A DNA stretch of 64,000 nucleotides from Haliotis rufescens (GCF_023055435.1 NW_025963779.1:88598001-88662000), one strand, 5' to 3'; counted from the stretch's first letter, positions 1-64,000 are shown. Numbers and translations are program-made. The notes: generated by a model not told the origin, from the letters alone.

Positions 1-221
1 TTTTAGTTTTGTACTCAAGATTTTAATGTTTGAGACCATGTACTTTCCTAAACTGCAATATGATATATAAACAAGAGTGAATGTGTGAGTGAGAAGTATG
101 TTATTTTCTGTATAAAAAAACAACAAAGCAAGATGTACTGATAAGTTGTGCTTTATGTCATGGGCTTTCTGCTACCCTGGGCGGAAGCCCATTTATGTAA
201 CAGGTGTGTCTTTCTAAAAAA

Positions 222-253
<32 letters not shown>

Positions 254-279
254 AAAAAAAAAAAAAGAATTGCTACCAC

Positions 280-855
280 ATGCCAAGATTGACAAGAAAT
301 CAGCGACACCAAGCCCTTGGACGATTGCAAGTTGGACAATGCATTTCAAGTCCACGTAAGGACCGTATACAGGCTCCAGCAACGGTGGTCCAAGCATCAT
401 GGTGGGGGGTGGAATTGGTCTTGCACAGAGGGTCGGCCCTGTGGTCTTCCAGAACATCAGTCCAGGGAAAGGCAATGCTGTCACAGCAGCTCGGTACATT
501 GATCAAGTCTTGAGACCACACGCCATACCTCATTTGGCACGTAGTCGCACCCATGAGTTTCAGCATGATAACGCCCGTACCCACACTGCGAGTAAACAAG
601 AGACTTCCTCCAGCAGAATGGCATCAGAACCATGCAGTGGCCTGCCTGCAGTCCCAAATTAAATCCCATTGAGCACCTAGGACGAGATTCAAAGACGGCT
701 GAATGACGTCCGACCAAGGCCGACAACTGCAGCTGAACTGCGTCAAGTGTTCCTCAGAGTGTGGGCTCAAGTGCCTATGGCCTTCATCTACCGCCTCATC
801 CATTCCATGTTGCACGGCAGTCATCAATGCACATGGTGGACACACAAGATACTGA
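280..855 (+). mobile_element. Degenerate Tc1-family transposase (internally deleted, frameshifted)
   Basis: MPRLTRNQR..ALGRLQ N-terminus; MVGGGI, YIDQVLRP, FQHDNARTHT, WPACSPNLNPIEH, INAHGGHTRY* spread over shifting frames. Confidence 0.88.
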
Positions 856-1214
856 CTTGTAATGCCATTTTCTCAGAGACTAGCATCGTGTTTCACTTTA
901 AGAACATTTGACACTTTAATTTCAACCTTGATGATCAGTTTTGCCAAGTTTCATCTTTTGAATATGTCTCAAAGTATGTTTACAGTGTTTTGACAAATAA
1001 GGTTTGTCATATATCTTTTCATGGTGATGTTTCTTTTGTGGTTTGGTATATATTGATATTTGTGTGTTTATACTCACAAGAAAGGATTTATCCTGAGTGA
1101 TCTCTGTGTATTTTCATACTCATAGGAAAGCTTTATCTGGAATGATATATAGATATTTTGTACTTACAGGAAATGTTGTAGCTATTGTGATATTAGTCTC
1201 TATTGTACTCACAG

Positions 1215-1418
1215 GAAAGGTTTTATCTGGAGTGAGATGCTGTCTGACTTCCCCGTCCTGATGAAGCACCTGTCGAGGGTGGGAGGGGTGGTGTGTTCCC
1301 CCCACCCCCTGCAGCATCTGGATCAACACACGGTGCACCACTTCCACCACCACTTCCTGGCCTACTGTGCCCGGCACCAGCTCGTCCTGCCGCTGTGGAG
1401 ATACTGCACAAGACACAG
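1215..1418 (+). CDS. SPG11: SPG11 exon (KGFIWSEML...YCTRHR)
   Basis: cag| acceptor, |gtttgt donor, phase 2 joins next exon. Confidence 0.85.
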
Positions 1419-4400
1419 GTTTGTGTGCACACAGTGTGAGGGGACCGTGAAGATCGGGTGTAGACTAGGTCTTCAGCAACCAATGCTTGCTGTAAGAGGC
1501 AACTATGCTTGTTGTAGGAGGTGACTAACGGGATCAGGTGGTCAAACTCGCTGACATTGTATCCCAATTGTGCGGATCGATGCACATGATGTCAATCACT
1601 TGATTGTCTGGTACAGACATACAGAGTGCGGCTGAAACAACAAACAAACAAAACCAAAAAGCATACTGTGTGTAGACTTCATCATTGACCATATTAAAGT
1701 CTTGTCTGCTCTATTTCAGTGTACATGTGTATTTATATATGAAAATGCATATGACTGTCAGATGAACTTTATGCATTACAGAATAAGAACACTTAGTCCC
1801 AATCAAGTCAATACTGCAGACAGGGTCTTGTCGTCAAAGCCTAGTCAGAGAGGCCGTAGGCTAGGTGCATTCAACGATGTGTAACTTGTCTAGGCAATAG
1901 TGTTAACATTACATTCAGCTTCGTCTGTTGACTTTATTCAGTTGCTTTAACTAAACCCTGTCACAGATTGGTTCTGTCTAATATACATTAGTTGAGAGAG
2001 AGAGACATGACTTCACTCTTGAAGGTTATAGTGACGTGATGACATGATACAATGGAGGACATATGCTTCCATGACAGCTCAATAGGTGAGGTGTAGGTAT
2101 TAAATGATTAGTGAGGTGTAGGTATTGAATGATTAGTGAGGTGTAGGTATTGAATGATTAGTGGGGTGTAGGTATTAAATGATTAGTGAGGTGTCGGTAT
2201 TAAATGATTAGTGAGGTGTAGGTATTGACTGATTAGGGAGGTGTAGGTATTAGCGAGGTGTAGGTATTAAAGGATTAGTGAGATGTAGGTATTGAATGAT
2301 TAGTGAGGTGTAGGTATTGAATAATTAGTGAGATGTAGGTATTGAATGATTAGTGAGGTGTAGGTATTAGCGAGGAGTAGGTATTGAATGATTAGTGAGG
2401 TGTAGGTATTAGTGAGGTGTAGGTATTGAATAATTAGTGAGATGTAGGTATTGAATGATTAGTGAGGTGTAGGTATTAGCGAGGAGTAGGTATTGAATGA
2501 TTAGTGAGGTGTAGGTATTAAATGATTAGTGAGATGTAGGTATTGAATGATTAGTGAGGTGTAGGTATTGAATGACTAGCGATCTGTAGGTATTAGCGAG
2601 GTGTAGGTACTGAATGACTAGCGATGTGTAGGTATTTAATGTGTGTGTTTGTCTATGTAGGCTGCAGCTGGACAAGATTGATGTTGAAAGCCAAGACCTG
2701 AAGACATGGCTGACTAGCCTACAGCACTTCTTCACCATCTGCCGCAACCCAGATGGTAACAATCATATTGCATTTGTTACACTTGATCTGCACAAATGAA
2801 CACGGATGGAATGGATTGAATGGTCTGGCTCAGTGACTTGGATCCGTAACCATGATTTTTGTCACTGATTCCTGGTCCAAACTTGTTATTGTTGGATATG
2901 GCTGAAATATTGCAAACTGATGCATAAAATAACATTTACTCACGTTTGAATAGCAGTGGTCAAATTAGAACCTGTTTCCCATTGTGAGATGTTCAGCAAG
3001 ACGAGTTGGCATGGTCAGGGCATTCACATTTTCATATGTTTTCAATGATGTTTGGTGTAATGTGTGTGTATGTTCTGATCACATGTTGAAATCCATCTGG
3101 GGATGTTTTGAGCACATACTGAAATCCATCTGGGGATGTTTTGATCACATACTGAAATCCTTCTGGGGATGTTTTGAGCACATGCTGAAATCCTTCTGGG
3201 GATGTTTTGATCACATACTGAAATCCATCTGGGGATGTTTTGATCACATACTGAAATCCTTCTGGGGATGTTTTGAGCACATGCTGAAATCCTTCTGGGG
3301 ATGTTTTGATCACTTACTGAAATCCATCTGGGGATGTTTTGATCACATACTGAAATCCTTCTGGGGATGTTTTGAGCACATGCTGAAATCCTTCTGGGGA
3401 TGTTTTGATCACATACTGAAATCCTTCTGGGGATGTTTTGAGCACATACTGAAATCCTTCTGGGGATGTTTTGATCACATACTGAAATCCACCTGGGGAT
3501 GTTTTGAGCACATGCTGAAATCCTTCTGGGGAAGTTTTGAGCACATATTGAAATCCATCTGGGGATGTTTGGATCATGGCTTGTACAGCATAAAGAGTAC
3601 AGTGTTTGGTAGTATGAGGCAGGGATGAATTTGTTTTCTGAGGTGCTGCAGCTTCCCGTGAAGAGTTGCACCCCTTATGCATTCAAATCACAGATTCACT
3701 GATGATGATTCTTCGTTTATCAGCGCCATACCCGTGTTCCTGGGTTTTACCAAATAGTAAATGTCTCACATTAAGCATACAGCTATGATATAACTTGAAT
3801 GTTGTTCAAAGCTGCGTAGTAGTAGAGCGTATGACCTGAGAGCAGAAGGTCCTGGGTTTGATGCCTGGCTGTGTCATACCAAAAGATGTTAAAAGATGGT
3901 ACTTGTTGTTACCCTGCCTGGCGCTCAGCACTAAGGGGCTAAAACAAGGACTGGTTGGCTCGGAGTCAGTATACTGTGTCCGAGTGGGATATTCCTGTTA
4001 AACTGCGGCATGGTATATCAGTGGGCTAGCACTATAAAATCGGCATTAGTCCGGACTAGCACTAGCAGCCACACACACACACTCGTGCATGCACACTGCT
4101 ATATAAGTGCAATAATCTTGGATGCGATGTTAAACTCACTTTCACCTCACCTCAAGGATGCGTAAGCCCCAACTCACACAGCCACTCTTTGGTACGATGT
4201 GCGGCATGTTTTTTCCAGATTCAGAAGCTGTGTATCAGGCCAGTCTCATGTGTGCCGCCAGTATTTGGAAGATAAACGACCCATCCCTCGCTGACCTCAT
4301 TAGACAAGACCATGTGAATGTTGCCGTAGCAACACTTCCATATCTACCTACACCTTTACATCAGGTATGATTTCAAAGAATTAACATGATTAGGACATTA

Positions 4401-7400
4401 TGAAATGATCACATGACATAATTATCTAAGTATAATGCATTATTTACAAGGTTAACAAGGTTAAATGATTTGTAATACAATCATGTATCAAGCTTGCCAA
4501 AACTGGTGCTGAATCCTTACACAAGGTCATCATCAGCTCATGTAGTATACTCCCTAGGGAGCTGAGAATATTATTCGAGTGCACACTAATCCGTTGACTG
4601 GGCTAATAATGTAGCCCTTTGAGGATGCTTTTAGGTGTGGATTCGTGCATTATCAATATGCACATTATTACATCATTGTGCATGTTTCAGAACTCGGATG
4701 TGTTGAGACTGGAGGTCTTCGGGAACATGGACCAGAATTTACTGCAGGACAAGCTGAAGGAGTACCCTAAACTGTATTCGGCTCTGTTCCCCACTGACTC
4801 CATAGCTTCCCCTCGCATCGATGTCAACGTCTACCAACTGCTCATGGTGGGTAGACAACCTGGGTGCAAAGTCCATATAACTCTCTATATAAGTCGACAC
4901 AATTCATGGATAAGAACTTTTTTTAATTTTATTGTGATCCATAAAATTGTGTCTACTTTGTCATCTGTCCACTTCTAAGTAATGCCTCTCAAACAATTCC
5001 TACTCTATATAGTCTGTGTAAGGGAGGTGGGGTCGCCTGTATTTGTCATGCCAAAGGCCCCGGATCTATTCCCCACATAGGCACTTTGTCATCTGTCCAC
5101 TTCTAAGTAATGCCTCTCAAACAATTCCTACTCTATATAGTCTGTGCAAGGGAGGTGGGGTCGCCTGTATTTGTCATGCCAAAGGCCCCGGATCTATTCC
5201 CCACATAGGCACAATGTGTGAAGCTCATTGCTGGTCTTACTGCTGTGGTTTTGTTGAAATATTTGCTATTTAAGTTGTGTAGGACCATCCTCCCTCCCAT
5301 CAAAATGAGGACTGCGTCATGAAAGTGTGCTGAGTAATACATGGTAATAGTCATCATTTGCTTTTCACTTATCATGTATGTTTTGTGATGAGAAATAAAT
5401 TTATCATCCAAAACTGGCTCCCACAGGAGATATCACTTGGATGAGTTCAAGCGATATCTACACTGTAGATATCGCTGCAATGAAATTACATCACAATGGT
5501 TTGCAGACCATTGTGACGTCACTGGTTACCATGATGTCACAATCAAATGGCACATCACTAATGGCTCTGCTACTGAAGCTGTTTGCAGTGCTTTTTACAC
5601 TGAAGACACTGCTAATTACTGTCTACAAATTGAAAAAGTTGGAAGAATGATTTTGGAAGATAAATAAAATCTTACCCTCTTGTCTTTTGATATCAAATAT
5701 ATCAACACTCGTTGATAAAAGTGACAAAAGCCCTCGGCAAGCCTCGGAATTTTTTCCACTTTTATCAACTCGTGTTATTATAATTGATATCAAAAGACAC
5801 TCGGGTGAGATTCTCTATGTAACAGGTTTACACAGATAGTTATTCACTTACGAAAGGCATTTGCTGAACAGTTTTCTAAGTATTTGGGCAGATTCTTGTA
5901 GTTAGGCTGTTGGTCAATAGGAGGGGATGGGTGAAGGTGTTGGTGATATGAGAGGACATTCAAGAAAATGCCCAACTTTGTTAAAGATAAGACATAATTG
6001 GACAGCTATTTTCATGACAACAAACTATTTCAGTGATACAGTATTACATGGAACAATGAGAGTGTTATTCACAACTTATACCAGGCCTCTGTGTGACAAA
6101 GGAAAACATTGTTTCAGAATTTTGTTATGGTTGCTGATTTTTATTGCTTCAGGGAAGTGCGCCACTGGATCCAAGGCGCTTGTTCGGTTGGCAGAATGGA
6201 AACACAGTTGCTGGAGAAGGTAGGCCTAGCACACACATCACACGATACTATACACACATCACACGATACTATACACACATCACACAATACTATACACACA
6301 TCACACGATATAATATACACATCACACGATACTATACACACATCACATGATACTATATACACATCACACGATACAATACACACATCACATGATATAATAC
6401 ACACATCACATGATATAATACACACATCACACGATATAATACACACATCACATGATACTATACACACATCACACAATACTATACACACATCACATGATAT
6501 AATACACACATCACATGATATAATACACACATCACATGATATAATACACACATCACATGATATAATACACACATCACATGATACTATACACACATCACAC
6601 AATACTATACACACATCACATGATATAATACACACATCACACGATATAATACACACATCACACGATATAATACACACATCACATGATACTATATACACAT
6701 CACACAATACTATACACACATCACATGATATAATACACACATCACATGATATAATACACACATCACACAATATAATACACACATCACACGATACTATACA
6801 CACATCACATGATACTATACACACATCACACAATACTATACACACATCACATGATACAATACACACATCACATGATATAATACACACATCACACGATATA
6901 ATACACACATCACATGATATAATACACACATCACATGATACTATACACACATCACACAATACTATACACACATCACATGATATAATACACACATCACACG
7001 ATATAATACACACATCACACGATATAATACACACATCACATGATACTATATACACATCACACAATACTATACACACATCACATGATATAATACACACATC
7101 ACACAATATAATACACACATCACACGATATAATACACACATCACATGATACTATATACACATCACACAATACTATACACACATCACATGATATAATACAC
7201 ACATCACATGATATAATACACACATCACACGATATAATACACACATCACATGATACTATACACACATCACACAATACTATACACACATCACATGATATAA
7301 TACACACATCACATGATATAATACACACATCACACAATATAATACACACATCACACGATATAATACACACATCACATGATACTATACACACATCACACAA

Positions 7401-10400
7401 TACTATACACACATCACATGATATAATACACACATCACACTCTATAATAAACACATCACATGATACTATACACACATCACATGATACTATATACACATCA
7501 CATGATACAATACACACATCACACGATACTATACACACATCATACGATATAATACACACATCACACGATATAATAAACACATCACATGATACTATACACA
7601 CATCACATGATACTATATACACATCACATGATACAATACACACATCACACGATACTATACACACATCACACGATATAATACACACATCACACGATATAAT
7701 ACACACATCAAACGATATAATACACACATCACACGATATAATACACACATCAAACGATATAATACACACATCAAACGATATAATACACACATCACACGAT
7801 CGCTGCTCATAACATCAATCACAGGATAGTCTGATCCAGACTTGATTATTCACAGGCTACCAAATATTGCAGAGGGAGGCATTAAACAACAAGCAAACAA
7901 ATAAGTTGAACCTGTTCCGTCCCACGTCTTGTTTCGCAGAGTGCCAACGGCTGCTGCCCTACTTCTCCCAGACAGACCTGGTGTCACAGTTCGCCTACTC
8001 GGAGAAGATCCGTTACATGTTCTACCTAAAACATGGCAGACCTACGTATGCCTTTCTCTCCTTCCTGGCAGAGGAGATTGACTCGGGCGCAACAACTATA
8101 AGCAACAAGAGGTAGGTCTTACAGATACCTAGTTTGGAAGTCATCAACAAAATCAGAAAGATTTCCTTGCTAGAAATTATTTGTCAGTTTGAGAATACCT
8201 CAGTTCTGGACCAGTATGACACTTGAAGGAAGAGTAAGTTCTGCTACCTGATGCTTTTAGTAAATTGAGATATAGTATACAGTCACAAAGCTTGCTCCTG
8301 AGAGTGAAATGCCCTCACACCAAATATTGAGGACAGAAACTAGCACTATTGCAAGTGTGTTGGCAGCTCTTGGCTTGATTGAGCTGTGTGAATCAAGGTA
8401 ATATTGTTTTTGATTGGCACTGGAAATATAGAAGAATCGGAAGATATGTAACTTTTATGGATAGGAATTTCTTTATTGTTTGTAACCACCTGTTGCCCCT
8501 TCATCTGGTATTCATCTGGTATTCAACTGGTATTCACCTGACATTCATCTGGTATTCAACTGGTATTCAACTGGTATTCATCTGGTATTCACCTGATGAA
8601 GGGGCAAGACGTAGCGCTAAAATGTATCCAAAGACAATTAACAGGTTGTAATCCATAAGACGTTTCATGTCTTCTGTGTAACATAAAGTGGGATTACCTG
8701 AGTGTGCGAATGTTGGACTGATTTAAAAGACTCATGTGTACATAATACACACATGAATGTTATAATGTCGTTGTTATTCACTCTGCGGGAGTTTGGTTAG
8801 AGACAAAATAAGTTTTGGGTCACTGCTACAAACAAATGCTGAAGGGAGCATTTTAAATTTGTTTTCATAACACTTTTTAGCAGGACATCCAACAATGTCC
8901 ATTGAACAGCTTTGTGTTTTTGTAACATTATGTTATGACATTATATATTTCAAGAAACTCCTAGCCCCTCCACACCAGAATGGTTGCCCTGTAGTACAGC
9001 CGGTAATGATATATAGACTGGTGCATTATAGCTGATAATGATATATAGACTGGTCCATTATAGCTGATAATGATATACAGACTGGTCCATTATAGCTGAT
9101 AATGATATATAGACCAGTGCATTATAGCTGATAATGATATATAGACCGGTGCATTATAGCTGATAATGATATATAGACTGGTGCATTATAGCTGATAATG
9201 ATATATAGACTGGTGCATTATAGCTGATAATGATATATAGACTGGTGCATTATAGCCGGTAATGATATATAGACCGGTGCATAATAGCTGATAATGATAT
9301 ATAGACCGGTGCATTATAGCTGATAATGATATATTGACTGGTGCATTATAGCTGATAATGATATATAGACCGGTGCATTATAGCTTTTAATGATATATAG
9401 ACCGTCCATTATAGCTGATAATGATATATAGACCAGTGCATTATAGCTGATAATGATATATAGACTGGTGCATTATAGCTGATAATGATATATAGACCAG
9501 TGCATTATAGCTGATAATGATATATAGACTGGTGCATTATAGCTGATAATGATATATAGACCAGTGCATTATAGCTGATAATGATATATAGACTGGTGCA
9601 TTATAGCTTTTAATGATATAGAGACTGGTGCATTATAGCTTATAATGATATATAGACTGGTGCATTATAGCTGATAATGATATATAGACCAGTGCATTAT
9701 AGCTGATAATGATATATAGACCAGTGCATTATAGCTTTTAATGATATAGAGACTGGTGCATTATAGCTTATAATGATATATAGACTGGTGCATTATAGCT
9801 GATAATGATATATAGACCAGTGCATTATAGCTGATAATGATATATAGACTGGTGCATTATAGCTGATAATGATATATAGACCAGTGCATTATAGCTGATA
9901 ATGATATATAGACTGGTGCATTATGGCTTTTAATGATATAGAGACTGGTGCATTATAGCTTATAATGATCTATAGACCAGTGCATTATAGCTGATAATGA
10001 TATATAGACCAGTGCATTATAGCTGATAATGATATATAGACCGGTGCATTATAGCTGATAATGATATATAGACTGGTGCATTATAGCTTTTAATGATATA
10101 GAGACTGGTGCATTATAGCTTATAATGATCTATAGACCAGTGGATATTATGAGATGTGCACTCCATTTTTCTGGGGCAGTGGGGAAGCCTCATGGTTAAA
10201 GCGGCTGCTTGTCACGCCGAAGGCCTGGGTTTGATTCATTTTGGGTGTCCCCTGCCATGGTACTGCTAGAATATTGCTAAAAGCGGCAAAAAAAATCATA
10301 CTCACTACGCAATCACTCCATGTTCCAGGATTAACACTGTGTGTGGGGTGGCGCTATGGATAGCCGTGAAGAACTTCACAAGTGCTGCCATCACAAGTGC

Positions 10401-13400
10401 ATGTGTAGCTTTTGTGGAAATGATCGACCAAGACAGTCTGCCATTGCGAACATACATTCAAATAGGTGTGGAAATTCTCGCTTACAAGAACAATGGCATC
10501 ATGGGTACCATTGACAAGAGGAAGGAGGTGATGCACGCACATGAAGAGGAAGTGGGTAAGTTGGAATTGGAAATGATGTATTCAAACATTAAACAAACAT
10601 CCTTTTTCCAAGATGACAAATTTTCCAACTTCATTATGTTTCAGTCATGTTACCACGGTTACTGTGGTATGTAAAATAATTGAATTAACACAACAAATAT
10701 TGAAAGCTGCAGTGCCACCTGTTACAAAGCGAAAAAGCACACAAAGTCATCAATATCACCTTAGCAATATTATTGTTTATAAGATCACAAAAACGATTGC
10801 TTCTATTCTTCTATGTTTTCTATATGTTCTAATCAAGTAATGGTACTTGTTAATACCTTTCATTTTAGAGTAATGTCACTGTGAAATATTTTCAACACTC
10901 ACAATAATGAATTTTAGCTATAATAAAAGCAATATTCCAGCAAGTGGCAATGTCACACAATCGACACAGTGGCCCAGTCGTCTAAGGCGCCGCAATTCGC
11001 TGTGCAGAGTTGCATCCCTGGGGCGTGCCAGAAACCTATGACTGGGTTCGAATCCTGGTTCGACCCGATTATGTTTCTAGGTTTGTCAGCACCATACCCG
11101 TGCTTGTTGGCTTTCCAACAACATTAAGCTCACACGCCATTATATAACTGAAATACTGACTCAAACCCCATGTCACCAGTCAGCACCACACTGAGACTCA
11201 AACCCCATGTCACCAGTCAGCACCACACTGAGACTTAAACCCCATGTCACCAGTCAGCACCACACTGAGACTCAAACCCCATGTCACCAGTCAGCACCAC
11301 ACTGAGACTCAAACCTCATGTCACCAGTCAGCACCTCACTGAGACTCAAACCCCATGTCACCAGTCAGCACCACACTGAGACTCAAACCCCATGTCACCA
11401 GTCAGCAACACACTGAGACTCAAACCCCATGTCACCAGTCAGCACCACACTGAGACTCAAACCCCATGTCACCAGTCAGCACCACACTGAGACTCAAACC
11501 CCATGTCACCAGTCAGCACCACACTCAGACTCAAACCCCATGTCACCAGTCAGCACCACACTGAGACTCAAACCCCATGTCACCAGTCAGCACCACACTG
11601 AGACTCAAACCCCATGTCACCAGTCAGCACCACACTGAGACTCAAACCCCATGTCACCAGTCAGCACCACACTGAGACTCAAACCCCATGTCACCAGTCA
11701 GCACCACACTGAAACACAAACCCCATGTCACCAGTCAGCACCACACTGAGACTCAAACCCTATGTCACCAGTCAGCACCACACTGAGACTCAAACCCCAT
11801 GTCACCAGTCAGCACCACACTGAGACTCAAACCCTATGTCACCAGTCAGCACCACACTGAGACTCAAACCCCATGTCACCAGTCAGCACCACACTGAAAC
11901 ACAAACCCCATGTCACCAGTCAGCACCACACTGAGACTCAAACCCCATGTCACCAGTCAGCACCACACTGAGACTCAAACCCCATGTCACCAGTCAGCAC
12001 CACACTGAGACTCAAACCCCATGTCACCAGTCAGCACCACACTGAAACACAAACCCCATGTCACCAGTCAGCACCACACTGAGACTCAAACCCCATGTCA
12101 CCAGTCAGCACCACACTGAGACTCAAACCCCATGTCACCAGTCAGCACCACACTGAAACACAAACCCCATGTCACCAGTCAGCACCACACTGAGACTCAA
12201 ACCCTATGTCACCAGTCAGCACCACACTGAGACTCAAACCCCATGTCACCAGTCAGCACCACACTGAGACTCAAACCCCATGTCACCAGTCAGCACCACA
12301 CTGAGACTCAAACCCTATGTCACCAGTCAGCACCACACTGAGACTCAAACCCCATGTCACCAGTCAGCACCACACTGAGACTCAAACCCCATGTCACCAG
12401 TCAGCACCACACTGAGACTCAAACCCCATGTCACCAGTCAGCACCACACTGAGACTCAAACCCCATGTCACCAGTCAGCACCACACTGAGACTCAAACCC
12501 CATGTCACCAGTCAGCACCACACTGAGACTCAAACCCCATGTCACCAGTCAGCACCACACTGAGACTCAAACCCCATGTCACCAGTCAGCACCACACTGA
12601 GACTCAAACCCCATGTCACCAGTCAGCACCACACTGAAACACAAACCCAATGTCACCAGTCAGCACCACACTGAGACTCAAACCCCATGTCACCAGTCAG
12701 CACCACACTGAGACTCAAACCCCATGTCACCAGTCAGCACCACACTGAGACTCAAACCCCATGTCACCAGTCAGCACCACACTGAAACACAAACCCAATG
12801 TCACCAGTCAGCACCACACTGAAACACAAACCCCATGTCACCAGTCAGCACCACACTGAAACACAAACCCCATGTCACCAGTCAGCACCACACTGAGACT
12901 CAAACCCCATGTCACCAGTCAGCACCACACTGAGACTCAAACCCCATGTCACCAGTCAGCACCACACTGAAACACAAACCCCATGTCACCAGTCAGCACC
13001 ACACTGAAACACAAACCCCATGTCACCAGTCAGCACCACACTGAAACACAAACCCCATGTCACCAGTCAGCACCACACTGAGACTCAAACCCTATTGGAG
13101 TAGTAACAATGTCAGCAAGATGCCTCACTGACTGTGTGCATATTACATGCATACCAGTGTGCACAAGCCCTGATCAGAACTGTATACTGCATATATTTAT
13201 AAATGTGTGAAGCCAAATTATGGAACCATCCTATAACCATTACAATGGAAATGACAATGGAAATTAGGATATATCCTGATTCAGGGATTGTGAAGTATAA
13301 AAGTCCCCTTGACCTTGACCTTTCAACTCCTATAAAGCAAGGGACCAGTATGTGAGTTGGCGTTGCTGGAGCCCTTCATATGGGGCGGTAGGATAGGTGG

Positions 13401-16400
13401 GTAAGGTGTTGGTCTGACACTGCCAAGGACCTGGCTTTGAATACAGATTGGTGCAATGTGTGAATATTGGCTGAATATTGCTCAAAAGAAGCTTAAGATA
13501 TATTCTCCAACACCAAAGGGCACAGTTTCGCTGTGCCAGAAAAACCTTTCGAACTGGTTTGAATCCAAGATTTGTCCTGATTATATTTCTAGGTTTATCA
13601 GAACCACACCCATGCTTTTGGGTTTCACCAGAGTGGTAAACATGTAAGACCTGCATCACTAAGGGATTTCCTCCAGCATTAATAATTAAGCTAACTGAAA
13701 TTCTGTTCAAAGCAGAGTTAAACCAAACCAAATTCGTGTACCATATAGATCTATGTCTTTGACCAAACTCACTCACTCACTCACGGTAAAGCAAAGATTC
13801 TGAATTCTCTGACTGATGTAGACTGATATGTTTAAGACATTTCCAACAATGCACTGCATGCAATACAAGTCCCTGTCCATGTGACCTCCTTCTCCAAGTG
13901 GTCAGGTAGCCTAGTGGTTTAAGCCTTCGCTTGTCACTCCAATGAAGGCAATTACTGGTGTCATCATCCTCCCCCCCCCCCCCCCCCCCCCACACACACA
14001 CACCACTCACGCACTCACTCACTCACTCACTCACTCACTCACTCGTTCTCCATTACGTTGTACAGTGGACCTGCTGTTGAACTGTGTGAGGCGGAGGAGG
14101 AGGAATGGCCCCAGCGTGGTGGAGGCCTTGGAGAGGGCTACAGCGGACAGCATCATCAAGAAGGGCATCAACAGGTCGGTACCAGTCCTTGTTTCACCTG
14201 GGCAGCTGGAGACCCAACAAGGTCATTTGTGTCAAGTTCGGGATTATTTGTCAATCAACAATTATCTCAGTTTTCTCTATGTCTTTCTATCTTAATACAC
14301 ACTTTACAAGAAAAAGATAACCACCTCAAGGATTTTTTTCAATCTCCTCAAATAAGTCATCCTCAAGGCCAAAGTCACTGTTGTGCATCCCTCCCCGCCA
14401 TGTGTGTGTTACTTCCCTTGTACTGAAACTGAATTTAGCTGACTGTCCCCTCATATCTCCACAACAAAACCTGGAACTGTTTCATGGAGAGAGAGACAGT
14501 TTATGTAGCTGTGAGCAGCATTCACTCTTTTGAGTAAATTAAAGTCTTCAGTAACCCATGCTTGCCGTAAGAGGTGACTATGCCTGTCATAAGAGGTGAC
14601 TAACGTGATTGGATGGTCAGGCTCACTGACGTGGTTGATGCATGTCATTGTATCCCAACTGCGTAGATCGATGCTCAGGATATCAATCACTGGAATGTCT
14701 GGTTGAGACTCGATTATTTACAGACCGCCGTCATATAGCTGGAATATTGCTGAGTGCGGCATTAAACAACAATCAAACAAACAAACAAAGTAAGTTAAAA
14801 CAAGCTGTAGTTGTGGACAAATGTTTCACATACATTTGAAGACACTGAATAGCTCTGCTCATCATTACTGTTGTGTGAGACGTGCATCTGTCTGTCTCTC
14901 TGTCCTGCCCAGTACAAGTTTCGATGCTGCCCACCAGTGGCTGCTGACTGTGACCGTCTGCCACCTGCTCCACCTGCCTCTGTCCACGGTGTTCCTGGAG
15001 GAGTGTGCCCAGGCTGACAAGTGGCTGCCCTTCCTCTGGTTTGCTCAGCTGCATCAGTTCCCCAAACAACAGGTTCGTGTAACACTCGGTACTGATGATA
15101 TCATTGGTGTAACACTCAGTACTGACGATGTCATTCGTGTGACACTCGGTACTGATGATACACAGACGGTGTCATTCATGTAACACTCGGTACCGACGAT
15201 GTCTTTCATGTAACACTCGGTACTGATGATGTCATTCGTGTAACACTCAGTACTGATGATGTCATGCGTGTAACACTCGGTACCGACGATGTCATTCGTG
15301 TAACACTCAGTACTGACGATGTCATTCGTGTAACACTCAGTACTGATAATGTCAATCGTGTAACACTCGGTACTGACAATGTCATTCGTGTAACACTCGG
15401 TACTGACGATGTCTTTCATGTAACACTCGGTACTGACGATGTCATTCGTGTAACACTCAGTACCGATGATGTCATTCGTGCAACACTCAGTACCGATGAT
15501 GTCATTTGTGTAACACTCAGTACCGATGATGTCATTTGTGTAACACTCAGTACTGACCATGTCACTAGGGTTTAACCGACTATGTGTGTCTCTGGGTTCA
15601 GGGAACAGTGAGAGCTAATTTGTGTAGATCTATATAAGATAGCTATGCAATAAATTACAAAGAACAATGAAGAATGAAGTGTGGTTTATTTCATGATAAA
15701 ACACTGTTCTATCATGGCATCATTTCTGGAGATTCGAACATGGCTCGCGACGTTTTTTTGGTGAGGGAATAGTCTAGTGAGTTGTTCTCCATCGATGTAA
15801 GAGCAATGGCCAAACAATCCCAACCAAAAACAGGAGCAATATGAAAATCAGTATTGGGAGAGAAGGTACAGGTAATCATTGTGATTGTGAGAATATGCCA
15901 GAAATACCCACCTGTGAATAAAATGGACTTCTATTTAGGGGGTCATCATTATTAAAATACAAGTAAATATTTTTGAAGCTTGTACATTTTATCATCAGCC
16001 TTATAGAGTCTGTCGTTGTTTATCGAACAATAAAACACTGCAGGGAGAATAAAACATGAGGGTCGCCTCTCATGGTTTATTCTCTGAGCAGTATTTTATT
16101 GTACAATAAACAACGACCACGATTCATTTATTTCTTCAATACTTGTTCCGTGATGGTTGCTAGTTGAGGTATTCCTAACTTTGCATGCTAATGACATGTG
16201 GAGCCTGTTGTGTTTCTCCTGTAGGGGGTCACTATAGAAGTTCCTGACAATTGTCACAGAAACAAGAAACTGATATTTATCACTGAAAAAACTTGTATTT
16301 CTTATTGAGCTTGAATGTCAATTATAAAAGGACACTATTGACCACACTTTGGAGTGATATGGAGATGATATTCCCTAGCTTCTCGATGACTGACGCCAAG

Positions 16401-19400
16401 TGTGTTGATCAGTTGCAGGGTCTGCTTCACCAGTTCCGCAGTCGACATCTGCGAGAACACCTCCACTATGTCATAGAAAATGCAGATGCCAAGTCGGTGA
16501 TGTTGCGAAGGAAGTTGTCGGAGACGCCAACTGACACTCAGACAAGAGGCTCCACAAAGGATGTCAGATCTTCCCTTTATGCCAAGATTGGCTTGTCAAA
16601 GGGGAGAGGTAGGTTAACTTGTCTGTATCATGTCTGCAGCCATAGAAATTCAGCCTTTTTTTTTAGGACTAGTCCCGTGGAACCTTATTTCACTAGTCTT
16701 TGGAGTCTACCCACCTACCCGCCCATCCACCCATCAACCCGCCCATCCACCAACCTACCCACCCACCTACCCAACCACCTACCCATCCACCAACCAACCC
16801 ACCCATCTACCCACCTACCCGCCCATCNNNNNNNNNNNNNNNNNNNNNNNNNNNNNNNNNNNNNNNNNNNNNNNNNNNNNNNNNNNNNNNNNNNNNNNNN
16901 NNNNNNNNNNNNNNNNNNNNNNNNNNNNNNNNNNNNNNNNNNNNNNNNNNNNNNNNNNNNNNNNNNNNNNNNNNNNNNNNNNNNNNNNNNNNNNNNNNNN
17001 NNCNNNNNNNNNNNNNNNNNNNNNNNNNNNNNNNNNNNNNNNNNNNNNNNNNNNNNNNNNNNNNNNNNNNNNNNNNNNNNNNNNNNNNNNNNNNNNNNNN
17101 NNNNNNNNNNNNNNNNNNNNNNNNNNNNNNNNNNNNNNNNNNNNNNNNNNNNNNNNNNNNNNNNNNNNNNNNNNNNNNNNNNNNNNNNNNNNNNNNNNNN
17201 NNNNNNNNNNNNNNNNNNNNNNNNNNNNNNNNNNNNNNNNNNNNNNNNNNNNNNNNNNNNNCCCATCAACCCACCCAGCCACCCATCCATCCACCAACCC
17301 ACCCAGCCACCCATCAACCCATCAACCCACCCATCTACCCACCTACCCACCCATCTACCCATCAACCCACCCATCCACCCATCAACCCACCCATCCACCC
17401 ATCAACCCNNNNNNNNNNNNNNNNNNNNNNNNNNNNNNNNNNNNNNNNNNNNNNNNNNNNNNNNNNNNNNNNNNNNNNNNNNNNNNNNNNNNNNNNNNNN
17501 NNNNNNNNNNNNNNNNNNNNNNNNNNNNNNNNNNNNNNNNNNNNNNNNNNNNNNNNNNNNNNNNNNNNNNNNNNNNNNNNNNNNACCCTCTCAGTGACTC
17601 CTGCCTAGCTAACCATGGTAACAATGTCCTCAGGGAACGCGAGCAGTGATGAGGAGGACCACCTCAGCCTGGACTCTCCCCAGGGGGCTGCCCTTTCTCT
17701 GGATCAGTCACAACCAGGTGAGCAGGGAAAACTTTATCCAAGGTCACACATGGGCCTGGTTTCAGCCTTTAAGAGGCCTTAAAAAGTAATAATGCTTTGA
17801 AATTAACTATAATTTTGCAATCACAGCTGTATAGTGATTAAAAATTACAATAATAGAAGTCAATCTATATTGAAACACCATTGTGTTGACTTATTTTAAG
17901 CATGTTTTTGTTAGTACAGTTTGAGCCATTCTGACAATGAACTTAAGTAGGAATGTCCTAATAAATCTGTTTGATGCACCCCTGCATATTACCTGTGTGC
18001 TCATTTCCTTGAAAGCCATTACAGATTTTGTATTAACCATGCCATCTATACATGATGGACGGATGGATGGACAGACAGAGCAGACAGACAAAATTTAGTC
18101 TGTACCTTAGGCCCATAATACAAACAAGATAGAAAAGGTAAAATGTACATGCTGAATAAAGTACACTTTATGTTACGAGTTTGGATAGTGTAATCTGTAG
18201 GACTTGACACAGAAATTTAGTCCCACATTTCCACTGTGTGACTGTTGTAGTGGACCTGACCCTCACGGAGGACTCGGCGGGGGAGGACGTGTTCCAGGTG
18301 GTGTTCTCGTCCCAGGCCGCAGCGTCTCCCTGGAAGTCCCTCTTACAAGCATCCGTTGTCCTCCGCAATTCCCTTTTTGCTGAACTAGCTGCTTGTCAAC
18401 AGGTATAGGAGCTTTAGCGGAGTAGACTTTCACTTGGTGTTTTCCAAGGTTTGGTTTTCCTCTGCATGTCGTCTGATGTGAATGTGGGGTCAGTTCAATT
18501 GGACACCAAGACAACTTTTCTATTGTTTTACTATTTTTATCTTGGTAGGAAACCATGACAACATGAGGAATTATTTGTTGACCTCTTGAATCCTGTCAAA
18601 TGTATAATAACATAAATAAGAACTGTTTACAAGACACTTATGCATAAAGTCATTTCTTAAATTCGGTTCACATTTTATATAAATCTAAAAACTAATTACA
18701 GTTCAATTTCATTAAAATCCGATCTTAACTATGATACAAAACCTTATTGCGTGAAGATCTGAGGGCATATCCATACAAGGTAGTGTCAGGTGAACCCTGA
18801 GTGATCATTAACCACCCAATCTACATGAAGGATGCGTTGGTACTTGAGCCAAATCAGATGTCAGCTTTCTAAAGCGATTTGGCTTCATGTCTATATCACC
18901 TTGATTCCAATGTATTGATTTCTCAAACAAAACCACACAAGACACATACATGCTTTCAATGGTATCCCCTTTTGGGCGTGAAACACGACATGTTGTGTAA
19001 AATATCCACAGAATAACGACGGCATCTTTATTATGTATATTCTGGAAAGGAATTATTGGTTTGTTTTCAAAATACAGAAGTCAGTGCTGGTACTTCCTTC
19101 ACTCATACTGAGAATATAGTTCACCTGATGCACTTTCCATTGGGGTGTCCTCACTTCTTCATGCACAGAGGTATTGAATGGAGTGAAAGGTCTGATTTCA
19201 AGGGGACTTATCACAGTTATGGTAGGTATGGGATGACATATGCTTCAGCTTCTTGCTTTTGATGTTCAGGATGCTTCTGTGGCTGCCTGTCTGTGTGGAT
19301 GGTTGGTAGCAATGATGGACCGTACTGAGCATGCTCAGTTCCTGGAGGCTCATGGGAAGTCAGCCTCAGTTTGGAATATGGCAGAGCTGGAAGTTCTGAT

Positions 19401-22400
19401 TGACCTTTACATTGGAAAACACTGGGAATATACTCTTGCTACAGGATTTGACATATTTCAGACTGTAAGTATTAAGAATACAATCATGGGTTTCTTGAAA
19501 ACTTTGATGTCAAAGATTTGTCGTACACTCATAGTTGACAGTGGCTCAGCATGCTCAATATAACTTTTTATGACTTATTTCCTTGTGTTCTGTGTTTTTG
19601 AGCACCTAAGAAGTATTTCTGACCACATGTCTCACAACAATCCCAGTACACTAAAACTAAGTCTTTCCTTTGAGAACATTTATTCCTGTTTACACTTGGA
19701 TGGTCAGTTGACCTTATCTTGTCAAATCAAGACTGATAATGTCCCGCCAAGCTAGACGAGTCAATCAGGTGACATTTTGTTACCATCACGTGATTTGGAG
19801 CCATTCCATTACAGTCAAGTTTAAAATAGATGCACCACATGATCAGTCACATGCCATTACAGACAGGAAGTTTACAAACAGCAGATGATACATCATCGGT
19901 GAATACGATTGTTTTGATGCAAAGTTATCATCAGTTCAAGTTTGATTAAAATGGACATAAGTGAAAGTGTAAGTTTTTAGGGATGTTTTCATAACTTAAT
20001 AGCTTAACATAGCTTAATTCCTAACATAACTTCAGCGGAAAGTGGCAGACACTTTAATGTCTTCAGTGGCTTTGAAGCGTCTACCTTGATTACGTCATTA
20101 AACGTGTGGTCTCGCATATGTTTGGGGGCGCAAAAAGAAGTGAGAATCGAAAAAATGTGACATTGAGATATAAGCTTTATGAAGAAAACCTTTTGTCAAG
20201 CCTATCTAGTTGAATAATGTTTGTTAACCTACAGAATGACAGCAAATGTGACTGAGCTTGTTCAACGAATATTTGTTGACCTACAGAATGACAGCAGATA
20301 TGACTGAGCTCGTTCAACTAATGTCTGTTAACTTACAGAATGACAGCAGATATGACTGAGCTCGTTCAACGAATATTTGTTAACTTACAGAAAGACAGCA
20401 ATTATGACTGAGCTCGTTCAACCAATGTTTGTTGACCTACAGAATGACAGCAGATGTGACTGAGCTTGTTCCACCAATATTTGTTGACCTACAGAATGAC
20501 AGCCGATGTGACTGAGCTCGTTCCACCAATATTTGTTGACCTACAGAATGACAGCCTATGTGACTGAGCTCGTTCCACCAATGTCTGTTGACCTACAGAA
20601 TGACAGCCGATGTGACTGAGCTCGTTCAACCAATATTTGTTGACCTACAGAATGACAGCCGATGTGACTGAGCTCGTTCAACCAATATTTGTTGACCTAC
20701 AGAATGACAGCCTATGTGACTGAGCTCGTTCCACCAATGTCTGTTGACCTACAGAATGACAGCCGATGTGACTGAGCTCGTTCAACCAATATTTGTTGAC
20801 CTACAGAATGACAGCCGATGTGACTGAGCTCGTTCCACCAATATTTGTTGACCTACAGAATGACAGCCGATGTGACTGAGCTCGTTCCACCAATGTCTGT
20901 GTGTTCTTCCCTTTGTTTCAGTATTCACCGCTGCTTCCCTTCCTGAAGTTCCTGGCGGAGCTGACACAGGGAAGGAACTACAGCACCTGCACCCGTCTCC
21001 TGGGAGACTTCAAGGATGCAATGTCCAATGTAATTATTACCAAATGCTGGTTGCTCTCTTCCAATAATGGTTTGTGTTGTGTGCGGCTGTGGTGGTGAAG
21101 ACAATGCTCCAATTGTATACAATAGAGCTCTAGGGAGTGTAAGCCTATTACACTTGATTCAATCAATACTTGGTGGACAGATATGCAGTAACACATATTT
21201 ATCACCACTTCATAAACACCAAGTATGTGTCAGCTCTGTGTTCACACATATTATAATCTAGGGTGGATCCAGCATTTGTAAGAGGGAGGGGTCCAATAAT
21301 GACATCCTCTCTCAGGGCTTCTGGGGAGGGGATTGGGGTTCAAAAGGAAGATCTATCTGGATCCACCTATGTATTAACAGTTTCTGAAGTGATTCCGGGG
21401 CAGAACTGGTCTCCAGTCGTCTGTGCTTTATCATTAGAGTGAGTGAGTGATTTGGGTTTTAATATGGGAGGAAAGCCTGAGGGTGATGCAGGTCTCAGAT
21501 GTTTACCACTTTGGTGAGTGAGTGAGTGAGTGAGTGAGTGAGTATGGTTTTATGCCGCTTTTAGCAATATTCCAGCAATATCAAGGTGGTCGACACCAGA
21601 AATGGGCTTCACACATTGTACCCATGTTAGGAATTGAAACCGGTTCTTCGGCGAGACGCGCTTTACCCACTAGGCTACCCGACCACCCCAAACTTTGGTG
21701 AAAACCATGAGCCTGGGCATGGTGCTGACAAACCTAGGAACATAGCTGGATAAGCCGGGATGGTAAGAGCCAACTGATGACGAATCAGGATGTTGAAATG
21801 AGAGTCCCGGCTGATTGCCTGACATCGGACCCTGGCATCTTTGATTGTTGCTCATGCTGTCAACCACTAGTCTTCCTAGCCTATGCCATTAAAACATATA
21901 TCTGTGCTACTGTACATCAGCCGTTATGTCTGTAGATTATCTCACAACAGTGCTCATTGTTCCATTGTGTGCCAGTTGGTTGCACAAGTTTCCAATAATG
22001 GTAGCAAAATATTAAATGGCATCATTATGAACTCTATAATTACAGTAAAATATGTTTATAACGAACACACTTATAACAAACTGATGGATATTACGAACTT
22101 AATTTTTGGTCCCGGCCATTTGCTGTATAGATGTTGTATATATGTTTATAACGAACTACGGTTATAACGAACTAAAACTAGTGGTTCATTTGAGTTCCTT
22201 ATAACCGTCGTTTACTGTATCAGTTATTGATAATTACGCTTAATACATGAATTTTTCTATAGTCAAGAATTTAGTGAGGTGTACTTTTGAGATTTAGATG
22301 TGTTATCTTTTAACATTGCAGTACCGTGAGGGCAGAAGATTCGAATCTTCACAGCTGATAATTTTGGGGAACTGTCATTGGCTAGAACAGACAGCCAATC

Positions 22401-25400
22401 GGCTGCTACAACATCAGTTGCGCCACACTCCAAATCTATATGAGGCACTACGATTCGTTCAGTTATTGGATCAAGAAAATATTGCCCTTGTCTTCAGTTT
22501 TGATGGTATGATGTCTTTCGGGATTCAGTTGTTTGAACATTGAGATATTACTCCGTTTGTTCCTCTGAAGATTGGAACAGGAAACAGGCAATGATGATCT
22601 CCTTATGGAAGATCGACTTATGTATTTTATAAAGAAATACTATAACATTGTTTAAAGGTATGAAGTGAATATTTCAATTGAGTGAAGTAACACTTTTATG
22701 TGGAACTGCTGTCTATCTTCTTCAGTCAGTCTATGGTTTTCAGAGTAAAATCATGGAGATCATGTAGTAAAAATGTCATAAATAGAAAATTCAATAGTTC
22801 TTGCCCGATAAAGGTTTGCGACACTCCTGAAAATATCAGTGTTGTCAGGTCACTCTATGTTATTCTACTACCATAAAGGCCTAAAGGCCTGTATATATTC
22901 TAGTCTGATTTCAAATTTCTTGATACAGTCTCCGTAGCTATTCCGTAAAAGGTAAAGCAATGTTCTCATCTGTATGACAGTGCCCGACTACAGTCGTCTC
23001 CATAAGTTAGTGCGCATCCTACACGCCAACAACCTGGATACCGTGGCCTTCCCAGAATTTCTGCAGCAGGACGACAGCAGCCATAGGGAGAGGGAGAAGA
23101 CCATCGATGTGCTGATAGAGAGGAAGGCGTTCGCAGATGCGTACAAGTTCGCCCGTCTCACCAACCTGTCCTGTGACGAGATCACCCTGAAGGAGGTAGC
23201 ATCCGCTTGTGTTTGCTTCATAGGGGGCGCTTCAGTGCCAGACAATCCGGTGTTTATGTATTGCATCTCCAATAACTATTGTTAAAATTTTGGAATGAGT
23301 TTGCGGTTGATTGGCGCAGTATATCATGTAACTAATTTTGATTGTCAGTAACACCAAACAAGTGTCAATTATCCGCCAAGAGAGATTAAAAGGCAAATTA
23401 GCAGTGAAAATTATATGAATGAATGACTGAAAGTCGGTGATGACAAAACACTTTTGCCTGGGTACATGATGAGCTCATCTCCCTCACTCTGCATTTGCAG
23501 TTGCTCAAGAAGCAACAGATTTATTCTATCAGCTTTGTGTTAGCTTTGTCAAAGTCATTCGCTTGTTCAATATAGACTGGTCATATTTTATCAACAATAC
23601 ATTTCAGAGAGAAGCATGAACCAAATGAACAGTTAAATTCCAGTTGAAACATTGCAAACATTCTCACAGAGTAGCAAGGGCATGGGAACAGCCATGTAAC
23701 AAGAAGCATATGTTTCATAGGCTCAATCATCCTTTTTGTGAACACCTGGATCCACTTGCACAAAGCGTTCTTAGCGCTAAGATGATTGTAACTCCTATAC
23801 TTTAACATAGGCATACGATAGTCTTAGCGCTAAGATCGCTTTGTGCAAGTGGATCCTGGTCTCACCACTGATTTTCAGTGATCCATTCATATATGATTTT
23901 CAACTCTTTTTGGCCTTTTACGCTGTCTAGAATCTGTTTGGTCGGATAATCAAGACTGGTTATTCTCTGGCACTGACATTTTGCATTCCTTAAACACAAC
24001 AGCAAATAGTGCACATCAATGTTAAATGATTTTTATTGATCTAATTGATTCATTATGATAAAATATAACTACTTCCCAAGCTTTGTATCCCATTCAGAGC
24101 AAAGCCTTTGGGTAGAATAGCAGAGGAGATGTTGAGAGTGTCATATTATTATTCTTCAGGAGGAAGATCTTCTGATCAGCCCCTAGGCTCAGGATTTCAA
24201 ATGTTAATTCCTTTTAGATATACAATTGGTCATTTTACATAGCTCAAGTTCTTCTCTAGTTCTGCCTTCAGCTGGAGCCCATGTTGTGACCATGCTTGCT
24301 TCACCTTTCAGATGTTGACGGAGAAGGAGATGTTGCAGAAGACTCTGGTGTGGAGGTCGAAGGTCGCCAGGTCCCGCTTCTGGAGGTCATGTGCGGACAA
24401 GTTTAGACTTAATCAAGTCTCCACCACTAGTGTCATGGATTTCTTCAAAGTAAGATGAAACACGTGGACACGCTTTAGACAGAGATGATGAAGTATCCCT
24501 GTGTTATGGGTTTTCGGACGCTTAAGAAACAATTATAGTTTTCTCTCTAATCACAAGAACAACTGTAAAACATCTCACTAACAAATAAAAGATGACTTTC
24601 TCTTAAAAAGAAGCCATCATTTGGGTATCTACAATGTCTGTGTGATGCCACACCCATTGTTATAGCGCAAGTTTTTGCGATAAACATGGCCGCCCAAAAA
24701 CCTATGATCCGACTATACATAGACAAAGTGATCATGAGAAGAGAAAGTGAACTTAACTCACAAAAATTAAGTGCCCTGTGTTCATGCATTGTTTTTTGAA
24801 TAAATATCAATATTCCCCATTATAAAACATGAGGCCTTTTGATTGTTTTGCAGTATCTTGTGAAAATTATTTAGAATTAGAAGTTTACGGAGATATGAGA
24901 CTTTTGTAGATAACCTCTTTAGTGTTGAAATGCAGGGCTGCTTGAAAGACTTCACCACAAGTATAGTTCATTTGTTTCTTTGTAACAAAAACAACATATT
25001 GACAACTGTATTAATGTCCTATAACACAATTCAGTTTTTACTTCATCTGAAGCAATTGCCCACAGAATTATAGTCCAATTTTTCAATTTCAACCTATGTG
25101 GAATTTGATCTATAATGGTGCCAGCAGGAAACGATTCAGGTGAGCTACAGAGCCTCGTGCCTGTATTCGTACGCTGGAAGTCTTGACTTTCTGTTCAGCT
25201 GGAAGCAGAAACAATTGACAGCATGAGTGAGAAGGCCGGAATCTACCAGCTGTGTCTGGAACTGATGACGTGCCATGAGGCCACTGACAGCTTGTATGAT
25301 GGGGTCCACAGGCAGATGTGGCACTGCCGGATACAGGCCAAGATTTCACAACAAAAGGTAACATATACAGTAGTATAGATGATGGGGGTACTGCCTCACC

Positions 25401-28400
25401 CCACCTGGACTACTGCCTCACCCCACCTGGACTACTGCCTCACCCCACCTGCACTACTGCCTCACCCCACCTGCACTACTGCCTCACCCCACCTGCACTA
25501 CTGCCTCACCCCACCTGCACTACTGCCTCACCCCACCTGGACCAGTTCCAGCTCCTGAACATGCCTCCCATTTTCAGGCGGGGTGAGGCAGCACCCCCAT
25601 CAAGTATACTGCTTATACACACTGACACATATGACACACTATGGCTGGATGATATTGAAGTACACTAATGTTTGTTTCACCCTCTGCCTTTTAATCAATT
25701 TATCCTGTCTTTTGTTTTGTTGTCTACAGTGTTTTTAACTTAATAATTAAATAAGCAGTTTGTGAAGTTATTATTGTTCTTTCGGTGATCGGCAGCCATT
25801 TTTTATGTGAAGACACAGTGATTTGTTAGAAGGTGTTATGAGTGTTGTTTGTGACAGGGGGAGAGCGAGGAGAGTAGCGAGCCGGTGGAGGAGATCCTGT
25901 CTGTCATGGAGGCAACAGAGGATGGAAAGTGGTTAGCAGACAAGTACGAGCTGCTCTGTCTGGGCAAGATGCCACCCAGTAGAAGACAGTCCCATGTCTC
26001 AACAGAGGTACAGTAATGAATCATGTAGCTTGGTGCCTTGTTTTGTTCATCCTAGACACACTATGCTTGTGACACTGTATGCTACTATTATGTCAATTTA
26101 TATAATCAAACACTTAGCGTTTTTTGTTTCTTAGTTATATAATTGCTGATAATAACAGGCCATTTATATTGCGCACATTTCCACACCACTCAGGGGCATG
26201 CTCAAAGTGCTAATATTACCCTGGTCAATGGATCAGTGTGCACTCAAAAATCATTCTCAGTATACAACCCAAGGTGCCTGTGAGGTGTTAGAAGGTTAAC
26301 AACCACATTGCCATCTCATCCTACCGGGTACCCACTCACTGCTGGGTGAACAGAGGCACATTTCATGCAAAGTCACTTGCCCAAGGAGACACCACATGTG
26401 TTGCATGTGCTTCAGTGTGGGACAGGACCGAAGCCCTGGAAGCTCTCAGGAGCCAAGCTGCCGAAACGCAGTCACCCATCCAAGGATTCTCCATGACCGA
26501 CGTTGCCTAACTTCACCTGATTTCATACACCTGATCCAATACAACATAAAGCGATATTTATTTGTTCCCTTATTCTATATTCAGGGGTGGTCATATGGAT
26601 AGTGGGTTATGACACAGAGGTCTGAGATTGATACACCACAGAGTAGAATAAGCTTGGTCTCCCATCGTGTTATAGGGTTGCTGTTTGCACTTCAATGATG
26701 GTTTCAGGAAACAGATGCACTAAACTCACTGATTGGCCAGTTGCTGGATGAGGGGAAGATTCGTGAGAGTTGCCAGGTGACCAGTGTCTTCCATCACTAC
26801 AGCCAGGACCTTGCCATCATCCTTGTAAGTAGACCTGTGAAGATCCAGGGTAGAATAGGTCTTCAGCAACCCATGCTTGCCATAAGAGGTGACTATGCTT
26901 GTCATATGAGACAACTAACAGGATCGGTTGGTCAGGCTCGCTGACTTGGTTGATGCATGCCATTGTATCCTAATTGCATGGATCGATGTTCATGACGTCA
27001 ATCACTGGATTGTCTGGTCCAGACTTGACTATTTACAGATTGCCATCATATAGCTGGAATAATGCTGAGTACAGCATTAAACAACAAACAAACTAACAGA
27101 TGTAAGTAGCATCTAGTTATTGAAGTATGCAGTTGTGTTTTTTTTATGTTTATCTTTTTCTAAAGTGCTGATTTTTGTGTGTTTCAGACATGTGTACGGT
27201 TGAGTAATGAAACTGTTACTCGAGAAACAATGGAGCCTGAGATTAGGCGTCTGCTGACAATAGACAGAAGGTCAAGGTCAAGCTTTGGCTCATTTTCTGG
27301 TTTTAGTCGCACAGCAAGTTGTAAGTAATAACTAGAAATGCTTAGTTCAGTTGTACCACTAGAGGGAGCTGTGGTGTTCAGTTGTACCACTAGAGGGAGC
27401 TGGGTAGTTCAGTTGTACCACTAGAGGGAGCTGTGTTGTTCAGTTGGACCACTAGAGGGAGCTAGGTAGTTCAGTTGGACCACTAGAGGGAGCTGGGTAG
27501 TTCAGTTGTACCACTAGAGGGAGCTGTGTTGTTCAGTTGGACCACTAGAGGGAGCTGGGTAGTTCAGTTGTACCACTAGAGGGAGCTGTGTTGTTCAGTT
27601 GGACCACTAGAGGGAGCTAGGTAGTTCAGTTGTACCACTAGAGGGAGCTGTGTTGTTCAGTTGGACCACTAGAGGGAGCTGGGTAGTTAGGTTGTACCAC
27701 TAGAGGAAGCTGGGTAGTTCAGTTTCCTTTTGTTTGTTTACTCTTGCACAATAAGACTGCAAGAGGGGCAGTGGGGTTGCCTAGTGCTTAAAGTGGTTAA
27801 AGCAGTCACTTGTCACGCTGAATACCCAGGTCCGATTCCCCACAGGGGTACATTGTGTGAATCTCCCCCACATGGGTACATTGTGTGAATCTCATTTCTG
27901 GTGTCCCCATCCGTGATATTGCTGGAATGTTGCTGAAAGCGGGATAAAACCACTCACTCACTCACTATTACCTCTAACTGAATGTAATGATGTTCCTTTC
28001 ACTTCAGCTGTGAGTCTGGCAACTGCCTCAACTTGGGACTTTCTGCCTGTTGAGAAGGAAGATGCCATTGTTGTCATGGAGAAGCTACAAGGGCATTGTA
28101 ACCATGGGCAACAGTGCTGTCTGAGGATAATCACCGCATTTAAAGTTGCATGTGTATGTATTGGAACAGGGGTTCAATCATAATTCAAAGCTTTTTAAAG
28201 CTCTTTTATTTGAATATTATTAATATAAAAAAAGAACACATAATGTGTTTACATGTACTTGATTTGTTTACAAATGCTTGATGTGTTTACAGGTGCTTGA
28301 TGTGGATTATGCGCAAGTCGTTAACAGAGAGGAGTTTTCCATCCTGGATGAGCTATTGCGGACATCGTATCCCCAGCGGTTTATCCTTGCCAGGGACTAT

Positions 28401-31400
28401 CTGAGCACCAGTTCATTGTCAGATGACCAGGTAGTTAAGATATTCCTATTGCATTATTGCTATTATATGTATTACATCGCCAAATTGGACGGCTTCATTT
28501 GTAGTTAGGCCAGGCATTGTTATATTATTGGCGAGACATGGAACTCACACATAGCTGGCCTCATGGCCACATACAAAGCATGGGATTGGAAAGGATTCTC
28601 TTTTTAGCTTGCGACAAATTGACTTTGAGGTGATACAATTTTATTTTCGTATTTTTTTTCAACAAACTAACTATTGTTTCTTATTTAGATTGAAGCATTT
28701 GCAATTTTCTTGGAACATATGCACCAATATCTATAAGATGATGGAATCCCAAAGATTAGAATTAACATATTTAAAATATGTGAGTTTGTCCTGATGAGAG
28801 AGATAATGTTTGTTGTTTCATTGTTTGTTGTGTCCAAGGTGGCCAGCTTCCTGTCTGTTTCAATCATCAAGGCTCTCAAGGTCAGCATGGGAGGGCAGTC
28901 AGGTCAAGGTCAGTGAATAGAGTGTCGAAACACTAATGAGTCACAGCACTTCATATAAGCTGTAATACATCTGAACAAATGAACTCCAATCTGTCCAGAC
29001 AATAATATGTTCCTTTATTATTGCGAGCAAGGAGAACTCACCTTTTTCACATTAATTTCATGCTTGCATTATTTAATGATTTATAGTATATCTTGTTAGG
29101 TTCTTGTTGTCACTTCTCAAATTTATCTCCAAATTTATCTCTAAGTTTTCTAATGCCTCAGAAATCTGATGTAATATATTCTTCTTAGTATAAAGGCCCC
29201 CAGCCCTCCAGATCTGATGTAATATATTGTTGTAGGTCATGTTTGACTGGTTGATATATTGTTGTAGGTCATGTTTGACCAGTTAATCTACAGTCAAGTC
29301 CTGTTAATCTGACGTGGTTGGTTGCATATGATTATGTCAGATTAACGAGTATGTCTGATAAACGAAATTAAGTTGTATCAGCGTTCGTGATCGAAAATCG
29401 GACAACTTCACGATAGATAAGGATGCAAACACGTTGTCATAAAAAAATGAGATATGAAATATTCATATTGTTATATTACATTGTTAGCAGAATATATTTT
29501 CTAATCATGCAAACTCTAAAGCTTAACACAAAACTACAGTTAGGGTGTATGACTGATTCAAGATATTTTAAAAAGCATAGTCTGGAATGGAAGTTGCCAG
29601 TTTGAAACTAGTGCCGCAAAGCTCAAGAAAGCTGCTTTCTTAGCAGTTAATGTCGACTCCCTGTTAGTCATTTCATTGGTCGGTCAAAGTTTGCGAAAGG
29701 TCGTTCTGACGTGATCAGTAATTGGATGTTCTCAGCGGTAGCGAGAACTTGTATCTGATTTTAATGATATTGAGGTAATCTAAGCATGTGATTAATCCTG
29801 TTTTGTTAATTTAAAGCCTTAAATGTTTATTGTTAAGCAAGTTTATCTCTGCAGCTGTTGTACTATGTAGCTATCAGCCGACTCGTCTCGCATCAAAACA
29901 CGGGGCTGTGTAGTCGCGGGCAGATGACCATGGATCACTGTGTAGGATTAACGAGACTGATTAATGAGTGATTTCGATGAAATTAGGTGTGTTGGAGTCG
30001 GAGTGCGAGATTAAGGGGTCTAAATAGCACTGATTTAATCGGTTCCTGTCATTAGTGTCAGATAAAGCCGAGTGTGAGATTAACGAGACTTGACTGAATT
30101 CTTATAGGTATGAAGGCCTCCAGCCCCCGAGACCTGATGTTCAACCCCATCGAGAGGATCTCCATGTTTGACCAGTTCATCAAGCTGTGTAAGGAACCAT
30201 CCCGTCTTGGGGAGAACCTGCTGGAGGCCTCCCTGGCCCTGGGCGACTGCTCCGACGACCTGCACTCCAGTGGCCAGAGTAAGACAACTATTCCTGTATC
30301 ATGAATACTCAGCAGTGTACAAGCTAAGGGTGACTGACAAGGGGCTCTTGTCATGGTGCTGGGGGCAGGGGTGGCCCAGTAGTCTAAGGCGCCACGACTC
30401 TCTGTGCAGAGTTGCATCCCTTGGGCACGCCAGAAACCTATGATTGTGGATTCGAATCCCGGTTCGCCCCGAATATGTTTCTAGGTTTGTCAGCACCTTA
30501 CCCGCACTCGTGGGTTTCACCAAAGTGGTAAACGTCTGAGACCTGCATCATTTCGGGCTTTCCTCCCACATTAAGCTGACTTGCCGCGATATAACTGGAA
30601 TATTGTTAAAAGCGGCGTTAAACCCACCTCACTCACTCACTGTCATAGTGCTAATGATAGATTTAGGGGTCCCAAGATCCAAATACAGTAGTCAAAGTGC
30701 TCTCTGATAGTGTGACAGCTATGAGAGTTAAAACAAAACTATTATCTGTAAGCTGTGTCATGTAACTACGTAATTTGATTCCTTCAGTCACAGCCATCCT
30801 GTTTATTTTATGCTAAAATATTAGTGAATCATTTGTCTACCAATCATCAATGTGAATGTATTTGTAATGATAACTAATTGGTCAAACCCTACACAAATCC
30901 AACAGTTGCCATGGGAACTGATTACCTAGAATATATGGAGCTTGATAGGTTTGATACGGCCACTTGTCCACAAGTGTTCATTTTGAAATCTGCCATCTGT
31001 CCACTGGTTCGAGATGAGCAAATGCTCCTATTTACAGTATCCCCTACAGCCCTCCCCTGACTGTCACACTGTAGCAATAGATATACAATGTACCACATTG
31101 TATTAGGGTGCCCACATCCGTCTGCTCACCTGTGTGTCTTGCTTGTAGCCCTGTCCATACAGACGGAGCTGATGATCATGGCGCACGACTGCCACACCGT
31201 GGCCTGCAACATGGAGGGCATCTCACACGTGCTGCGCGCTGCACGCATCTGCACCGACAGTCTCACGCATGCAGAGGAGTTCTCCCTGATGGTAATACAG
31301 AGAACAGCTGCCATGGTGGCATCTCTGCATGAACTGCAATTAGGAGATAAACCTACTGTGTTTTGAAACTTGATTTAATTCCACTATAAAATAATAAATA

Positions 31401-34400
31401 ACAAACACGCTTATAACAAACTGCATATATAACAAACTGTTTTCTTAGTCCTGTCCATATGCTATATGTATGCTAATAACGAACTACGGTTATAACAAAA
31501 TTAAAATAGTTGCCCTTTCAAGTTTGTTATAGCCGTAGTTTATTGTACCCCTTATTTTAATTTTGGACGAGCGTTTCAGGAGATCAAGGGTAGTACATTC
31601 CTAGCAACTAATGAGATCAAGGATCTTTCAGTTTTTTATAGATGATGCCTGACAAATGTCACTGTTCAAGATGACAAATGCAACATGCTCTGCCAATCTT
31701 TGTTTCAGATTCGGCTGCTGACTGGAGTGGGCCGGTTCAATGAGATGACATATATCTTTGATGCCTTGAAACTCCACCACAAGTTTGAACTGCTGCTGGG
31801 GAAAGGGATGGAGAGGGTATGTACACAGCCATAATCTACCTGCATCTGGACCATGGATGTCCTTAGCCATGCCAGGATCTGCTGATACACAGATTCACAT
31901 GCGATTCTGACCCTTGGTCTGTCAGCTCCATACCTGTATTTGTTGGATTCATCGAAGTCATCGAAGTCATCGAATTCACTCACTCACTCACTCACTCACT
32001 CACTCACTCACTCACTCACTCACTCACTCACTCACTCACTCACTCACTCACTCACTCACTCAGAAGATCTAAGTTAGAATTGGCCTTCAGCAGCTCATGT
32101 AAGAGGCGACTAGCAGATTGAAGGCAACATAACAGATTGCCTTAAAAGGTGATTATGCTTTTCGTAAAAGGCGACTCTGCTTGTCGGGATCGGGTCGTCA
32201 GGCTCACTGACATAGTTGATGCATGTCATCATATCCCAGTTGCATAGATCGATGCTCATGATGTCAATCACTGGATTGTCTAGTCCAGACCCAATTATTT
32301 ACAGACTGCCTTCATATAGTTCGAATATTGCTGAATGCTGCATTAAACAACGAACAAACAAAGAAACAAAAACTATTATACTAAAATCTACGGAAATTAT
32401 TACCCGTGCGCAGTTCAGATTTATGCTGTTGAAAGGCTGCAGAAACTTCTTCCCTGCCCACTGTTTGATCATGATGTCATGTGTGCCTCTATATTGTGTG
32501 TAAAAACATTATCTGGGAATCCTGAAAGAGTTGGTGTTTGTTCCTGCCAGGGCGACAACTTGAAGACGGCAGTACTGGACTACCTGAAGCGCTTCCACCC
32601 CGAGGACAAGGACAGCTACACCATGGTGGCTCACAAGTTCATGATGCATCGCGAGATAGCTCACATGCTGGAGGAGTATGGCTGCCGGAACCTGAAGGCC
32701 CTCAAAGACAAACCCTTAGGTAGGGAGGAAGGGGGACATGGTTAGGTTGATAAAGTCTCGTTCATCTGGGTCCATGATTTGAAACAACTGTAGGTCTGTC
32801 AGTGGTTTCAAAGTCTCTACAGAATGTCCTTGACATTGAACTACCGTCATAGTGTTAAGAGAGTGCAGCTGCTGTGCAGGGTTTTATGTCTGTTTTTCTT
32901 GTCTGTGATGTAAACACTTGTCTGAGAGTTACAGCTGCATCAGTCAATAGGGATCCAGCCGGTCAGAGACATTTGATCTTACCATAACTACCGGTAACGT
33001 CCAAGCATGCTGAGACTAAAATGTTAACTCTGCACCTATTGTCTTCTGAACTCACTGAATGTTTTGCACATGACAGGAGATAAAAGTGTCATGTGTTCGT
33101 TTTTTCAACCACATTGAATTAAGTCTTATGTTGTTCTCGAGTGATAGTGTCACACTGTGAAGTGTGGAGCTCTCAACCTCTCAAGCTATTACTGTATTTT
33201 ACATTAAATTTGAAATTCTATTGCTTAAAACTGCGACCATATCATAATCCAATGTAAGGAAAAGTAATGGCCACATACTGTTTGATACAAATGTGCAAAA
33301 TGCCATCAATATTACAAACTAAAGTGGTGCAACTGCAGCCCAAGGGAGATAAGTCAGTAAGGCGTTGTCTGTACTCAGGGCCGGTGTCAGTGAGAGACTA
33401 CACGGAGTTACGGATTATCGTATTATCTGTCCTGAGTGATTTAATGTTGTAAGTTCCGAGTGTTCACAAGTTGCAAGATGTTAAGTCTTACACAGATACA
33501 TGCAATGTGTCTCATTTGTAAGGTAAAGAACGAAAGATGACATCATCTTTAATTGTTTGCAGTAATGTGGTCACATGATGTCATGTTACTGTAAACCTCT
33601 TTGCAAGCAATGGATCTATCAACATGCAGCAAACATGTTAATGCTCACAGAGAATAACTGAAATAATTTTGCCAATATCTGTGGCCCATGGACGAAAAGT
33701 TCTTTTCGACACATAGATCAACGTTCTTCAAAACCAGTTAGTCAGATCAAAATGTTTAATTGTCATAATTTTAGAAACCTTAACGCTCCGTGAGCTGAAT
33801 CTATTGTAGGATGTACCATGTAGCAGTACACGGGCCTGTATTTTGATAAGAATGTATGGAGAATCTTGGTATTAAATATATCAACACGAGTCAATAAAAG
33901 TTTGACATCTGTTTGAAGAAGTAGCAGATTCTTTGAGTTGGCAACCAATCTGTTTTCTTTACATCTGACAGAGAACACGCGAGATATCCAGGAGAATCTT
34001 AAAAGAAGCGCCCAGTACTTCTCCGATGCTGCTGAAAGCTACGTTAAGGTACATGGTGCTGTCTGTTCTATTAAGGAGACTGACTATTGTGGGCAGTGGA
34101 ACAGCTGTTGCAGTACTATTCATGTCCCCACAATGCAGATTTCTCAACTTTATTTAGAATGGTGTCAAGCCCAACCTAAGATGTTCATTTTAGTATCGTT
34201 TATTTCCTAGGCACAGACCATCTATCAGTAAATGCCTTATAAAATGTTATATTATATAATAAAATATATTATCCACGATAATATTCCAGCATTAAAATAT
34301 AGTTAAACACTATTTTGTCAAACTTTGATATGTCAAATAAAAACTTGGTCCCTGCGCATTCTTTCTTTATTCATCATTTTACGGTTGTGTCGAACTTCGG

Positions 34401-35725
34401 ATAACTTGAAGTATGTCCTGTCAACTTCGACACAACGGTGTTTGACTGTATTTGAACTTTGACTTTTAACATCTGAATGTGCACATTTCCTAGTGCATGT
34501 GATAAGCAATGTTTCAACCGTCATAGTTGGAATATTGAGTGCAGCATGAAACATGGAAATAAACAAAGCTATATATTGTGATGAATTATAAATATTCTTT
34601 TTAATGTCCAAGAAGCTAACATTTGCTACTGCTTTCAGGACAGCTGTCTCCGTCATGCACATCAGTGTCTGCGTCAAGCGCGTCTGCTGGAGCTACAACT
34701 TCAGCACCTGTCGTCAGGGGTCCAGGTCGTCAACCTCTCCCCAGAGGGCGTGACAGCCCTCATCTCACAACACCCCAAGTTTGTCGAGGTATGACTAGGA
34801 AAAATATGAAAATTGTTTTGTTTTATTTTTCAAAGTTTATATACATACATATTCCTTTCTAGTGATTATCGTCGTGTGTATCGTTATATATGTGCAATAT
34901 TTGAGATTGCTTCAATGACTTCATATTCAGACTGGGCAGGGGGCTAGCCTGATTACTTGGCCCCGCTATGATGTGGTGTGGATATTGCTAAAGACTGCAT
35001 GAAGCCAAACTCATTCATGTAGCAGCTTCTTATTTTCAGTCCCTGATTGTCAGTGAGGCTTATGGGAAACGTGCCAACTGGTCTGAGGCCATCTATTACA
35101 ACATCATCCTGAACGGCGACTTCCGCTACCTCCAGGATCTTCGGTCACACATTCGCCTCACAGCTCCCATGATACAGGAGGCCATAAACAGGTACACCCC
35201 AGCATTGCTGCACAGGGGTTACATGTATTTCCAATAGACTTTGTTTCCACGATACACAACTTTATGTAGTGATACTGTTATATCGATACTTGGATCATAT
35301 TATGATATGTATTGTGATACCTATATAATACAGGAGTATTCATGAATGGAATTTGGAGAAACGTAGTACACATGATCTCTATGATGGGGTCTCGATTGCA
35401 TCAACATTTGGGTCACCAGGTAATGTGAACTAAAGGTTATTTAATTCAAACTGCAGACAATTCTTATGAACTAATCCTAATCGATAACAAGTAACGAGAG
35501 CAAGCAACAAGATCACCTGTGTATTATGTTTCCAGGTTCCAGCAGTCAGCAAACAACGCCCCACAACAACAACACATGAACAACATCAAGAAGTTGTTGC
35601 CGTTCTGCAAGGATGTACGGTTGCAGTACAACATAGCAAAGGATCTGCAGCTGAATGACGTTGTTACCTCAATGTTGAAGAATGACTCGTGGAACTATCT
35701 GACAGACATCGTCGCCATGTCGTAG
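1215..35725 (+). CDS. SPG11: Spatacsin (SPG11) orthologue, 3' portion, 32 coding exons (5' end outside window)
   Basis: Exons 1215-1418, 2661-2755, 4219-4364, 4691-4846, 6153-6219, 7940-8111, 10329-10555, 14066-14174, 14913-15072, 16413-16608, 17634-17717, 18251-18402, 19270-19464, 20922-21029, 22322-22505, 22981-23195, 24312-24449, 25199-25357, 25858-26007, 26708-26824, 27188-27320, 28008-28153, 28293-28430, 28839-28908, 30108-30278, 31149-31291, 31709-31816, 32551-32719, 33972-34048, 34639-34788, 35040-35191, 35536-35725. All are GT-AG with matching phases (sum 4681 nt = 1 + 1560 codons including stop). Recognisable spatacsin motifs: [77 protein letters not shown]. Confidence 0.93.
2083..2637. 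repeat. 25/18-bp minisatellite (tagtgaggtgtaggtattgaatgat)
   Basis: Direct inspection. Confidence 0.95.
2661..2755 (+). CDS. SPG11: SPG11 exon (LQLDKID...ICRNPD)
   Basis: tag| ... |gtaaca, phases 2/1. Confidence 0.85.
3076..3577. repeat. 33-bp minisatellite, about 15 copies
   Basis: gatcacatactgaaatccttctggggatgtttt. Confidence 0.95.
3815..4153 (+). mobile_element. tRNA-derived SINE family D (Meta-type central domain); second copy 56375-56612 (-)
   Basis: gtagagcg..gggtttgatgcc..gtcataccaaaagatgttaaaagatggtacttg..cctggcgctcagca; two dispersed copies. Confidence 0.8.
4219..4364 (+). CDS. SPG11: SPG11 exon (SEAVYQASL...PLHQ)
   Basis: ttttccag| ... |gtatga; QASL motif. Confidence 0.9.
4691..4846 (+). 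CDS. SPG11: SPG11 exon (NSDVLR...[10 protein letters not shown]...YQLLM)
   Basis: tttcag| ... |gtgggt, 52 codons. Confidence 0.9.
4955..5212. repeat. 128-bp tandem duplication including a SINE 5' junction
   Basis: tcatctgtcc at 4961 and 5089; two near-identical copies. Confidence 0.9.
5665..5815. mobile_element. Palindromic MITE-like element
   Basis: aatcttaccc..tgtcttttgatatcaa..gttgataaaagtg ... cacttttatcaac..ttgatatcaaaagaca..gggtgagatt. Confidence 0.65.
6153..6219 (+). CDS. SPG11: SPG11 exon ([22 protein letters not shown])
   Basis: cttcag| ... |gtaggc; conserved DPxRLFGWQ. Confidence 0.92.
6230..7800. repeat. 21-bp minisatellite, about 75 copies
   Basis: cacacatcacatgatataata; source of the 567/549-aa pseudo-ORFs. 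Confidence 0.97.
7940..8111 (+). CDS. SPG11: SPG11 exon (CQRLLPYFS...GRPTYAF...NKR)
   Basis: cgcag| ... |gtaggt. Confidence 0.92.
8500..8596. repeat. 11-bp tandem repeat inside an inverted-repeat element
   Basis: (ttca[t/a/c]ctggta)n. Confidence 0.85.
9000..10150. repeat. 32-bp minisatellite, about 36 copies
   Basis: atatagactggtgcattatagctgataatgat. Confidence 0.97.
10173..10310 (+). mobile_element. SINE family A
   Basis: Same head and tail as 59552. Confidence 0.75.
10329..10555 (+). CDS. SPG11: SPG11 exon (INTVCGV...ACVAFVEM...EEEV)
   Basis: ttccag| ... |gtaagt. Confidence 0.9.
10968..11158 (+). mobile_element. SINE family B (internally deleted), runs into the 37-bp array
   Basis: gtggcccagtcgtctaaggcgccgc...gggttcgaatcc. 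Confidence 0.85.
11157..13093. repeat. 37-bp minisatellite, about 52 copies, highly homogeneous
   Basis: tgagactcaaaccccatgtcaccagtcagcaccacac. Confidence 0.97.
13381..13783 (+). mobile_element. Degenerate composite SINE (A-like head, B-like body)
   Basis: ggggcggt... head, ttgaatcc..tttctaggttt..gacctgcatcact, (ACTC)n tail. Confidence 0.6.
13968..14044. repeat. poly-C, (CA)n and (CACT)n simple repeats
   Basis: Direct inspection. Confidence 0.9.
14066..14174 (+). CDS. SPG11: SPG11 exon (DLLLNC...KKGIN)
   Basis: tacag| ... |gtcggt, phases 1/2. Confidence 0.85.
14913..15072 (+). CDS. SPG11: SPG11 exon (TSFDAAHQW...[10 protein letters not shown])
   Basis: cccag| ... |gttcgt; WLxF...QLH motif. 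Confidence 0.9.
15073..15567. repeat. 30-bp minisatellite starting at a splice donor
   Basis: gtcattcgtgtaacactcagtactgatgat. Confidence 0.95.
16012..16116. mobile_element. Palindromic MITE-like element
   Basis: gtcgttgtttat.g.acaataaaa.actgc ... gcagtattttattgtacaataaacaacgac. Confidence 0.65.
16413..16608 (+). CDS. SPG11: SPG11 exon (LQGLLHQF...LSKGR)
   Basis: atcag| (alternative in-frame AG would start at 16419) ... |gtaggt. Confidence 0.8.
16706..17584. repeat. (CCA/T)-rich low-complexity repeat with two assembly gaps (N 16828-17261, 17409-17584)
   Basis: ccacccatccaccaacc units and N runs. Confidence 0.95.
17634..17717 (+). CDS. SPG11: SPG11 exon (NASSDEED...DQSQP)
   Basis: cctcag| ... 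|gtgagc, phase 1/1. Confidence 0.75.
18251..18402 (+). CDS. SPG11: SPG11 exon (DLTLTED...LAACQQ)
   Basis: ttgtag| ... |gtatag. Confidence 0.88.
19270..19464 (+). CDS. SPG11: SPG11 exon ([11 protein letters not shown]...GFDIFQT)
   Basis: ttcag| ... |gtaagt. Confidence 0.9.
20217..20900. repeat. 52-bp minisatellite, about 13 copies
   Basis: gttgacctacagaatgacagccgatgtgactgagctcgttcaaccaatattt. Confidence 0.96.
20922..21029 (+). CDS. SPG11: SPG11 exon (YSPLLPF...DAMSN)
   Basis: tttcag| ... |gtaatt. Confidence 0.88.
21438..21770 (-). mobile_element. SINE family B with a nested SINE family A (21518-21691)
   Basis: TSD actttggtga at 21508-21517 and 21692-21701. Confidence 0.8.
22043..22217. mobile_element. 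Short TA-flanked MITE (related copy at about 31385-31547)
   Basis: ta-cagtaaaa ... tttactg-ta with internal ttataacgaac repeats. Confidence 0.75.
22322..22505 (+). CDS. SPG11: SPG11 exon (YREGRR...VFSFD)
   Basis: ttgcag| ... |gtatga. Confidence 0.87.
22981..23195 (+). CDS. SPG11: SPG11 exon (PDYSRL...ITLKE)
   Basis: gacag| ... |gtagca. Confidence 0.88.
23745..23860. mobile_element. Palindromic (fold-back) MITE
   Basis: ggatccacttgcacaaagcg.tcttagcgctaaga ... tcttagcgctaagatcgctttgtgcaagtggatcc. Confidence 0.75.
24312..24449 (+). CDS. SPG11: SPG11 exon (MLTEKE...RFWRSC...DFFK)
   Basis: tttcag| ... |gtaaga. Confidence 0.88.
25199..25357 (+). CDS. SPG11: SPG11 exon (LEAETID...QMWHCRI...QQK)
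   Basis: ttcag| ... |gtaaca. Confidence 0.87.
25389..25542. repeat. 22-bp tandem repeat, about 7 copies
   Basis: actactgcctcaccccacctg[g/c]. Confidence 0.93.
25858..26007 (+). CDS. SPG11: SPG11 exon (GESEES...VSTE)
   Basis: gacag| ... |gtacag, 50 codons. Confidence 0.8.
26160..26500 (-). mobile_element. Degenerate CORE-type SINE
   Basis: Minus strand ccttgggcaagtgacttt..gcctctgttcacccagc.gtgagtgggtacc; tail ctttgagc..gtgcgcaatataaatg. Confidence 0.6.
26708..26824 (+). CDS. SPG11: SPG11 exon ([16 protein letters not shown]...AIIL)
   Basis: tttcag| ... |gtaagt; LIGxLLDxG motif. Confidence 0.92.
26832..27097 (+). mobile_element. SINE-like family C (other copies 1444-1655, 14545-14790, 32062-32365, 37260-37520, 46321-46481, 55633-55801, 60849-61074, 7798-7900 partial)
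   Basis: cc.gtgaagatcc.gg.tagaa.aggtcttcagcaacccatgc..taagaggcgacta..ggtcaggctcgctgac..ctggattgtctggtccagact..(AAAC)n tail. Confidence 0.85.
27188..27320 (+). CDS. SPG11: SPG11 exon (TCVRLS...RTAS)
   Basis: tttcag| ... |gtaagt. Confidence 0.88.
27343..27723. repeat. 31-bp minisatellite, about 12 copies, each carrying CCACTAGAGGGAGC
   Basis: gttcagttg[t/g]accactagagggagct[gggta/gtgtt]. Confidence 0.95.
27764..27965 (+). mobile_element. SINE family A (internal duplication)
   Basis: Same head and tail; cccacatgggtacattgtgtgaatctc duplicated. Confidence 0.8.
28008..28153 (+). CDS. SPG11: SPG11 exon (VSLAT...CNHGQQCC...KVAC)
   Basis: cttcag| ... |gtatgt. Confidence 0.88.
28293..28430 (+). CDS. 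SPG11: SPG11 exon (VLDVDY...LSDDQ)
   Basis: ttacag| ... |gtagtt. Confidence 0.88.
28839..28908 (+). CDS. SPG11: SPG11 exon (VASFLS...SGQ)
   Basis: ccaag| ... |gtcagt (alternative donor after 28902 has the same phase). Confidence 0.78.
29291..30096. mobile_element. Tc1/pogo-type non-autonomous element with CAGTCAAGTC TIRs
   Basis: TA-cagtcaagtcctgttaatctgac ... gtgagattaacgagacttgactg; repeated subterminal gattaacgag motifs. Confidence 0.75.
30108..30278 (+). CDS. SPG11: SPG11 exon (MKASSP...[11 protein letters not shown]...SGQ)
   Basis: ttatag| ... |gtaaga. Confidence 0.88.
30361..30640 (+). mobile_element. SINE family B with TSD
   Basis: Near-identical to 57376-57650; TSD tgtcat(g/a)gtgct. 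Confidence 0.9.
31149..31291 (+). CDS. SPG11: SPG11 exon ([14 protein letters not shown]...FSLM)
   Basis: ttgtag| ... |gtaata; start of the conserved spatacsin C-terminal region. Confidence 0.93.
31709..31816 (+). CDS. SPG11: SPG11 exon ([18 protein letters not shown]...GMER)
   Basis: tttcag| ... |gtatgt; highly conserved motif. Confidence 0.95.
31975..32062. repeat. (CACT)n microsatellite
   Basis: Direct inspection. Confidence 0.95.
32551..32719 (+). CDS. SPG11: SPG11 exon ([14 protein letters not shown]...DKPL)
   Basis: gccag| ... |gtaggg. Confidence 0.93.
33972..34048 (+). CDS. SPG11: SPG11 exon (NTRDIQ...DAAESYVK)
   Basis: gacag| ... |gtacat. Confidence 0.92.
34639..34788 (+). CDS. 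SPG11: SPG11 exon (DSCLRHA...PKFVE)
   Basis: tttcag| ... |gtatga. Confidence 0.92.
35040..35191 (+). CDS. SPG11: SPG11 exon (SLIVSEAY...GDFRYL...AIN)
   Basis: ttttcag| ... |gtacac. Confidence 0.92.
35536..35725 (+). CDS. SPG11: SPG11 terminal coding exon (FQQS...IVAMS*)
   Basis: ttccag| ... TAG at 35723-35725. Confidence 0.9.
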
Positions 35726-36149
35726 AGCTTCAGACATGTGTTGCTTCCGTCACATCGTGTTGTCATCACTGTGCTGTGCTGCTCACTTCACAGGGGAAAA
35801 TGTTATTTATTTTAGGAGACATTTTCTTCGACAACATGACAAGAAGCTGAGGCAAGAAGGTTTCAGGGTTGTTTGAGGTAAATTTGCCTTGAAAGTTTAT
35901 TGAAAAGTTAAAAAACAACATGTTTTCCAAAAAGAAAATGTTTTCAAAATAGGTCGGCTCACAAACAGGATTATGAATTGGCCAGGCCCTATTGGAAAAA
36001 CTAAAATTATGATCAACCAAAATTTGAACAGTTTCAATGCAAAATGAAATGGAACAGGCAGAAATGTATGACATTGACAGCTCCTTCATCAAATTGCTAA
36101 AAAGTATTATTATGTTGGCATTATACTAAAGAAGTGAATTAGCAGGTGA

Positions 36150-36330
36150 TAGGTACATATGTGATATTGAATATATACCATATGTACAGATGTTATGTGA
36201 GATGTATATACCATATGTACAGATATGATTTGGGTGTATATGCTAAATGTACAAATGTATATACTACATGTACAGCTGTGATATTGAATATATACCATTA
36301 GTACAGATGTGATGTTGGATGTATATACTA
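36150..36330. repeat. Degenerate ~36-bp repeat in the SPG11 3' UTR
   Basis: Recurring atatataccatatgtacagat.tga. Confidence 0.7.
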
Positions 36331-36379
36331 TAGCCATTATGTAAACCCACTGACTCGGTTCCACTCTCTGTTCATGTGC

Positions 36380-36446
36380 AATAAACTTTTACCATATTAC
36401 TTATATTAGTATGTATCTGACAATGCTTTGTATAGTGTTAAATAAA
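36380..36446 (+). terminator. Candidate SPG11 polyadenylation signals (AATAAA at 36380 and 36441)
   Basis: Hexamers about 0.7 kb past the stop codon in an AT-rich 3' UTR; usage unverified. Confidence 0.4.
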
Positions 36447-36794
36447 ACTCCAAGCATAACATGACTTAATATTATGATAATATTGATATGATGCTCAAGT
36501 TTAAGTATGAGAATTGTCATGATTCAGTGTATATAAATAAAAGTTGCCATTGATGTATCATTTTCTATAATTTGTAAATATCAAACTGTGATTAATGCAT
36601 CTTGTCTTTCATTCATGTGTAGAATAATGTTAATATCCAGACATGTTTGTATTCATTGGATATAGCAGGTACAGGCGATGACTATCTGGCTGTACAGATC
36701 TATATGTAGGTCAGATATCACATTAGGCTTAATGAAATCTGGCTGTATAAATATATCTGTACATAAAGTATCCAAGTAAGCTTGTATCAGTTGA

Positions 36795-36960
36795 AGGGCT
36801 GTCGGGTAGCCTTGTGGTTAAAGCGTTCAGTCGCCATGCCAAAGGCCTGGGTTCGATTCCCGACATAGGTACAATGTGTGAGGCCAATTTCTGGTGTCCC
36901 GCACCGTGATATTGCTGGAATATTGATAAAAGCAGCGTTAAACCAAACTCTTTCATTCAC
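36795..36960 (+). mobile_element. SINE family A
   Basis: gggtagccttgtggttaaagcgttc..gggttcgattccc. Confidence 0.82.
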
Positions 36961-37547
36961 TATATCAGTTGCCGGTGTGGATCCAGATGGTGTGTCTGTC
37001 CAAGAAGTGCTAACATTATCATGATTTCTTTTTTTCTCCCTCACTGCAGGATGACTGAAACATATTTTGTAATAAACTATTTGTTTTGTTGAATGTAAAA
37101 ATCTTTTGTTCTTGACTGTTCAGAGAAATATTGATACATTTGATCGAGTTTGAGGTAATCTAGTAGTTGGTACCTTGTCAAAGTTGTCAGGGTTACAGTT
37201 CCATATTTGTAAAGAAGTACCAATAGATGAACAGCATCTCATCCAGGTACCGATATGTCACCCCATGGGGATTCTGGGTAGAACTTGTCACTAGCACCCC
37301 ACTGCTAGTTGTAAAAGGCACCTAACTTGGGAACCCGTGCTGACCCTAGCAAGGTATGCTAGTCAGAAGATGGATCAGGTGGTCAGGCTCTGTGACCTGG
37401 TTGATAGCATGGATCGTTGCTTATGGTGTCAATCACTGAATTGTATGGTACAGACTCAATTATGTTTTACAGGCCACCATGATACAGCTGGAGTCTACCG
37501 AGGTGTTGTATTAAAGACCGAAAGGAAACACATGCACGCACACACAC

Positions 37548-40500
37548 TCAGGTACCAACATAACAACATCTCATCCAGGTACCAGCACGGTAACAATATC
37601 TCAACCAGGTACCAACATCTCATCCAGGTACCAGCACAGTAACAATATCTCAACCAGGTACCAACACGGTAACAACATCTCATCCAGGTACCAGCATAAC
37701 AACATCTCATCCAGGTACCAGCACGGTAACAATATCTCAACCAGGTACCAACACGGTAACAACATCTCATCCAGGTACCAGCATAACAACATCTCATCCA
37801 GGTACCAACACGGTAACAACATCTCATCTAGGTACCAGCACGGTAACAACATCTCATCCAGGTACCAGCACGGTAACAACATCTCATCCAGGTACCAGCA
37901 TAACAACATCTCATCCAGGTACCAACACGGTAACAACATCTCATCCAGGTACCAGCACGGTAACAACATCTCATCCAGGTACCAGCATAACAACATCTCA
38001 TCCAGGTACCAGCACAGTAACAATATCTCAACCAGGTACCAACACGGTAACAACATCTCATCCAGGTACCAGCATAACAACATCTCATCCAGGTACCAGC
38101 ACAGTAACAATATCTCAACCAGGTACCAACAAGGTAACAACATCTCATCCAGGTACCAGCATAACAACATCTCATCCAGGTACCAGCACGGTAACAATAT
38201 CTCAACCAGGTACCAACACGGTAACAACATCTCATCCAGGTACCAGCATAACAACATCTCATCCAGGTACCAACACGGTAACAACATCTCATCTAGGTAC
38301 CAGCACGGTAACAACATCTCATCCAGGTACCAGCACGGTAACAACATCTCATCCAGGTACCAGCATAACAACATCTCATCCAGGTACCAGCACAGTAACA
38401 ATATCTCAACCAGGTACCAACACGGTAACAACATCTCATCCAGGTACCAGCATAACAACATCTCATCCAGGTACCAGCACGGTAACAATATCTCAACCAG
38501 GTACCAACACGGTAACAACATCTCATCCAGGTACCAGCATAACAACATCTCATCCAGGTACCAACACGGTAACAACATCTCATCTAGGTACCAGCACGGT
38601 AACAACATCTCATCCAGGTACCAGCACGGTAACAACATCTCATCCAGGTACCAGCATAACAACATCTCATCCAGGTACCAGCACAGTAACAATATCTCAA
38701 CCAGGTACCAACACGGTAACAACATCTCATCCAGGTACCAGCATAACAACATCTCATCCAGGTACCAGCACGGTAACAATATCTCAACCAGGTACCAACA
38801 CGGTAACAACATCTCATCCAGGTACCAGCATAACAACATCTCATCCAGGTACCAACACGGTAACAACATCTCATCTAGGTACCAGCACGGTAACAACATC
38901 TCATCCAGGTACCAGCACGGTAACAGCATCTCATCCAGGTACCAGCATAACAACATCTCATCCAGGTACCAGCACAGTAACAATATCTCAACCAGGTACC
39001 AACACGGTAACAACATCTCATCCAGGTACCAGCATAACAACATCTCATCCAGGTACCAACACGGTAACAACATCTCATCTAGGTACCAGCACGGTAACAA
39101 CATCTCATCCAGGTACCAGCACGGTAACAACATCTCATCCAGGTACCAGCATAACAACATCTCATCCAGGTACCAACACGGTAACAACATCTCATCCAGG
39201 TACCAGCACGGTAACAACATCTCATCCAGGTAACAGCACGGTAACAACATCTCATCCAGGTACCAGCATAACAACATCTCATCCAGGTACCAACACGGTA
39301 ACAACATCTCATCCAGGTACCAACATGGTAACAACATCTCATTCAGGTACCAGCACGGTAACAACATCTCATCCAGGTACCAGCACGGTAACAACATCTC
39401 ATCCAGGTACCAGCATAACAACATCTCATCCAAGTATCAACATGGTAACAACATCTCATCCAGGTACCAGCACGTTAACAACATCTCATCCAGGTACCAA
39501 CACGGTAACAACGTCTCAACCAGGTACCAGCACGGTAACAACATCTCATCCAGGTAACAGCACGGTAACAACAACTCAACCAGGTACCAACACGGTAACA
39601 ACATCTCAACCAGGTACCAGCACGGTAACAACATCTCAACCAGGTACCAACATAACAACATCTCATGAAGGTACCAGCACGATAACAACATCTCAACCAG
39701 GTACCAACACGGTAACAACATCTCAACCAGGTGCCAACACGGTAACAACATCTCATCCAGGTAACAGCACGGTAACAACATCTCAACCAGGTACCCACAT
39801 AACAACATCTCATGAAGGTACCAGCACGGTAACAACATCTCAACCAGGTACCAACACGGTAACAATATCTCATCTAGGTAACAGCACGGTAACATATCAT
39901 CTCATCCAGGTACCAACACGGTAACAACATCTCAACCAGGTACCATCATAACAACATATCATCCAGGTACCAGCACGGTAACATATCATCTCATCCAGGT
40001 ACCAACACGGTAACAATATCTCATCCAGGTACCAACACGGTAACAACATCTCAACCAGGTACCATCATAACAACATCTCATCCAGGTACCAACACGGTAA
40101 CAACATCTCAACCAGGTACCAGCACGGTAACAACATCTCATCCAGGTACCAGCACGGTAACAACATCTCATCCAGGTACCAGCATAACAACATCTCATCC
40201 AGGTACCAACACGGTAACAACATCTCATCCAGGTACCAGCACGGTAACAACATCTCATCCAGGTACCAGCATAACAACATCTCATCCAGGTACCAGCACA
40301 GTAACAATATCTCAACCAGGTACCAACACGGTAACAACATCTCATCCAGGTACCAGCATAACAACATCTCATCCAGGTACCAACACGGTAACAACATCTC
40401 ATCTAGGTACCAGCACGGTAACAACATCTCATCCAGGTACCAGCACGGTAACAACATCTCATCCAGGTACCAGCATAACAACATCTCATCCAGGTACCAA

Positions 40501-42650
40501 CACGGTAACAACATCTCATCCAGGTACCAGCACGGTAACAACATCTCAACCAGGTACCAACACGGTAACAATATCTCATCTAGGTAACAGCACGGTAACA
40601 TATCATCTCATCCAGGTACCAACACGGTAACAACATCTCAACCAGGTACCATCATAACAACATATCATCCAGGTACCAGCACGGTAACATATCATCTCAT
40701 CCAGGTACCAACACGGTAACAATATCTCATCCAGGTACCAACACGGTAACAACATCTCAACCAGGTACCATCATAACAACATCTCATCCAGGTACCAACA
40801 CGGTAACAACATCTCAACCAGGTACCAACATAACAACATATCATCCAGGTACCAGCACGGTAACATATCATCTCATCCAGGTACCAACACGGGAACAACA
40901 TCTCATCCAGGTAACAGCATGGTAACAACATCTCAACCAGGTACCATCATAACAACATCTCATCCAGGTACCAACACGGTAACAACATCTCAACCAGGTA
41001 CCAACATAACAACATATCATCCAGGTACCAGCATGGTAACAACATCTCAACCAGGTACCAACACGGTAACAACATCTCATCCAGGTACCAACACGGTAAC
41101 AACATCTCAACCAGGTACCAACATAACAACATATCATCCAGGTACCAGCACGGTAACATATCATCTCATCCAGGTACCAACACGGTAACAACATCTCATC
41201 CAGGTAACAGCATGGTAACAACATCTCAACCAGGTACCAACACGGTAACAACATTTCAACCAGGTACCATCATAACAACATCTCATCCAGGTACCAACAC
41301 GGTAACAATATATCATCCAGGTACCAGCAGGGTAACATATCATCTCATCCAGGTACCAACACGGTAACAACATCTCATCCAGGTAATAGCACGGTAACAA
41401 CATCTCAACCAGGTTCCAACACGGTAATAATATCTCATCCAGGTAACAGCACGGTAACAACATCTCATCCAGGTACCAACATGGTAACAACATCTCATCC
41501 AGGTAACAGCACGGTAACAACATCTCATCCAGGTACCAGCATAACAACATCTCATCCATGTACCAGCATGGTAACAACATATCAACCAGGTACCAACATG
41601 GTAACAACATCTCATCCAGGTACCAGCACGGTAACAATATCTCAACCAGGTACCAACATAACAACATCTCATCCATGTACCCGCATGGTAACAACATATC
41701 AACCAGGTACCATCATAACAACATATCATCCATGTACCAGCATGGTAACAACATCTCAACCAGGTACCAACATGGTAACAATATCTCATCCAGGTACCAG
41801 CACGGTAACATATCATCTCATCCAGGTACCAACACGGTAACAACACCTCATGAAGGTACCAACACGGTAACAACATCTCAACCAGGTACCAACACGGTAA
41901 CAACATCTCATCCAGGTACCAACACGGTAACAACATCTCATCCAGGTACCAACACGGTAACAATATCTCAACCAGGTACCAACATGACAACATCTCATCC
42001 AGGTATCAGCATGGTATCAACATCTCATCCAGGTACCAACACGGTAACAATATCTCATCCAGGCACCAACACAGTAATAATATCTCAACCAGGTACCAAC
42101 ATGACAACATCTCATCCAGGTACCAACACGGTAACAATATCTCATCCAGGTACCAACATAACAACATCTCTACCAGGTATCAACACAGTAATATCTCAGA
42201 CTAAGTATACGGCGTCCGGGTGGTGTATTCATGTTGATCTGCGGAATGGTATCTCGGAGGGCGAGAACTATATAATCGTTATGAGTACTTAAAAATCAAT
42301 AACATCACTAGGTACCAACATAGCAACGTCTCATCCAGTTACCAAACTGACAACAACATCCCACCCAGGTACCACCATGAAAATAACATCACCAGGTACC
42401 AACATAGCAACATCCCACCCAGGTACCAACATGGCAACATCTCTTCAAGGTACCAACATGATAACAACATCACCAGGTACCAACATAGCAACATCTCATC
42501 AAGGTACCAACATGGCAACATCTCTTCCAGGTACCAACATGACAACAACATCACCAGGAACCAACATGACAACAACATCTCTTCCAGGTACCAACATGGC
42601 AACATCTCTTCCAGGTACCAACATAGCAATGGCATGCTGTCAGGTACCTA
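37548..42650. repeat. 5-kb intergenic 30/27-bp satellite array (GGTACC in each unit) with a 291-bp higher-order unit
   Basis: ggtaccagcacggtaacaacatctcatcca; rare tctagg variant recurs at 38293, 38584, 38875. Confidence 0.97.
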
Positions 42651-43189
42651 TGGATGCTGAACGTCGTTGTTGTCATGAGATACATACTGATATCTAAAAA
42701 TGGACTTGGCAAACAAAATAGCCAAAAGATTAAATTGTTATCATGAAAGCTACACAAAATTCATGATTGTTACTTGTTATATATAATTTCAATTTAACCA
42801 TGTATTTTGTTGACCTTATGATACACCTATAACCTTTTATCATCATCTTTTTGTTGATAATAAAATTACACGATTATTCAATATCTAAACATAAGAAAAT
42901 GTCCTCTGTATTGGTTTATGAAAACAAATGTTTCATGACAATTTGTATTTTTTCCGAACCTCCCCCTCCAAATGTGTCAGTTGTCATGGTGACCCTGGCA
43001 ATCCTCTCTGATAATTTTGCATGTAATAAATGTCTGATACCACAGTATTTATACTTGGATATCAATCATCAACATTATAGTAACCTTATCATTTATAAAA
43101 CAAATATTTCAGTCCTGTCAAACGTCATTCGAGTAAGAGATCTGCAAAGCCTATCTTAGATAAGTACCAGTGATAAACAAGGCGACAGT

Positions 43190-43383
43190 CAGAAATAGGC
43201 AGTGTTCGGTGAGGTTGGTCACGTTGACCCGGTCATACCCTTCACCTCTGACCTGTCTGACCTAGATGTGAACCCACACTTGAACCCGGTAACGGCCTTG
43301 ACATTTATCGGGAATTGAACCATTTTCTCTCGAAGGCCAAGGGTCAAATTGTGTTTTAGACGCAGCTTTCGTCCACGGTAAGT
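43190..43383 (+). promoter_or_regulatory. Probable promoter/non-coding first exon of the zinc-finger gene
   Basis: Locally CpG-richer unique sequence ending in a strong donor CG|GTAAGT at 43377/43378; candidate acceptor tttctttgccag| at 49302; dense AGGTCA-type half sites. Confidence 0.5.
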
Positions 43384-46300
43384 CGTTTAAAACGCTTTAG
43401 GTAGCTTGTATTGATCTGTAGCGTGTAATAGAGACGTGTTTTAGTCGTTTTGACTTCTGTTAGTATCGACACAGAAACGAGGTCAACCTCCTCACTCTCG
43501 CAGTCACTCCGATGCCGTGTTGGGCGCACATCGTTTATTGGTGTTGATAAACAAGAGGAGACAATTTCCCAAATCGTTTAATTCAGTATCAGTTGTTATC
43601 GATTGTACCGTGTATTTCTGATACATAATCACAATGTGTTACACATAAGGGTCACATTATATAATTTATATCTTCCTCGGCGTATAACGAGGTATATATC
43701 TGCATTATGTGACAAGGTCTCCCGACTAGCGGCGATGTGGTCCGCCAAGCATGTTACAGTCAGGTGTGACAGTTCATTTTATACCCCTGTATAATTAAAT
43801 GCCCCGTATATTATGTCAGTACAGTCATACCAACGTTTAGGTTTCATTTTGTAGTTGAATAATCACACCATAACGTCCACTCTAATTATAGATACCCTTG
43901 AATTTGTAGCATATATGACACTACATGCAAAACAAGGTTAAATGCACATTATGGTAATTTTAATAATATGAATGATTAGAAATAAGCCTTTATTAAATTT
44001 TCCCCTTAAAATGTTCATTACAATGAGTGTTTTTTATTTATTAAATTCTGTCTGGTTCAAGGCCAGTCTGTTACCACGAGGGTCGCAGTCTATACATATA
44101 CATATCTAGGTAATATATGTCAGACTTTCACACCATTCAACTTGGCCCTCACATGGAGCTAGAAATGTCAAATTCTCTGTCAAAGGTATAATTCCTGTTG
44201 ATCAGCTGATTGAATATTCCGTAGCTCGTTATACCAGTAAATTAACTGCATGACTATTGTTCATCGTGTTTCTTCCTGTTTCCACCTGATCACGTTACTG
44301 TATCATGTGTATTGGGAATGAAAGTAGCTACCACACTTAAAATCATTTGTTCAAGTCCTTGCGCATTGTAATGTAATTCAGTGATCGAAATTGAGAGTGC
44401 TCTTTGAAATCTTAAGGCTAGGGACCTCTAAATCTGTAGCGTTTAACGTTTGGTTTTATGACCAGGACCCCTTGACTGTCATGCTAATTTCAAACACTTT
44501 AAATAATTCATTTCTTCCATTTTATTTTTCAAGTCATTGTTTGATGTGTATGAGTTCATCGAACGATTTCGTCACCTACAATAGTGCATTCAGTTATATT
44601 ATGTATTTAGTGATGAAAAACAATGTTTAGAAAATATAGAATCTAAGACTTTCATTCTACCTTAGTGACACTAAATGTATACATGGTACAAAAGATAATT
44701 CAGAAAACTAATAATACCTGTAATTTGTAAATAGAATATTTGTCATTTCTTGTCAAATAATCATTTTCCCCATCCAGTGACCAGTGACTTGATGTTTTCA
44801 AGAATAGCTCAATTGTCACAACAGTGCTCTATTATTTTATAATATGGGATGATAGTGAGGTATCTGCTTTTTACCTTTTTAACGCTGCAAATAAAACGAG
44901 GTGTAATCACATGCTTTTGTGATCCTGCTCTATGCGTACACTATGTGGCATAATGTGTGAGCCAAGTTTCCAAATATTTTCAATAGAAGCATGTGTATTG
45001 TGTGAATTGTGGAATGTAATTTTAATAACAAGCCTCAAGATTTGGAAACTGCTGTGTATTGTGACCATGCACCATTGCTAGAATCACTACCGATTCCCGG
45101 GGCACGGGACACTGGTTAGGCGCACCTAGGTGACGTCATCGTTAAAGCTGGTTAGTTTTCTTGTCTGATTCAATCCTAAATAGAAGCTTTTCTCTGCCTC
45201 TGTGGGAACACTTTTCCAAACATGTTGAGTTTTCTCAGTAAATGTGTCGCATCTGGACAAGAGCATCGAATACGAAATTTGTAAGTTGGAAGGACTTCCT
45301 AAATTATTGCGTAACATTTATTGTGTTTATTGTGTAAAGTCTGTGACACAATTCAGAATCCTGGTCAGCAAAGCGACCGACCATGTGATATTCTTTGGAC
45401 ATGCCTAGGATTTTATCTAAAAATAAATATTGTCTGTGAAAAAGAAACTGACTGCCACAATAACTACATTGTTGCTAAGGTGTTTTTAAAAAAATAAATA
45501 ATTCAGGCTCATAGATTTAAATAAAAAAATATCTGGGTTTTCCAGCTGAAGCAGTCAGTCCCTAAAGCCCAGGCCCTCTAATATGCATTATGGAAATGGA
45601 ACAGGGGAAGCATTGCCAAGCAATGGGACACTTCAAAGCTTTGTGTTTTCAGGGTCTGTCCTAAGTTATCCTAGGGTAATTCAGCTAATCAGTTGATTAT
45701 TAATCCTAGGTTTTCATAATCAAATCCATATTTTGTTTGTTTTTTATAAGAGATAAACCTACTGTGTTTTCAACATACAGCTGTGTTACCTGTACATTTA
45801 ACAGAGCTAAATTGAAATTAGAACTGAACATGCTGTATATCTATTCTAAGTAAAACACAAACTCTTTGCAAATGTTTATTGAGCATGTTGAGTGAGGCGG
45901 CATAGGATGAATCTATTGTTTTGAGTGGGTTGTTGATCTGAATTACAGAACAACACCTGCCTTTAAACAAAATAAGCTGCTGCATATTCTCCAGCATTTC
46001 TGTGCCACCACTACTTAAGATCACACGATAGGCATTAAAGAGCAAGTAAAGTGAAAAAGATGTTTACTGTTTTGTTGCGAATATCAATATTCCTAGATAC
46101 ATTTAGTTAATTTCCCAAAGAAAAAAATTCAAACTATTCGTAGAAAGTATTTAAATGTCATAGTGATAGTGCAGAAATAACAAGCTCTGCAATCCAGCTT
46201 CCAAAATAAACCTGTTTGGGGGCATGGCATAAGCTACTGGCGCAGCGTTGACAACTGCTTTCATTGGCTGATAGGTTTGCAACGTTTTTCTATCTTGTGA

Positions 46301-47186
46301 CTCTCAGCCATTATGCATATACTCGCTGACTTGGTTTATGCATGTTATTGTAACCCAATTTCGTGGATTGATGCTCATGATATCAGTCACTGGATTGTCT
46401 GGTACAGACTCGATTATTTATAGACTGCCATCATATAGCTGGAATATTGCTGAGTGTGGCGTTAAACAATAATCAAACAATAATTTCTGTTAGACCTACA
46501 AAAATAACAACATTGCATACATTGATCATTGTGTAAAATTACCTTTGATCTTGACATTGTGAATAATTAAAATAGCAATTAACAGTTGGTAAATAGCATT
46601 TAATTACTAACATCCTTTTTGGGTAATAAAACACCAGTTGCCCTTGGCCCTATTCCACACAATAAATGTCTGTCTAGGGATAAATCCCCTGAGTAAACAA
46701 CTGAAGGCATCTTCAGTGTTGTTCCTAAGGTGACATAAGTTGTGGACACGGTAATCAAATAGAAGAGCAGACAGAAAAAGACATGTATTAAACCATCCAA
46801 GGCAGAAGCAGGCAGACTGAACATAGGCCTGATCATCATGATCTTTGACATTGTGTCGCACATCAAGCAGCAGAAACATGTTTTAACCTCCTGTAAGAGG
46901 ATTCCCCCTACTGGGGGAATTTTTCGTATAGGGGATGATTTCATGTCTCCTTTTTATTGCCTTTTTTATGCTATTTCCGATTTTCAAGTTTAATTTTGGT
47001 CGAATATTTGCAAGAGTGGCAAAACCAGTATCAGAAATCAGAAATCAAACTGTAATCTAAACCAGGTGCTCCAAAAGGCACTCAAAAAAGCAAACATCCT
47101 TCATAAATAAAAAATAAAAGGGCAATAAAATCAAATTACAGAAAGGACACACTAAACTAAACTCTCACCTACACAAAATCAGAAAA

Positions 47187-47187
<1 letters not shown>

Positions 47188-47260
<73 letters not shown>
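47188..47260. repeat. (CT)n microsatellite
   Basis: Direct inspection. Confidence 0.95.
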
Positions 47261-47262
<2 letters not shown>

Positions 47263-47263
47263 G

Positions 47264-48444
47264 CATGTAGATCAGCTGCAGTCCATCCCACTTGGCAGAC
47301 GTCCGACATGTAGATCAGCTGCAGGCCATCCCACTTGGCAGATGTCTGACATGTAGATCAGCTGCAGGCCATCCCACTTGGCAGACGTCTGACATGTAGA
47401 TCAGCTGCAGGCCATCCCACTTGGCAGACGTCCGACATGATGATCAGCTGCAGGCCACCCCACTTGGCAGACGTCCGACATGTAGATCAGCTGCAGGCCA
47501 TCCCACTTGGCAGATGTCTGACATGTAGATCAGCTGCAGGCCATCCCACTTGGCAGATGTCTGACATGTAGATCAGCTGCAGGCCATCCCACTTGGCAGA
47601 CGTCTGACATGTAGATCAGCTGCAGGCCATCCCACTTGGCAGACGTCCGACATGTAGATCAGCTGCAGGCCACCCCACTTGGCAGACGTCCGACATGTAG
47701 ATCAGCTGCAGGCCATCCCACTTGGCAGATGTCTGACATGTAGATCAGCTGCAGGCCATCCCACTTGGCAGATGTCTGACATGTAGATCAGCTGCAGGCC
47801 ATCCCACTTGGCAGATGTCTGACATGTAGATCAGCTGCAGGCCATCCCACTTGGCAGACGTCTGACATGTAGATCAGCTGCAGGCCATCCCACTTGGCAG
47901 ATGTCCGACATGTAGATCAGCTGCAGGCCATCCCACTTGGCAGATGTCTGACATGTAGATCAGCTGCAGGCCATCCCACTTGGCAGACGTCTGACATGTA
48001 GATCAGTTGCAGGCCATCCCACTTGGCAGATGTCTGACATGTAGATCAACTGCAGGCCATCCCACTTGGCAGACGTCTGACATGTAGATCAGCTGCAGGC
48101 CATCCCACTTGGCAGACGTCTGACATGTAGATCAGCTGCAGTCCATCCCACTTGGCAGACGTCTGACATGTAGATCAGCTGCAGGCCATCCCACTTGGCA
48201 GATGTCTGACATGTAGATCAACTGCAGGCCATCCCACTTGGCAGACGTCTGACATGTAGATCAGCTGCAGTCCATCCCACTTGGCAGACGTCTGACATGT
48301 AGATCAGCTGCAGGCCATCCCACTTGGCAGATGTCTGACATGTAGATCAGCAGCAGGCCACCCCACTTGGCAGACGTCTGACATGTAGATCAGCTGCAGG
48401 CCATCCAACTTGGCAGACGTCTGACATGTAGATCAGCTGCAGGC
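47264..48444. repeat. 43-bp minisatellite, about 27 copies
   Basis: catgtagatcagctgcaggccatcccacttggcagacgtctga. Confidence 0.97.
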
Positions 48445-49069
48445 ATGCGTGGATGGTTGTACATGGCTGTTTGAAGCCTGAAGGCTGGCAGTAACGCTTG
48501 CATGCACACCCTGGATCCACTCATGTTTCTATACCATGTCAGAAATAACAAACATCAGAATGATGTGCATGAATGGTGTGACTTTATAGAAATAATATAC
48601 ATATTTGTTGTAAAATACATATAAACTGACACTTTGGTATTTCAGAAACACGATGTCTTTTTCTCTATCAAGTCTGGTCATGTGCAAATATCTATAAAAC
48701 TATAAAACGTGAATGTCTGAGAATAAGCAGTCTAGATTATCTGCCAAAACAGATTGGGCCTTAAGGGCAAAATACTGGTTAAGATTATATGAATGGATTA
48801 CTGAAAATCAGTGATGGTGCCAGTGGTCGCCCCAAGTCCTGAATTGGTCGCTTCAATAAGTTAAAAGTAATAATGATAGGTGTTTGCTATTCCCAGAAGT
48901 TCCATGGGCATGTGTTTATGAGAAGTAATATATTCATGGTTGCTCTTCCTATGGCATGCTTGGTTTTCATGATATTGTTTGTAATTTGCATTGTATTTCC
49001 ATAGTCAGTCATAGAGTTCCAGTGAATTGAAAATAGAAAAATTATTAAAATGAAACATGACAGGCAGAG

Positions 49070-49195
49070 TATGTCCCTCCTATTGACCATAACTATTGAA
49101 GGGACGTAACTCGAAATAGCCACTGGTGGAGCGATGCTCAAACCCAGAAATTCCGGCCTAGTTCGGCAAGGGTGGAAACTGGACTTTTGCAGTGA
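49070..49195. mobile_element. Fragment of the same MITE family
   Basis: Shares gaagggac.taactcg.aatagccactggtgg and ggcaagggtggaaactggactttt with 54890-54985. Confidence 0.7.
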
Positions 49196-49638
49196 GATGG
49201 GAGAATATTCTGTGTTAGGATGTATGTTTCTAAGAAAAATACACAAAAACAGCTGATCTTAGAACATGTAATAATTGCTGTTTCTTTTGTTTTCTTTGCC
49301 AGGTAGTGACGTGTAATAACAGGATGGGCTGCAATCCTATTCTCGGTGAACGTTGGAGATGGTGATGTGGTGTGTCCTTGTTTCTCCCTACCATGAATAA
49401 TCAGATGGACAAAGCTAGGCAACCACACAATGTAAACATTAGCTGGTGAGGAAAACCACATCAGATGGAAATATGCCTTCAAGAAGATAAACATGATATG
49501 AAAATAAGCTTTGAGTTAGTATCCTTGAGACAACAGCACAAGGAGTAACAGTTTCCAATACATACAAACTTCAAAAGTCTGGATATAGGTGTGGGAAGAT
49601 CTGTAGATGTGGTAAATGCCAATCGATTCTGATCAAAG

Positions 49639-52600
49639 ATGGGTGAGAACATGAATATCAAGATTGAAACTTTCGAAGCAAACATTGAAGATTTTATGGG
49701 CAGCAGAGGAGGACCAGGACCTGCTCCTGATGGTTGGCAAGCAGAAACGGCATTGGACACGGAGAGGTTTCATCACAACTTCTTCTCCTCTGGACAAGCT
49801 TCATACATCCTTTCAGAAGGACATTACAGTTCAGATCCAGGTGCAAGTGAAAAAATTGAAAGTACTGAGGACATTTCTGAGGATTCTCAAGATAAGGACT
49901 GGAAAGTATCTTATCTGGACTATCAGGTTGACTCTGATGAGGAGGAAATTGAGACTGCTTCTGACAGAGATCTGGACCCCGACTATGACAAGAGTCCAGA
50001 TCCTGATTGGGATGATGGTGACAGTTGGGACAGTGATTACAAACATGGATCAAGAAGTGCAAAGAGGAAAAGGAGTTTTAGAGGAAGGGGGAGGGGGAGG
50101 GGAAGGAGCAGAGACAGCTGTCAAAGCAGGATTGACAGACTCAAGTACAATCTCAGAGAGGTAGATGTTGTGAGCTTTGCATCAAATGTTAAGGGAGGAA
50201 AAGACATCAGCAACCTTCATTCTCTGGTAGCGAAAGGCATGTTTGGACAATATAGGAAGCTACTCAGGCAGGATGTTACTGATAAGGTAAAGAAAGAAAG
50301 CGATGAAACTCTGAAGAAGACAGTTAAGAATGTTTTAAGTGGAAGAAACCTATTGCCATCTCTGTGCAGTTCAGATATTTCTGCAGCCACAGTCAAGTCA
50401 GTAGCCAACATACTGCATGAAGACAATGCCTTGGAAGAGTCTGTTCAGTCATCTGTGGTCAGTGGATCTCATCCAAGTGCAAGTCTGCTCCTCCAGTCAT
50501 TAATCAGAACTGTTCAGGATAAGGATCCAGGAAAGAATGACTTTCCTTTACAGTCATCAAATAGTAGCATAACCAGTGTGGCATCAGTTAGCACTGATGG
50601 TGGCAAGCAGAATCTGGAGGGACTCTCTGGGCGGTCGTTCCTCCTTCTGCAGCACCTTGCTCTGCAGGAACACCAGAAGAAACAACGATTAGGCTCTTTT
50701 TTATCTTTCACTCGTTTCCTTTCTCCAAATGCATACAGCTCCTCTAATGGAGGCAGTGTGTTGAAGTCCATGCTTACTGAAGATCTAGGGTCTACATCTG
50801 ATGCCACAAGTCAAAGAACTGATACAACATTGTTGAGGAAAATGTTGGAGACAACTTATGTTCCTCCTAATGAAACATCATGTGAAGGATCTGAGCTGTC
50901 AAAATTCACTGATGGAAAGACAGAAACGAAACGACCGCTCTCTTTGGAGACATTTGAAGGCTACACTGTGTATGTAGATCAAGCAACATCAGATGATGAC
51001 GATGGTGATCTTGATGATGATGACAAAGATAGAAGTGAGTGCCAGCAGATCCTTGAGGAGCCTGACCTGGAGATGGTCAATATAAAGACTGAGCCTGTGT
51101 CTCCAAGGCGTAGGTATACAGCAGCTGAGAGTTCTCCACAGATCATACCAAATCCAATAATGCAGATTAAGCCGGAACCTCTGTCACCCACGACAGGGGC
51201 TGAGGATGACAGCTTAGCTACACAAGAAACAACATCCAGGGAATGTGAAGACTCTGATTCAATTTATGATCAAAACATAAAAATAAAGAAGGAGCCTGAC
51301 CTTCATTCAACTGAGGAAAGCAAAGAAGACGCGGAGGATAGCCATTCACAGCCTGAAGGATTCCAACAAAACCACCATGCCAGGTTAGATTCAGCAGGGA
51401 CTCACCATGTGGAACAATCATCAGATCTTGCACTTGGCAGCACATTGGAAATGATGCAGGTCAAGTCTGAACCTATCTCTCCAATGTTACCAACACCACA
51501 AGATCCTTGGACAAACAGCCGTCATGGTGATGCTTCACCAAATATATCAAAGAATATTTCAAAATTACAGTCTTCAGATATTCCTGACTTAAATTTGCGC
51601 TCTTTGTTGGTGAATGATGAGACCACATTAAAATCAATGCTTAAGCAAAGGACACAATATAGTGATAATCAGTCCACGAAAAATGTAGATTTTCAAAATT
51701 TCTTGAAACCCAAACAGGGAAGACCACATTATGAGCAAACCCTAAGTCAAAAGATAGCTGCTTTGAAGAAGGAGGTTACCTCTGAAGGTCATACCAATGG
51801 GCCAAGAGATGACAGTGGATCTGAATTTGAAGTTTCAGCATCAACATTTCTGCAGTCTTTGAGCAGACTCTCTTCCTCCTCTTCTGGCAGTAAGGACACC
51901 ATTCTCCGCGGACTGATGGAGGTTAAAGCTTCCACAAATTTAGACAGTCCTAGTCATTCATATAACACAAGACATAAACGAAAACATCAGGATTTATGCC
52001 TTCTTGGTGAAGACCAGGGTACTCCATCAGTTAAACAGGAGAGTTCTGCCTCCAACTATGATCTCAGGGATTCAGCAGAAGCGGTCCCACTGAACCAGTT
52101 TGAGTCACTGTCGCAGGCAATAAATCATAATAGAGCTAATGTTGATGGACTACGGGAGTTAGACATGTGTGAAAGTCTGAGTCGGAACGTCAACTCTTGC
52201 AGCCAACAACTGCTCAACATCATCAAGAGTGTAGGAGCTTCAAAGGTTTCAGAGGAACCCAAGAAACAAAATGTTACAATTTTACAATCTATGCTGAATT
52301 GTGTCAATGAAGGAGAGAACTCTGAGCCATTTGCAAAAACGCCAAAGATGTCAGGACTTTTGGACACAACTACCAGTACAATTGGAATAGGATCCACAAA
52401 TTTTCTAAGTCAGAGTCACATTTCACCCCAAGTCGAAAGAAGCCATTCCCAGGTCCGAGCTGCTAAACAGGTCAGTAAATTCAGAATGATAAGACCCAAA
52501 CCCTTTACTATCGGAACTTCAACCCAAACACAAATGGCATCACTTAGGATTGGCCTCAGGAAAAGGCGTAGCAGATCTGCTGACAAGTCTTCCTTCCGTG

Positions 52601-53508
52601 ATGTTGGTTCAGGTGTATCTGCTCTGCCAACAGAATGTCCCTATCAGTGTAGACTTTGTGGCAATGCATTTAGATCTACATCTCTCTTGGAAGAACACAT
52701 GCATGTTCATTTTGGGTCCATGCCCTTTGGATGCAGCATCTGTCCACAGTCGTTCATGATGGCCAAGGAGCTGGAGGAGCACATGAAGGTCCATGTGAGC
52801 AAGCTGTCTCCTGCAGTAGTATACAAGTGCACTGTGTGTGGAGATGTGTTTGATACTAAGAGGGAACATAATGAGCATCGAATTACCCATGAGACCATCC
52901 AACAGTTTCAGTTCAAAGACAGCAAGAAACAGCAAGGTTCACAGCATGTTAATGATCAGGTTCACAAGTTGAAGGATGTTCATACATGTAAACAATGTGG
53001 GGAAGTTTTTCAGGATATTCACAAGTACGTCCTTCATGTTGACCAACACAATGGATGGTATAAGTGTGAGAAGTGTGACAAAGTGTTGGTGTCGAAGGAT
53101 GAATTCCAGGGGCATATTCTCAACTGTTCGGGGCAGAACTACATCTGTAGTGAGTGTGGAAAGTCCTTTATGCGCAAGGTGGAGTTGAATTACCACATCA
53201 TGTTTCTGCACAAGCAACAGAGTGTGACGTGTGGAGTGTGTAGGGCGGTGTTCTGCTATGAGTCCCACCTGGAGGAGCATGAGCTGGAGCAGCATTCCAG
53301 TGAACTCCAGATGATGTTGCAGGGGGAGTCCTCCCCACAGCCCAACACTGTGGGGGATTTATCCACGGAAAATGGTTGCAAGATATCGGACAGTCTATCT
53401 TTGTCTGTTCAGCGTTCCTCGGGGTCAATGGCCATCTCAGACTTCTCGGTTCAGTGTATGTCGGAACCAGCTGAGTCAGAAGTGTTAACAATATCTGATA
53501 GTGAGTAG
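49639..53508 (+). CDS. C2H2 zinc-finger protein, 1289 aa, single coding exon, 7 C-terminal fingers (one C2HC) and a long acidic/Ser-rich N-terminus
   Basis: Uninterrupted non-repetitive ORF with an in-frame TGA 9 nt before the ATG; fingers CRLC..HMHVH, CSIC..HMKVH, CTVC..HRITH, CKQC..HVDQH, CEKC..HILNC, CSEC..HIMFLH, CGVC..HELEQH (52642-53295). Confidence 0.93.
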   Translation: MGENMNIKIETFEANIEDFMGSRGGPGPAPDGWQAETALDTERFHHNFFSSGQASYILSEGHYSSDPGASEKIESTEDISEDSQDKDWKVSYLDYQVDSDEEEIETASDRDLDPDYDKSPDPDWDDGDSWDSDYKHGSRSAKRKRSFRGRGRGRGRSRDSCQSRIDRLKYNLREVDVVSFASNVKGGKDISNLHSLVAKGMFGQYRKLLRQDVTDKVKKESDETLKKTVKNVLSGRNLLPSLCSSDISAATVKSVANILHEDNALEESVQSSVVSGSHPSASLLLQSLIRTVQDKDPGKNDFPLQSSNSSITSVASVSTDGGKQNLEGLSGRSFLLLQHLALQEHQKKQRLGSFLSFTRFLSPNAYSSSNGGSVLKSMLTEDLGSTSDATSQRTDTTLLRKMLETTYVPPNETSCEGSELSKFTDGKTETKRPLSLETFEGYTVYVDQATSDDDDGDLDDDDKDRSECQQILEEPDLEMVNIKTEPVSPRRRYTAAESSPQIIPNPIMQIKPEPLSPTTGAEDDSLATQETTSRECEDSDSIYDQNIKIKKEPDLHSTEESKEDAEDSHSQPEGFQQNHHARLDSAGTHHVEQSSDLALGSTLEMMQVKSEPISPMLPTPQDPWTNSRHGDASPNISKNISKLQSSDIPDLNLRSLLVNDETTLKSMLKQRTQYSDNQSTKNVDFQNFLKPKQGRPHYEQTLSQKIAALKKEVTSEGHTNGPRDDSGSEFEVSASTFLQSLSRLSSSSSGSKDTILRGLMEVKASTNLDSPSHSYNTRHKRKHQDLCLLGEDQGTPSVKQESSASNYDLRDSAEAVPLNQFESLSQAINHNRANVDGLRELDMCESLSRNVNSCSQQLLNIIKSVGASKVSEEPKKQNVTILQSMLNCVNEGENSEPFAKTPKMSGLLDTTTSTIGIGSTNFLSQSHISPQVERSHSQVRAAKQVSKFRMIRPKPFTIGTSTQTQMASLRIGLRKRRSRSADKSSFRDVGSGVSALPTECPYQCRLCGNAFRSTSLLEEHMHVHFGSMPFGCSICPQSFMMAKELEEHMKVHVSKLSPAVVYKCTVCGDVFDTKREHNEHRITHETIQQFQFKDSKKQQGSQHVNDQVHKLKDVHTCKQCGEVFQDIHKYVLHVDQHNGWYKCEKCDKVLVSKDEFQGHILNCSGQNYICSECGKSFMRKVELNYHIMFLHKQQSVTCGVCRAVFCYESHLEEHELEQHSSELQMMLQGESSPQPNTVGDLSTENGCKISDSLSLSVQRSSGSMAISDFSVQCMSEPAESEVLTISDSE

Positions 53509-54521
53509 TGGTAGCTTGTCATGCAGTGAACTTGATTCAGCTCCCAGCATTGTATACTTCATGCTTGAATGGGATGATTCATCGATAGTATAATAACTGG
53601 TATAATTTCTGTTGAGTGGGGATGCAAACTTATATATACTGGACTTCCCATTATTATCTCTTGCGATTTTAAAGAAATCTAGAAAGTGCACCAGGGGATT
53701 ATGACCATTATGATCTAGGATGACAATGATCATGAGAGGTTTGACCATGTTATTGACCAATATTGACCAACTGTGTGGATACCTGATAGAGGTGTTGTTA
53801 ACCTCGGCCCTGATTCTATCCAACTTCTTTCCAAGACTGACACAAGTTGAGGAAACATGTATTTCAATTTGCATTTATTTTGTGTTCACAAGAATCTAAT
53901 TGTATCATCGTGATCAATATACTTCTGTCGTTTTATGACGCAGTAGTCTGGTCATGCTATGAACTCTGGTAATGGTATTGTAATATCCTTACAAGTGGTT
54001 AGCACCTGGTTAAATGACCAAAGAGATAACTGCCATGATTACACTTATTATGGCTTTACTAGCTATGTTGACTTTGCTGTAGGCAGTTTAGCAGTTTAGC
54101 ATGTTCAGGGCACAGTGGTAAATGCCGCCACCATAAGAGACAAATGTTATTGTATTGGAAGTGGTGCTTGTCTGATATGTAACCATGGTAATGATGGAAT
54201 GATGTGGCATATTAGTTTTGATTGTATTACTATGATTGCTGGTATCAATCATCAGTATTAATCATTTGATAATCAAAATTCCTCTCATTTGTTCCAGTTG
54301 ATATTGTTTTTCCCGGTGTTATTGAAATTGATGATGTTAATGTGATATTTTTGAAGTTTTATTGTCTATATATCTAATCTACACCTCAACTGTATATAAT
54401 GGCTACAATGAACAGATTCTTAAGTATTTATTTGACAACAAATTGTCTCGGACATGTTGAGCAGGACAGTATATTTTAGGACCTGCATATCAGTGTAGCA
54501 AGAGCTGTGTATAGTGGGACC

Positions 54522-55013
54522 CATCTTCCTGAGGCAAGGGCATTAACTGACTATAAAAGTCCAGTTTCCACCCTTGCCAAACTAGGCTGGACTAACAAGT
54601 CTATGCATAGTTCAATCAAAATCGCGCAACGAACTAGACATTGATTTCAACGTGCAGATTTTGGTCAACTGCGGGATTTGCAAAGCATATGTACCCACAA
54701 ATACACGTTGACAGATATTTTGCAAATCTTTTCATGTTTTTCATTAAGGTGTTCAAGTGTTTTGATGCACTTTGCGAGGTAAGGCCCGTTTTATTACAAT
54801 ATAGATCTTGATTATTGGTCAGATCGCCTTGACTGGGCACTAGCCATTGTGCTTGAAGCAATTGCTCAGTTGTCAATAGGAGGGACATAGAAGGGACATA
54901 ACTCGTAATAGCCACTGGTGGTGCAAGGATCCAGCCTTGACATTTCATCCTAGATTGGCAAGGGTGGAAACTGGGCTTTTATGGTCAGTTGGAGCCCTTG
55001 CCTGGGGAAGATG
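54522..55013. mobile_element. Non-autonomous DNA transposon (MITE), TIRs of about 60-70 bp beginning CATCTTCC, TSD agtgggac(c)
   Basis: catcttcctgaggcaaggg...cccttgcctggggaagatg; agtgggacc at 54513-54521 and 55014-55022. Confidence 0.85.
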
Positions 55014-55223
55014 AGTGGGACCTGTATAGGTCCGGTGTTGAGCAGGCACCCCTGTTGTGGCACCAGCAGGTGGTGAGAGTGGATGGTGCTTGGACTGCAC
55101 GCTTTCACAAGACACAGGAATCCTCCTTATTTGTTTCAGTTTTCTTCCTATCTATTCATACTTGACACAATATATTATTATCAGTTTGTAACAGCTCCCA
55201 CAAAAACATCAATTGCTTAATTA

Positions 55224-55312
55224 GGAGCTAGGTTACCTGTAGATTTACTGCGCACAGTGTGAGGTCTGAAATGTTAAGTTTAGCCTGGTTAAATCTACAG
55301 GTAACCCAGCTC
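55224..55312. mobile_element. Short hairpin/MITE-like element
   Basis: gagctaggttacctgtagattta ... taaatctacaggtaacccagctc. Confidence 0.6.
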
Positions 55313-55379
55313 GTTTCAAACAGAATTTTCGTAATGGTGACTGTAACCATGGTAACTTGAATTGACTCTTCACGACTGA

Positions 55380-55385
55380 AATAAA
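55380..55385 (+). terminator. Candidate poly(A) signal of the zinc-finger gene
   Basis: AATAAA followed by a T-rich tract about 1.9 kb after the stop. Confidence 0.4.
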
Positions 55386-55889
55386 ATCATTTCTGCCTCT
55401 TCTTCTTCTTCTTTATTATCTTTTATTGTTTAGTCACTTCAATTCATGTATGGCTCGCTATAGTGAGCTTGCGACTCTCAAATAAATATGCATTGAGTCA
55501 TGATGACTCCCAGTCTGCATCCTGTGTTCAAGGCTGGTGAAACTCTGTTGTGGCCCAGCATGATGGTGCTAATGTGTCTCCTCCAAGAGTCCCCACAACT
55601 GTGGCAGCATTCAATCAGGGTTTTGTTTCAGCCAGTGGTCAGGCTCGCTGACTTGGTGGATGCGTGTCATGGTATCCCAATTGCGTTGATTGATGCGCAT
55701 GATTTCAATCACTGGATTGTCTGGTCGAGACTCAATTATTTTCTGAACACCATCTTATAGCTGATATATTGCTGAGTGCAGTGTTAAACAACAAACAAAC
55801 CAGCATGATGCTGCTAGTGTCTCCTCCCAGAGTCAACGCCACTTCTGTGGCAGCGTTCCATCTGTGTGCCATTAAGAGTATCTGTCAGT

Positions 55890-56172
55890 TGAGTGAGTGA
55901 GTTGGGTTGAACACTGCATTTAACAGTATTCCAGTTATATCACGGCATGTCAGCTTAATGTGGGAGGTAAGCCCAAAGTGATGCAGGTCTCAGACGTTTG
56001 CCACTTTGGTGAAACCCACGATAAGGGTATGGTGCTGACAAACCTAGAAACAATCGGGGCGAACCCGGATTCGAAACCCACAATCATAGGTTACGGGCGC
56101 ATAGGTTTCAAGGGACGCAACTCTGCACAGCGAATCGCAACGCCTGACACGACTGGGCCACCTGTGGCCCCC
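55890..56172 (-). mobile_element. SINE family B
   Basis: Reverse complement of family B; flanking ctgtcagttgagt duplicated. Confidence 0.88.
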
Positions 56173-56374
56173 TTACTGTCAGTTGAGTAGTTGGTCACAA
56201 TGTGACTGACATTATTTTCATGTTGATGGAGAAGTTTTCATGTAAGGCTGCAATGAAAAAGTTATGTGGTTTTCAACTCTTTCCATCTGATTTGATAAAC
56301 ATGATGTAGAAGGTTGTTTCAACACAAATGGCCCCTCCCATGCTTGTGGCTATATCTGTTGATGGCTTGAACAG

Positions 56375-56612
56375 GAGTGTGTGTGTGTGGCTGCTTGTAC
56401 TAGTCCGGACTAATGCCGATTTCATACTGCTAGCCCAATGGGATATCATGCCGCAGTTTAACATGAATACCCCACCCAGACACAGTATGCTGACTGCGTC
56501 AGGCAGGGTAACAACAAGTACCATCTTTTAACGTCTTTTGGTATGACGCGGTCAGGGATCGAACCCCGGACCTTCGGCGCTCCGGGCGCACACTCTACCA
56601 CTAGACCAGGGA
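56375..56612 (-). mobile_element. SINE family D
   Basis: Reverse complement of the 3815-4080 body, with clear A and B boxes. Confidence 0.8.
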
Positions 56613-56682
56613 GACTGTCCTGTTAACAAATGACAACATCGGTGTAGTTACAGGCGATACAGGTTTCAAGTAACAATTAATG

Positions 56683-56688
56683 TTTATT
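56683..56688 (-). terminator. Candidate poly(A) signal of the beta-lactamase-family gene
   Basis: AATAAA on the minus strand 15 nt after the stop. Confidence 0.45.
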
Positions 56689-56703
56689 CGAAACAGTTAC
56701 AGG

Positions 56704-57006
56704 TCATCCGATAATAGGGTTACTGTTACCAGTTCGATAGAATACAGGAGGAGATTTGGATTCAAAACTAGGAATCAGAGCATAAGTATGTCCAGCTGAC
56801 GTCTTGAAAGTAAAGTTGAAATCCATTCTGGGAGCCGGTTTGTCCCAGCTACCTCTAAAAGTGTCGCCTCCACGTGACGCAAGGACCCAGCTGGCGATAC
56901 CGTATGTGGCCTTCAGCTGATGGGACGTGCTGTCGTAGTGGATGCTGATGTTGCCGTACGCCTGGTGTCGGAACGTCCCAGTGTACGCTTGAAGGGCTAG
57001 GTTAGC
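56704..57006 (-). CDS. Beta-lactamase-family gene exon 6 (C-terminal domain)
   Basis: ccccag| ANLALQAYTG...NPIIG*. Confidence 0.88.
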   Translation of the reverse strand, partial: ANLALQAYTGTFRHQAYGNISIHYDSTSHQLKATYGIASWVLASRGGDTFRGSWDKPAPRMDFNFTFKTSAGHTYALIPSFESKSPPVFYRTGNSNPIIG

Positions 57007-60000
57007 CTGGGGATAAACATACACTTGTTATGTATGAAACTACTGCCAGTGATAACATGACTTTATTTGTTGTTCTCTTTCACGAAATTTGAATTTGAAG
57101 ATAAGGTATCTTCAAAGGAGTTGAAAGGCAGTCTCACTAAATCGCGACTTTCCCCTTGTTGGTTGTAAAACATGAATTAAAAACAAAATATATGTGATAT
57201 ATAATGATGTTGATCTATCAAATATGTCATCTATATACAATAGTGAAACCATAAACTATTGATAAAAAATGTATTATGTATGTATTATATATGTTGATCC
57301 ATATCTTAAAAGGGATTGGTAATAAAATTGATGTAAAACAAGTTATTCCAGTTATTTCACTTCTCCAACAATCTGGGGGCACGGGTGGCCCAGTCGTCTA
57401 GGGCGCCGCGATTCGCTGTGCAGAGTTGCGTCCCTTGGGTACGCCATTAACCTATGATTGTGGGTTCGAATCCCGGTTCGCCCCGATTATGTTTCTAGGT
57501 TTGTCAGCACCATACCCGTGCTCGTGGGTTTCACCGAAGTGGTAAACGTCTGAGACCTGCATCACTTCGGGCTTTCCTCCCACATTAAGCTGACACGCCG
57601 CGATATAACTGGAATACTGTTAAAAGCAGCGTTAAACCAAACTCACTCACTCTCCAACAATCTGACCTAAGCCCACGATCAAAACCCCTAATGATATAGT
57701 GGGCACACCCGTCACTTAATCCCTATGTTGTTATGCCCGTACGAATGTTGGGAAAGTGGAGGGGCCAGCCTGAGTTCGACGAAGTCACAATGAAATAGAT
57801 ATAAAATAAATAGCCCTGAAGACGCGTAAGATGATGTAAAGCTGCTGTTGCTTCGAGACCGTATTGGACAATGGCATTAATGTGCTCATGCATTGTATTT
57901 CTACCACTAAGCATCAAGTTCTTTCAGCCAGAATGGAAGCGATTATTGAATTTAATAACACGTCCGTCCTTTACTCACAGTGTGTGTGGCACGTCTCCTC
58001 CTTGTCAACCTTCTCCCAGAGCGTTTACGGGATCCAGAACGTCTCCGTGTGCGCCAGGGGTCGGGGAAGGAGCAGATGGTGCTGGCGTTGATCCAGGGCG
58101 CCTCCGCCAGGTACATGTCCATCAGGTAGGCACTGAGCGACCCCCGTAACCAGTAGTCGGGGTCGGTGCCCGTCATGGTCAGGAACACACCCAGGTTCTT
58201 GTCCGGGATGAGGGTCAGGAAACTCCGGTAGCCGAATGTGCTGCCTGAATGTTGTACCATCGGTATTCCTGCAACAGTGTCAGGATCTGCTGGTGATATG
58301 TTCAAATCACAGATTCGAACCGATACTGGTCCTAGGCATATAAGCACAATACCTGTGCTGAAGTGGAACAGTTAATTTCTGATGTGTCATACACTTTGAC
58401 ATGAAGAGGACATGATGAACATTACTCTATTGTGTGTTTTCATAACTGAGTTACCCCTCTCCGGTATCGTGGATCATTCTTGCTCATCATATCCAGACTC
58501 CATTATTTACAGGCATCGTATACCTGGAGTGCGGCGAATGATTTAGCCTACACCTAGGATTACGAGGAGGCTGAAAGGTTCTGAGCTTTACTATGATAGG
58601 CTGTGTTGATGGAGTTGTTGTAAGATCATCGTTAGTCCAGCCAAACTGTAACTCCATAATACCAGCCTAGTACGGCAAGGGTGGAAACTGGACTTTTGTA
58701 GTCAGTTAACTCCCTTGCCTCTGGAAGGTGTCATCGACCAGGCCCACACACTTCTACCAATGATGATTGTATGTCTTGATCCAGCTGATGTTGAACACTT
58801 CCTCCTGGTGGTCTAAACAAATCCTCCACAGCAGAAATAACATCATCTAAGTTTTCAAAATGCTTGCCAGACAGTTCCTTCTTTAAGTTTGGGAAGAAGA
58901 GGAAACCTAACCCTGCCAAATGTGGTGAATACGGATGTTGTTCAATGACTTCAGATCAACATTCACACTCTGTAACAATGGCGACAACAGACTTGTTCAC
59001 AGGTTTATTGTCCTGGTGGAACAACACACCCTTAGCAGGTTTTCCACGACTTTTACCTTTGATATCCTCACGTAATTGCCTGAGAATATTGGCATCATAT
59101 TGGCCATTAAAGGTCTGACCCCCCGGAAGGTAGTACACCGGTAGGATTCCTTGAAAACTTAGAAAACTGAAGCTATCACCTTGCCAGCTGATGGGAAAAA
59201 TATTTCCCTTTTCTTCGGAGATGATACCACTGAAGTGACAGTTGTTTCTGGCTGATAGCGGTGAACCCAAGACTCATCCATGGTTACAAATCGCTATACA
59301 AAATCAACTAGGTCAACAAGTTATCACGTGAGATGAACCAGAATGTTGAAACCTCTGCCACGCCCAGTTCCTTTCTTAGAATGTTCTCAACTCTCTCATA
59401 AGAGATGCCTACTATATTGGCCACGTGGCGTGTGAAGGGTCGTCGATCATCCATAATCGTATCATGTATATTTTCAACATTTTCCTCAGTGGTTGAAGGT
59501 CTTCCTCGAGACTCTCTTCCCCTCTTGAACTCTGCCACCCACCTCTTAACAGGGGCGGTCGGGTAGCCTAGTGGCTAAAACTTCGCTCGTCGCGCCGAAG
59601 ACCCGGGTTCAATACCCGACATGGGTACAATGTGTGAAGCCCATTTCTGGTGTCCCCCGCCGTGATATTGCTGGAATATTGCTAAAAGCGGTGTAAAACC
59701 ATACTCTCTCACTCACTCACACAACTCTTAACAATGGCGAAAAAAAGGAGCAAATTTGGTTATTTTTCATCAACAGAGAATACCTAGTCACTTTGATACC
59801 TGTCGAAATAAGCATGGAAAGTATTGTACTTAATACACGAAAACCCTTAAGGATATACTATACTCAACAACAAAGGTTCCTGTGACACCAGGCATGTTGG
59901 CATGTTTTTATATGAAATCACGCATTTTCTGAAGTTAGCATGGAAAATTAAACCATTTAAACACCTACAGGAGTCTTTTATCTGTTGCAAACCGAAATTG

Positions 60001-63000
60001 TTTCAGATTTGGTAAAAAACTTAACTTTGCATTAAATCTTATTCAATGTCACATGAACTTTTCGTGTTCAGTATATATACCTTTCGTAGTTAAGCTCAGA
60101 ACTTTCAGCCACCGCTCCTACATAAAACTGGATCTATAGAAACCCCACCTCTGTAATACCCGCTCTTCCAGCCGAGGCCGTAACCGTCGTTGCTCATTGT
60201 CACCGGCGTCTTGGGTCTGCTGAAGTAGGTGTTGATGGAACTGGTGGCGAGAGCGTTCCGGGGTTTGTATGTTTCCTTCAGCAGGTTTTCGGCCACGACT
60301 TGGTTGCCCTCTCGGTTCTTCCCGCCACTCAGATGGAACAACATCCACTTGGTCATGTCGTCTGCGCTGCTGATCACAGACCCAGAACCACCAATCTTTG
60401 CCCAGTGACTGATGAAGAATAATGTGAGTGTATCTTGAAAACCAGCAACAGGTCATGGATACTTCAGTAAGATAACAGAATCAGTTAACCTGTCCCTTGC
60501 CACTCTGGATCAGCCATGTCAGGGGCGCTAGGGTAGCCTAGTGGCTAAAGTGTTCACTCGTCACGCCGGAGACACGTGTTCGATTCCCGACATGGGTACA
60601 GTTTGTGAAGCCCATTTCTGGTGTCCCCCAAATATTGCTTATGTTAAACCATACGCACTCACGCAGCCTTGTCAGACAACTCCGTGGGGACAGGACTCCT
60701 ACTTAGCCTGGAAGACTACAGCATTAGGTTTTACCAGAGCCCCCTTGAATTTGAAAGTAGTATCTAGCCAGTCATATAAGATGTTCGTATAGTATGTTTT
60801 CTTTATTTTAAGAAAAATATAATTTCCACTGACGTCGGAGACACGTTCACCCGTGAAGATCCGGGTTAGAACAGGTCTTCAGCAACCCATGCATGCCGTA
60901 AAAGGCGACTATGCTTGTTGGTCAGGGTCGCTGACTTGGTTGTATCCCAATTGCGTGGATCGATGCTCATGATGTCAATCACTGGCTTGCCTGGTCCAGA
61001 CTCAATTATTTACAGACCGCCGTCATATAGCTGGAATATTGTTGAGTGCGGCGTTCAACAACAAACAAACAAACATCATAACGTTCACTTGTCAAGGCTG
61101 AAGGTGCTGGTTCGATGCTCAACATGGGTACAATGGGTGAAACCTATTCTTGTTGTCTCCAACTTTGATGGAATACGTATCAAGGCGACCTAAAACTCCC
61201 TCACCTCAAATGAGACCTACTATGTACATCTTCCCGAGGCAAGGGAGTTAACTGACTATAAGAGTCCAGTTTCCACCCTTGCCTCGGGAAGATGACTATG
61301 GAGTGCCACACACATACCGGATAAAGTCAGACGATGGCGTTACAAGCTTGCTACCCTGTTTAGTGTAAGGTGTCGCAATGTTTGGTGAGGTGAAGTCCGC
61401 TCTGGTTCCGAATGTGCTGGAGTCCATGTGCAAGGGCTTGAAGATGTTGTCAGTCATACTGTCCTCCCAAGTCTTCTTTGTGAGCAACTCCGTGATGTGT
61501 GTCAGCAGTCCGTACATGAGGTCGCTGTAGTAAAAGCTGCCCCTGAAGCCGCCGGTGCTGGGAAGGTACTTCACCCGGCTGTCACAGGACACAGCAACAT
61601 ATTCATATTGTGAATGTGAACATTGAGTAAGGATTCTAGATCTATCGCCCTCCACTGAATCACCATTGGTTTTCGTTATCGATCTGGAAGCCTTCTTCCC
61701 AGGCCGTAGGTAAATTCTTTTGACAGGGGGTTGGGGTGGGGTGGGGGGGGGGGGGGGTGGGGGTGGGGGTGGGGGTGGGGGGGGGGGGGGGGGGGGGGGG
61801 GTGGAGGCAAGTATTTGTACAAGTATCACTTGTCCCCAACTTGAGTAAGGATTCTAGATCTATCGCCCTCCACTGAATCACCATTGGTTTTCGTTATCGA
61901 TCTGGAAGCCTTCTTCCCAGGCCGTAGGTAAATTCTTTTGACAGGGGGTTGGGGTGGGGGGGGGGGGGGGGGTGGAGGCAAGTATTTGTACAAGTATCAC
62001 TTGTCCCCAACTTGTATTTTCATGATTCAAATAGAACTGTTTTCTTTAAAGCAACTGCAAGTCAAATACAGAAATAATGTTTCGACCGAGTCATTTAACT
62101 TGCCCTTTAGAGTGTTGTAAAACGAACATATTTCTGAAGTGTTTCTCTTTACTTGTGACAAGTGGAAACTATCCACTTTTACGCAGATGTAATTCAAAGT
62201 TGACATGTCATTTATAGTTTCAACAAATTAGTAAACATGCTACATGTCACTGGATTGACTCGTTTATTTACAGACATGAGTATGGCAGGAGTACGCATTG
62301 CGGCGTTTGGCAACAAACAACTACCCTTTTTAGTAAATTGCGTTAGTAGCGGGTTCTACCGTTGGAGCAGGACATCTTACCCTTTTCGCGATATACCTGA
62401 AGTGATTATGACTGGCTAGAACAGTCTTATATACCTGACGAGGTTCTCCCGTGTGAGGGTGTCGTCCAGCCGGAGGTAGTTGTTCCTGGGGATACCCATC
62501 CTGTGTGCCATCAGGTCCTCCACGACGGCGTACACTGACCGCAGGGAGTTGTTGAACCCGTTCCTCCCTAACAGGTGGTACACATTCGTCTTGATAGTGT
62601 AACTGAGGATATATGCACAGAATACCAGTCAGCATCAAACGTGTATTTCTTGTCCGATCGTAGACTCAGTGAAGAGGCAGGGAATGACAGGCTTTGTGGG
62701 TCGAAACACAATGCAAAATTGTTACTGGTATATGTTCAGCATCATCGATTTATTTATGATGAATACCCTGGATCCATTCGCCATCATAGCTTTACTAAGC
62801 CCGGTTCGAATTACAATTCGATGCTTACAATAGACGTCTTCTCATTTCATACTCTTCAGCAAGACAAAGTCTGTTCTAAGTTAGGGGCCGACATAGGGTT
62901 GGGGTGGGGGTGTTGTGCTGCAAGTCTTGAAAAATCATCTGGTTATGAAATATCTAAATAAGAATTAGTAATGAGAATTACTTGGCGTCCAAGAGGGAAA

Positions 63001-63427
63001 ACGTTCGGGGGTGGGGGATGGACGGGGGATGGAGGGGGAGGGGTGGGGGGTGGGGGTTTGAGGGGTGGGGATGCTGAGAAACAATACAGCAGAGAGTCAA
63101 AATATATTTCATTACTTACCTACTTTGATCATGCAATACCTTACTCAACAACGCCGTTGTGAACGCTTTGGACAACGACGCTATCTCAAACAGAGTTGTG
63201 TTCGTGACAGGTGTTTTGGTAGCAAGGTCGGTGACACCGAACCCCCGCGACATGACGACTTTGCCATCTTTCACCACTGACACCGCTAACCCAGGTGTCT
63301 GGTGACATTTCAGCCCCGCGTTGATCACAGCGTCCACTGCAACATCATCGACGACGGTATACACTTCTCCCCACAGTGCCGTCGTCGTCACCCACAAAAA
63401 GAACAGATGTGAACTTCCTAACATCAT
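56704..63427 (-). CDS. Secreted serine beta-lactamase / D-Ala-D-Ala peptidase-superfamily (peptidase S12-like) protein with a DUF3471-like C-terminal domain, about 529 aa, 6 exons
   Basis: Exons (-) 63427-63120, 62602-62435, 61578-61318, 60408-60149, 58268-57979, 57006-56704; GT-AG and phase-consistent (1590 nt). Hydrophobic leader MMLGSSHLFFLWVTTTALWG, PGLAVSVVKDGKVV..GFG, FEIASLSKAF (SxxK), DLMAHRMG, FYYSDLMY, GSGSVISSADDMTKW, YGLGW, HSGSTFG (HxG), AYTGTFRHQAYGNI. Confidence 0.92.
57376..57650 (+). mobile_element. tRNA-derived SINE family B, full length with 14-bp TSD
   Basis: A box ggtggcccagtcgtcta, B box ggttcgaatcc, (ACTC)n tail, TSD tctccaacaatctg. Confidence 0.9.
57979..58268 (-). 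CDS. Beta-lactamase-family gene exon 5 (HSG motif, polybasic linker)
   Basis: ttgcag| IPMVQHSG...RRRRATHT |gtgagt. Confidence 0.9.
58561..59750 (-). mobile_element. Degenerate mariner transposase in intron 4 of the beta-lactamase gene, interrupted by a SINE and a MITE fragment
   Basis: VKRWVAEFKRGRES..GRPST, GQTFNGQY, FHQDN, HPYSPHLA, FFPNLKKELSGKHF; TACGAGG terminus at 58561. Confidence 0.85.
59552..59722 (+). mobile_element. Short tRNA-derived SINE family A with TSD
   Basis: ggggcggt.gggtagcctagtgg..gacccgggttc..tgtgaagcccatttctggtgtcccc..(ACTC)n; TSD ctcttaaca. Confidence 0.9.
60149..60408 (-). CDS. Beta-lactamase-family gene exon 4
   Basis: catcag| HWAKIGGSG...YGLGWKSGYYR |gtgggg. Confidence 0.9.
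60522..60662 (+). mobile_element. SINE family A
   Basis: ggggcgctagggtagcctagtgg..ttcgattccc. Confidence 0.8.
60849..61074 (+). mobile_element. SINE-like family C
   Basis: Same consensus as 26832. Confidence 0.85.
61227..61294. mobile_element. 68-bp collapsed copy of the CATCTTCC-TIR MITE
   Basis: catcttcccgaggcaaggg...cccttgcctcgggaagatg, flanks actatgta/actatgga. Confidence 0.8.
61318..61578 (-). CDS. Beta-lactamase-family gene exon 3 (YSD motif)
   Basis: gacag| RVKYLP...FYYSDLMYGLL...DFI |gtatgt. Confidence 0.9.
61623..62013. repeat. Two-copy tandem duplication around a poly-G tract
   Basis: 61623-61840 and 61841-62011 are identical apart from G-tract length. Confidence 0.9.
62435..62602 (-). 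CDS. Beta-lactamase-family gene exon 2
   Basis: cctcag| YTIKTN...EDLMAHRMG...NLV |gtatat. Confidence 0.88.
63120..63427 (-). CDS. Beta-lactamase-family gene exon 1 (signal peptide, SxxK)
   Basis: gccATG start, donor AG|gtaagt. Confidence 0.9.
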
Positions 63428-63527
63428 GGCCGATTCATGACGGAGATAAGGAATAGCGTGTATTCGCTGATAGTGTATTGCAGTGCAAAGTTCAGTTGAG
63501 ATTATGTTGAAGTTGTTTGTTGTTTTG

Positions 63528-63950
63528 GTTAGGTTTGGTTTGTTGTTTTACGCCGCACTCAGCAATATTCCAGCTATATGACGGCGGTCTGTAAATAATC
63601 GAGTCTGGACCAGACAATCCAGTGATTTACATCATGAACATCGATCCACGCAATTGGGATCCATGACATGCATCAACCAAGTCAGCGAGCCTGACCACCC
63701 GATCCCGTTAGTCGTCAGTTGTTTGTTGTTCAACGCCGCACTCATCAATATTGCAGCAATATGACGGCGGTCTGTGAATAATCTAGTCTGGACCAGACCA
63801 GTGATTGATATAATGAGCGACTCTGTCGCCGTCAGGGAACGATGCCAACGAGTCACGCAGCCTGACCAACCCCATCCACTAAGTCGTCGTAAGGGCCAAG
63901 CACAGGTAGCTGTACTGGGGACAATTCTAACCCGGAATCCCCACGGTCGT
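63528..63950 (-). mobile_element. Two adjacent family C copies directly upstream of the beta-lactamase ATG
   Basis: Two reverse-complement copies, each starting with (GTTT)n-acgccgcactca.. Confidence 0.82.
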
Positions 63951-64000
63951 TTACGACTAGATATAACAGGCCATTCCCTATCCATGATATCTCTGCTGAA

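Follow-up and report, generated by a model that had tools for sequence, protein, structure and literature searches.

A tandem array of 31-bp units in an intron of a likely SPG11 gene of Haliotis rufescens carries, in almost every unit, a match to the core of the CTCF motif, which raises the question of whether the array is a working cluster of CTCF sites or a repeat whose unit merely resembles one. A preliminary description had proposed a functional anchor or pause array. From our analysis of the whole 64,000-nucleotide stretch of DNA (the window) and of the genome around it, the rather more probable answer is an ordinary intronic minisatellite with a good CTCF core match, at some units of which binding by host CTCF is predicted; such binding would probably be incidental, not a function under selection.

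Tandem Repeats Finder resolves the array into 12.3 copies of a 31-bp period at 27343-27724, with 89% matches and no indels. The core CCACTAGAGGGAGC is present in 11 of the 12 units at exact 31-bp steps beginning at 27356, and the core of the twelfth differs by one change, so that the preliminary description of about twelve co-oriented 31-bp units was accurate. The array and its surroundings are as follows (window coordinates):

27343..27724, + strand: minisatellite of 31 bp x 12.3, free of CpG, a single locus in the assembly
27356..27679, + strand: eleven co-oriented CTCF core matches CCACTAGAGGGAGC in 31-bp steps, 18.4-20.1 bits
27697..27710, + strand: degenerate core of the last unit, with A in place of G at core position 11, 14.0 bits
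27321..28007, + strand: GT-AG intron of 687 nt holding the array, from splice signals and frame
27188..27320, + strand: upstream coding exon of the likely SPG11 gene, 133 nt, with AG acceptor, GTAAGT donor and an in-frame exon chain
28008..28153, + strand: downstream coding exon, 146 nt, with AG acceptor, GTATGT donor and frame kept
31148..35198, + strand: five exon matches to Spatacsin_C (PF14649), E 1e-12 to 8e-7, all above cut-off

Along the array the unit types run A B A C D A E A C A E F, for the most part as 62-bp dimers. In four places C or E comes directly after A, which suggests growth in 62-bp blocks as well as by single units. The co-orientation of the cores was rejected as evidence of function, since it is automatic in head-to-tail repeats.

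The array starts 22 nt past the first base of the GTAAGT donor at 27321, and four neighbouring exons, all with GT-AG boundaries, can be joined into one reading frame free of stops. The Spatacsin_C exons lie on the same strand, 3.8 kb downstream of the upstream coding exon, at the only locus of this family in the genome. Because the short flanking exons themselves match no Pfam family or PDB chain, the name SPG11 comes from contiguity with these downstream exons; the gene hosting the array is likely SPG11. Thus, of the earlier statement that the repeat begins about 22 nt after an SPG11 donor, the position and the donor were confirmed, and the gene name follows by contiguity only.

A DNA search of the assembly, by a method that skips common words, returned no second copy of the unit, and an exact-word search of the genome no second array, so a dispersed satellite family was rejected. 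The suggested search for further arrays of this unit was therefore negative, although unrelated arrays carrying the CTCF consensus do exist (see below). The array contains no four G3 runs within 12-nt loops that would indicate a G-quadruplex. On either side of the exon and array lie two very high-copy interspersed repeats, at 26832-27098 and about 27766-27955, whose contig depths add up to millions. A 28-bp duplication at 27838-27893 is present as a single copy in a contig of run X6, which shows a 28-base gap, and is thus likely polymorphic.

Motif scores were computed with an approximate form of JASPAR MA0139.1, a vertebrate matrix that in this form may differ from the print version and from the specificity of the host protein. 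Scores on this matrix are 18.4-20.1 bits for the eleven intact units (p 1e-7 to 3e-7), compared to 14.0 bits for the last unit. About fifteen other, unrelated minisatellites are found in the window at 2086-25539 and 37608-48444, tandem repeats covering 23.5% of its length. None of these minisatellites has a site of at least 17 bits, nor does the remainder of the window, and 570 kb of sampled genome contain two such sites. As sequence, the array unit is a good CTCF core match. The mouse beta-globin site bGm5, listed as a reported high-affinity CTCF site in the section of PMC5167347 drawn on here, scores 16.6 bits on the same matrix, below the intact units. Of the 14 bases of the core, it has the first 12 in common with the unit, the A at position 12 among them; the base at -1 is shared as well. 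bGm5 is, however, a single mammalian site with reported binding, whereas the array consists of predicted tandem sites in an invertebrate. The claim that the unit closely fits the CTCF core therefore holds. A comparison with host sites is less favourable: 30 sites chosen by the canonical consensus score 17.8-27.0 bits (median 22.7, same matrix), placing the array units at their low end. The bases flanking the unit core fit the same canonical host sites, which have a base other than C at -1 in 29 of 30 cases and T at +1 in 16 of 30.

The 18 bases before each core, inspected by eye at the usual spacing, contain no upstream motif for fingers 9-11. As the footprint of the 11-finger protein is also longer than 31 bp, full occupancy of every site is unlikely. 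The upstream motif is nevertheless optional, as the portion of PMC10287918 consulted gives about 6000 of 48137 peaks. Our literature searches returned no paper on the exact 14-mer as a genomic site, the sole match being a probe that ends in synthetic stem bases.

These scores and the likeness to bGm5 would suit a selected CTCF array, in which tandem amplification would have produced a Pol II pause site or a constitutive CTCF/cohesin barrier, tunable by copy number, with effects on chromatin contacts or SPG11 splicing, and the intact CTCF of the host (see below) agrees with it. The low rank of the units among the host sites and the lack of the upstream motif at that spacing argue against it, and on the evidence as a whole we consider such a selected array unlikely. 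According to the parts of PMC5167347 that describe the assay, DNA-bound CTCF blocks cohesin movement in vitro, which speaks for such a barrier, but blocking was seen in 41 of 56 cases with a single site and in 34 of 40 with four, so that extra copies add little there. Squid domain boundaries are enriched in CTCF motifs (PMC10658182), which is in favour of a selected role. On the other side, directionality was not identified in squid (PMC10658182, PMC13652810), and motif orientation is without pattern at echinoderm boundaries (PMC13317027), each as stated in the passages cited. Thus, an oriented anchor of the vertebrate type is not to be assumed.

The host CTCF is encoded by a single open frame of 841 amino acids with 11 fingers (G000:C79, about 642-644.5 kb; L096 100-2625), and its best PDB match is human CTCF (E 3.7e-108). 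At helix positions -1, 2, 3, and 6, read from the alignment, fingers 3-5 are identical to human at 12 of 12 contact positions and fingers 6-7 at 3 of 8. The assumption that CTCF is conserved in this host is therefore well founded, and the identity of fingers 3-5, together with unit scores above that of the reported high-affinity site bGm5, supports the bindability of the units. Upstream of finger 1, the host protein reads FDF at the place of the vertebrate YDF cohesin-contact motif. The locus L029, considered as host CTCF from PF23611 alone, was rejected as another zinc-finger gene, the CTCF locus being one of 12 PF23611 matches.

The canonical consensus CCASYAGRKGGCRS, with C at position 12 (C type), occurs at 1233 genomic sites, compared to 111 for the reversed pattern and 179-489 expected under Markov models of order 0-4. 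This indicates that the canonical CTCF motif is in use in the host genome and, with a vertebrate-type consensus enriched 2.5- to 11-fold, that host specificity is near that of vertebrates. Sites with A at position 12 (A type), the class of the SPG11 array, are in no clear excess, numbering 762 vs. 1483 for the reversed pattern and 259-602 expected, and these matches include repeat copies. The exact 14-mer of the array is found at nine places outside it, two of them in a Tc1-like repeat, vs. 2.5-5.9 expected. This Tc1-like transposon repeat (L065 1130-1694; also L016, L017, L066, L067, L078, L081, L082, and L085), whose match to DDE_3 (E 5e-5) is below cut-off, carries an A-type CTCF-like 14-mer in its coding sequence and thereby spreads that word through the genome; seven of the 29 fetched A-type loci are copies of the repeat. 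A derivation of the array from this repeat, suggested by the likeness of the two 14-mers as seen by eye, was not adopted.

The array could also be an unbound look-alike, a pure-chance match within a nucleosome-covered repeat of a methylated gene body, with fingers 6-7 possibly reading the 5' half of the core in a different way. The identity of these two fingers to human at only 3 of 8 contact positions is in line with this, as is the occurrence of the commonest A-type word among the fetched loci in Tc1-like coding sequence, and intermediate-affinity sites are context-dependent in vivo in the part of PMC13701538 cited. The enrichment of the vertebrate-type consensus and the score of the unit above that of bGm5 argue against it, and eleven copies raise the odds that at least one is bound. 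We regard an unbound repeat as improbable, and hold to a bindable but neutral minisatellite.

How exceptional such a repeat is depends on the number of minisatellites in the genome (1.33 Gb), which we estimated from 57 evenly picked 10-kb stretches (570 kb). Tandem repeats cover 19% of this sample, and 48 arrays with a period of 19-49 and at least four copies extrapolate to about 112,000 genome-wide (bootstrap 84,000-145,000). By chance, 2.2-6.5 of these arrays are expected to have a unit with the consensus allowing C or A at position 12 (C type 1.0-3.0, A type 1.2-4.0), and 3-7 minisatellites a unit of at least 18 bits. The match is thus beyond chance locally, in the window and the sample, but not clearly so genome-wide. 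The same expectation would also suit an unbound look-alike.

A census of two exact consensus matches 5-35 bases apart, with two control patterns (reversed and permuted), yielded 128 pairs, of which about 127 were examined and fall into 16 loci, 11 of C type and five of A type, with two of the latter sharing one unit. The reversed control yielded four loci, all A-type, and the permuted control 30 pairs in two unit families, likewise all A-type; the reverse of the permuted pattern gave 24 pairs. C-type arrays are therefore in excess (11 vs. 0, p 0.0005, and 0 in both controls). A-type arrays, the class of the SPG11 array, are not clearly so (5 vs. 4 reversed loci, p 0.5, and vs. 2 permuted unit families). 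The eleven canonical arrays are:

G000:C35:7323801-7332230 (L187, L188): the largest, with a 39-bp unit, about 225 copies, 8.8 kb, and 119 exact canonical matches
G000 C35:25.02M, C112:57.63M, C223:47.77M, C246:1.69M, C334:32.46M (among L189-L200): five other canonical arrays, unrelated
G000 C368:2.26M, C556:15.31M, C556:60.16M, C583:55.26M, C594:18.67M (among L189-L200): five more canonical arrays, unrelated

Since both the canonical motif and the canonical-motif arrays are enriched, some CTCF-motif arrays are not due to pure chance, a point in favour of selected arrays. However, C-type arrays exceed expectation by about 4- to 11-fold, which is similar to the excess of single C-type sites (2.5- to 11-fold). 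Random seeding of minisatellites in DNA where CTCF sites are already present would give such a result. A broader reading holds that CTCF sites have repeatedly been amplified into working minisatellites in this genome, the SPG11 array being an intragenic cluster whose allele-varying dose may tune contacts or splicing; this, too, we consider unlikely. The amplification signal is carried by the eleven canonical arrays and not by the SPG11 array. Four further minisatellites with units of 29, 38, 37, and 27 bp (L042, L127, L128, and L129) match the consensus in some units only and thus appear to drift into and out of it; they were left out of the 16 loci, for which two adjacent exact matches were required.

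If the core were under selection, it should vary less than the spacer. In the window allele, it is invariant in 11 of the 12 units and the spacer is variable, with one core event among seven to eight by hand count (p 0.06-0.10), which favours a selected array. Further core changes are found in contigs from other runs, namely at 27369, at 27547, 27548, and 27550 (one unit), and at 27581, compared to one new spacer change at 27343. In the pooled hand count, four to six of 12-14 events fall in the core, which fits its 14/31 share of the unit (p 0.30-0.54). Across motif arrays, core columns are less variable than spacer columns in three of the 14 analysable arrays (of 16), the SPG11 array included, and in two of the three analysable control arrays; this is a rough test, as the ungapped tiling mis-set several units with indels and dropped the twelfth unit of the SPG11 array. 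The functional anchor or pause array of the preliminary description is thus disfavoured by an A-type class at chance level, no core conservation across arrays, and core-breaking units in other runs.

Both junctions of the array are found in contigs of all five runs (X1, X2, X6, X8, and X12), which carry three organism labels and come from four studies. Word depth within the array exceeds that of its flanks in X6 (up to 643 vs. 29-47), X8 (292 vs. 27-33), and X12 (69 vs. 25-29), an excess of which the window allele explains at most 5-fold. These figures hint that length or composition differs between alleles, bearing in mind that word depth is not copy number and that no contig spans the array, and the array is probably polymorphic.

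Several side arguments for function did not hold up. The 31-bp period had been read as about three helical turns that place all sites on one face of the DNA, but at 10.5 bp per turn each unit shifts the phase by -17 degrees. We rejected one-face phasing, as the drift over the 11 steps of the array is -189 degrees at 10.5, -76 at 10.4, and -299 at 10.6 bp per turn, and this drift also weighs against a selected array. Periods of 30-33 bp are found in 11 of the 48 sampled minisatellites. The array does lack CpG, as had been argued (none in 382 bp), a property shared by the units of 29 of the 48 sampled minisatellites; its substitution is at position 12, whereas the methylation-sensitive CpG of the CTCF core is at positions 2-3 and not at 12-13 in the section of PMC10287918 cited. 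Position 12 as a methylation escape was therefore rejected. A C>A change, moreover, is not a deamination product. The flanks of the array have a CpG o/e of 0.35, compared to a median of 0.69 in random 2-kb pieces, which suggests a methylated gene body and not a promoter.

A neutral minisatellite that CTCF likely can bind would, judging from the sequence, have arisen as follows. Near the start of the intron, a piece of 31 bp would have been duplicated and would have grown in 31- and 62-bp blocks, likely by slippage and unequal exchange. The seed may have been a weak pre-existing CTCF site or a chance match, with nearly even chances for the two. Fingers 3-7 of host CTCF would grip a unit, which we consider likely in vitro, while the chance of some CTCF occupancy of the units in vivo appears to be slightly below even. 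The twelve sites would not all be fully engaged together, given an 11-finger footprint of more than 31 bp, and units would come, go, and be broken with no visible sign that the core is selected. The invariance of the core in the window allele, the enrichment of the canonical motif and of canonical arrays, the presence of the junctions in runs with three organism labels, and the host-like flanks of the unit are points against this explanation.

A different origin involves the segment directly before the array:

27317..27342, + strand: end of the exon, with the splice donor and the 22 bases that open the intron, showing a weak likeness to a decayed unit 0 (post hoc)

The unit may be a copy of the exon end and donor that lost donor strength and drifted to a CTCF-like word, in which case the array would exert any effect via cryptic 5' splice sites. 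When the junction segment is aligned to the unit, AGTTGT, ACTAGA, and GCT are shared in the same order; 51 of 3000 shuffles score as high, as do 59 of 3000 random 26-mers. Moreover, AGGTAGTT, which is found in two units (27464 and 27619), is the word of a real donor at 28429 in the same gene. There is a precedent in the 37-bp VNTR of human F7 intron 7, in the part of PMC1557585 cited, likewise a minisatellite with donor-like words and a 5' splice site at its start. However, 15 of 237 surrogate donors align equally well (p about 0.06), the left-flank z of 1.8 is inside the range of 44 sampled arrays, and the idea was formed after the sequence had been seen. A first unit across the exon-intron boundary thus has p 0.017-0.063 by three controls, a weak and post hoc likeness. 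In F7, as that part also describes, the junction lies within the first unit and the donor is repeated exactly, in contrast to the weak likeness here (p 0.02-0.06), and the downstream pseudo-donors are normally silent. We consider a duplicated splice junction very unlikely, and a minisatellite that grew from an intronic piece remains our preferred explanation.

Arrays of this kind are already known from mouse DXPas34, which consists of head-to-tail monomers of 30-34 bp, each described with a CTCF site, and in which copy and site number differ between related species (PMC3149622, passages on the repeat). The SPG11 array is similarly composed of short tandem monomers with a CTCF motif per unit (each in DXPas34, 11 of 12 intact here) and, by this analogy, would work, if at all, like DXPas34. 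In the same passages, however, DXPas34 is rich in CpG, is located next to the Tsix promoter, and has retained a motif in mouse, rat, and voles, whereas the SPG11 array is CpG-free, lies in an internal intron, and has no clear sign of core selection. DXZ4, ICCE, and the SLC6A4 VNTRs are also CTCF-associated tandem repeats, some of them intronic (SLC6A4 Stin2), according to the excerpts consulted of PMC3491370, PMC6125249, and PMC2848977. The units of DXZ4 differ in their size of 3 kb and in being located at superloop anchors with chromatin data, compared to the predicted sites of the SPG11 array. Literature searches run without the gene name found no publication on this locus, and one on minisatellites in the presumed host genus gave nothing relevant.

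If the array is neutral, it serves as a warning, as a few of roughly 100,000 minisatellites will carry strong co-oriented CTCF matches by chance, and CTCF-motif arrays thus need a genome-wide null. If, in contrast, the SPG11 array or the larger canonical arrays are bound, they would offer naturally graded doses of CTCF sites in an invertebrate. A 2023 review counted just one spiralian species with 3D genome data (PMC10658182, in the passage cited). If CTCF sites have indeed been amplified, the natural alleles would allow the role of CTCF to be addressed in this lineage. The canonical arrays elsewhere in the genome, and above all the 8.8-kb array on C35, are better targets for such work than the SPG11 array.

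Beyond the SPG11 locus, the window contains an open frame of 1291 amino acids with C2H2 zinc fingers on the + strand (49633-53505), and exon-like matches to Beta-lactamase (PF00144) and DUF3471 on the - strand (56707-63547), which likely represent one spliced gene of that family.
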